DNA of 59,254 nucleotides, counting the filler, from Jimgerdemannia flammicorona (lineage: Eukaryota): the NCBI GenBank assembly GCA_003990765.1. It is 3 parts of 3 records of this genome, joined end to end, with 100 filler letters (N's around TTAATTAATTAA, not from the genome) between each part and the next. Parts side by side here need not be neighbours in the genome. Positions count along the whole stretch, not along the records: positions 39,575 to 59,254 come from RBNJ01001875.1; 2 more parts are not named here. One strand, 5' to 3'. The translations under genes were made by a program, and so were the position numbers. The notes beneath the pieces are model-generated. The model did no database searches, was not told the DNA's origin, and saw only the letters and a program-made list of their open reading frames with translations. Each line of letters starts with the position of its first letter. Within the stretch, counting starts at the first letter, position 1. Shown piece after piece: positions 1 through 59,254 of the stretch.

Positions 1-88
1 GGGGGAGGGTTTTGGTCTATATAGTCTAGGTTCCCCTCCAATAAAAATCCATGAGACAAAGAGTCCGTTAAAAAAAAAAAAAAAAAAA
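1..88 (+). mobile_element. 3' end of non-autonomous poly(A) retroposon (family S), cut by window start
   Basis: ...TATATAGTCTAGG...AATAAAAATCC...GAGTCC + poly(A) at 70-88; matches the 3' ends of the copies at 220-1335, 21302-22708 and 30892-32080. Confidence 0.8.
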
Positions 89-217
89 GAGAACTCACCT
101 TTCTTACTACAAGCTAGTTTTTCTGATACAACTTTGCAGTGAAGCCAGTCTATGATACAATTCTGTCCAAATGAAGCCAGTCTTTGATGTAACTTGCCAA
201 GAACCCAAGTTAATTTC

Positions 218-256
<39 letters not shown>

Positions 257-1981
257 TCAATGTTCTGCAGATTTTTATTGAAAGAGAACCTAGACTATAT
301 AGGCCAAAACCCTCTCCCACCACCCATCAAGCACTGCTCCCTCATTAACTTAGGCTAACTATTATCTAGCAGCTCAACCATACTAGATGCAGCAGGGTCT
401 ATGTTGGCCTATATCTCATTCTGTACACCATGCTCTCCCTACTATCAAGGAAAACCCAGCCATATGCCAATGACTGAAAGTGTATGTCCGAGAACCCAAT
501 ATATATATAAGACCATGCCTGAGCTGAATAGAATAGCCTCTGCCACCTCAAAGAAAATGACAGGCAAAGAAAAAACTCTCATCAAAGCACAATATGGTGA
601 GTGGGCCTAGTTCTCTCAGTCGAGGTGAGTAAAGGGCTTATACATGAGGCAGGAGGAGACCCCCAATACCCCACTACTCAAGTCTGTAGACCTCGATCAT
701 ATTGCCATATCAGCTCCTGGTTCCAGTTGAGTATAGCCAAGATGCCTGAAATAGGTAGCCTTGGGCCCCCTGACCCCCCCTGATGACCAGGGCCTAACCC
801 ACCAAATTGCCAAAAGAAGCTAAGAGTGACACCTACCACCTAACCATACTGCATCAATCAAAAGGCCCTACTGAAGTAGTACCTGCCCCAGTCCCAACAA
901 CTGCCCCCAGCCTGACACCCTACTGGTTCACTGTTATTGCTCTTCCTTCTATCTGTGATAGCCATCTCCTCTCCCATCCTGACAACATCCAAAAAGCAGT
1001 CACCAATACCAGAACTGTGCTCACCAGGAAGCTTGCCAAAGCCAGAGGGCTCTACCATAGGTACTGAGGACCTGCAGATAACCTATACTGAGTACTTGAT
1101 ACCCAAGGTCAGCTGAATCTCTATATAGCCCAAGACAGCACCTTGTTGATAGTAGAGAAGACACTGATCAGATACTGATAAAAGGGACAACTCATCACTA
1201 TTGCCCTCCTCCAACTATGCCCATGCAGGCACAGCAAACCAACCCAAGGTAGAGGAGATAACAATAGGGAAAAAGAGACTTGGAAGGTTACTTACCAAAC
1301 CTTGTGACTAATAAGGTAGTGGAGAAAGGAGCTGGCAAGTTAATTTCTAATTGAAGCTACCATTTTCAAGTTATCTGCATTCCTAGTTAAAGCTGCTAAT
1401 TTAGAAAGAATCTATACCACCTGAGTTATTATTCCCAGAAGAGCCCATTTTATGCCATTTAAGTTTCCATATTATCCAAGTTATCTATGCCATCTGAGTT
1501 ATTTATTATTTCTAGTGAGCTCAAGTTATCAAGTTATCTACCATCAGTACAATTTTCAGTAAGAAGAACCTGCACCATTCTCTATTCCCAAACCACTGAT
1601 TTAGGAAAACCTATGCTAAATTAAGTTATCTGTCAAATTATCAGAGTGTTCCACATAAGGAGCCCATCATACTATATAGAGATCATCATGCCACACAAGA
1701 GATTATCACTCAAAAATTATATACTTTTAGAGATTATACTATACATGAATTTCTACTAATTCCCAGTTGACCCAAGAAGGAAATCCATTTATATACAAAT
1801 CACTGCTATACCCAGAGAACTATCTTAATAAAGAAATCACTTGCAGAAATCCAGCTTTAACTATTATACCACTAAACACTAAGAATATTTTATTGCTTTT
1901 AACAAAGTAACTGAGGGCTCAAGCCAAACTACATCAACCCTCAATCTTGTAATTTGCCTCTATTGAGCCAGATACATTACA
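89..1981 (+). mobile_element. Gypsy family A LTR remnant (solo or 3' LTR), interrupted by family S insertions
   Basis: 1850-1981 is the reverse complement of 24079-24230 (CTGAGGGCTCAAGCCAAACT...TTGTAATTTGCCTC...TTACA); ends in ...TTACA at 1981 with no PBS after it. Confidence 0.75.
220..1335 (-). mobile_element. Full-length ~1.1-kb non-autonomous poly(A) retroposon (family S)
   Basis: poly(T) 220-248; 14-bp TSD CAAGTTAATTTCTA at 206-219 and 1336-1349; colinear with 30892-32080. Confidence 0.9.
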
Positions 1982-2599
1982 ATAGATATGTAATAGTAAT
2001 AAAATTATTCATAGTATCAATAATATCAAATATAAAAAGTATACCAGTCTTCAGTTTGTCTCATATATCAGTAGAATGTTTTTTAAAAAATATTTCCTAT
2101 TTTATATAATCTTTTTCAAAATAATATTTGATCTGGAATAAAATTTACTAGACTTATAAATATCAATAAATATCAAATCTTATATATTATAATATTGTAA
2201 TATATTTTAGCATAGCTATACTACTAGTGCTCTGAATAGATGAAATTGATCTAGATGAGATTCAATTCAGATTCATCATATGATGGATTCAAATCAACTC
2301 AGATTGGTCTTGTGATCTGATCTGGATTGATTATATGAAATCTTTGATAACATCACCCTTTCTTTTTGTTCATTTTTTGCTCTGTTTTTTTTTTTTCTTT
2401 TTTTTTTTTTCTTTTTTTTTTTTTTCTACTATACTTTGGTGATATCTCTCTTTTTTTTATTCCCTCTCTTCTTTTGTTTTTTCTTTATTTTTTTTCTTTA
2501 TTTTTTTTCTTTTCTACCATATTATAAGCAAACAAAACAGTAGTTCTTAATTGTATATTGGTCCAGTCTACTCATTTTTTTTACCCTGCAATTATCATC

Positions 2600-4640
2600 A
2601 AAAGAGAGAGTATTTGAGGTGGAAATATACTCTCTGCTGACAATGTTAGCTTCTTTCTCATATGGGCAATATACAAGCTACTCATTGAGAGCAAAAGGAG
2701 TAATAGTAGTGATAATGGAAATAGTGATAGTGGTAGCAATGGCAGGGATGAGGGAAAATTCCAGCAACAACTTATGGTGGCCCTTCAGATCTTGGAATTT
2801 ACAGACCTCATAGCTATATATGTGGTAGCCTTTTTGGAGTAGCTGATAGTAGATGTAGATTGCTCATTCTGCTGCTACTTGTTTACTTGTATTTACTTTT
2901 TTAATTTCCCCCAGTATGATCCAATTCACCTTATGCTTTTCTTAGGGTCCACAGCTCTATGGTAAGATCTGTCAACTTTATTCATAACATCTGATCAAGA
3001 TGAAGAAAGGCTGGTGGATGTTATAGAGTATGTCTTTGATGGCTGAGCTGTTGAGTCAATATATTACATAGTGGAGGTCTCAAAAAGAATAGAAGCAAGC
3101 CTTCATGAGCAATCTTATATAACTCATTAGTATGCAACTTACTCACTCATACTCTTTTTCTGAAATACCCATCTTAATGTTTTATTTAACTTTATTTTTA
3201 TATAGTCTCCCCTAAAAATACCTACATGATACCTATATACAATCTGTCTATATACAACCTGTCTGCATGCAACCCATCTACATACAACCTGTCCACATAT
3301 AACCCATCCATACACAACCTATCTATATACAACTCATCTATACAAAATCTATTCATATACAACTCACCTGTATGCAACTCATCTGCATACTTATATATCT
3401 CAGACCCTCAGATTAGGGCTCAGTTCTATTGGAAAAGAGAGTTCAAAGTTACTCAAGTTCAATCATATCTGGTATCTAATCAAATAGAGAAATTCAAGAG
3501 TAAGATATTCAGCATAAGTAGTATCAGTATCATCATCAAGGCTTGGGAGTCTATATTTGAATCAGAGTCAATCATTCTTAACTAAGGGGTCTATTGGTCA
3601 GCAAGAGTAATTAATGATAAAGAGAACATATCATTATTAATAATCATAGAGAGGTGGTTGTGATGATAGTAAGGAACCTCTATAGTAATAAGCTTTGCCA
3701 CCACATTAATGAGATTTGTAAGAATTGCATCAAATATTAGATAGTAGGAAAGAGAGTGCAAAAAAAGCAAGAAGGGGAGATTTGGACAGAAATTGAGTAT
3801 ACTACAACACTGGCAAAGAGTGAGTTCCAGAGTTCTAAAATCTTCTACACTTGTCTCTCTTTTTTTTTTTCTCCTTTCTAGATAATCACTCTCTTTGCCA
3901 ACATACTTTTTTTAATATAATTCCAGAGATACACAAGATTCTGTATCTCTCCTGGAACTTTAAAAGTACCATCAAAGAGCAAACTACATGTAAGTATAAT
4001 ATAGTCTATACAGTAATAGTAGCTATGATCTGGAGTTCTTTGAGCAGATTGGTAAAGTATATAATAGACCAGCTTAGTGGTGATCTCAGTATGGCTGTAT
4101 ATATATTCTTGGTACAATTTAGCATAATATATGAGGTGAGGAGCTCTGCTTTTTTAGTGCTGCAGCCTGGGGGATTTCTGTGGTCTAGAGGGTTTCTGCC
4201 CCTCTGCATACAAAAAGGACTGACTGGATACTATCCATTTTGGCAGGTTTTCAAGCTGGGGCTCCCAGGGTTGGACTAAGAACAGACATCCACCAGCACA
4301 GCCTAGCAGTATAAGATTCTGGACCAAGGGTTCACCCAATTATTATCTGGTATAACATTTCTCTACCCACATATATAGATAACAACATCACTCTAATAAT
4401 GTTTTATATTTCAGAAAGGAAGGGCCTAATCTGGGAGAATAGTAGTAGAGTCTGATATAATCTCACCTATAGTTTCAGAGTCCTGTTTGTGGTCAAAATA
4501 GCTGTTCCATTTCAACCACACAACTACCATAGTACTATTGTCTTCAAGGAGAGCTTGGACACAATAATTGTCATACTTACAACAGATGATAGACTCATTA
4601 AGGCCTGGGACCAGTGGGTGGAGCAGTTTTTATGAGGGTT
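2600..4640 (+). pseudogene. Decayed unidentified (probably spliced) cargo gene inside the hAT element, convergent with the transposase
   Basis: Protein-like frames (GNILSADNVSFFLIWAIYKLLIES...FQQQLMVALQILEF; DEERLVDVIEYVFDG; LSYLQQMIDSLRPG) broken by transition-type stops; the same blocks are retained in copy 2 (36790-38570). Confidence 0.4.
3230..3390. repeat. 15-bp tandem repeat (TACAACCTGTCTATA-like)
   Basis: About 10 degenerate units; source of the YNLSI repeat in ORF 3226..3585. Confidence 0.75.
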
Positions 4641-4875
4641 AGGTAATCTTTTATAAGGGTATGATAGTCATTTTGTATAGATTGAGCAGTCTTTTTGTGA
4701 GGGGTAGTGCTAGCAGCTGAGTGCCTTCTCTGTAGTACTAGTTTAGCTATTATATCAGATCCTACTGGCTCCCTGGCTCTGCTCTGTAGTGCCACTGATG
4801 TAGTGCTGCAGTACAGGACCAGGGTGCTCATAAGATCTGAACTAGTGACAAAGTCTGAATCTATAGTAGACTTCA

Positions 4876-5500
4876 ACTACCAGAAGCACTCTCTAACTAC
4901 CAGAAATACCCTCTAACCACCAGAAGCACTCTCAGACTGCCAGAAGTACCCTCTGACTGCCAGAAGCACACTCTGACCTGGACTCAGACTCTTTAGTGGC
5001 TTGGGGTTGTCTCTTTGCTACTAGTAGAGAGTCACAAATTTTGTGCACTCTCTCCACCAACTCTACCAACTCTCAGCCTAGACACAGGCTGCTTGGGGGT
5101 ATCCTATACTACTGGTGGAGGGCTGTAAATTTTGTATACTCCCTCCACCTATCCTGTCCCCTCCACCTACCCTACCCCTCCTACCAACCTCTCTGACCTA
5201 GACACTTATGGCTTGGGGCTACTTCTTGCTGCTGGCAGAGAGCTGTAGATTTTGTATACTCCCTCTACTGACCCTGCTCCCTCTGCTTACTCCACTCCTC
5301 CCACCAACCCCCCTGACCTGGATACTTGTGGCTTGGGGCTGTCTCTTATTGCTAGCAGAGAGTTACAAATTTTGCACACTCTCTCTACTGACCCCATGAC
5401 TACTAACTCTGCCTACCAACCTTGGTACTGATAGCTTGGGACTGCTCCTTACTGCTGATAAAGGACCACAAATTATGTGTCCTCTCTCCACTACTACTAA
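4876..5500. repeat. 20-bp tandem repeat (AACTACCAGAAGCACTCTCT x5) followed by ~100-120-bp repeats containing GGCTTGGGG
   Basis: Direct inspection; lies between the cargo gene and the transposase 3' end. Confidence 0.75.
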
Positions 5501-5639
5501 TCTCACTGACCACTGCCCCACTTGGGCTGCAAACTCTAGACTAAGTTCAAAGTTTTTTTTTTTCTTTTATTTTTAAGACCAATTAACTTATCTACAAACC
5601 CCAAGATCTACTAAATTTTAGCAGTCCAAGTCCCACTAA

Positions 5640-7750
5640 GATTTCAGACATACATATATATGCCCAAATTGTCTCAGTATTCAGCACACACCTCTTAGGA
5701 GCAATGAGATCTATCCTACTTAAGAACACCTACTCAACAGGAGTACTAGTGGCAGGAATCACCAGATAGTTCTGAGCCATACTATATAGACTGGAGAAGT
5801 CCATTTGATATAGCTGTGGCCATATGCTCTAGTGGGTAGAGCAGTGGTTAGAATAGTGGTTAGGTTGGTGGATTAAATTGGTCCAATACAACCAACCACC
5901 TGTCTGACAACCCACCTTCTACCAATTGAGCACCTCTATGCTCTTCAGCAGGATCACATGGTCACTGGCAAGATAAATAGTGAGTTTATCTATTGATGGT
6001 AGCTCTTCCACTAATAGCTCTCTCTTCCTCTTTCTGCTGAAGTAAATGTAGAATAGGAGAGATCTCTTGGCATATTCATCTGGACTTTGGCTGGAACCTT
6101 ATAGTGGTACATAGTTTTTCCAGTATATTTCAATTACAGCCTACTTGGTTCCCTCAATGAAGTGCTGCTCCCAGCCCTGATATTTATAGTATTGTAGCTT
6201 TAAGTGTGGATTCAGTACTGTTTAAAGAAAGAAGAGTGAGTTTTTGTGAGAGTTTCTCTGTTTTGGAAGGGGTAATGGCTACATACCAACATATCTGTAC
6301 TGATTGAGTATATGGTTGTATCTGTTTGGAAGTAGTATTTCTGAGCTTGCTTAGAGCAACCTCTATGGTGTCTCTCTGATCCAGGCTTAATCATAAATCA
6401 CCACAACCCTCTAGCCTATCCTTGAGCTTATCCTCTAGCTAGTCAATCAGAAGGTTGTATACTGATATTGCAGAGCTTATTGTTGGCATCATTTGTTTGA
6501 CTATATCCTTCATATAATTGTCAAAACACTGGCAGTTATATGCAGTGAGATATTATATTATATAGAGATAGACAAAATGAGTATAGAGTTAGAGCAATTA
6601 CAATATTCCTAAGTACATCCCACTCACTTTCACCTAGAGCCTCATCCTACATTTTCTTGTTGACAGCAACCATTGAATCTATTGGCCTTTTTTGTTTTTG
6701 GTTTTTTTTTTTAAAAAAAAAAAAAACTTCAATCATCTAAAATAAGTTACTTTAGCCAACTAAAGAAAAAGAATACATACTATAGCAAACTCCAGTATAC
6801 ACTAGATCATTGCAAATATTGAGTTCCAACATATACAGATATCTAATATAAGCTCTTTCAGGGCTAAACTGATTGCTCTATATAATACAACAAATTTGTC
6901 TTATTATTGTGGGGATGATTGGACCAATACACTCAGTTTGTACAGCTTGGAAACTATACTCAGGGCCCCTCCTCTCTCAGATGTTTTGTCTATATATATA
7001 AGATAGTCCTGAACAGCAAGGTTCAGTATATGGGCCTGGTATTATATATGGTAGCTTTCTATACTGAAGGTCACATTTTCCTATTTAAGGCTGACTGCTA
7101 AAACTTGGAAAAATATTGAGTTATTTGTAGCATTATCTGTTGTAATGGCCAAAATCTGTACTTGAAATATTTGGTCAGCAAATTTATGCAAAAATAAATA
7201 ACCAATAAAATCTGTTTTGTTTTAGAATCTTTCTCAAAATGCTGACCTGATGGCAAGCCCCCCTTTTTTACCTTAGTTGTGATCACAAGCTCCCAGATAT
7301 AACTAATAAAAGCATCTGCAATATTGTCTCCAGAATGAGGGCCAGCAAGTTTGATAAAGTCAAGAGTGAGAGATTTAAGCTGCTAATCAAGGTCAATCTA
7401 ATAACTGGTAATACCTAGAAATGAAATTGCATTGGAAGATATCTATGTATTAATCATAAATGAAATTTTGCCTGCCAAATTCTACTTATTGAATGTGAGA
7501 TTAAATTGGTGAGCTCTTTATAAATATATATATAATTTAGCTTACAAAGGTCATGGTACTGCTCTTATTTATTTATTTTACCTAAAGTATCTGATGGAGA
7601 TTGTCATGCTCCTTCCTATAGACCTTCAGGACATCTTTACAAATATATCAGTACTTGGCAAATATAAATCATACTTGAGGAGACTAAAGATACTATGCAA
7701 TTGATCACTCTTAATGGTTATAAATAGCTGGTCTATATCCCTTTGACTGT
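5640..7750 (-). pseudogene. hAT transposase pseudogene (spliced)
   Basis: KISF...SSNAISFLGITSY.ID...LDFIKLAGPHSGDNIA; ILAITTDNATNN; AHILNLAVQ; ELILD...WNS; C-terminal dimerisation motif MAQNYLVIPATSTPVE.VF. Confidence 0.9.
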
Positions 7751-7995
7751 TTTGTACCTATATTTAGAGGCAAGATTTTAAAAGTTTATAACTTTTAAAA
7801 TCATAATAGCTTTTAAAAAAAAATTTACCAATAATTTTTTATATAATAATTCTACCTTTGGTAAAAATTTTACAAAATTTTTTTTTTTTGTTTTTAAACA
7901 AATTGAGATATATTTTTAACAGAAAAACAATGTTTCAAAAAATCATTTTTTTCAAACTTTAATTTGTCTGCTAAATTATTTTAAAAGACGATCTT

Positions 7996-10711
7996 ATCTA
8001 CAGACAAAGAGATAGATATAGTACTTAGTGCCTTACTGAGTCAGAATGCAGTCATATAGTATAAGTGTGATCTGACATATGTATCAAGAGATTATCTGAC
8101 TGCTGAGTCAGTTCACAGTTATATTATATAAGACTAATCTAACTATACTATACCTGCTAAGCTATTTATAGATTAAATACTGTTTGATGATATTACTATT
8201 GATGACATCATCTCTAGCAAAGTCTGAGCAGTTTTTTGACTTCTGATATTATCAGTTTTAAAGGTGTCATTACCTCTATCTCTTGTAAAATTAAGGCTGT
8301 CCTTGGTGGTAGTGGTTGTATAAGGATAACAGGTCTTAGTTCTTTTTTTTTTTAGGCTACTGGTGTATTTATAAGGACTGGCCATCCTTGTCTAAGGTGA
8401 GGGCTTCCAATATTGCAGCTGGGAGTTCAAACCTTTCAGAAATGATATTTTCTGTAATCTAAGGTAATTTCTATTAGTAATATCTGTCATGTGGATGGGC
8501 TTGAGATTGGTTTTAATAATGTCAGCTTTCTTGAGTTCAGATGAAGTATCTGTCATTCTCCAATAGAGGTGATATAGATAGAGTAAACAGAATTGTTCAA
8601 ATGTATTTTACTTCTACTAAGTAATGAGATCTTTATATAGTTGCAGTATCTCTTAGTCTTAAGTTAATAAGTACAGTTCATAAACCTTTAGTAGATAAGA
8701 GAGGTTCTTCTCATCTTGGTTTGAGTTTGGTACTTTTGGTTTCTTTTTATAATAGTATAGTATACCAAACTAGTTATAGAGTTAGTCTGGTTATAGTACT
8801 TCTTCTGGTATTCTTGTATCTTGGCAGTAGATTCTCATGCTTACTAGTATATTTTGTATAACTAGGTGATCTCTTCAGTAACTTGTTTTGTAGTCTTATA
8901 TGTGATTTCTGAATTGGTTCTGAGAATGACATGTAATTTTGGTGGCTTAGAGGTTATGTGCTTACAACTCTCCCCTTCTTAGCTTTCAATGTCCTTGTCA
9001 AGGTCTTCTAATTTGATCTAGTATTGTTATACTATTTGGATGGTTCTTGTGGCTGTGTTTGTTGAGGATTTGTTCAACTTTGTATTCTTCTTAGTTATTA
9101 ATAATGATAGGTGCAGGTGGTTCTATGGTTCAGTTCAGAAATATGTCTTAGAATTTCTGGAGTAGGGGTCTAACATGGCTGTCAACTTTGGAAAAATCTT
9201 CTTCAGAGTTCTCAGGTTCTCCTTTGGATGAGCAGATGGAGATAGCAAAGAGAGGGTATTTCTTGGCCAATTTCTTGAGCTGTAGCTTGTTGATTTGAGT
9301 GATCTTTGGTCCAGAGTCACTAGAGCTGAGTGGGTCCTTTTTACCTTACAGTTTGAAGTTGTGATGTCCTTTCTTAATAGTCAGAGAATGGTTTATCCAA
9401 TAAATCATAGGGTTCTCTTATTTTAACCATAGAGTTCCAAGGATGATTTCATTATCAGGAAGTAGTACTATCTGGAGGGTAACATATACTTGGTAGTTAC
9501 CAATTTGGAAGGATAAGTGTAGACTTCCTTACTAATGATATGTGAGGTTCCATCAGCTTGAGTTTATTATACCAGAGATGTCAGGACTTTGAGTCTATTG
9601 GCTATTTCTTCATTGATGAAGTTGTCTGAGGCACCACTGTCTATTATAATCTTGACAGATGCTTGGTTGACAAAAGCTTGTAGTATAAGCAGTTTATCTA
9701 ATCTGATATTAGTGATTTTGATTGTAAGAGCTTTTCTTCTATTGGTTCTTCTTTGGGCCAGTTTGTTGATACAAAAGAAGCAATTGTTGATTATTTGGAA
9801 AGAGTACATTCTAATATCAAGGAGATATTAGTTACTTGGTATATATCTATATTCAATTTTCTTATAAAATTGTTCTTCTTTATTTATGGTAAGTTGGGCT
9901 GGGGCCTTGTTTAATGAGCCAAATCCTTTAGATCCTCAGATAGTGGGTAGTAGCTCAGAGACTTCTTTAATGGTCAAGGTTGATTCAATTTTCTCAAATA
10001 GGATCTGTATAATACAGAAACCAATAGAGATCTTGAAGGGTGTCCAACTATGGTTTCAGATAAGAATGATGATTTCACCTATGCAATCTTTGTCAATGAC
10101 TCCTCCTTCTACTGAGAGTTCTTTCAGTGCTAGGCTGTTACAACAGTATATTCTTCCAACATATCCTTCAGAGATTTAGATGCTGATTCCTATATAGACT
10201 TACTTGATTTCTCAGTTAGAGACTATAGCTTCTTTGGCTATATATAGGTCATATCCAGCTACCTTTTGACTTCCTTTGACTAGGGCCTTGGCAGTTTGCC
10301 TTAACTTGACAAAGTTTAGTATTCTGGTATTCAGGTTATTGAGGTGGTGCAGAGTAGTAACAGTAGCTCATATTGCTGTTTGGGGTTTTTGGTTAGGGCA
10401 GACACTGGTCATATATCCTGTCTTTCAGCAATAGAAGTATGCTCTGCTTCTTTGAAGTTCATTTCTTTCTTCTTTGGTGAGTTTCTTAAAGGTACTTGGC
10501 TGGGTGGGTTTATGATTTCTGGGTGTCTATGAGGTGGATGTGGAGGGAGCTCAGGATGCTTCATACTTGGGTTCTTCTTTCTTGATCTAAGTCTTTTTCT
10601 TATTGCTGAATTGTCTTCAGGGCAGAATTGGTCCAGCTGTTAGGATTCACTTGACCATAGTCTTGATTCTGGCCTGGCACTATTATTGGTAGTCACAACC
10701 AACTGGATATC
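7996..10711 (-). mobile_element. Gypsy family B, internally deleted copy: gag zinc knuckle - dUTPase - protease - (no RT/RH/IN) - PPT - LTR
   Basis: Decayed CCHC (AYFYC*KTGYMTSVCP ~10400-10445); protease IIDSGASDNFI ~9620-9650; PPT AAGAAGGGGAGAGT then LTR start TGTAAG at 8966, matching 45949-45970; 7996-8230 matches LTR-B at 47290-47470 and 48110-48340. Confidence 0.8.
9910..10315 (-). pseudogene. dUTPase domain between gag zinc knuckle and protease
   Basis: FVKLRQTAKALVKGSQKVAGYDLY...EGYVGRI...VEGGVIDKDCIGEI...TI*GSKGFGS: trimeric dUTPase motifs 1, 3 and 5 are clear. Confidence 0.88.
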
Positions 10712-10712
10712 C

Positions 10713-13700
10713 TTTTTTTTTTTTTTTATTTTTTTTTTTATTTTTTTTTATAGTCACTTGGACTCTTCCTTTATTATACCCATCTATCCTATATAAGTAC
10801 AGTGAACCCATCCCCTATCCAATCCCCCTAGGGGGGCCCCTCCCCACTACCTTTTCTCAATGAAATACCACTCTATCAAATACAATTCCCACCCTCCCAC
10901 CACTCTATTCATATATCCTCACCACCAAACCTCGCTGTCACCCCCCTGAAGGACCCCAACCTATCCACCATCCAGTCATCAGATCCCCCAACAGCTCCTC
11001 CCACCTTAAAACCTTCTCCTGTAGTCTTATCTGCCACCCCTCCTCAAACATAAATAGCCAATATCCTGCCAATCCCACCCAAACTGCTAACACTCACCCA
11101 ACAGTGAGCCAACTATTACCCACCCCCCCCACTAGCCAAGATCTCAAGTCCTCCCAGTGATCCCCCTCACCCACCGGTCTGCACTCCACACCCAGTCTTT
11201 TCCCTATTTCAACCCAAAAGTCCCCCAAAACCTCACACTCTCCTAGCCAATGTTCTGGTGTCTACACCAAACCTCCAGCTTGCCCTATATTGTAACACTC
11301 CTCACAATTGAAATAGCCACCATCCACCAGATGTCTGGTGCAGAAATTCAGCATGACATTCCTCTGTAGCATTCACCACCACACTACCCAGAACTTGGGG
11401 GGAAGCCACTGCCATACCTCAGCACTCCAAGACCAGATACCTGCCCAATCCCACTCCTCGCCAATCCCAACTACCTGCCAACTGCTTAGCCAAAGATCCT
11501 GACCAAGACTCTGCTGATACTTCACTCCATCCCCAATATCAAAGGCAGTAAGTAGAGCACCCCCCAGTAGCAGTCTATCCCATTGCCACATACTAGGTCC
11601 CCACAACACCTCCCCCTCATTGCCTTGCCAGTGCAGACTAATTCTGTGTACTCCATCTACCACTCCCCACTAAAAGCTCTTAAACCTCAGCCTCCAAATT
11701 CCATTGAGCCCTACTAAAGAGAGTAGATCCCCTGAGGACCCTTGGGGGGAGGTTCTCATCTCCCACACCTTCTGCAGCAGAGGCACCCAACCCCATCCTT
11801 GCAGTTCAGCTGCTCTCTTCAACCACCAGGCTTGCAAGCAGTGCAACCTCTTAGAGAAATCCACAAGGCCAAGACCTCCCCTGACCACCAGCATTGCAAG
11901 AGTATCCCAACTGATCTGGGACCTCCTCCCTGCCCAAATCCAATCCCTAGCCACCTTTGTCAGCCTCTTCACCACCCAAGCTGGGAAGTCTAGGTAGTAG
12001 GCCACATACCACAGCTTAGGGAACCAGTATACATTCAGAATTGATACCCGCCCTGCTAGAGAGATATGGCAGCCTCCCCAACCTCGAAGGGCCTCCCCCC
12101 AAACAGCCACCCTGCTCTCCCACCACACTAGTGGTAAGACAGAGCCATATACAGAGAGGAAGATACCCAGATACTGTACCACCTCACCAGTAGAGACAAT
12201 TGTTCCAATGATGTCCCCACCCACCAGCCCATTCCCTAGCACTATAGTCTCACACTTATGCCAGTTGAGCTTTGCCCCAGAGTGATCCCCATACCATTCT
12301 ATCATCTCCTTAAGTGCCTTGACATCTGCCACAGACCCAAGACCAACCACTATATCATTCACAAAGACTCCCACCTTCCACAATATGCCATAGATAGAGA
12401 GCCCTACTACCTTCTGGCGAATCCTATCCATCAATGGTTTCAATGAGAGGGCATAAAAAATAGGGGACAGGGGGTCCCCCTGAGGAACCCCTCTTCTCAA
12501 GGTAAATGCCAGACCATGGTGACCATTACACATTAGTGCTGCCCAACTGCCCTCTAGCAGACTCAACATAGAAGCCCAAAATCCTGGAAGAACACTAATA
12601 TGATCCAACATCTTGCCCAGCCAAACCCACCAGACCCAGTCATAGGCCTTCTCCTGGTCCAAGAAGACCAACCTTCTATCCAGGCCACAAGCCCAGGCCC
12701 CCTCAACGACATCATGCACCCATGCAGTCCCATCTCTTATAAGTCTGCCTCCAACAAAGCCCCACTGCTCCTCCCCCAGCACCTGTTGGGCAACCTTCTG
12801 TAGCCTTGCAACAACCACCTTAGTCACTATCTTTCTGTCCATGTCCAAAAGCATGATCAGTTGCCAGTTCTTCCAGTCTTCTCTCCTCCCCTTGTCTTTG
12901 TACAATAAAGCCACCAGCCCAAGGTCCTGCTCTCCAACCCACTCACCACTCTGAAGAATATGATCATAGAGAGCAGTCATCTCACCCAAAATACCAGGAC
13001 CTTAATCATCTTCTTCCAGAAGTCCCATGGTAGTCCATCCTCCCCTAGTGCTGTTCCAGTCTTAGTTGCCACAAGGACACTCTGGACCTCCTCACCTTGC
13101 ACTGGTAAGGCCAAGTCATCCAGTCCAGCCACTTGCAGCAGCCTCCATTCCCCTAATATATCTTCAATAGCTGCCTCATCAGCACCCCCTTCATCCTCAC
13201 TCCACAAACCCTGCTATCTCTCTTTCAAAACCCCTAAGATTTGTTGTGTACCATATACCATGTCCCCATCAGCATCTAGGACTCCATCCTACTGATGTCT
13301 CACCCTCCTAGCTTTGAGCAGATGAGATAAATAGCTAGTAGGCCACTCACTCTCCTCAAGCCCCTGCCACCTTAGCCTAGCAGCCATATCTCGTATATGC
13401 ACCTCCTCCTCTTCTCTCAACACCTGTTGCAGTTCCACTATCTCTAATTTAATCCACACTAACCTCCAATCCTCCACCCTATCAGAAGTAAGCAAACCTA
13501 CCCAATCTATTTGCAATCTCCTCAGCCTGTTGGAGACACATCTCATGCACTTCCTCCTCCATCTCCCAGCTTCTCTCCCAGCCCCTCCCCAATAGACCCT
13601 TGCAGCCTCTTTCAATCTCATCCAACAGACACCCACTGACAAACCCTCACACCTCCAGCAAGAAACTTTCACCTGAATGTCCTCTACTAATGAATCCCAC

Positions 13701-15727
13701 AACTCCTTCTCAGCCAGCAGAGAGGAGTTAAGGCACCAATGTCTGGGTCCATCTCCACTCCCCCCAAACTGCCCCTGTCCCAACAGTCCCCAGTGATCAG
13801 ACCATGGGCACCATTCCACCTCCAATACTTTCCAGATATCAGACCCCCAGTATTCTGCCATCAGAATCCAGTCAATCCTTGTACCTAAACCATTCACCCA
13901 ATATGTGTAGACCCTGGAGTTACCCCATCATATTCTGCCCATATCCCCTAAGGAGCTCAGCTGCTCCACCTCCTCCCATACATCCAGGCCTCCACTTCTA
14001 CCTCCTGTACTCCTTCTACCATCAGTTCGGTCCAGATGCTGATCCTAAACCATATTAAAGTCCCCCCCAAGCACATAAACCCCTTCTGCCAAGAGAATAC
14101 TCTCCTCCAGCAGCTCCTTAATCCATGCAATCCTCTCACCCCTAACCACAGGATAGTAGCAAGAGCTAATCCTCACCAACTCCCACCCTGGGTGATACCA
14201 ATCTCCCCAGACCAAGTGATCACCCTAGCTCTCAATACCCCCTAAGTCTCCTTTACCCTTCCTCACCAGAATTGCCACTTTTCCAAACCAAGTAGTAGTT
14301 CCACCCCATTCCCTAGTCCACTCAACCTAATCATCCTCATCCTTATACCAAATATCCTGCAGTTAAAAGAGATTGGCCTCCAATCTCTTGAGCCAATTAA
14401 AAATGTTCTTACACTGCCCAGATCCCCTTAGCCCATTCACATTCAAAGAGAAAATGTTGGTTGTACTGTTCATAAGAGAAAAAAAGGTTGTATTATGAAC
14501 CGACTCTCTACAATTCCACATTCTGCTCCTCCTGTAACAAGTCCAAGTCATGATCAGCAGCTAGTTCCCTTTCACCAGCTTCCTGTGTCTCCAACCCTCT
14601 CAGAAGTTCTACCATTGCTCCATCTTCTCACTCCTCAAAGTCCTCATGATATTCCAGACAGACCTCCTGCCAGAACCGCAAACCATGCTGCTCCGCCCAA
14701 CAGTATACCACCTGCTCACCAGTGACCACCACTAGCTCAGTCCTCCTCACCTCATCAACCTCATATCTCTCCTCCTCTAGGAAAATCGAAAGAATCTCTC
14801 CCTTCAGTGCCTCCACCACTCCCTCACTATGCAAAATCTGTGTCCATTGCTCCTCAGGCATTATCTGCAGGTCCACTTCCCCCAAAGTCTCAGCCATAAG
14901 GTTATCCATCACCTTGCTCATCCACAGCAAGTTCCCCACCTCCTTCCCTCCCGGAGTCCCCAGCCATCCTACATCCAACATCGTGGTGTCAGCCCCTATA
15001 CTGGCAGCCTCATCCCACTCCTCCTCAGGGATATCCACCAGCTCATCCTTGCCAACTGCCACCACTTGACCCCCTTTTTCCACATCAGGGACCCCAAAGT
15101 GCACTTGCTGGGCCCCCTTCATCAGTGTATCCTCTGTTGTCTGTCTCTTTTCAGCTGGGCCCCTCCTAATAGAGGGGGGGGGGTTGCATCCAGCTCCTAC
15201 TCCTAGATCTCAAAAGTGCCATCAGTATAGGGGTCCTTGCTCAGCATCTTTTCAGCCCCTTTCTTGCCTGCCTCCACCTCCACAACCCCTTTACTTGTCC
15301 AAACACTGGCTTTGATACCCTCAGACCCTTCAGCTCCCACTGTCTTCTACTTTGTCTCTACTTTCATACTCGCAAGTAGCTCTCTCTGCCTCCTGTGCCC
15401 CTGTGCCCACTCTCACTGCTTCCTGTCCATACAGATATGTTTCCCATCCACAACCTCCAGATGCATCGACTCCTCATACATCTTCCAGGCCCTTGCTCTC
15501 CTCTCTACAGCTCTACTCATCTCCTCCAGTGCCTTCAACAAGTCCTCCTCCTCCTCCTTACTCCCCTTTACCCTTGATACCTTACAGATGAATGCCCCCC
15601 ACATCAGCACAGAAGGCCAGTTACTTGCCTTCTCCATGGCCTCCTTGCCCGCCAGCCAAATCCTGATATCAATATCACTTATCCTGATCATTGTCCCCTC
15701 CCACACCTGAAAGCTAATATCTACCAC
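10713..15727 (-). mobile_element. L1-clade LINE copy a (ORF1 3' half, ORF2 pseudogene, 3' UTR, poly(A))
   Basis: poly(T) 10713-10750; APE motifs IFSLNVNGLRG, RIDW, SDH; RT motifs GVPQGDPLSP and FVND (decayed FADD); GGLGL; decayed C-terminal CxxC...H..EC. Confidence 0.92.
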
Positions 15728-15729
15728 AC

Positions 15730-18700
15730 ATATTTCACCTCACCAGTACCATTCAGGTGATACAAGACTTAGACAACACTTTTTACTATGTTTTTGGTGT
15801 CTGATGACTATTGATATAGATGGCAATGATCGAACTGGTGAGCGTACTGGCTAGGGGGGAGATGGTGCCTTTGGCTGGCAGCAGGTGGGAAGGAGGGGAG
15901 ATGGTTTGGGGATGACAGGGGCCTCGATGGCTAGCCGAGGTCCTGGTGGTGGAGGGAGGGGCAGTCTGAGACAGAGAGGAGGGGAGAGGTCGACCTTTGC
16001 TAACAAGGTCAGAATGGAGCAGATGGTCTCAGGTCTAGATGGTTGGCTGGGCCTAGGAAAGGTATCAACAGCTGCTGCTAGGGGACTGAGAGGTGCACCC
16101 AGAGGAGTTGCTGAGGGTGGGGGAGGAGCAGGAGTAGGGGCTGGAGATGTGACTAGTGATGGGGCTGTGACTGGGGATCTGGCAAAAAATCCAGATATGA
16201 TGGTAGTTGATAATTCAGGATGGGGAGTGGGCATGAGGCCCAGGGACCTGGCAGATGGGGTTACAGGCATGGTGTTGGCCCCATTACTCAAGAAGTTGAG
16301 GTCGGAATTCACAGTCATGATGTGTTTCTGGGGTTTGGTAGTGACAGTGAGGATGATTTTGGGGCTGGTGGCACAGGAGGCAAAGGGAGCAGCATCAGTG
16401 AAGTTTTTGAAGGGGAAGGAAGGGGTTGAGGTGGGGTTCGAGGAGGAAGATGCCTTGCTGGTGGCTTTGGAGAAGGGGGTGATGGTTGGTGGAGTTGTTG
16501 TCCCTATGGCCAGGTGCATATGCTGGGACCCCCGAGTGGTGCAGTTGACAGTGCTGGATCTCCCTACAGTGTTGAAGAAGAGGACCAGAGAGTTGGTTGT
16601 GGAGGCGATCAGAGAGTATAGAGAGATTGTGGATGTTGGGTTCAAGGTCTGGGAGGGTATGGAGCTTCGGACTAGTGATGTCAATGTCAGGGTGAGGCTG
16701 GCTAGGAGGGAGAGTATGGGGAAGTCGAGGGACTGGCCAGCGATGCTTAGGTGGGGACCAGTGAAGTGCAAGGTCATGAGGGTGAAGGGGACCCAGGAGG
16801 AGGTGGAAGACCTATTGGAGGCTCTGGAGGATCTAGAAGGGGTGGTTGCAAGGAGGAGATTGGCATGAAAGGAGTTTGAGGCCAGGATGGTGGTGGGGGA
16901 GGTGGATGGGAAGAGGGTCCGAATGGAGAAGGGGGCCTGGGAGAAGTTGCAGGGGAGGAAAATCCAGAAGGAGCTACTGGCGAGATTGGGTAGAGGTAGG
17001 GCCAGTGGAAGCTTAGGGGAGAGGGGTGCAGAATTGCAGGAGAGCACCTGGGCTGAGGGGGGTGAAAGGGCCCAGGGTGGGGCTCAGCTGGAAGTGGAGA
17101 TGGAGAGGGTAGGCAATATGGAGGCAGATGCAGATATGAGCAAAGGTGTGTGCCCCCGGTATAGTATCCCAGGTGGAGCTGAGGGAGAGGAGGAGTTGCT
17201 AGATGTGCCAGATGAGGAGTGGGATGAGTCAGTGCGGAGGAGTGTGCTGGTGGACCCTGAGGTGGATGGGGGACAAATCACTAAGAGTGTGGCGGAGGCA
17301 GTGGATGAGGAGAAGTAGATGTGGAAGACCCTGGAAGGAGTAGCAGCTGAAGAGCTGGGGGGTGAGGATTTTAGGGTGATGGAGGAAAGGCATTGGGAGG
17401 AGATTCTATAGAGGGAGGAGGTGCCAAGGAAGATAAGGAATGAGATCCTGGCTGTTCTCCTGGAGTTGGTTGAATATCAAGTCAATGATCAGAGGGAGGA
17501 GGAACTTAGAAGGATTGCAAGCGACAGGGCACTATTCTTGTAGAACTTGAGGAAGGGACTGGAGAAGTGGCACACAGTCTGCTTGGATTATTGGTCAGAT
17601 ATGGAGGTAGTGGACAGGGTAGAATGTCAGGAAATCTAGGAGGCACTGGATGCTCAGGCTAATGCAGAGGGTGACTTGGAAGCTGAACAGCACTTGGATC
17701 TGGCTGGGGATGAGATGAGTATGGAATTCTAGGATGGGGTCTCTATTGCAACATTTTTTCAATATGAACAGTATAACTAGGATATTCTCATTGAATGTTA
17801 ATGGGTTATGGGGGGCAGTTAGGAGGAAGTATATATTTGGATGGCTTAAGGGACTAGATGCAGACCTCTTCTTGTTACAGAATATTTATTATGAGGCAAA
17901 TGTGGACTTATAGGATTGGACTAAGGAATGGGGGGGTGCAGCAGTATGGAGGGGGAGAGTGTGTATTCTCATTCGAAAAGGGATGGGGGACATTAAGGAC
18001 ATTGGACATTGGGGGTCTTGGGTGGTGTGGGGAGAGTAGAAGAGGCCTAGATGGGGCTTGTTGATGGTTGGGTCTTGCTACTACCCAGCTGAGAGAGGGG
18101 AGAGAGTGGATTGGATTCACAGATTGAAAGAGGCTGGTGTATTGGGAGAAGTTGGGCTGGACTGTATGGGGGGTGACTTCAACATGGTACAGGATAAGGA
18201 GATGGATAGAATAGATGGAGAGAGAGGCATGCAGGGCGAAAGTGGTGAGTTGGGTGACTGGTTGGAGACAGAGAGGTTGAGTTCTTTAGTAGACTTAGGA
18301 AGACATTTTTGGGCTGATCGGCAGGTATACACCCACTGGGCAGCAGGGCTGGGCTCTAGGATTGACTAGGTTTTGACAGTGGAGTGTTGGGGAGCAGATG
18401 TCTGGTCGGTGCTGGAAGTAGTTTGGTGTCCATAGTCTGATCACTGGGGGCTGCTTGGAGGGGGAGGTTTGGGGGAAATGAGGATGGACCTGGACATTGG
18501 CAGCTAAATTCTTCCTTATTGGAGGATAGGGGGTTGTGAGAGGGTTCAGAAACAGAGGTGGTTGGAAATATCGGTAGGTAGTGGGAATGAGGCCTTGAGA
18601 TTGGGGACTGCTGGAGAAGGCTGAAGGCAAATGCTCAGGAGTATTGGAGGGAAGCAGAAAAAGGAAAGTGTGCCCAGTGAAGGCAGAGGGTGCTGTGGGC

Positions 18701-19418
18701 CTCACAGCATCTGGCAGCACTCATGGAGAGATGGGCAGGTGTGCTGGAAGATGGGGATATGACTGATTGGCATATTGTGAGAATCTGGCAGGAGGTGGAG
18801 GAGCTTAAAGGAGTGTTACGAAGGGAGCAGGAGGTGAAGTTGCAGAGAATGGTGGCCCGGCTGCAGTGGCAGGGGCTTGAGGAGGGGGAGAGGCCTACTA
18901 GGTTTTTGTCGCAGTTGTTACAGGCATAACGAATGAAGCAGTGGTGGGAGGGAGTTCTGGACATGAATAGCGAGCTGGTGGTGGAGACTCTGGCTATTCT
19001 GGGCCTATTGAGAATCAGATGGGGGAATCTATGGAGTGAGGAGAAAGGAGGAATGGATGCTCTGGACATTGAAAGGCAGCTGGGGGATTGGCACCTGGAC
19101 CCTGCAATGGGGCTTGGGGCATTGGGGGACCTGGTGAGTGGTGAGGAAATTCGCAGGGTTGAGGCATCAATGAGTAAGGAGACAGCCCTGGGAGAGGATG
19201 GACTTCCCTGGGATTTTTAGCAGAAGATGGCTGAGGTGGGCAAGGTACTAGAGGAAATGACTACTATGTATGATGGAGTTCTTTGGTCTGATACTTGGTT
19301 TGGGGGACAGCACTTAGGGCTTGTCTCCCTGCTCTACAAGAATAAGGAGAGGCAAGAGGACTGGAAGAACTGGCAGCCAATCATGCTTCTCAACATGGAC
19401 TGAAAACTGGTGATGAAC
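15730..19418 (+). mobile_element. L1-clade LINE copy b (5' end, ORF1, ORF2 APE and RT start), head-to-head with copy a
   Basis: ORF1 fragments 15885-17318 homologous to the 677-aa ORF1; ORF2 starts MNSITRIFSLNVNG at ~17764; GDFN, RID, GEDGLP. Confidence 0.9.
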
Positions 19419-19424
19419 AGACAG

Positions 19425-19689
19425 TCCTTTCTCCGGTAACATTCAGGTTACACAACACTTTGGCAACACTTTCGACACAGTTTCTGGAGAAAAGCTACTA
19501 GTTTCATGGCGACCAATAAGCATCCAGAGGTGCGTACTGGGCAGGGTGGCCCTGGAGCATTTGAATGGCAGCAAGTGGGGAGAGGCCCCAGCTTGGGGGG
19601 AAGTATGAGGGGCCTGCTGGTGGGGGGCCGCAGTAGAGGAGGGAGAGGAACTGGAGGCCAAGGGTCTGGCAGGGTGAGCTTTGTGGAGA
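19425..19689 (+). mobile_element. L1-clade LINE copy c, 5' end only (runs into gap)
   Basis: 5' UTR TCCTTTCTCCGGTAACATTCAGG...; ORF1 start MATNKHPEVRTGQGGPGAFEWQQVG resembles MSTSKQADVRTRSGGPGAFDWQTVG of copy d. Confidence 0.85.
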
Positions 19690-19789
19690 NNNNNNNNNNN
19701 NNNNNNNNNNNNNNNNNNNNNNNNNNNNNNNNNTTAATTAATTAANNNNNNNNNNNNNNNNNNNNNNNNNNNNNNNNNNNNNNNNNNNN
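19690..19789. other. Artificial contig spacer
   Basis: N44-TTAATTAATTAA-N44 (stop codons in all six frames). Confidence 0.97.
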
Positions 19790-19934
19790 TTTTTTTTTTT
19801 TTTTTTTCCCCATCACCCCCTCAGCAACCCTAATATCAAAACTCGTGCGAAGAGACATTCAAATTGTCGTACCTTAGCCATGCGGACGAGGTGGCGCTGG
19901 AATAGTCGGCGGAGTTCATCATATTTCGCAGCAT

Positions 19935-22677
19935 AGCATAGTTACCCACACCTAGTTACCACATGTGCCACCACTTATAATTAGCAAGGTACCAAATCAG
20001 GTTTGTTGATCTGTGTCCTAAGAACACACCTGTGCCCACCAGACACACCTGGTAATCCTCTTCTCAAAATAGCATTACTGCACATTCTATAGATAGCCAC
20101 ATAGCAACTAGATAGTAACCACAACTGTATAAAATACTCCAGAGACAAGAGTGAATAAACCTCAGTCTGAAAAGTTCAAAAGCAAAAGCCAATTGTCTGG
20201 TATACTTGGGGAAAATGTCTGCTAAAAGCCACTTGATTCAGGAAGGATTGTAATATATAGGAGATATGCCTGCTAATAAGCTACTGTTAAGAAGTTATAA
20301 GCTTTGCCTTATTCTCACTCTGGTCTACTTTCTGATACAAAGAAGTCTGCTAAGTTCAAGTGTAGAACACTACTGCCATTTGAGAGAAATCTACCAGCTA
20401 CTATTTTAAAGAAACTCACTATATTCCTAATATAAAGCCAGTCTAGTATAAGATATACCTTTATAGTAAATACTCATTTATACAAATAAAGTAGTCTTTG
20501 ATGTAACTTTGTCAAGTTAAGAAGAGAAGTCTGCTGATTCAAGAGAATCTATATTATCTAAGTTATTTAAGAAGTCTGCCTACATTCCCAACACAAAGCC
20601 AGTCTAGTATAAGATGTATCTTTATAGTAAATATCTATTTATATAAATAAAGCAGTCTTTGATATAACTTTGCTCAAGATTTAATACCATTTAAGTTATC
20701 CAAGAATCACCATTTTCAAGTAATCTATATTGTCTTTTTTTTTTTTTGAGAACTTTATATAAGAAATACCATCAATATTGATAAATTATCATGCAGAAAT
20801 TATATAAGAAAACCACTCATACTATATAGATATTATTATATAGAAATTATATACTTTGGAATCCATCAGATTATACAAAGATTATCATACAAATTACTAC
20901 TATACTTAAGAATTTGTACTAAAAAGAAAATCAACTACTTGATATTTAGATTTGTCTATTATATTACTAAACACTAAGAATATCAGAAATTATATTACTT
21001 TTTGACAAAGTAACTAAGAGCTCAAGCTAATCTATATAGTAACTTCAATCTTATAATTTATCTTTATTAAGTCAGTATATTATATTTGAGAATTTAACTA
21101 AGAAGATTTTCTTTAAATCTATATAACTTTTTAGCTCACAGAAACCCAACAGTCAAACTAAATATATTTGATATAATATCAATCTCTGTTACTACTAAAG
21201 AAAGTATCATTACTAGTATTTAGATAGAAAGTGATATAATTATCTCAAGACTTACTAATTACTCAGTATCAAAAGAATTCCAATCAGAAGTCAGTATAGT
21301 ACATACTGATTTGGTAGGTAACCTTCTGAGTTCTCATTTTATAACTTTATCTCAGATTGGTTTACTGTATCTATTACAGGATAGTAGAAAGGAGACAATA
21401 GTGATAAGTTGCCTCTTTATTAATATCAGATCTGTATCTTCTCTTTTTTATTTTATTTTATTTTTTTATAGTCTCTTGGACTTTGTCATTTATTACCAAT
21501 CTATCAAATAAAATTACATTACTCCCACCTACTCCCCAATCCCCCTAGGGCCTCTCTCCTCTCTCCCCTATACTCTCATACTGGAATACTACTCTGCCAC
21601 CCACTACTCTAATCCTTCTCTTACTCTACCCACAAATTTTCTCCATTAAACAATGCCACTGACCCCCTTGTAGGATTTATATCTTCTCTACTTTTTTCAC
21701 TGTTTCTAATATCTCTGGTTATATCTGAGATATACTTGTTTTAGTGTAATACTTTTTTTTTTTTTTTACTATCATCAATATGGTATTATCTCAGTATATT
21801 ATAACCTATAAAGGAAGTTAGCTGAGTTTAGATATCATATATCAGTATAGATTACCTACAGGTTCTCAGTATCTATAGTGGGGCCCTCTGAGCTTTGGTA
21901 AGCTTTCTGGTAAGTATGGTTCTAGTATAGTGATTGTTTTTTTAGATAGAGTTGGGATAAGAGGTGAGATAGTCATTATAGATAAGAGAAAGGATAATTA
22001 TAGTAAACCAAAATACTAGGCTGAGAGCAGTCATCAGGGCTGAGATAGATACTATATTGATGAGATCTTCTAATTAGTATTGGACTATAGATAATAGGTA
22101 TCACTCTCAACTACTTTTTGTAATATATGAGATTGACTCAGTTATTGAAGATTGTTGGAAAGCCTGAGACTACTTAGGTCAGACATCTTGACTATACTCA
22201 ACTGGAACTAGAAGCTAATATAGCAATATGATCAAGATCTATAGACTTAAGTAGTAGGATATTGAGAGTCTTCTCTTACCTCATACATAAGTTCTCTATT
22301 TATCTCATCAGAAGAACCAGGTCTTACTCACTATTCTGTACTTTGGAAAAGGGTTTTCTTTATCTATTACTCTATTTAAGATAGTAGAGACTATGTAAAT
22401 TGGCTTGAATATAGTTATATATATATATATATATTGAGATTTTGGAAATATGTCTTCAGTTATAGATATATGATTGCTTACTCTCTAGTAGTAGAGAGAG
22501 CATAATATATAGAATGAGTAAGTTAATATAAGCTCTGTTATACTTGATATAGTTAAGCTACTAGACAATAGCTAGCTTAGGTTTAATAGAGGTATAGTGC
22601 TTGAGAGAGAGTGGGGGAGAGTTTTGACCTATAAAGTCTAGGTTTCTTTTTAATAAAAATCTATAGAACTTAGAGTT

Positions 22678-22711
<34 letters not shown>

Positions 22712-23380
22712 GTCAGTATAGTATATAATCCTCAATCAGACTTATCACTAGGAGATCTGACCCAATGATGAACCAGAATCAGATAAACTAGATCAACTAG
22801 ATAATACAGATTGCTCTATTAGAAACTTCAATAAGTATGCATAAGAATTAGAAGATTTTATTATATAATCCTGATTTCCCTTAGAAGCTCTATCAGTCTC
22901 TACTATTGAACTATTATCAGGACCAGTAACCATAGAACCAGAAGGACTAGAAATAGTCTCTTCAAGTATACTCAGACCTGCTACACCTTGCTCAAGATTA
23001 ATAATACTATCTTCAGAATACTTAAGAATTCAAAGCTTTAGCAATAACTTAGAAAGTAAATCAGAACCAGAAAACAGTAATGACAAAATAGTTATCTCAA
23101 TACTAACTTTTGCAAGATACTCAGAAAAAGACCCAAAAGATTCCTTAATGAAATTGAAGAAATTATAACTCTAAAGATCTCTTTGCTTAGAAAAAAGGCA
23201 TCATTTATAAGACTTAACTCAGAGAACCAGCCAAGAGAATTTTCAACCAAATAGTAAGTAATATACATTCAGGTCTTAGAGTAGCTATCTATATAGTAGA
23301 AGAAAAATATAGAGTTACAATCTACTGACTTATTAAAAAATAGATAAAAAAGTATATTAATATTATTGTAAGCTTTTCTT
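19935..23380 (+). mobile_element. Gypsy family A-like 5' LTR (to 21084), leader and decayed gag start
   Basis: 20110-20200 matches LTR-A TATA/AATAAA region; 21000-21084 matches LTR-A end; gag-like start (M)VISILTFARYSEKDPKD at ~23090. Confidence 0.65.
21302..22708 (+). mobile_element. Family S retroposon copy containing an antisense 5'-truncated L1 3' fragment (~21443-21700)
   Basis: poly(A) 22682-22708; 15-bp TSD GAAGTCAGTATAGTA at 21287-21301 and 22709-22723; internal T-rich tail followed by ATAGTCTCTTGGAC...CCCCCTAGGG, as in the L1 3' UTR at 10750-10840. Confidence 0.8.
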
Positions 23381-23389
23381 ACTTTATAT

Positions 23390-24078
23390 ATAAATAATAG
23401 TAATTTTGTAATCCTATAGAATAAAAGGATCCAGCAGATAAGAATTCTAGTAGATTTCTTATAGTTGAATAGCTATTTGAGAGCAGTATAGTCAGTTATC
23501 AGAGTGAATTTTTTTCTAATAAGATGTTTAAATAGAGAACCTGTCTATATGACTATAAGATATTTCAGTTGGTACTACTATAATTGACTTGCTGCTGATT
23601 GATAGCTCAGCTTATAGAAGCTATTATATAGTACTACTGATCAAGTCCTTTTTGAACTAAGACTGCTATAAGGCTATCTCTATATATAAGATGAATAGCT
23701 TCTATAGGGTTAGAGTTATATAAGAATTGATATATAGTCATATGGTACTTGAGTTCTCTAAAGGCTAGTTCTTATAGTTCTATCTATTTATATAGTACTT
23801 CTTGAGAAGAGTTTGAATAGAGGCTGTAATTTGGGCAAAGTTCTTGATAAATCTTCTATAGTAGGATATTAGTATCAGAAATAATAGTGTTTCCTTTTAA
23901 GTCTTGGATACTGGTCATTTATTGATCTTCTCAGTAAAGAAATTCAGTTTCTGTTTTTTAAAGTAGTATTTTTTGGTATTTTATCTCAGATAGTTCTTAT
24001 AGATAAATTGGAAGAATTCTTTTAGGTAGTAAAGGTGTACTTTGAAATTTGCTGAATAGATATTGGAATCATCTATAT
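23390..24078 (-). pseudogene. Decayed Gypsy-A RT/RNase H fragment, interrupted at its YIDD motif by the element starting at 24079
   Basis: IDDSNIYSANF; SYYRRFIKNFAQI; KFTLITDYTALK; colinear with 26880-27600. Confidence 0.8.
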
Positions 24079-25210
24079 TGTAACATGCCTGGCTCAATTG
24101 AGGCAAATTACAAGGTTGGGGGTTGATATAGTTTGGCTTGAGCCCTCAGTTATTTTGTCAAAAAGCAACAAAATGTTCTATAATTCCTGAAGTCCTTGGT
24201 ATTTAGTGGTATAATAGTCAAAGCTGGATATCTGCGAGCGATTCTGGCGATTTCCTTATTGGGATAGTTCTCTGGGTGTAGTGGTGATTTGTGCGTGGGT
24301 GACAGTCTGGCAATTTAGCGGTTTTCTTATGCGATTTCTGCGTGACGATCTCTGTGTAGCGCGGCGATCTCTGTGTAGCGCGACAATCTCCAAAAGTATG
24401 CGATTTCTGGGTGATGGTGCGATTTGGCAGATAACTCGATTTGGGTGGAGATTTACTGGGAATAGAGGATGGCATGGATTCTTCCTGAATCAGCTCACTG
24501 GAAATAATACTGGTGGCGGATTCTTGGCAAGTTACATAAAAGACTGGCTTTGTTTGCATGAATGTATCACTGCGAAGTTGCGTCAAGAGACTGGCTTGTG
24601 GCAAGAATAGCGGACTTTCTGGGAATGTGGGTTTCTTTTCAAAAGGCAGTGAAGTTCTTCCTTGAACTTGGTGGTTTCTTTAGGCTTATCTGGCAAGTGA
24701 ACCAAAACGTAGCAGACTTCTCTTGAAAATGGCAGCTTATTCCTTAAGTGGCGAATTACTCAAATGGTGATGAAGTTCTTTCTTGAACTTGGCGGCAAAT
24801 CTTCAGGCTTATCTGGCAAGCAAACCAAGGCTTTGTATTAGAAAGTGGACTGGAGTGGAAATAAGGGGACCAATGTGAGGCTTCTTTGGTTTGTACTTCA
24901 ATTCAGACTGAGGTTTATTCACTCTTGTCTCAGAGGTATTTTATATAGTTGTGGTTACTACTGGTTACTATATTGCTAACTATAGATTGCTAACTATGGC
25001 AAGTGTTCCTTGAGGGCACAGTGTACCTTGAGGGTACAGTATACCTTGAGGGTATGGTATATCTTGAGGGTACAGGTAAACATACTGTTTCTGGTATCTC
25101 TGGCTAAATATACAGGTTGGCACAGTAAAGCAGTCTTGGTTGCTTAGTGCAATAGATATAGTATGTGGCTAATTTATGATTTCAGTGGTACAATTCTGTT
25201 GCTCATTACA
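24079..25210 (-). repeat. 3' LTR of Gypsy-A (1132 bp)
   Basis: TGTAA...TTACA termini; TATATAAA (~24945) and AATAAA (~24915) on the minus strand; short tandem repeats at 25008-25075. Confidence 0.88.
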
Positions 25211-25254
25211 TTAGCCCCCACTAAAGAATGGTCTGTCCTCAGACAATCCTTTAG

Positions 25255-25700
25255 TCATCATTCCAATGTGCATAAGCATCTTCAGCATCAATATCTGAAC
25301 TAGTATCTTCATTTGGATCAGAGTCACTCTATTTGATAGATTCTTCTTATTCCTCTGGAAACAGGATCTCAACATAGTTGATAATGCTTCAGTAGGTAGT
25401 AGGGTTCATACTTTGAATGTCATTCAGGAGAAATTATATCTGTGTCAATGCTGGGATATTTTGTTTGTAGATTGTATATAATCTGTCTGCAGCAGTGGTA
25501 TTTTTCTGATGTAGGTCAGGTCTGCTGCTGAGAGGTTCTGCAACTATTCTCCAATTGCATAGTAGGCCTACAGCTGGTGGACTTATAGTAAATATCTGAC
25601 CAAGGTGAGATTCTCTTAATGGGTCTGGATTTGCTAAAGGGGGTTTCTATTGGCTTATTGGAATTGTGGAAGGAAAACTGAGAGTGATTGGAATGATCTC
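25255..25700 (-). pseudogene. Accessory ORF-X homolog between integrase and PPT
   Basis: VHQL*AYYAIGE*LQ...TAADRLYTIY...IINYVEILF plus acidic tail; resembles 46260-46824. Confidence 0.55.
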
Positions 25701-28609
25701 AGAACAAGGGTCTGGAGGTACTGATCAATTGTCTGGTTCATGATGAGAGAGATATATCTTGAGGCAGTTGATGTATACTGGTGTCCTGAGGATCTGTTCA
25801 TCTATGCTTCTTAAATAGATGCTGGTTCCTCTGATGTTGTATACAAGATAGAGTCCTTCCCATTTGGGCTCCAGTTTGGTAGCAAAATTTGTTTCAATTA
25901 TACTTCTCCAAACTAGTACTTGATCTCCAATATTGATCTCCTGATCCTTCTACTTCTGGTCATAGGACTTCTTTTGTCTTTCTTGGACTTTAATAATCTG
26001 AACTCAGGTCTGATTATGTAACTGTTTTGCCTTCTTGAGAAGGTCTCTGAGATTCTCATGGTCAGTAGTTCTGGTTCTCTTGGCAAACATCATTTCAAAT
26101 GACTTTTGTTTAGTAGAGGCAGCAGGGGTGTTCTGAATTTCCCATAAGATCTCAGATAAGCAGAGGTTTCAGTTGATAGAATTGACTCAGATATATCCTT
26201 TCTTGATAGTCTGGTTCATTCTTTCTATCATGCCATTGGTCTGAGAGTAGTATGATATAGTCTGTTTGAGGTGGATCTTGTGAATTTGGGCATAACTTAC
26301 AATTATGTTGTTGATGAATTCTGTGTCTCAGTCAGAGATGAGTTCTTCTGGGGGTCTATATCAAGTGTGAGTCTATAGAGAAGGCCTACAATGGTTAAGG
26401 CATCTGTGATTTCCATTGGGAAAGCCTTGGGCTACTTGGTCAGATATTCTACAAATATAAAAATATACTTGTTTCTTCTTAGTGTAACTGGTAGGGGTCC
26501 AATTATATCTACTCCCCATCTCTGAAAGATGTTGTCTGATAGTATAATTGATTGCAGTGGTGCTTAGTAGTTTTTCCTTCCTTGGTATTTCTGGTAGGTA
26601 TCACATTTCTTAAGTATATTCTGGACTTGTATTCTGAGATTGGGCCAATGTTGGTGTATTGTTTGTAACTTTTATTCTATGTTTGCTTGTCCTTGGTAGG
26701 CTTTCTGGTGTTCTTTTTAGATGAGATCTTCTTGTGCCTTGATGGTTTGAGAAGCTTCCTTTAGAGTGTAGTTCCTTGGGACACCCTTCTTCTGATTTAT
26801 TGGGACTGGTGGGAAAGTATATCAATATTGTTGTGAGCTTTCCCTGCTTTGTGGATGATGGTGATTTTGTAATTCTGAAGGATAAGGATCCAGCAGACCA
26901 GGATTCTGGTAGGTTTCTTATAGTTAAATAGCCATTTGAGGGCCACATGGTCTGTGATCAGGGTGAACCTTTTTCTGATGAGGTAATGCTTGAACAGAAT
27001 GACCACCCATATGACTGCAAGGTATTTCAGTTTGGTGCTACCATAATTCATCTGCTGCTGATTGGTAGCTTGGCTTATATAAGCTATTATATAGTATTGT
27101 TGGTCAGATACTTCTTGGGCTAGAACTGCTCCTAGGCCATCTTTGAAAGTATCTATATATAAGTTGAATGGCTTCTGTAGATTGGGGTGCACAAGGATTG
27201 GTGCTGTAGTCATGCAGTTCTTGAGTTCTTTAAAGGCTTTATCTTGTGATTTTGTCCATTTGAATGGTACTTCTTTTTTAAGAAAGACTTGGATTGGGGT
27301 AGCAATTTGGGCAAAGTCCTTAATAAACCTTCTGTAGTAGGATACTAGCATCAGAAATGATAGTATTTCCTTTGAGGTCTTGGGTACTGATCAATTGTTG
27401 ATCTTTTCAGTTTTCTTTGGGTCTGTATGAGTTCTTTCTTTTGAAATTATGAATCTAAGGAATTTAAGTTTCTGTTTTCCAAAATAGAATTTCTTGGCAT
27501 TGAGTCTCAGGTGATTCTTGTGAGTGAGCTTGAAGAATTTCTCCAGATGGTGCAGGTGTTCTTCAAAATTTGCTGAATAGATGTTGGAATCATCTATGTA
27601 TACAATCAGGCAGTGGTGAATCAAGGGGGCATAAACTGAATTCATCATCCTCTAAAAGGTAGGGAGTGTATTGCAAAGTCCAAAGAGTATTCAGAGGTAT
27701 TCAAACAGTTTTCCTAGAGCAAGAAAGACTGTCTTTTGAATGTCTTTGGGGTCTATGGAGATCTCATGGAATCTTGTAAAAAGGTCTATACTGCTGAAGT
27801 ATCTGATATCTTGTAACTGATCCAAAAGGTCATTGATTCTGGGCAAAGAATAGGCTGACTGAATTGAGTTTTCTGTAGTCTATGCAGAGTCTCCATCCTT
27901 CTTTCTTTGGTACAATAAGTATAGGGCTGGTCCAAGGGCTAGTTGAGGGTCGAATAACTCTATTGTCTAAGAGTTCCTGAATATACTCCTTTTCAAATGT
28001 TTTTAAGTAATAGAGTGTTCTATTGGGTTTCTGCTGGATGGGTGTTGCATTTTCTGTAGTTATGCTGTAGTGATATAATGGGTTGTATGGCAGATTGCTA
28101 TAATCAGTGATGAAGATATCTTGATATTTATAGAGGAGTTCTACTAGTTGTTGCTATTGTTGGGGAATCAATTCTTCTCCAATGTTGATGGAAGGCTTTA
28201 CTGTCTCCTGGGTTACAGAGGGGCCTTTTCTTTCTTCTGGGACCTTTTGCTGTTTCCCAATAAGTTTAGTTCATAAACTTCTCTATGAGTTTGGTTGAGA
28301 AAAGGCACCAGATATCCTATGATGGTTCCTTTTAGCAAGATGATGGTTTCCCAATTTTGATTGATTGCTTAGGAATGTACTGAATTCATCTTATTAGAGA
28401 ATGTGTATCCTTATATATCCAAGTGTGGGATATCTTCATTGGGTTCAAAGAAAAGGTTTCTGTGGTCAGGTGGTGTAAATATTTCGAAGGTGGTTTGTTC
28501 TCCAGGCTCTAGGATGAGATTCTTGTGCAGTTTGACTAGTTGGCAGTATACTTGCTGAAGGACATTCCTCTTGAGATAATTGACTTAAAGGAGATGTACT
28601 TCTTTCTTA

Positions 28610-29010
28610 TCTGAACTTCCAAATCCATTGGCTTGTCTCATTCCTTTAATCAGTTTGGAGACTTCTTATAATTGTGGGGTCTTGACCTTCATGAAGCCTG
28701 CTTGGGTAATCTTCTGTCCTCTAATGATTCAGTGCTATTCTGTACTACCATTATGTAGGATGACCTTAATTTCACCTATATATCCTCGATCAATAGTTCC
28801 TCCTTCTATGGTTATTCCTTATCTGGCAAGTCCAGATCTTGAGGTCAGTTGAATGTAAGCTCCTTGGGGTGGCTGTATGGCTAGTCTAGTTCTGATCATG
28901 AATATTTTTCCAAGCTTGATAGATTCATCCTCCAGACTGTTAAGATAATATTCTATATCTTCTGGGTGGGCTTTGGTTAGGGGTTTGGCCTTGGGATACA
29001 GCAGGGCATA
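28610..29010 (-). pseudogene. dUTPase domain between protease and RT
   Basis: PKAKPLTKAHPEDIEYYL...QLTSRSGLAR*GITIEGGTIDRGYIGEIKVILHN...GQKITQA...RQANGFGSSD: motifs 2-5 clear, motif 1 decayed. Confidence 0.92.
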
Positions 29011-30891
29011 CTGGGCAATATCCTTGCTGAGTTCAGGCTATTCTAGGGCTGAAGCTCTACTAGCAGAGAGCCTCCAGGCTCTGAGGTTGAGGTGTGGCCA
29101 TCTGGCTCCAGTTGAGAGATCTCAGAGATAGTTGATTCCTCTTCTTCTGTAGGGTCTAGGGCTTTCATGAAGTTGTAGCATCTTTTAATCATTCTTGACA
29201 GGTTATATGTCTGATGAGGGCTAGGATATCTTCTCCTAAAGCATAGATCTTGAGAATCCTTCTTCCTGGCTTCTTGGTCTAGCTTTTTTGAATCTGGCCT
29301 CTATTATCTCCTCTCTTCAAGATATGGATCACAACATCATAACTGAGGTGAATCTTCTGATGTCTGCAGTCTTGGTAGTCTGGGTGTCTTCTATGGTTAT
29401 AATATCTTATTGCTCAGAAATGATGTTCTTGGTTGTTAATTTCTTGTTGTCTTGGGAATCAGTATCCATCTTAATTATAAGTTGGGGGAAGGGTAGACAA
29501 GGAATATACTTCTGTTTGGGTGAAGAGATCTTGTCCTCTAAATTGGCTTTGCAACTTAATGGTAACTTCTTGGAAAGTAGTTGACTGTGCAACTATATTC
29601 AGGGGTTCCAGTCTCTGGGGTCTCTGTCTCTCCTGTTGGTCTAGTAGATGGCACTGATAGCAGTAGTCTCAAGGAGAGTGGAAGACCATTTGGTATAGAC
29701 ATCTTCTTAGCCAAAATGCTCTCTCTTGGTAGATTTCTTTCTTGAGAATAATGGGGATTCTTCTTCTGTCATTGTCTTCAGGTGGTGTCCAGTGAGAGTC
29801 ATCCCAGGAAATGAGTTTGGAGACTTCTTTTTCTTCAGGTACTTCTTGTTCAGAAACTTCCTGATTAGATGCTTCTTCTTCCTCAGATGATTCTTGTCTC
29901 CAAATCGCTTGTACTTCTGCAGCTTCAGCTGCAGGTGTTTCTGGAACATGTCTGCATTTCTTCTTCTTCTTTCTGCACTCTGGGCAGGCTGTACCAGGTG
30001 AATTTCTTGTCCCAATGATCTTGGAGGAGTGCTTGGGGCACTTGTGTCTCTTGAGAGAGGTGGGGCATTCTTTGATTTCTCCTTCAATGGCTCCAATGGT
30101 AATGAGGATAGTGTTCTTGGCCCACAAATTGTCTTCTGGTCTGTCATCTACTAGGTTAATTTGAGGATTGAGTCAGGGATCATTTCTATCTTCAGATTCT
30201 TCTTCCTCTTCTATAGTAGATTCTTCACTGCTGGCATATTCTTCCTAGATGGTGACCTTCTTCTTCTTCTTTAATTGCTCATAGCTAGTCACTTTAATTC
30301 TGTACTTTTTGCCTCAGTAGTCAAACTTGAGTACTTGTTGACCAATATCAACAACTGCATTCATTTCCTTCATCCAGTTGGTACCAAGGATTATGGTATA
30401 GGTAATAGCTTCAGTGATAACAGCTTTTGAGATGGAGTACTGGATGTGTCCAAAGGAGATAGTGATGTTTCATACTTCTCCAAGAGGTTGAGTTTGGGCT
30501 CCATCTGCTACTATGATGCTGAGGTTGGATGGTCCATAATGGGCCATTAGAGGGTATTCAGAAATCACTTAGCAATTATACACATAGCTGCTCCTATGTC
30601 TATGAGGATTTTCGCCTTTTGTCCTTCAATATCTCTGTAGCTAAGTGCTGATATATCTTTCTGCAGCTTGGATAGAAATGGAAGCTGGCTCTTGCTGTAG
30701 AATGGGGACCTGACCAGTGCTAAACCTAGTAGTTCTCAGCAATATGTTTCAGACTCCAGCTGGTGTTAGTTATAGGAACTGCAGAAGAGAGATCTCTATC
30801 TTGGCTTCTTGAATCTTCTGCCAGACTTCATTGTAAATGCCTCTAGGCATAGTCTTTGGGGTATACTTCTTCTTAGGCTTTAGGGCAGTAG

Positions 30892-32080
30892 GTTTTTTTT
30901 TTTTTTTTTTTTATTTTATATTATGGACTCAGCATCTTGTGGATTTTTATTGAAAGAGAACCTAGACTATATAGGCCAAAACCCTCTCCCACCATCCATC
31001 AAGCACTGCCTCCTCATTAACCTAGGCTAGCTATCATCCAGCAGCTTGACCATGCCAGGTACAGCAGGGCCTATAGTGGCCTGCAACTCATTCTGTGTAT
31101 CATGCTCTCCCTACTATCAGGGAGAACTCAGCCATATACCAATGACTAAAAGTATATGCCCAAAACCCTATTGTATATACAAGGCCATATCTGAGCCAAA
31201 TAGAATAGCTCCTGCCACCCCAAGGAGAATGACAGATAAAGAAAAAACCCTCATCAAAGTACATCATAGTAGATAGGGCCTAGTTCTCTCAGATGAGATA
31301 AGTAAAGAACTTATATATGAGGTGAGAGGAGACCCACAATACCCCACTCTGCAGGCCTCAATCATATTGCTATATCAGCTCCCAGTTCTAGTTGAGTGCA
31401 GCCAAGATAACTGAAATGGGTAGTCTTGGGCCCTCTAACCCTCTCCAATAACTGGGGCCCAACCCCACATATTACCAAAAGAAGCCAAGGGTGACACCTA
31501 CCACCTAACTACTCTATACCAATTAAAAGGCCCCACCAAAGCAGTACCCACCCCAGCCCTGATGACCACCCCCAGCCTGACACCCTACTGGTTTACCATT
31601 ATTACCCTTCCTCCTATCTATGATAGCCATCTCCCCTCCCATTCTGACAACACTCAAAAAACAGTTACCTACATCAGAACTGCCTCACCAGAAAGCTCAC
31701 CAAAGCCAGAGGGCCCCACCACAGATACTAAGGATCTGCAGGTAACCTATACTGGGTACTTGACACCTAAGGTTGGCCAACTCCCCATGTAACTCATGAC
31801 ATACTGAGACAATATCTTATTGGTGATGGCAAAAGGAAAAATATGCTGCATTAAAATAAGTATACTTCAAATATAGCTGAAGGCATCAGAAACTATGAAA
31901 AAGTAGAGAAGACACCAATTTGATACTGATAAAAGGACAACTCATCACCATTGCCCTCCTCCCACCATGCCCTTGCAGGTACAGCAAACCAACCTGAGGT
32001 AGAGGGGGTAATAATAGGGGAAAGAGACTTGGAAGATTACCTACCAAACCTTGTGACTGATAAGGTAGCAGAGAAAGGAG
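30892..32080 (-). mobile_element. Full-length family S retroposon inserted in Gypsy-A gag
   Basis: poly(T) from 30893; TSD AGGGCAG(T/C)AG at 30882-30891 and 32081-32090; same 5' end as the copy at 220-1335. Confidence 0.9.
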
Positions 32081-32799
32081 AGGGCAGCAGATTCTTGTTC
32101 TTCTTATTCTATTTCTTCATTCTCTAGTGGCAGCCCATTTGTCTCAGAGACAAATAGTGAGGGGGTCTGGAGAGGTGTTTCTACTCTCATCTTCATCTCT
32201 TCATCTTCCTCTTGGATAATTCTTCTGCTAATATTCCTGGATGACCTTCCTATGGATCTCTTTCTTTTCTCTACTGGGTAGACTGTTTTTTGGGTGATAA
32301 CCTTGGTAGAGTACAAGTCTAAGTTACTATAGTCTTCACTATTGCTTACTTCTTCAAAATCTTCAACAGAATGAGCTTCAGTCTTCTTGTACTGGGTTTC
32401 ATTCCTTCAGTTTGGTGGTTCTGAATCCCTTTGGTCATTTCTTTTTTTGTCACATTCATGGTATAGTGTCTGAATTGTCTACAGTGGAAGTATTGGACTT
32501 GGGCTCTGTCTTGGACAGGGTATCTTCTTTCTTCTTACTAATAACTTCTGTTATCTCAAGGTGGATAACCTTGGTTTCTTTGTATTGGGTACTCTCTGTT
32601 ATCTTGATAACTCTGATTTTCACATATGGTGAGTTTTTCAATCTGTTCAACCAATCAGTTCAATTTGGAGCTGAGGTCTTGGATTTCACTTCTGTCCTTC
32701 TTTCCTTCTTTGGCTGGCCTTCTTTTTTCAGATCTTTCTTATTCTTAGAGGAGTCCTTGTAGGGCTTTGACTAAGATGTCTTCCTTATCATCCTTTTTA

Positions 32800-34675
32800 T
32801 CATAGTCACTCTAGGTAGTTTGTGGCAAAAAATACTTTATGATCAGGATCTCAATTACTAGGCAATGATCAGTATTACTATAGCACCAATTACTAGGGAT
32901 AAGCTGGAATATTATTTTCCACATTGTATATATTATTCATTATTCATAATATTATATATCATACTTGATTGATAATGATGTCATTGCTGGGTCATATGAT
33001 TGCTTGTTATCATATATTGCATCTTATCTGTTCACTTATTTATTCTATTACATTCTTCTTATCTTAAAAATCAACATTCTTATTGATTTGGAAATTGAGA
33101 ACTAGGGGAAAAAAAGGTGGAGAATCCTCCTCAGTGTTGTTGTCTTCTTCTCTAGTGACTGGGGGGGTAGTTGCTGATGGCTTGATGTCCAGGATAGAGA
33201 AGTCAATAAGGTCTACAAATGGTTCTTAAACTGGTATGGACATTGGGGTAGAGGTTCTCTATCTAATGTGATTGGGACTATCCAAGTAGGGTTTGATCCT
33301 CATACCTAGGGATATCTATTTGGATGGACAGTCCTTCAAAGAGATCAGAGAGACCTTAGAGCTATTGATCTGGGTTATCATTCAGGAGGGGGCTCTAGTG
33401 GGATTCAATGTCAGTAGACTTGAGGGTAATTTAGGAGTTAGCTTCTTGGGCTATCTTGATCTCTAGCTCATCAACCTCAGGGAATGAGAGGTTCTGGAAG
33501 TCCTTCAGTTATATATAGTTGAGGTTGGAGATTGTAAAGAGTACATGGTATATAATTTGATGGATCTTCTTGGTAGTCTTTGCTTATACCTATCCAGGTG
33601 AGTCCAGTCTGAGACCTGGTCAGTGGGTAGGCCATTTGTATATTGAAGAAGTTGATGGCCAATTTTATATTCATATCAGATTTCTTGGTAGCTGGTAGCA
33701 AGATAGGCCCTTTCAATAAGTTCATGATAGTCAAGAACATACTGTCCTAGGTCCTGGCTGAAGAGGTTAAGGGTCTCAGAGAGATGGTTCCTTCCTTAAA
33801 TAGCAATCTGGATGTATTCAAAAAGACAGTCAACCTGACTTAAGAGGGGCTGGCTATAGTGGGTAGTTTGGTAGTAAGTAGCAGACATTCTTGTCTTGCC
33901 TTTTCTTTGGAGAGAGAAAGGGGAATAAGGGTTGCAATATATTCTTGCCTTAGATATTTATACTTATTCACCTATCTGGTGTAACTATAATTCAATCACA
34001 CTTTCTTGCAGAATATGTGACCTATTGCTGTAGAGCATATGCTAGTTATATGAGAAAATTCTGATTTCAATAATATTATCACATTGTACAGGATTGACAA
34101 ATCTTGCTCCTCTTTTTTTTTTTAACTTATTGGTGTATTTGTGAGAACTGGCCATTCTTATCTAGGGAAAGGGCTCTCATTGTTATAGCTGGGGGTTCAA
34201 ACCTCTCAGATATAGTATTTCTTATAATCTGAGGTAATTTTGAGTAACAATATCTATTATATAGATGAACTTAGATGGGTTTCAACATCATTAGCTTTCC
34301 TAAGTTCTATATGAAGCATCTGTCATTATTTAGCAAAGATGATACAGATAGTATAAAGTAGAATTATTCAAATGTATTTTATTATATCTTACTGAGTTGT
34401 TCTTTGCCTGAGTATCTTTCTTATTGATTAAATAGTATTCCTTTTTCTGTTAATATTTGGTATTATATATTCCAGATAAATATATGGTATCTTCTTTCTT
34501 TGATATGTGCTCTAAGTTTTAGAGCTGCAGTTCTTTTCTCTACTGGGGGGTAAGTGTTTCCATGTAGTTCTGAAGGGCTTTGCATATATTCTCTAGAGCT
34601 TCTTCTTTTTCCCAGATAGTATTATGGGTGGGGTAACCCTTCCACTTGATGAGAAAAAACCACTTGACTGTTTTG
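32800..34675 (-). mobile_element. Chromovirus family D 3' end: chromodomain - ORF-Y - ORF-X - PPT - LTR start
   Basis: WFFLIKWKGYPTHNTIWEKEEALEN (34540-34670); 34130-34380 matches 8380-8620; ORF-X at 33100-33900; TTTTAAGATAAGAAGAA then TGTAAT at 33052. Confidence 0.65.
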
Positions 34676-37600
34676 GTAACAGATAATACCACAAATAATA
34701 TACTATTTTTCTGAAATTTAGTAGCCAACCTTTAATAGAAAAATGTGATCTTTGGTACAGAAAACTGCCATCAGGCCTACATACTGAACCTTGCTGTTTA
34801 GGATTATCATATATATAGACAAAATATCTGGAAGTGAAAGAACCCTAGGTATTATTTCTAAGCTATGCAAACTGATTATATTGGTCTGATCATCTTAACA
34901 AATTTACTAAACAGTGTAAGGCAATCTGAAAGAGCTGATATTAGATATCTGTATATATTGAAACTCAATATTTATAATGATCTAGTATGTACTGAAGTTT
35001 GCTATAGTATATGCTCTTTTTTTAGTTAGCTGAAATAAATTATTTTAGATAACTGAGAATTGATAATTAATTTCAAAATAGATTTTTTTTTTTAAAAAAA
35101 AAAAAAGCTGATAGATTCCACAGTTACTGCTAATAAGAAAATGTGAGGTGAGGCTATAGATGAAAGTAAGTGGAATATACTAAGGAATATTGTCAGAGTT
35201 TTGAAAGTAAGTAATAATTGCTTTAACTTTATATTTATTTTGTTTACCTCTAGACAGTAATATAACAGTTCACTATTTTTAACTGCTAGTGTTTTGATAA
35301 TTATATGACAAATATAGTCAAACAAATTACCCTAAAAATAAGCTCTGTATTATCAATATATAATCTTTTAATTGATTGACTATAAGAAAAGTCTAGAGAA
35401 TAGTAATAATTTTTAGTTTTATTTAGATCAGAGAGATACTGTAGAGATTACTCTAAGCAAGCTTAGAAAATACTACTCTAAAACAGATACCACTATATAC
35501 TTAACTAGTACAAATGTCAGTATAGTAGTTGCTCCTTTCAAAAAAGAGAAATCTCTGTAAAACTCACCCTCTTTCTCAAAATAATATTGGATCCACACTA
35601 AAGCTACAATACCACAAAGATCAGGGCTGAAAGCAGTACTATATTAAGGAAGCCAAGTAAGTTGTAATTGAAATATACTGGAAAAACTATATACTACTAT
35701 AAGGTTCTAGCAGAAGTTCAGACAAATATGCCAAAGGATCTCTTCTGTCACATATTTACTTTAACAGAAAGAGGAAGAGAGAGCCATCAGTAAAAGAACT
35801 CTGTCAATAGACAAACTTACCATTTACCTCACTAGTGACTATATAATTCTGCTAGAGATACTCAACTAGTAAAAGGTGAGCTATCTTTCTGTAGTTGGTT
35901 AGTGAGGTTGAACTAATTTTACTCACCATTCTAACTACTATTCTACCCCCCAGAGTATGTGGCCACAGATGTGTCAAATAGACTTTTCCAGCCTATATAG
36001 TATGGCTTGGGACTATCTGACAATTTCTGCTACTAGTGTTTTAGTTGAGTGAGTGTTCTCTGGTAGAGTGGATTTTGTTTCCCCTAAGAGGTATATACTG
36101 AATACCAAGGCAATCTAGGCCTATATATACCTAAAGTCTTAGTGGGGTATAGGTAACTAAAATTGTGTGAGTCCTATAGTATTAAACAAAGATTTTAGAA
36201 ATAAATTATTTTTTGTACATTATTTGAAATAAAAAAAAAAAAGAGGGAGTTCAGCTCAGGGTATAAGATAGTAGTAGACAGAGAGAGTATACCAGTACTT
36301 ATAGCCCTCCACAAGTCCAAGTAGGATAGAGGTTGGTAAAGTTAGTAGAGAGAGTGTAACTCTCTACTAGTAGTAAGGGGCAATTCTAAGCTACAAGTTG
36401 GTGTAGGAGTCTGAGTCAAAGGAAGTATAGAGAATTTATGACCCAATAATCTATTGTGAGAACCAACTTTAAGCAGTCAGACTCTAGTATAGATCAGACT
36501 TTGATATAGATCAGACTTTGATACAGATTTGGGCCCCATGGGCACCCTGGCCTTATGCTATAGTACTACATCAGTAGTACTATAAAGCAGAGCTAAGAGA
36601 TCAGTAGAGCCTAGTAAAAAGCTAAAACTAGTATTACAAAAAGAGGTGACTAACTATCTAACCTTTACAAAAGACTACCTAACCTTCACAAAAGGCTGTC
36701 TAGTCTTTATAAAAGACTGCCTAACCTTTATAAAAGGCTGCCTAGTCTTTACAAATGACTGTCTAACTTTTACAAAACTGCTCTACTTACTGGTCTCAGG
36801 TCTTGATAAGCCTATTATCTATTGTGAGTATAATAACTATAGCATCTAAGCTCTCCTTGAAGGTGATGGTGCTGTGAAGGTCATATGGTTAGAATAGGAT
36901 AGTTATGTTGGCTATAAATAGAACTCCAAAACTATAGATAAGATTATACCAGATACTACTACTGTCCTCCCAAGTTGGGTTCTTTCTTTCCAGAATATAA
37001 AACATTACTTAAGTGATATTATTGTCTGTATATATAGATAAAGAAAAATTATACCTAAGTACCCCAATATGATGCAAGCATATGTTTGGGTGAACCCTTA
37101 GCCCAGAATCTTATATTACTAGATAGTACTAGAGAATACCTATTCTTTATCAAGCCCTGGGAGCTCTGGCTTAGAAACCTACCAAAATTGATAGCATCTG
37201 GTCAATTTTTTTTGTATATAAGAGACAGAAACCCTCAGATTGTACAAAAAAAAAGTCAAGCTCCTCAACTCATATGATATCTAAAATGTGCTAAGAAGTA
37301 CATACAGCTATACTGAGAGCACTATCAAGCTAGTCTACTGTTCACTTTAATAATCTGCTCAAAGAATCCCAGATCATGGTCACTATTGCTGCATAGACTA
37401 TGTTATACTTCTACATAGCTTGTTCTTTGATAGTACTTTTAAAGTTCTAATAAGAGTACAGAATTCTGTATATTTCTGAAAATTTAACAAAGAGTAGATT
37501 AGTAAAGAAAATCTTAATAAATATAGAAGATTTTAGAAAAATCTCTAAGAACTCACCCTTTGTCAATATTGTAATATACCCAATTTCTGTCTACACTCCC

Positions 37601-38910
37601 CCTCTCTGCTTTTTATATTCCCTCTTTCCTGTCATCTAGTATTTGATGCAATCTTTGCAAACCTTATTAATATAGTGATAAAGCTCATCACTATAGAGAT
37701 TCCTTACCACTATTTCAATAAACTCTCTATATTTATTAATAATAATACAGTTCTCTTTATTATAAAATACTCCAGTAGGCCAATAGACTCTTTAATTGAG
37801 AACAATTGACACTTATTTGAATGTAGACCTCCAAGTCTTAATAGTAATACTACTATTGCTTATACTGAATAACTTGCCCTATTTGATCAGATATCAGATA
37901 TAGTAACTTTGAATTCTCCTCTGTAGTGAAACTAAGTCTTAATCTGAGTAGTGGATCAAGTTAAGTATGTGTAATTTTTAAAGAAGAATACAAAAAAATA
38001 AAATTAAATAAAATAAAGAGTGAGTATTTAGAAAAAAATATGAGAATGAGTTATATATATATAAGTTATACAAAATTGCTCATAGAGGCTTACTTCTGAT
38101 TCTTTTAAGATCTCTACCATATAATGCATTAACTCAACAGCTCAGCTACCAAAGATATATCTCACAATATTCTCTAGCCTTTCTTCATCTTAACTAGATA
38201 TTGTGAATAAAGTTGACAGATCTTACTATAGAGCTGTAGACTCTAAGAAAAAGTGAACAGTATGAAATAAATTTGGTTATATATACTGTAAGATTTAAAT
38301 GTAGTGGAAAAAGACAACCTATATCTACTACTGGCTACTCTAAAAAGGCTATTATATATATAGCTGTGAGGTCTATAAATTCTGAGGTCTAAAGGGTCAC
38401 TATAAGTTGTTACCAGAATTCTCCCTCATTCTCATCATTGTTATCACTATTACTATTACTATCACAACTACTACTTTAGATCTCAATGAGCAGCTTATAT
38501 ATTGTCTATATGAGAAAGAACTTAATATTGTCAGCAGAGAGTACTTTTCTATTTAGAATATTCTCTCTTTTGACAATTATTAAATAGGTAAAAAAATAAG
38601 TAGAATAATATACAAATAAGAGCTACTATTTATTTATTAGTAATGTAGTAGAAAAAACAAAAAAGAGCATCAGAAAAAAGAAAAAGAATAAAGAAAAGAT
38701 GAAACAAAGAAAGGATGAAACAAAGAAAGAGTGAAATAAAGAAAGGGTTAAACAAAGAAAGAGTGATGTTATTAAAGATTTTGAGTGATCTAAATCAATC
38801 CAGATTAATTTGAATTGGATTACAAGATCAATCTGAGTTAATTCAAATCTATCACATAATGAATCTGAATTGTATCTTATCTGAATAAATTGAGTCTATT
38901 CAAAGTACTA
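34675..38910 (+). mobile_element. hAT DNA transposon copy 2 (transposase remnant ~34675-36145, cargo, terminus at 38910)
   Basis: Reverse complement of 2225-7150; TDN, HILNLAV, ELILD, MAWDYLTISATS; 21-bp repeats at 36645-36780; terminus ...TCTATTCAAAGTACTA. Confidence 0.85.
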
Positions 38911-38914
38911 ATAA

Positions 38915-39408
38915 TATAGATTAAGAGAGAGAAATTGTATAGATACTAGAATATTAGTTAAGAGAGTATAAGGTACTTGACATCTGAGTATTAATTAGAA
39001 GTCATCTAGAGGTTTGGCAATAAGATGACAGTGAGGAGAGAAGATAGGATAACTTAAAGTTATAGTTGAGAGTAGCTTACTATTAGATAGGTGTTAGTAA
39101 TATAAATAGATTGGCTAGACACTAATAGTATATATTTAAGGATAAGAGATAGATGGTTTTGAGAGATAGAATAGTAAGATAGAAAGAGTTAATAGTAGAT
39201 ATTCTGTCAGATTGATAGAGAGAGTGGGGCCCTCAAGAGAGTTGCTATAGATATTTAATAGAAGAGATATATATATAAGAAGAGTAATTGATAAGTTAGA
39301 GTAGTTAATAATCTGGTAGTTTTTGAGAGATTGGAGATAGAGAGAAGAAAGTATATTGGAGTAAGATAGAGTGAGGTTGGGGTAAAAAAGGGTGGGGTTG
39401 GGTTGAAG
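38915..39408 (+). pseudogene. Heavily decayed L1-type ORF2 fragment
   Basis: RVIDKLE.LI..FL...KGGVGLK resembles the post-RT 'KLxKxxRxFxW...GGLGL' block. Confidence 0.45.
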
Positions 39409-39474
39409 CTAGTGCATCGCAACCTGAGCTGACCTGTGTACATATTTAACCCAACCCAGAATTATATATTTTTT

Positions 39475-39574
39475 NNNNNNNNNNNNNNNNNNNNNNNNNN
39501 NNNNNNNNNNNNNNNNNNTTAATTAATTAANNNNNNNNNNNNNNNNNNNNNNNNNNNNNNNNNNNNNNNNNNNN
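39475..39574. other. Artificial contig spacer
   Basis: N44-TTAATTAATTAA-N44. Confidence 0.97.
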
Positions 39575-42500
39575 ACCCCTTCTCTGTGAAAGACTACTTT
39601 GTCAAACACAATCCCCACCCTCCCACCACTCTGCTCACATATGTATCTTCATCACTAAACCTCGACGTCTGCCTCCCTGAGGTCCCCAACCCACCCACTA
39701 TCCGGTCAGCAGATCCCCCACCAGCTCCTCCCACCTTAACACCTTCTCATGTAACCCCAACCGCTGCCCCTCCTCAAACACGAAAAGCCAATGTCCTGCC
39801 AGTCCCACCTATACTGCTAACACCCATCCCACAGTGAGCCAACTGTCCCCAACCCCACCCACAAGCCGAGATTTGAAGTCCTCCCAGCGACCCCCCTCCC
39901 CCACCCACCTATGCCCAATACCCAATCTATCCCCTATCTCAGCCCAAAATTCCCCCAAGACCTCACACTCCCCCAGCCAATGTTCCGGCGTCTGTACATA
40001 ACCCCCAGCTTGCCCAACATCATAACACTCCTCGCAGTCAAATTGTCCACCCTCTACTAGATGCCCTGAGCGGAAATTCAGCATGACATTCCTCCGCAAC
40101 ATTCTCCACCATACCACCCAGTACTTGGGAGGGAGCCACCTTCGGACCTCAGCACTCCAAGACCAGATGTCCGCCCAGTCCCACTCCTCTCCGATTCCAA
40201 CCGCCTGCCAGCTACTTGGCCAAAGGTCCCGGCCAAGCCCCTGCTGACACTCCACCCCCTCCCCAATATCGAACACAGCTAGGGGAGTACCCCCCAGGAG
40301 CAGACTATCCCAACGCCACATATTAGGCCCCCACGCCACCTCCCCCTCATTACCCTGCCAGCACAGACCAATTCGGTGTGCTCCCTCAGCCACTCCCCAC
40401 CAAAACCTCTTGAACTGCAGTCACCGAACTCCATTCAGCCCCACCAAAGAGAGCAGATCCCCAGAGGACCCTTGAGGGGAGGTTCGCATCTCCCATACCT
40501 TCTGCAGCAGAGGCACCCAACCTCTGCCCTACAATTCCACAGCTCTCCTCAATCACCAGACTCTCAAGCAGTGCAGCCTCTTAGAGAAATCCACCAGGCC
40601 CAGACCTCCCCTGACTACCGGTCTCGCCAGAGTATCCCAACTGACCTGGGACCTCCTCTCTGCCCAAATCCAGTCCCTAGCCACCTTCATTAGCTTCTTC
40701 ACCACCCACGCTGGGAAGTCTAGGTGATATGCTACATACCACAGCTTTGGGAACCAATATACATTCAGGATTGACACCTGCCCTGCTAGAGAGATATGGC
40801 GGCCTCCCCATCCTCAAAGGGCCTCCCCCCAACTGTTCACCCTGCCCTCCCACCACACTTGTGGTAAGACAGAACCATATATAGAGAGGAAGATGCCCAG
40901 ATACTGCACCACCTCACCAGTAGGGACAATTGTTCCAATGACGTCCCCACCCACTAACCCATTCCCTAGCACCATTGTCTCACACTTATACCAGTTGAGT
41001 TTTGCCCCCGAATGAGCCTCATACCATTCTACAGTCCCCTGAAGTGCCTCTACATCCACCACAGACCCAAGTCCAACCACCATATCATCAGTAAAGGCCC
41101 CCACCTTCCACACTATACCATATATAGAGAGCCCCGCTATCTTCTGGCGAATCCTATCCAACAATGGTTCCAGTGAAAGGGCATAGAGAATCGGGGATCC
41201 TTCCCAAAGAAAAAGCCCTCCCGCGATGACCATTACATGTCAGAGCTGCCCAACTACTTTCCAGCAGACTCAACATAGAGGCCCAAAATGTTGGGGGAAC
41301 ACCAATGCAGTCCAACACCTTTCCCAGCCATACCCACCGTACATGGTCATAGGCCTTCTCCTGGTCCAGAAAGACCAACCTTCCATCCAGCCCACAGGCC
41401 CGGGCCCCCTCAATGACCCCATGAACCCATGTAGTCCCATCTCGGATTAGCCTACCCCCAACAAAGCCCCTCTGCTCTTCTCTCAGCACCTGTTGGGCAA
41501 CCTTCTGCAGCCTCGTGACAATCACCTTAGTCATCATCTTCCTGTCCATATCCAGTAGTATGATCAGCCTCCAGTTCTTCCAGTCTTCCCTTCTTCCCTT
41601 ATCTTTGTACAGTAGGGCCACCAGCCCCAAATCCTGCTCTTCAACCCACATACCACTCTGAAGGACATGGTCACAAAGACCAGCCATCTCGCCCAACACT
41701 CTGGGGACATTTACCATCTTCTTCCAGAAGTCCCACGGCAATCCATCCTCTCCTGGCACTGTCCCAAGCTTAGTTGCTGCCAGGACACCCTGGATCTCCT
41801 CTCCCTGGACTGGCAAGATCAAGTCCCCCAGTCCATCAACCTGCGGTGGTTCCCACTCCTCTAGTGAATCCGCAATCTCTGCCCCATCCACACCCCCTTC
41901 TCCCTCACTCTACAAACCCTGCCATCTCTCCTTAAGACCCCCAGGATTTGTTGCGTGCCATGAACCATGTCCCCATCAGCATCCAGGACTCCATCCCACC
42001 GATGGCATACCCGCCTAGCTTTGAGAAGTCTTGATAAGTACCTAGTAGGCCGCTCACCCTCCTCAAGCCCCTGCCACCACAGCCTAGCAGCCATGCCCTG
42101 CATATATATCTCCTCCTCTTCCCTCAGCACCTGTTGTAGTTCCACTACCTCCAATTTCGCCCTCTCTATCCTCCAATCCTCCACCCCCACAATAGTGAGC
42201 AAGTCTGCCCAATCTACTTGTAGTCTCCTCAGCCTGCTGGAAGCACACCTCATGCACCTCCTTCTCAGCCTCCCAGCCTCCCTACCGGCCTCTTCCCAAT
42301 AAACCCTTGCAGCCTCTTTCAATCGCATCCAATGGACAGCCACAGGCAAACCCTCATGCTTCCAAGTACAAACTTTTGCCTGAATGTTCTTCACCCAAAG
42401 TTCCCACAGCCCCTTCTCAGCCAGCAGAGAGGAGTTAAGGCACCAATGTCTGGGTCCATCTCCATTCCCCCCAAACTGCCCCCACCCCAATAGTCCCCAG

Positions 42501-45322
42501 TGATCAAACCATGGGCACCACTCCACTTTCAATGCCTTCCAAACATCCGAACCCCAGCACTCTGCTGTCAGAATCCAGTCAATCCTTGTGCCCAGGCCAT
42601 TCACCCAATGCGTGTAGACCCTGGTGTCACCCCACCTCGTTCTGCCCATATCCCCCAAGGAGCTCAACATCTCCACCTCCTCCCACGCATCCAGACCTCC
42701 ACTTCTACCCCTGGCACTCCTCCCTCCATCAGTTCTGTCCAGATGCTGATCCTGAACATATTAAAGTCCCCACCAAGAACATCTACCCCTTCCTCCAAGA
42801 GAGTATCCTCTTCCAGCAATCCCCTAATCCAAGCAATCCGCTCACCCCTAGCCGCAGGGCAGTAGCAAGAGCCCACCTTCACCGATTCTCAACCTGGCCG
42901 ATGCCAATCTCCCCAGACCAAGCAATCACCCCAGCTCCTGATTCCCCCCAAGTCTCCTCTGCCTTTCCTCACCAGAATTGCTACCTTTCCAAACCATGCA
43001 GCAGCCCCCCCCCACTCCTTAGTCCACTCCGCCCAATCGTCCTCATCCTCACATCAAACATCCTGTAATAAAAAGAGATCAGCCTCCAATCCCTTGAGCC
43101 AAGTAAAAATGTTCCTATGCCGCCCAGATCCCCTTAGCCCATTCACATTCAAGGAAAAAATGTTGGTTGTACTGTTCATAAAGAATAATGATATATAACA
43201 AAGCCCATCCTCTATAAGTCGGCATCCTGCCTCTCCTGCACCAGGTCCAAGTTAAGTTCAGCAGCCAGTTCCCTCTCCCCAGCTTCCCGTACCTCCAACT
43301 CCCCCAGAAGTTCGACCATCGCCCCATCCTCATGCTCCTCAAAATCCTCGCGATACTCCAGACATGCCTCCTGCCAGAGCTGTAGACCCCGATGCTCTGC
43401 CCAACAGTAGGCTGCCCACTCAGCAGCGACTACCCCCAGTTCTGCCTTCCTCACCTCATCCACCTCATATCCCTCCTCCTCTATCAAAATCGCCAGAATC
43501 TCCACCTTCAGTGCCTCCACCATTCCATCCCCATGCAGGATCCTTGCCCAATGCTCCTCAGGCATCACCCGCAGGTCTACCTCCCCCAATGCTTCTGCTG
43601 CAAGGTTATCCATCACCTTGCATACCCACAACAAGTTCCCCACCTCTTTCCCTCCCGGAGTCCCCAGCTGCCCTGCATCCAACATCGTAGTATCAGCTCC
43701 TACACTAGCAGCCTCATCCCACTCCTCCTCAGGGACATCCACCAGCTCATCCTTGCCAACTGCCACCACTTGACCCCCTTGAGCCACATCAGGGACCCCA
43801 AAGCACACCTGCTGGGCCCCCTGCATCCGTGTATCCTCCGGCCTCTCTTGCATCCCCACTGGGCCCCTCCTGATAAGTGGGAGGGGAGTGGCATCCAACT
43901 CCGGCTCCCACACTTCAAAGGTACCATCAGCAAATGGGTCCTTGACCAGCCCCTTCCCGGCTCCTGCCTCCTTCGCTTCCACCTCCTCTCCTCCTTTACC
44001 AGCCCAGACACTGGCCTCAGCACCCCCAGACTCCTCAGCTTCACTCGACTGCTTCTTCCCCCCACCTGTCATATCCACCAACAGCTCCTTCTGCCTCTTG
44101 TATCTCTGGATCCACTTCCACTGCTTCTTATCCATATGGATACGCCTCCCACCCACAACCTCCAGATGTGTCGATTCCTCAAACAGTTTCCAGGCCTTCG
44201 CCCTCCTCTCTACAGCACCACCCAACTCCTCCAGCACCTCCAACAAGTCCTCCTCCTCCTCTTCGCTCCCCTTCACCCTCGACACCTTGTAGATGACAGC
44301 CCCCCACATCAGTACCGAGGGCCAGTCACTCGGCTTCCCTGTGGCCTCTTTCCCTGCCAACCGAATCCTAACATCGACGTCGCCTGTCCTGATAGTCGTC
44401 CCCTCCCACAATTGAAATCCAATGTCCACCATGTCGCCATACTCAACCATCACCTCCTCCATCCTCCTCCTAGTCTCCTCCTTAGTCACCGTGGGCACCC
44501 CCCTCACCAGAAGCTGCACAACCCTGGGGTCCCACCTCAAGCACCTAACCATGGGGACCACTACCTCCCCAACCACCACTCCTGTCTTCATGGCCTTGTC
44601 CAGTAGGCCTGCCTCCTCAAAGCCCACCTCAACTCCCTCCATGCCCTTCAAGAACTTCACCAAGGCCGTACCAGCCACCTGCTTCGAGATAAGCCCCAGG
44701 ACCATCCTCACCATCACCGCCAAGCCCCGGAAGCACAAGGTAGCCACGAACTCCGAGATTAACTTCTTGAGCAACAGGGCCACTGTCAGTCCCGTTACAC
44801 CATCAGCCAGGTCCCCCTTCCACATCAGGAGCCCCTGCCCCCCCTGGCCATCAACTGTCACATCTCTTTTTTTTTCCAGATTCGCCATCACGCCACCATC
44901 AGCAGTCCCACCACTACTCCCAGCCATCCCTCCACTTCCCCCACCTCCCCCCAGTGAAGGTCCAGCTCCCCCAGCGGTTCCATCCTTCTGCTTCCCCTTC
45001 CCTCCCGCCGGTCCACCACGAGTGCCCAATGGCCAGCCCCCACCCCTCAGCATGTCTGCAAAGCTCCTCCCCTGCTTCTCTCCAGCCCTCCCACCAGTGC
45101 CACTTCCACTGCCAGAGCCACCCTGCCCACTCAAGCCACCGAAGGACCCCATCCCCAATCCATACCCTCTCCCGACAGTCTGCCAGTCGAAGGCCCCAGG
45201 TCCACCCGACCTAGTACGCACGTCGGCTTGCTTACTGGTTGACATTGTCTTAGTATCTTTTCTCCAATAAATGCTGCGAAAGTGTGTTGAAAAGTGTGTG
45301 TAACGTGAATTGTAGTGGAGAA
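39575..45322 (-). mobile_element. L1-clade LINE copy d, near full length and relatively young, inserted in Gypsy-B integrase
   Basis: 5' end TTTTCTCCACTACAATTCACG; open ORF1; ORF2 from ATG at 43179 with stops and frameshifts, and a deletion removing GVPQGDPL (~41195); C-terminal CEEC...EHWLGEC. Confidence 0.93.
43212..45245 (-). CDS. LINE ORF1 protein, 677 aa (Gly-rich N-terminus, RRM-like middle, acidic C-terminal domain)
   Basis: Uninterrupted ORF ~30 bp upstream of ORF2; homologous to ORF1 fragments of copies a, b and c. Confidence 0.85.
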   Translation of the reverse strand: MSTSKQADVRTRSGGPGAFDWQTVGRGYGLGMGSFGGLSGQGGSGSGSGTGGRAGEKQGRSFADMLRGGGWPLGTRGGPAGGKGKQKDGTAGGAGPSLGGGGGSGGMAGSSGGTADGGVMANLEKKRDVTVDGQGGQGLLMWKGDLADGVTGLTVALLLKKLISEFVATLCFRGLAVMVRMVLGLISKQVAGTALVKFLKGMEGVEVGFEEAGLLDKAMKTGVVVGEVVVPMVRCLRWDPRVVQLLVRGVPTVTKEETRRRMEEVMVEYGDMVDIGFQLWEGTTIRTGDVDVRIRLAGKEATGKPSDWPSVLMWGAVIYKVSRVKGSEEEEEDLLEVLEELGGAVERRAKAWKLFEESTHLEVVGGRRIHMDKKQWKWIQRYKRQKELLVDMTGGGKKQSSEAEESGGAEASVWAGKGGEEVEAKEAGAGKGLVKDPFADGTFEVWEPELDATPLPLIRRGPVGMQERPEDTRMQGAQQVCFGVPDVAQGGQVVAVGKDELVDVPEEEWDEAASVGADTTMLDAGQLGTPGGKEVGNLLWVCKVMDNLAAEALGEVDLRVMPEEHWARILHGDGMVEALKVEILAILIEEEGYEVDEVRKAELGVVAAEWAAYCWAEHRGLQLWQEACLEYREDFEEHEDGAMVELLGELEVREAGERELAAELNLDLVQERQDADL

Positions 45323-46259
45323 AAAGTCCTACTAGACATCAGAGGATACCGAGTTGACAACCTCAAGCACAGACTATCTACAAAGCTGAACAGCAAGTTC
45401 ATTGGACCATTTGAAGTCATCACACAAGTCTCTCTAACCTCCTACAAACTGGCACTACCAGATACCATTAAGATTCACCCAGTCTTTAATGTCCAATGTC
45501 TCAAGCGATATAATGAGAATGATGACAAGCTATTTCCAAACCGGACCACCAAACCACCTGTACCTGTCATTATTAATGACTAAGAAGAGTATGAAGTTGA
45601 ATAAATCCTCAACAAACATGGCAACAAGAACCATCCTGAGTACCTTGTCAAATGGAAAGATTACCCGATCCATGATGCAATCTGGGAACCCAAGACCAAT
45701 CTCCAGAATGCTACCGACCTAGTTTAGGGATATGATTCCTTGAATAACTAGAACCAGATACTCCGTACCTATCTATACATACTATATATTATCCTCCTGA
45801 ACATTATAATTATCGCAATCCAAACCAAGAACTCAGCAAAATAAGACAAGAATACTAACCCTCTGGAGAAATGGCAAACTAAAAGCAAGCCTATTCTCTC
45901 TGTACCACTGAACAAAATTAGAAAGCCCCGATAAGGATGTCGAAAGCTAAAAAGAGGAGAGTTGTAAGTGCACAACCTCCAAGCCACCGAAATTACACGT
46001 CACCCTCTGAACAAGCCACTGAAATCACACGCGACCTCCGAACAAATCTGGAAATCACCTGCTTGATCATGAAGCTGAGTCAAACCAAAGTCACAGCATA
46101 CAAAGCTGAGTCAATATGAAGTCACAGAACACAAGATTTACACAAACGGAATCTTACCAATTAGGATCAAATGTATATATACTGTGCACTGAGACGTATC
46201 GAATCAGAGAACCAAAACAAATAAACAACCACAACTTCCAAACATACAAACATAACCAC

Positions 46260-46824
46260 CAAGATCTACAACTGTATCTGTGCTAACATTTGGAATGCCA
46301 TTGTCAACCGAGCCACACCCCCTCTGTCCCTCATGAATATCCATAGCCTGGCACCCCTCTACTTCGTGGAAGCCTGATGGAATGCTCTGAACATACTTAG
46401 CAAGGTCCACCGAATCAGACAAATCTCAAGCTACTATCAGATCGGCCGCCTCCTGGAAGACATGGTCAAACACCACCATGATACAGACATTACCCAGATG
46501 TCTCAACACCAGAAGCTCATCGCCTGCAAATATCAAGAACTCTTCTATGAGTATAGCACTATTATTCTCTGCCTCTGAGTTACTACCAGCAAAATGGTTG
46601 CTACTCTGTCCTATGGCCAAATCGATGATATGATACAAGAACTCAACCAGAAGTACCTCGAGTATGTTGAAACTACAGATAGAACCTTCCCACACCCCAA
46701 TGATCATATCCTACAAATGCCCCAAGTTGGATATACTATGAAGGACATCTACGATATAATCCACTTTGATGAAGACGAAGCAGAAGACAATGATCCCTCT
46801 GACACCAATATGACCTCTAGTTAA
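46260..46824 (+). pseudogene. Accessory ORF-X inside LTR-B
   Basis: KVHRIRQISSYYQIGRLLE...LIACKYQELF...IILCL*VTTSKMVATLSYGQIDDMIQEL; both internal stops are TGA, consistent with CGA deamination. Confidence 0.7.
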
Positions 46825-46863
46825 GGATCTCTGCCAACCCTGATTACTCCGCCAACCTTACTG

Positions 46864-47349
46864 ATGAACTTACAACAGTTTATAACTGCATATGAGACTT
46901 ATTGGGATAATGACCACTGGTATAAATACCAACCTGCATTTACCCCCGATTACTTCAACTACAATGAAGAGACTGGAGAACACAACCTATACCTCCAGAC
47001 AACTCTCGAGATTGAACTAACCACTCCACCACCTGAGTATGAGCGACATGAACTACAGCCACCAGCTTACTACAATCCTGCAACTCATAGTGCTGTAACC
47101 TATAGAAGGTACACAGACAGTGAATCCGATGAAAGTGAAAACGATGCACCCCTGCTTCACCCACCAACACCTTATCCAGCATATGAGACTGATGATGCCA
47201 TCTTGTGGGATGGAGATGAAGTTCCAATGTATTATTACCTCAGTGAACAAGGAGAAGTAATCCGCAAACCATTATTCCTAGATGACTACTTCATCAGAGA
47301 TGATACAATCAATAGTAATGTCATTGAAGACTACCCAGACAGCACCTAA
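46864..47349 (+). CDS. Accessory ORF-Y inside LTR-B, 161 aa, acidic Tyr/Pro-rich, function unknown
   Basis: Open ORF; C-terminus IRDDTINSNVI recurs at ~48110 and as ARDDVINSNII at ~8190 (-). Confidence 0.65.
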   Translation: MNLQQFITAYETYWDNDHWYKYQPAFTPDYFNYNEETGEHNLYLQTTLEIELTTPPPEYERHELQPPAYYNPATHSAVTYRRYTDSESDESENDAPLLHPPTPYPAYETDDAILWDGDEVPMYYYLSEQGEVIRKPLFLDDYFIRDDTINSNVIEDYPDST

Positions 47350-48838
47350 ACCCATAAATAGCCTAGCAGTCATAGTATAGTTAGATTAGCATTATACTAC
47401 ATGACTGTATTCTGACTCAGCAAAGCACTTAGTGCTATATCCATATCTAGCATAGTCCAGATAGCCCCTCATTAGTATAAATACCCCCTCCCGCAGACCT
47501 CAGAATCTCAGACTCGAACACACAAGAACATTCCTGAACACTTTCCCACAATATCCCTTTACATAACTACTCCTAGTATAGTAATATCATGAATAGCGAA
47601 TAAACCTATTTAATAACCCACAAACTACTCTTAAGTAAATCCACTTTCTATTAGGTCCTACTCCTAACCCCGTCACGAAATTTCCTAATTGGGTATTGTC
47701 TGCAGTGATATGCCAATTCAACTAAGCTGGTCTTAGTTTCTTAAACTTCCTGAAATACAGAAAATCCTGAACATCCAGAACTAGTCCAAAAAAGGACTTT
47801 GGTTGAGATGTCAACCCGATCTTGAAATCAATAAGTATAGAGGATGTACTCCATACAAAATTGATCTTGACCATAAGAAAACGGTCTTCCAGAATATCCA
47901 GAATATCCAGAAAACCTTTCCAGAACTACGTAATGGTTACTCTAAAAAGTAACCCTCTTATACCATCCTTCATCCACCAATACCTTATCCAGCCTATGAG
48001 ACAGATGATGCTATCCTGTGGGACAGAGATGAAGTTCCAATATATTATTACCTCAGCGAACAAGGAGAAGTAATCCACGAACTACTCTTCCTAGACAACT
48101 ACTTCATCAGAGATAATACAATCAATAGTGATGTCATCGAGGACTACTCAGATAGTGCCTAAACCTATAAATAACCTAGCAGTCATAGTATAGTTAGATT
48201 AGCCTTGTACAATATAACTGTGAACTGACTCAGTAGTCAGATAATCCCTTGATATGTCAGATCACACTTGTACTATGTGACTGCATTCTGACTCAGCAAG
48301 GCACTTAGTGCTATATCCATATCTAACATAGTACAGATAGCCTCTCACTAGTATAAATACCCCCTCCCCCAGACCTCAGAATCTCAGACTCGAACACACA
48401 AGAATATTCCTGAATACTTCTCCACAATATCCCTTTACACAACTACTCCTAGTATAGCAATATCATGAATAGCAAATAAACCTATTCAATAACCTACAAA
48501 TCACTCTTAAGTAAATCTGCTCTCTGTTAGGTCTCACTCCTAACCCCATCGCGAAATTTCCTAATTGGGTATTGTCTGCAGCGATACACCAATTCAACTA
48601 AGCTGGTCTTAGTTTCTTGAACTTTCTGAAATATGGAAAATCCTGAATATTCAGAACTAGTCTGAAAAAGAACTTTGGTTGAGATGTTAACCCGATCTTG
48701 AAATCAATAAGCATAGAGGATATACTCTATATGAAATTGATCTTGACCATAAGAAAATAGTCTTCCAAAATATCCAGAACTTCCAGAAAACCTTTCCAGA
48801 ACTATGTAATAGTTACTCTAAAAAGCAACCCTCTTACA

Positions 48839-50845
48839 CAAAGTCTTCAATGAAGATCAGGATTGACTCTTCAGTAGTATATCCATAAAATATAGGGGGA
48901 TGTATTTCTATCTTATCTTGAATTCTTGTAGGGGTAACTCTTATAGTCAGAGTAGTTATTGTGGAGGTTGTTCATTTTTCAACTTGAAAGTGAGAGATTC
49001 ATCTTGAATCACCAGCCAATGGGCACCAAGTTGTCACATAGTAGTTGCTGAGTCCTTCAAATATACCAGATTTTCTTCAAGGTATATCTCTTAGACTAAC
49101 TCAAGTTTGTTATAAGCAAGTTCTTATTGGAGTATCTTCCCAAGGTCTTATAGTCCTCAAACTTCTTATCTTTAACTATCTTGTTATCTCTTAGATTGCT
49201 TGTAAGGAAGTGTATATATTGTACTAAGTTAACTGACTTTATTTTAGAGGAAATAAGAAGAGTATTTATACAAAATATAATTCAATAGTTGCTAAGATAT
49301 AAAGCTAAATATAAATTCCAATAACTAAAATAAAATGCCAGAATAGAAAAAACTGTAAAGTTCCAGAGTTAGCACTGATGATTATATAGGTTCAGGATGC
49401 TGATATAATTCAGTATTACATCAGAATACCAGTGCTGGCATTATTCAGTGTTATATCAGAATGCCAGTGCTGGCATTATTTAGTGTTATATCAAAATACC
49501 AGTACTAGTATTATTTAGTATAACTAAGAGACTTAGAGCAGAATGTTCAAGATCATAGGGGCATCATCATCAGAGGTCAGAATATCTTCGAAGGAGATGA
49601 GGTCTATGAATTTGTTGTCATCACATAGATTATATGTTTCATATACTTTGTACATGTCACACATCTTGCATATGTTATGTGGGATGATATCATTGCTGAT
49701 GATGTTATCACATTTAGCAGCAGAGAAATTGGGGGCTCTCTAATCTATGAGGTTCTCTTCTACAAAATAGGGGACAAATGTGGGATCTTGGGGGAGTCTA
49801 ATCTAGATACTTAGACCTTGGAATACTGAGATCAATCCTTGCAGAAATTGGTCTGGGTTATCCTGAAGGATGAGATACCAGAAGTCTTCTACTTTGTCAC
49901 TGTCAAGGGTGATAGTGGACTAGGCTTCTGTAGTCACCCTGGCTTCTAGTGCATTGATACAGTAGACTGACAGATCTCTGAAGTCTGAGACTCTAACATA
50001 CTTCAAGTTGAGGATTAACTATGGTGCATGTCTAAAGATCTGATGAATCTTCTTAGCTGTCCTTATTTCATATATATCTATGAGAGTGGCATCTTGTAAC
50101 TCTTGAGTGCTGGTCTATGGGAACTTTCAGTAGGGGAGATTTCCTATTTTGTACTCCTGCTATATTTGGAGGCATTTAGTAGTAATAGTGATCCTTATTT
50201 CCATTTTACAGTGATAGAGGATATAGTGATAAGGGTCAGCAGTACCTAGATTGACACTAGGAGTCCTTCTTGTGTAGGTCCTCATAGCTCTTCTGATGTC
50301 TTAGAACATCCTTTCTTTGACTGAGGTACTTTGGTAGTTCTTTGATCTTGATGTTTAGCAAGCAATAGGCATTTTGTTTGTAGTAAGTCTTTGAGCTATT
50401 TTGGGATTAGTGGGTCTTATTGGTTGCTGCTACTGTGGTTCCTTGATCCTTCTTTTATATTCCTCAAGATACTATACTGTAGTTACAATGACTCACAGTT
50501 GGTCATCATTGCTCATCTCATATGCCATATGATCTTCTTGTGCTCTAATCTGGTAGCTTGTAAGTAAAGGCTATCTCCTGTACTGATGTCATCATTTTGG
50601 GGTCACTATTACAATAGTAACTATATTTAGTAATTATATTTAGCAATTATATTTATAATAAATATACTTATAGTAAATCTTACTTACAGACTATATTTAA
50701 CATCTATCATTTGTATTATAGTCATAGAAGCAAAAGGAGCAATGAGGCTCTATTGTTTTGTGAATCTAACTTCTTTATTTTTCTATTATATATTAGAAAT
50801 TAGGCATCCTCAACTGTAATTCAACAATAGTGTTAAAATGTGATA
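48839..50845 (-). mobile_element. Gypsy family C 5' part: LTR containing ORF-X, PBS-like site, gag start
   Basis: ...GTGACA (49032) ACT TGGTGCCCATTGG; gag-like HPPIFYGYTTEESILIFIEDF at ~48845-48905; ORF-X ~49520-50600; 35-bp tandem repeats 49396-49520; outer LTR boundary uncertain. Confidence 0.6.
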
Positions 50846-52248
50846 GAGTTGGTAAGCACTTATAGCTAAGAAATGATGTGTCTGTGAGTTTGCCAGACTT
50901 TATTGGGTGGAGCTGTCCTTAACAGGGCACCAGTTTGGACATGTGAAAGGCAGCTTGACTAGTAATGGCCAATGTTGTCTATCTGTATCCGACTTCAACC
51001 ATCCGGTTATAAAAGAGTAAACAAAGGTGGAGTAACGTCACGCATCGAAATCTTTGTGCATTTATCATGAGTTCCCCCTCTGAGTTTACTATCTCTCTAT
51101 CTCCATCTCTTTTATTGCCAGCTTAGAGATTAAATGTATTGGCAGGTTGATGAACTCACAGCACGACATACCATGACACTGTACACGTTTCTCTTCCTCT
51201 TCTCAACTATCCTATATTCGCCTTCGAGGGAATAGCTGCTGTATATCAGAATATATGAAGTAGATTTTGCCAAGAAAAGTACATGCGGCATTCAAGCTGT
51301 CTCCAACATCCGCCTCTTCTTCCCTCAAGGCAATTTGTAAAGATAACATAAGAATTCCAGAGCCCGAGCGCCCTCAACTAAACCTACCTTGATGGCAATA
51401 CAGGCCACAAACCTTCGCTAGTGTCAACCGCACATCATAAATAACTTGATAGCAAATTTTTCCTTTCTCATTAGTCTATGCATAACGTTGCTGGAAAGAC
51501 CTCCCAAAGTAACCAATGCACATCTACATCGCGTCTTATCTTTCATCGTTCCTCTCACATCTATTCCTTCCGTATCCCCTCCCCCATTTCCCAACAATCC
51601 ACAATCCACAATCCACAATCCAAACTCACCTTCCTCCGCCATCTTCTCGTAACTCGCACCTGCTCATTTCGTAAATACTTATGAATCATAATTTCTTTCA
51701 AGGATTCCGATTACAAAAGCCGTAGTAATAACGGCACAAAAAAAAAAGAAAAAAAAACCCCCCCCCCCTCCGTTGTTTGCACGCCAAAAACGCACCTTGT
51801 TAGATTATTCCATACATAAACCACGATGAACCACCCCATCCGTTCGTTCGACCTTAGAGAAAGTTTGCAGTTAGATGAGATGAGCGACAAAAGCAAAACC
51901 ATCGGATTATAGCAAAAAGTATCAGATCGTAACAAAAAATATGAGATCATTTCAACATATTGCGAGAGTTCAAATATAGGTATATACGAAGAGTTCACTA
52001 TTGTCCCTCAAGGCTTGCGCCTGCGTGCGACGGGCAATATTTCCCCTCAACAACTATTCAAGTTGCTACGCCCATCGCGACCTACGCTGCACGATGAAGT
52101 GTTTTGGCCACAGCACGTCCTCCCTTCGACTCATCACGCCCGCCATACCCGCCACAGTCAAGCTAGACAGACGTCATGCCCTTCCTACCTCTCCTCGAGC
52201 ACGCCACCACCTAAACCTCCATCGTCCCAGCCGACTCCAACTCACGCC

Positions 52249-53986
52249 TCAAGCCCCCTCCATCGCCACCTCCCTCCCCTCCACTTCAACCCCTCTACCA
52301 CCTTCACCCTCACCCAACAGCATCTCGGCAGCCTTATCAAACCCTACCCAGCACACGAGCGGGGTTGTCCCAAGCACGTACTGTGTGCGTCGGTTGTAGA
52401 GCAGCAGACCGTCGGGTCGGGTCGGGTAGCCGCATTGGGCCGGGTCGACAATCAGCGAGCGGAGCTGGTCGCGGTGCGCGTCAAAGGCCATTAGCGGGCG
52501 GAACTTGTAGAAGGAGTTGGCGGCCGTCGGGCGGTCCAGTTCGGAGAATTTGGCGCTGAGCCAGTAGAAGCTGGTGACGGAAGGGGAGATGTTGGAAAAT
52601 GCCGATTTTCCCGGAGACAGGGATTAAAAGAATGCATGAAGAAAATAAAAGCACATACCGGAACTCTGTCTCACAGTCGTACACGGGGTGTCCCTTCCAG
52701 CACATCATGTCGAGCACGTAGTAGGTCAGGTGCACCGGATCGAATACGCAGTCGAGGATGCAGTAGTCAGCGGAGCGGTTGCCACGGTAATCATGCGAAC
52801 CTGCGGGGAGGACTGAGGAGAAGGTGTTGAATATACGGCCTGTGTGAAGGGAGACGGAGTGGAGTGTTAGACTTAGATGCTAGAAGAAGCGTCATTATGT
52901 GTGGATGGCGAATGAAGGTATGTGACTTACCGTTGCGCAGTCGGGCTATGGTCTTGCCTGTGTTCGTGGGATATGGAAGCCGTGGAGATTAGATTTTCAA
53001 TACGCTGCACGCTACCTTCCCAACTGCTTTTCACAACCCCCCATGACAATCACAATGGATGAATTGAAGGATTACCGTTCGCGGAGGTCACAAGACACCT
53101 CTTCCCCACGGGGCACATGACCACGAACCAGTTCTCGTCCAGGTCGCTGGGCACCTCGGTCATCCATTCGGCATACATCACCTGGTTTCTATATGCATCG
53201 AGAGGCGCGAAGAAATTTGTCGCGCAATTGTCAGTCAACACTATTGTGAAATAAAGACAAAAGCAACTTGAATGGCAATTAAGAATCCTTGGACTCACGC
53301 GTAAGGGCTCTTCTTTTTCCGCTTCTCGCCGCCCCTAAACCTTCCCTTGCTTTTCAGCTTCTTGGCCGCCAGCCGATCCCCCTCATCAACACCATCTTCA
53401 CTTTCTTTGTCGTCCTCATCCTCAAACCTACGCTTCCCGAAATTGCCCTGAACAGGCTCTGGCTCTCCCTCTACTTCCTCCTCCTCCTCCTCCTCCTCTT
53501 CCTCCTCTTCTTCATCGGGGACAGGTTCGGTAGCTTTGAAGAGCGCAATCCGGCGGGCATGGTCCGTGAGGCTCTTACGACTCTAGAGGCGACGGGGGGA
53601 AGTCGGATCAGAGTCTATGAACGAATCGAAAAGGAGAAATAACATAGCCACGAGAGGTGACCAACCTCCTTCTGCCTCTCCAACGCTCGCTGGCGGCGGC
53701 TCTCTTGGCTCTCCTCCTTGCTCCTCAAAGAGGGCGTACGCGGAATCTTGAAGTCGCGCTGGCGATGGTAGCCCGCTGACGAGGATGGGCGCAGAGAGGC
53801 GGTCAGCAGTTGGGAGAGGTCATCGACGGTGGTGGCTGTGGCGGCAGTTGATGGGGGCGTTGGAAGCTGTGTTGGGATCTGCTCGGAGCTTTTTGTTGGA
53901 ATCGTGGCTGGGGCTGGCTCAAGGGCTGGGTCGGGGACTGGGTCGGAATTTGAGTTGGGGGCCGGATCGGGGACAGGGGCGGGCAT
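52249..53986 (-). CDS. SNUPN: Snurportin-1 (m3G-cap snRNP import adaptor), about 6 exons
   Basis: [24 protein letters not shown] (IBB-like); [11 protein letters not shown]...[20 protein letters not shown]...[29 protein letters not shown]...[15 protein letters not shown] introns. Confidence 0.93.
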
Positions 53987-54350
53987 GATTTGTCAAATGG
54001 AGTGGGAGTAGAGTGGTTGAGAGGGGAAGAAGACGCGCCACAAATAACAACTTGACGTGATAGTGACATCATCGGCATTCTCGCAACCCGAGAATTCGGG
54101 TGCCACACTACTACCATGATAATTACTGGTAGAGTCGTAAATCATAAATAAATGTTGAGCTAGATTTATAACACCCAAGACTTTTCTCAAATCAAAATCA
54201 CTCGTACTCCACCACTCCATCGGTTATGGGGAGTTATAAATTCCTTAGAGTTTATCTCAGATAGTCGAGGTCAACGAAGTCGGTGGCTACAGCGGCGGAG
54301 CAAAAGGAAAACCGTCACAACGAATAATACAAAACAGTTTCCTGTTAAAC
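53987..54350. promoter_or_regulatory. Short divergent (bidirectional) promoter region
   Basis: 364 bp between the two ATGs; TGACGTGA (CRE-like) at ~54053. Confidence 0.55.
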
Positions 54351-57789
<3,439 letters not shown>

Positions 57790-59254
57790 ATGCCACATAA
57801 TGTCGGTTTCTGATGGTTTTCGAGCATATCAAGTGCGGTGTCTTGCAAAAGGGTGGCACGTGTGGTGGTTAGGGGTTCGCCTGGTGTGAGTGGGTTCGTG
57901 TTTTGGAGTGGGAAGGTGTGAGTTGAGTTTCGTGAGTCAAGGTGGGTAGGGTTGTGGAGATAGGAAGGTGGAATGAGGAGTTGTTGCTTTTTCAATTCAA
58001 CGACGTTGAAGACGGGGACTGATACGTTTTGAGTGTACCAAACCGGAAAGCTGGTGGGCAATTGAACTCCCATGTTTCAGCAATGATTTTTTTTTTTTAT
58101 CCTTTCACACTATGAACGTTCTCAGAGTCCTTCAGTGGTTCGTAACCACCGGATTCAGGTCGTTGGGGACGACAGATGTGGATGCAAGTCCCACTCGGGC
58201 GTTGTTTTTTTGTTTTTTGTTTTTTGTTTTTTGTTTTCTTTTTTTTTTTGGATTGCGTTCGCATGTAACCAACCATTCGCTAGTTAGTCCTTGCAAAATA
58301 TCGTACAGGTTGGATAGGGCACATTAACGTTTGGCTGTTCGTTGGGAATTTTGAAACCGCCATATGAATTGAGACGAACCGTGTTGATACATGATCGGAA
58401 ATCACGAAGTTTTGAACCTAAACAGCCAAGGTCCAGGGTGTTCGAAAAGATAATTGTCTTGGAATGGTTGGGATGGTGGATTAGAGATAAGAGCCAAAGC
58501 ATCATGTAGGAAAGGCGGATTGACTGGCAATTTGAAATTCGTGCTTAACCGACGAGTGGACGATGATGAAAGGGAGAAGGGCGAACGTGTGTAGCTCTTG
58601 TGGGCAAAGGGTGTCATATCTATGGCCTCAGTCAACAGCCCCTCAGCCTCGTGTACGGTACGTCCCCGTCATTCCGACACGGAAAAGGCACATGATATCA
58701 CAAACCTATCGACCTCCACATCCGATACACCCACCCCAATCAATGTGACGCAAAGGCGAGCGACGAACGGAAAACCCCTCTTGTTATAGGGTACATAAAA
58801 TGATCGATTACGTGGGCATGAGGTACGACTTCCCCCGCCTTTAAGATTGCATGGTTACTGACAGGTAGAGAAATATGAAAAATAACCTGAATGGGATGTG
58901 AAATGGGGGTTTTACAAATAGGGGTCAGTGATGAAAAAATTACACATAGCAAATAATGAAAAGAATCGAAAAAGGGAAGAACAAAGTCCGAAAACGAAAA
59001 CGATCACACGCACAACGAAACTTGCGTACCTACATTTTAAACCAACTCAAACGTCCCGCATGTCACGTCACATTCCCGCGACGGCGCGCAAACAATGGGA
59101 CCACAACCACGGAGAAGCAGAAGCACTATATCAAAAGATGGGATAATGCGTACATGTATAAGACGAGACGAGAGGGAGAGAAGGTTGGGGGGAAAGCAAA
59201 CAAACGCAAACAAAGACAAATGCAATAGAAAATATGAACGACAGGACGAAAAAA

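Follow-up and report, generated by a model that had tools for sequence, protein, structure and literature searches.

A probable chromovirus accessory ORF downstream of pol, and a probably separate ORF within an LTR, in a nest of decayed retroelements of Jimgerdemannia flammicorona

This analysis revealed that the accessory protein family previously proposed for four Gypsy-type elements in a stretch of the Jimgerdemannia flammicorona genome (59,254 nucleotides, hereafter called the window) probably merges three different things, namely decayed copies of an accessory chromovirus ORF, designated ORF-X, in regions C and D, another ORF inside an LTR in region B, and the tail of pol in region A. Every motif string quoted in the initial annotation is present in the sequence, on the plus strand for B and on the minus strand for A, C and D. 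Its expectation of an unannotated, conserved accessory ORF in the 3' region of a Gypsy (chromovirus) element was borne out by ORF-X. The idea of one gene common to four families fails, as only C and D are copies of ORF-X, whereas A and B differ.

Up to ~51.9 kb, the window is made up of a nest of decayed retroelements, and comparison of the window with itself showed several repeat families, nested one within another. Past this point, intron-bearing host genes are found, comprising a snurportin-1-like gene on the minus strand and a DEAH-box helicase on the plus strand. The GC content swings between 30% and 55% along the window. Thirteen sequencing runs, mostly of soil metagenomes, share 0.05-0.17 of the stretch each, and many related copies are visible in the contigs of the matching runs. 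Given that the window holds no complete two-LTR element, the LTR limits in Table 1 were drawn from polypurine tract (PPT) and TG…CA signals and from the points where related contigs diverge.

Table 1. Positions in the window of the features discussed in the text
Feature	Position	Strand	Details
A, C-terminal tail of pol	25251..25751	-	in frame with integrase; acidic at the end; TAA at 25253-25251
A element, PPT-like AGTGGGGGCTAA and LTR start TGTAATGAGC	25201..25222	-	read from the sequence
B-type pol end	45317..45751	+	SH3 45317-45511, chromodomain 45590-45733, TAG 45749-45751
B-type PPT AAAAAGAGGAGAG	45949..45961	+	kept in the B-like copy at 9014-8901
B-type 3' LTR, ~2.0 kb	45963..47962	+	TGTAAG 45963-45968 … CTTATA 47957-47962; TATAAATA at 47476
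Motifs first quoted for B	46417-46575	+	RQISSYYQIGRLL from 46417, IACKYQELF from 46522, IILCL to 46575
ORF-B	46594-47349	+	251 codons, interrupted once (TAA 46822-46824); within the LTR, 5' of TATAAATA
Second LTR copy, 5'-truncated	47963..48838	+	87-90% identical, CTTACA 48833-48838
B-like copy: pol end, PPT, LTR	8008..9143	-	blastn blocks of 84%, 78-79%, 76% (E 8e-56) and 87% identity
C, decayed ORF-X copy	50372→49533	-	279 codons and stop, 9 internal stops
C element, 3' terminus (…GTGACA)	49032..49037	-	related contigs of two runs differ left of 49031/49032
D-type chromodomain and pol stop	34540..34659	-	chromodomain 34659-34558, TAG 34542-34540; Pfam Chromo E 6.4e-5
D, decayed, frameshifted D-type ORF-X	33064..33888	-	ATG 33888, TAA 33066-33064
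D PPT AGATAAGAAGAA and LTR start TGTAATAG	33045..33065	-	LTR start from 33052; directly past the ORF-X stop

With regard to ORF-X, region C, read through its stops, was used in a word-indexed search of 5.8 billion proteins, in which 6 of the 96 scored candidates passed as relatives (E 1e-95 to 1e-27); C shares 53-70% identity with six database proteins. Five of the six relatives are open ORFs of 138-271 aa with ILNFLL or ILNILL at the C-terminus, and the remaining one, P0007 (161 aa), has a divergent C-terminus. Two alignments were used for profiles, a narrow one of the relatives of C (A3) and a broad one (A5). The A3 profile, run on 1,835,955,588 representative proteins, gave 6 matches at E<=0.001, 5 of which are members of the family. 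The sixth is a tandem-repeat protein that aligned only in 32-aa stretches and was taken as spurious. The D-type members among the profile matches are P0008 and P0009, while P0010 is more distant; these three proteins are 46, 40 and 29% identical to P0002, respectively, and each of the frames is open. A scan of metagenome contigs with A3 gave 394 pattern matches, none of which was a relative, and a scan with P0009 gave a single locus, L001, a 1535-bp contig that carries an intact D-type ORF-X of 291 codons. In all, open frames at 29-80% identity are seen in P0002, P0003, P0004, P0008, P0009, P0010, P0013 and L001, and the intact relatives (P0002-P0010 and contig L001) come from public metagenome assemblies.

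Both copies in the window are readily recognised by the A5 profile. C scores 319 bits (E 7e-97) and is read in a single frame, with YKIGN at 50153, KKIHQI at 50054 and DNPDQ at 49862 on the minus strand. D is matched in two frames, at 33873-33565 (E 2e-20) and 33583-33305 (E 5e-34), due to a frameshift that puts YKIGH (33669) out of frame with KKIHQI (33571) and DNPDQ (33379); its Smith-Waterman score against intact P0002 is 219, which none of 500 shuffles equalled. The clear homology that had been seen between C and D by hand translation was confirmed (tblastn E 1.6e-18, 46% identity over 92 aa). The copies in the window have decayed through C>T and G>A changes, in line with the premise of heavily mutated repeats. 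All nine internal stops of C fall at positions at which the intact homologs have Q, W or R. D is 64.6% identical to the intact L001 ORF at the nucleotide level, and from L001 to D there are 123 C>T and G>A changes vs 47 the opposite way, with a GC content of 0.50 in L001 vs 0.41 in D.

ORF-X is an acidic protein of 200-342 aa. Its N-terminus is basic and the N-terminal 165 residues are predicted to be helical, followed by a proline- and acid-rich tail with F-x-D-L-I-S-F-E-D and L-N-F-L. The C-terminal LNFLL is leucine-rich. The proteins analysed have a pI of 4.0-4.9 and a net charge of -15 to -21 in their C-terminal third. The protein was correctly described as not env-like: the maximal 19-residue Kyte-Doolittle mean is 0.59-1.05 across six proteins, and neither transmembrane segments nor signal features were seen. 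Searches of Pfam gave no family at E<=1 for P0001 (the relative of ORF-B, see below), P0002 and P0003, nor at E<=0.01 for the L001 ORF, and Gag was thus not among the matches; a profile search of the PDB sequences with A5 gave no match at E<=1. The AlphaFold2 model of P0002, computed with alignment A3, has a mean pLDDT of 31.6 and a pTM of 0.21 and exhibits only a helical tendency in residues 1-165. In the ESM Atlas, the nearest clusters to P0002 (0.85-0.86) are hypothetical proteins of basidiomycetes, which we take as a lead only. In the absence of any match in Pfam or among PDB sequences, and of a confident fold, the function of ORF-X can only be inferred.

The position of ORF-X in its element is best seen in L001 and D. 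In L001, the TAA of ORF-X is followed immediately by GGAGGGAGGA TTGTAATAAG, that is, a polypurine tract and the TG start of an LTR. The same arrangement is found in D, where the ORF-X stop is followed by a purine run and TGTAAT, in agreement with the earlier placement of D ahead of a PPT, and this block aligns with TAAGGAGGGAGGATTGTAATAAG of L001. The D-type chromodomain has a Pfam score of 23.2 bits, which is under the gathering score of 25.1, and its Smith-Waterman score against the B chromodomain is 84, equalled by none of 1000 shuffles. From the D-type pol stop to the ATG of ORF-X there are 652 nt on the same strand, and a portion of this spacer is kept in L001. As the stop abuts the PPT and LTR start in both L001 and D, and D lies downstream of a chromodomain pol end, D-type ORF-X is a sense ORF between chromovirus pol and the PPT, i.e. 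an additional ORF of the ORF3 type. Some doubt is left by a second PPT-like run at 34120-34100, 5' of ORF-X and absent from L001, which would place the D ORF-X within the LTR. No other pol domain was matched 5' of the D-type chromodomain, where a 4.3-kb repeat has been inserted, which explains their absence. Within the window, no LTR pair was found for the D-type element by blastn, by purine/pyrimidine words or by transition-tolerant alignment. With regard to C, Pfam searches of the ORFs and read-through frames of the region gave no family; the candidates for its LTR start (50612, 51186 and 49158) were picked by eye, and the profile of the PPT block matched only B, the B-like copy and D.

Region A is the C-terminal tail of pol and not a member of ORF-X. 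The two motifs ascribed to it lie in two frames 80 nt apart, YYAIGE at 25564 and RLYTIY at 25484, so that the proposed accessory protein combines an out-of-frame reading of the DNA (YYAIGE) with a continuation of integrase. In the integrase frame, an SH3-like end leads into AADRLYTIY, an acidic tail and the TAA, and ~30 nt past this stop a PPT-like run is followed by TGTAATGAG (TGTAAT). Pfam gave no family for the tail, and none of 792 candidates passed in a search for longer intact relatives of this integrase end. That the tail might be a decayed chromodomain was considered but not supported: no Pfam Chromo match was found at E<=1, and the scores against chromodomains of the window were equalled by 996 and 22 of 1000 shuffles.

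Region B contains ORF-B, a real ORF in an LTR, which is longer than and offset from the interval 46260-46824 to which it had been assigned. Within this interval, ~330 nt contain stops, and of ORF-B, which continues to 47349, no more than the first 76 codons are included. The assignment to an LTR is right for ORF-B. The quoted motifs lie in the frame of ORF-B but 5' of its ATG, cut off by a TGA at 46576-46578, with a further TGA at 46375-46377. ORF-B is an acidic, Tyr/Pro-rich protein of ~250 aa. Of 534 candidates in a protein search with the region, a single one proved to be a relative, namely P0001, an intact protein of 247 aa that aligns with ORF-B end to end from the Met, with 65% identity and 83% positives (E 5e-121), and the alignment passes straight across the internal stop of the window copy. 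P0001 does not contain the motifs and starts at the Met downstream of them. Pfam gave no family for the upstream stretch, and the ESM Atlas gave no usable match for P0001.

The element that carries ORF-B is also a chromovirus, as its pol end matches SH3_Tf2-1 (E 9.5e-16) and Chromo (E 1.6e-11) in Pfam. Its PPT follows the pol stop after ~200 nt. Two termini, CTTATA at 47957-47962 and CTTACA at 48833-48838, led us to describe the region as a 2.0-kb LTR to which the final 0.87 kb of a second copy is joined. The terminal inverted repeat TGTAAG/CTTACA is perfect in the second copy, and related contigs depart from the window sequence at 48836/48838. The summed contig depth of run X1 is 497-1845 from 45984 on vs 171-431 over the pol end, which is a weak indication. 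At 45323, the element is interrupted by a different retroelement, and its 5' part is absent from the window. To treat the four families as unrelated would be too strong, as the B-type and D-type elements have a homologous block at the PPT and LTR start in common.

In favour of the proposal that A, B, C and D all belong to one family are two shared words, YxIG and Ax[KR]xxx[IL][FY], as well as acidic tails, and the YYAIGE frame of A gives a score of 50 with the stretch upstream of ORF-B that only 2 of 500 shuffles equalled. This was one of ~16 tests, and the score is carried by the YYxIG word on which the regions had been selected. We consider the four-member family extremely improbable, since the two motifs of A occupy separate frames, one of which is the integrase frame running into the PPT, since the Smith-Waterman scores of A against ORF-X proteins were equalled by 179-393 of 500 shuffles, and since the ORF-X profile finds nothing on the A motifs, its nearest match being 25750-25676 at E 3. 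In tblastn comparisons within the 59-kb window, A and B matched C and D at E 0.66-0.87, none better than 0.66. No significant profile match links A and B to C and D, an outcome that the initial annotation had itself named as speaking against a shared family. It is also rather unlikely, in our view, that B by itself (the upstream remnant together with ORF-B) is a very diverged ORF-X, in which case one gene would lie before the PPT in D-type elements and within the LTR in B-type ones. The top hhalign alignment of B with A5 keeps the register first proposed (YxIG, AxK..F, LS..D) over 73 columns at 21% identity, but with a probability of 0.86% and E 0.064, and the run with A3 picked another register at equal score (probability 0.84%, E 0.066). 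Among 594 six-frame pieces of the window, the best match of the A5 profile after C and D is B 46258-46641, collinear with the motifs, at an E value of 1.8. In shuffle tests of the same profile, the score was equalled 56 times in 2000 for the upstream part and 78 times in 2000 for the whole of B (p ~0.03-0.04), as against 395 of 2000 for P0001 and 477 of 2000 for the window ORF-B. As only the upstream part scores, and P0001 and ORF-B show no signal, the faint likeness is confined to the stretch that had been picked for resemblance. This part occurs in no database protein, the one match among 534 candidates beginning at the downstream Met, and the window copy carries stops at 46375 and 46576. 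The Smith-Waterman scores of parts of B or of P0001 against P0002 and P0003 were equalled by 44 to 492 of 500 shuffles, and P0001 is absent from the 6 matches of the 1.84-billion-protein search with the ORF-X profile. By eye, both ORF-X and ORF-B show a hydrophobic-x-D-hydrophobic-I-x-F pattern followed by an acidic run, and D-type spacer sequence is found in the LTR of the B-like copy, both of which would fit a common origin. Judged by these comparisons, ORF-B is probably a protein family distinct from ORF-X.

Two further explanations concern the nature of the ORFs. ORF-X could instead be carried as cargo by a separate element that lies beside chromovirus fragments by chance, either a non-autonomous LTR element or a solo LTR, which would agree with the lack of pol in the 1.5 kb 5' of C before the host genes start and of pol domains in the region 5' of the D chromodomain. 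We regard this as improbable, given that in D the spacer, ORF-X, PPT and TGTAAT are collinear with L001 and come after a chromodomain on the same strand, and that the PPT/LTR-start block of D is homologous to that of the B-type chromoviruses, which carry SH3 and Chromo domains. That the ORFs are open merely by chance, in repeats that are young, and code for nothing is very improbable. Neither ORF-X nor ORF-B has a Pfam, PDB or confident fold match, the ESM model of P0001 has a pLDDT of only 0.39, and no sequencing run matching the stretch was listed as RNA, as could be the case for such frames. Nevertheless, frames of 200-342 codons are open across subfamilies with only 29-46% protein identity, which argues for selection on the protein, and ORF-B shows a high proportion of positives for its identity to P0001.

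Chromoviruses are Ty3/Gypsy elements with a chromodomain at the C-terminus of integrase, and these features are present at the pol ends described here, as SH3_Tf2-1 and Chromo in the B-type and as Chromo in the D-type. To our knowledge, pol ends shortly before the PPT in described chromoviruses and there is no additional ORF, whereas here an ORF of 250-290 codons is present after pol or in the LTR. A narrow search of the full-text literature found no description of an additional ORF in a fungal-type chromovirus. Genes located in or overlapping the U3 of LTRs are known from retroviruses, namely sag of MMTV and nef of HIV. ORF-B resembles these in its position 3' of the PPT and 5' of the TATA box, i.e. 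in U3; it differs in having no sequence or fold relation to them and in belonging to a retrotransposon without env.

In plant Ty3/Gypsy elements, additional ORFs in sense orientation (aORF-3S or ORF3) are well described (PMC7264820). They are on the strand of gag-pol, lie between pol and the PPT or 3' LTR, are conserved among copies and are mostly without an assigned function so far (PMC7264820), in all of which ORF-X is similar. Unlike them, ORF-X exhibits no transmembrane or env-like features, and its relatives amount to only a handful of metagenome ORFs. Its carrier is moreover a chromovirus whose host is probably a fungus, and the words fungi and chromovirus each occur 0 times in the text of the plant review (PMC7264820). 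In the LTR retrotransposons of bdelloid rotifers, diverse ORF3s are shared by unrelated types of retroelement (PMC5408684). The third ORF as an exchangeable module is a point of likeness, and dUTPase-bearing Gypsy elements also occur in the window; by contrast, the ORF3s of rotifers can be recognised by strong homology as enzymes or env-like proteins (PMC5408684), and sharing of ORF-X was seen only between the related C-type and D-type elements. We have accordingly filed ORF-X as a new addition to the known sense additional ORFs of LTR retrotransposons.

Both plants and animals are known to have LTR retrotransposons with additional ORFs, few of which have been assigned a function. ORF-X and ORF-B are two conserved, acidic proteins without known domains and as such are candidates for the dealings of chromoviruses with their hosts. 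The B-type LTR indicates that an ORF of 250 codons can reside in U3. Intact copies of both ORFs occur in soil metagenome assemblies. There is also a warning for annotation, as likeness in short motifs cannot be relied on where repeats are decayed and AT-shifted: of the four supposed members, one was a frame artefact and another a non-coding stretch.

We propose that ORF-X is carried in sense, 3' of pol, by a lineage of chromoviruses (Ty3/Gypsy). In D-type elements, its stop abuts the PPT and 3' LTR, so that the ORF would come last, at the 3' end, in the genomic RNA. The B-type element would be a related chromovirus, in which the stretch before the PPT still ends with homology to the tail of D-type ORF-X and ORF-B lies in U3. 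As the full-length transcript carries both ORFs in its 3' part, their expression would likely depend on a subgenomic or spliced RNA or on an internal promoter. From their position and composition only, we infer that ORF-X and ORF-B may work as adaptors, which through their acidic and hydrophobic tails could activate transcription or recruit host factors. Roles as enzymes or envelope proteins appear less favoured than that of adaptors.

Two observations on the 3' regions of these elements still speak for a deep homology of B with ORF-X. Over ~45 nt, the sequence before the B PPT is homologous to that of D-type ORF-X at its last codons, stop and PPT (E 0.008 by blastn, from a small search), which suggests that the B-type element once had ORF-X there. 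In the middle of the LTR of the B-like copy, 270 nt of the D-type post-pol spacer (8610-8341 = 34381-34111, 76%) replace most of ORF-B, so that the 3' regions of these families have either recombined or become nested. A bolder reading, which we consider unlikely, is that a single fast-evolving module of a fungal chromovirus clade exists in two states, ORF-X and ORF-B, and has crossed the PPT boundary. The module would be internal in the D-type, and in the B-type it would be left as a stub before the PPT and re-established in U3. Recombination would pass it between families, with the LTR of the B-like copy as a footprint. Given the basic N-terminus, helical core, activation-like acidic tail and leucine-rich LNFLL, its protein might act as a Tat/Rev-like regulator of the element's own RNA. 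We know of no such regulator described for any LTR retrotransposon.

In the B-like copy, a degenerate CCHC-like string was also seen by eye, upstream of dUTPase and protease.

The transposable-element nest was found to have decayed in a preferred direction. In a comparison of 33040-33900 with L001, a metagenome contig carrying an intact D-type copy of the accessory ORF family (ORF-X), C>T and G>A changes together numbered 123, as against 47 in the reverse direction. Within the ORF, the share of sites hit by such changes was 43% for CpG, 30% for CpA and 17% for CpT. Across the whole nest, positions at which the window has A or T are mostly G or C in related contigs from public runs. Judged by its base changes, this directional decay looks like RIP-like or methylation-driven deamination.

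Repeats, domains and host genes located in and around the nest.
Feature	Coordinates	Strand	Details
GC-rich retroelement, ~5.7 kb	10854-15726; 16148-19585 (inverted); 39580-45323		three copies, 64-80% identical
Repeat ending in A-run, 1.1-1.2 kb	220-1337; 30893-32086; 21310-22711 (inverted); 1-88 (inverted)		
AT-rich element, 4.3-4.9 kb	2216-7141; 38919-34678	+; -	two copies, 70-72% identical
D-type post-pol spacer segment in B-like LTR interior	8341-8610 vs 34111-34381	-; -	270 nt, 76% identical
dUTPase of B-like Gypsy copy	9915-10292, within 8000-10850	-	Pfam E 1.1e-23
Three tandem 35-nt units	49408-49496		just downstream of C ORF-X stop
Snurportin-1-like gene	52252-53992	-	several exons; SPN1_m3Gcap_bd, E 6e-21
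DEAH-box helicase gene	54249-57886	+	DEAD, Helicase_C, HA2_C, OB_NTP_bind

The GC-rich retroelement has a GC content of ~50% and a very strong strand GC skew. Its first and third copies contain an RVT_1 domain on the minus strand, and a 708-aa ORF lying upstream gave no Pfam match. We have left this element unclassified, since we could recognise neither an endonuclease nor an integrase nor an LTR in it. The third copy interrupts the pol of the B-type chromovirus just ahead of the SH3 domain, and its left end adjoins a lengthy tract of repeated TAA-type trinucleotides (~39480-39570), which appears as stop runs in all three minus-strand frames.

In the B-like Gypsy copy, a minus-strand relative of the B-type element, the dUTPase is preceded by a degenerate CCHC-like string, seen by eye, and followed by an aspartic protease. 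The RT, the RNase H and most of the integrase have been deleted, and the chromodomain therefore starts within ~400 nt of the protease. The spacer segment shared with the D-type chromovirus, which lies inside the B-like LTR, suggests either that the families have recombined or that a fragment is nested here. Ahead of this segment, an SH3-like integrase remnant was recognised by eye, without a Pfam call.

The second copy of the AT-rich element ends exactly where the D-type chromodomain starts, as if it had inserted into the D-type integrase; neither copy contains any Pfam domain. Within the A element, the 1.1-1.2 kb repeat sits between a zinc-knuckle-like gag stretch (~32500) and the protease (~30700), and looks like an independent insertion.

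Around the C element, related contigs skip 68-201 nt at the tandem units, whose number thus differs among copies. The end of the B-type LTR is separated from the end of the C element by 193 nt (48839-49031), within which a further PPT-like run is followed by TG (ATAGGGGGA TGTATTTC, ~48893-48910) and may represent the start of another truncated LTR. The retroelement nest is bordered by host genes, namely the snurportin-1-like gene and the DEAH-box helicase gene.
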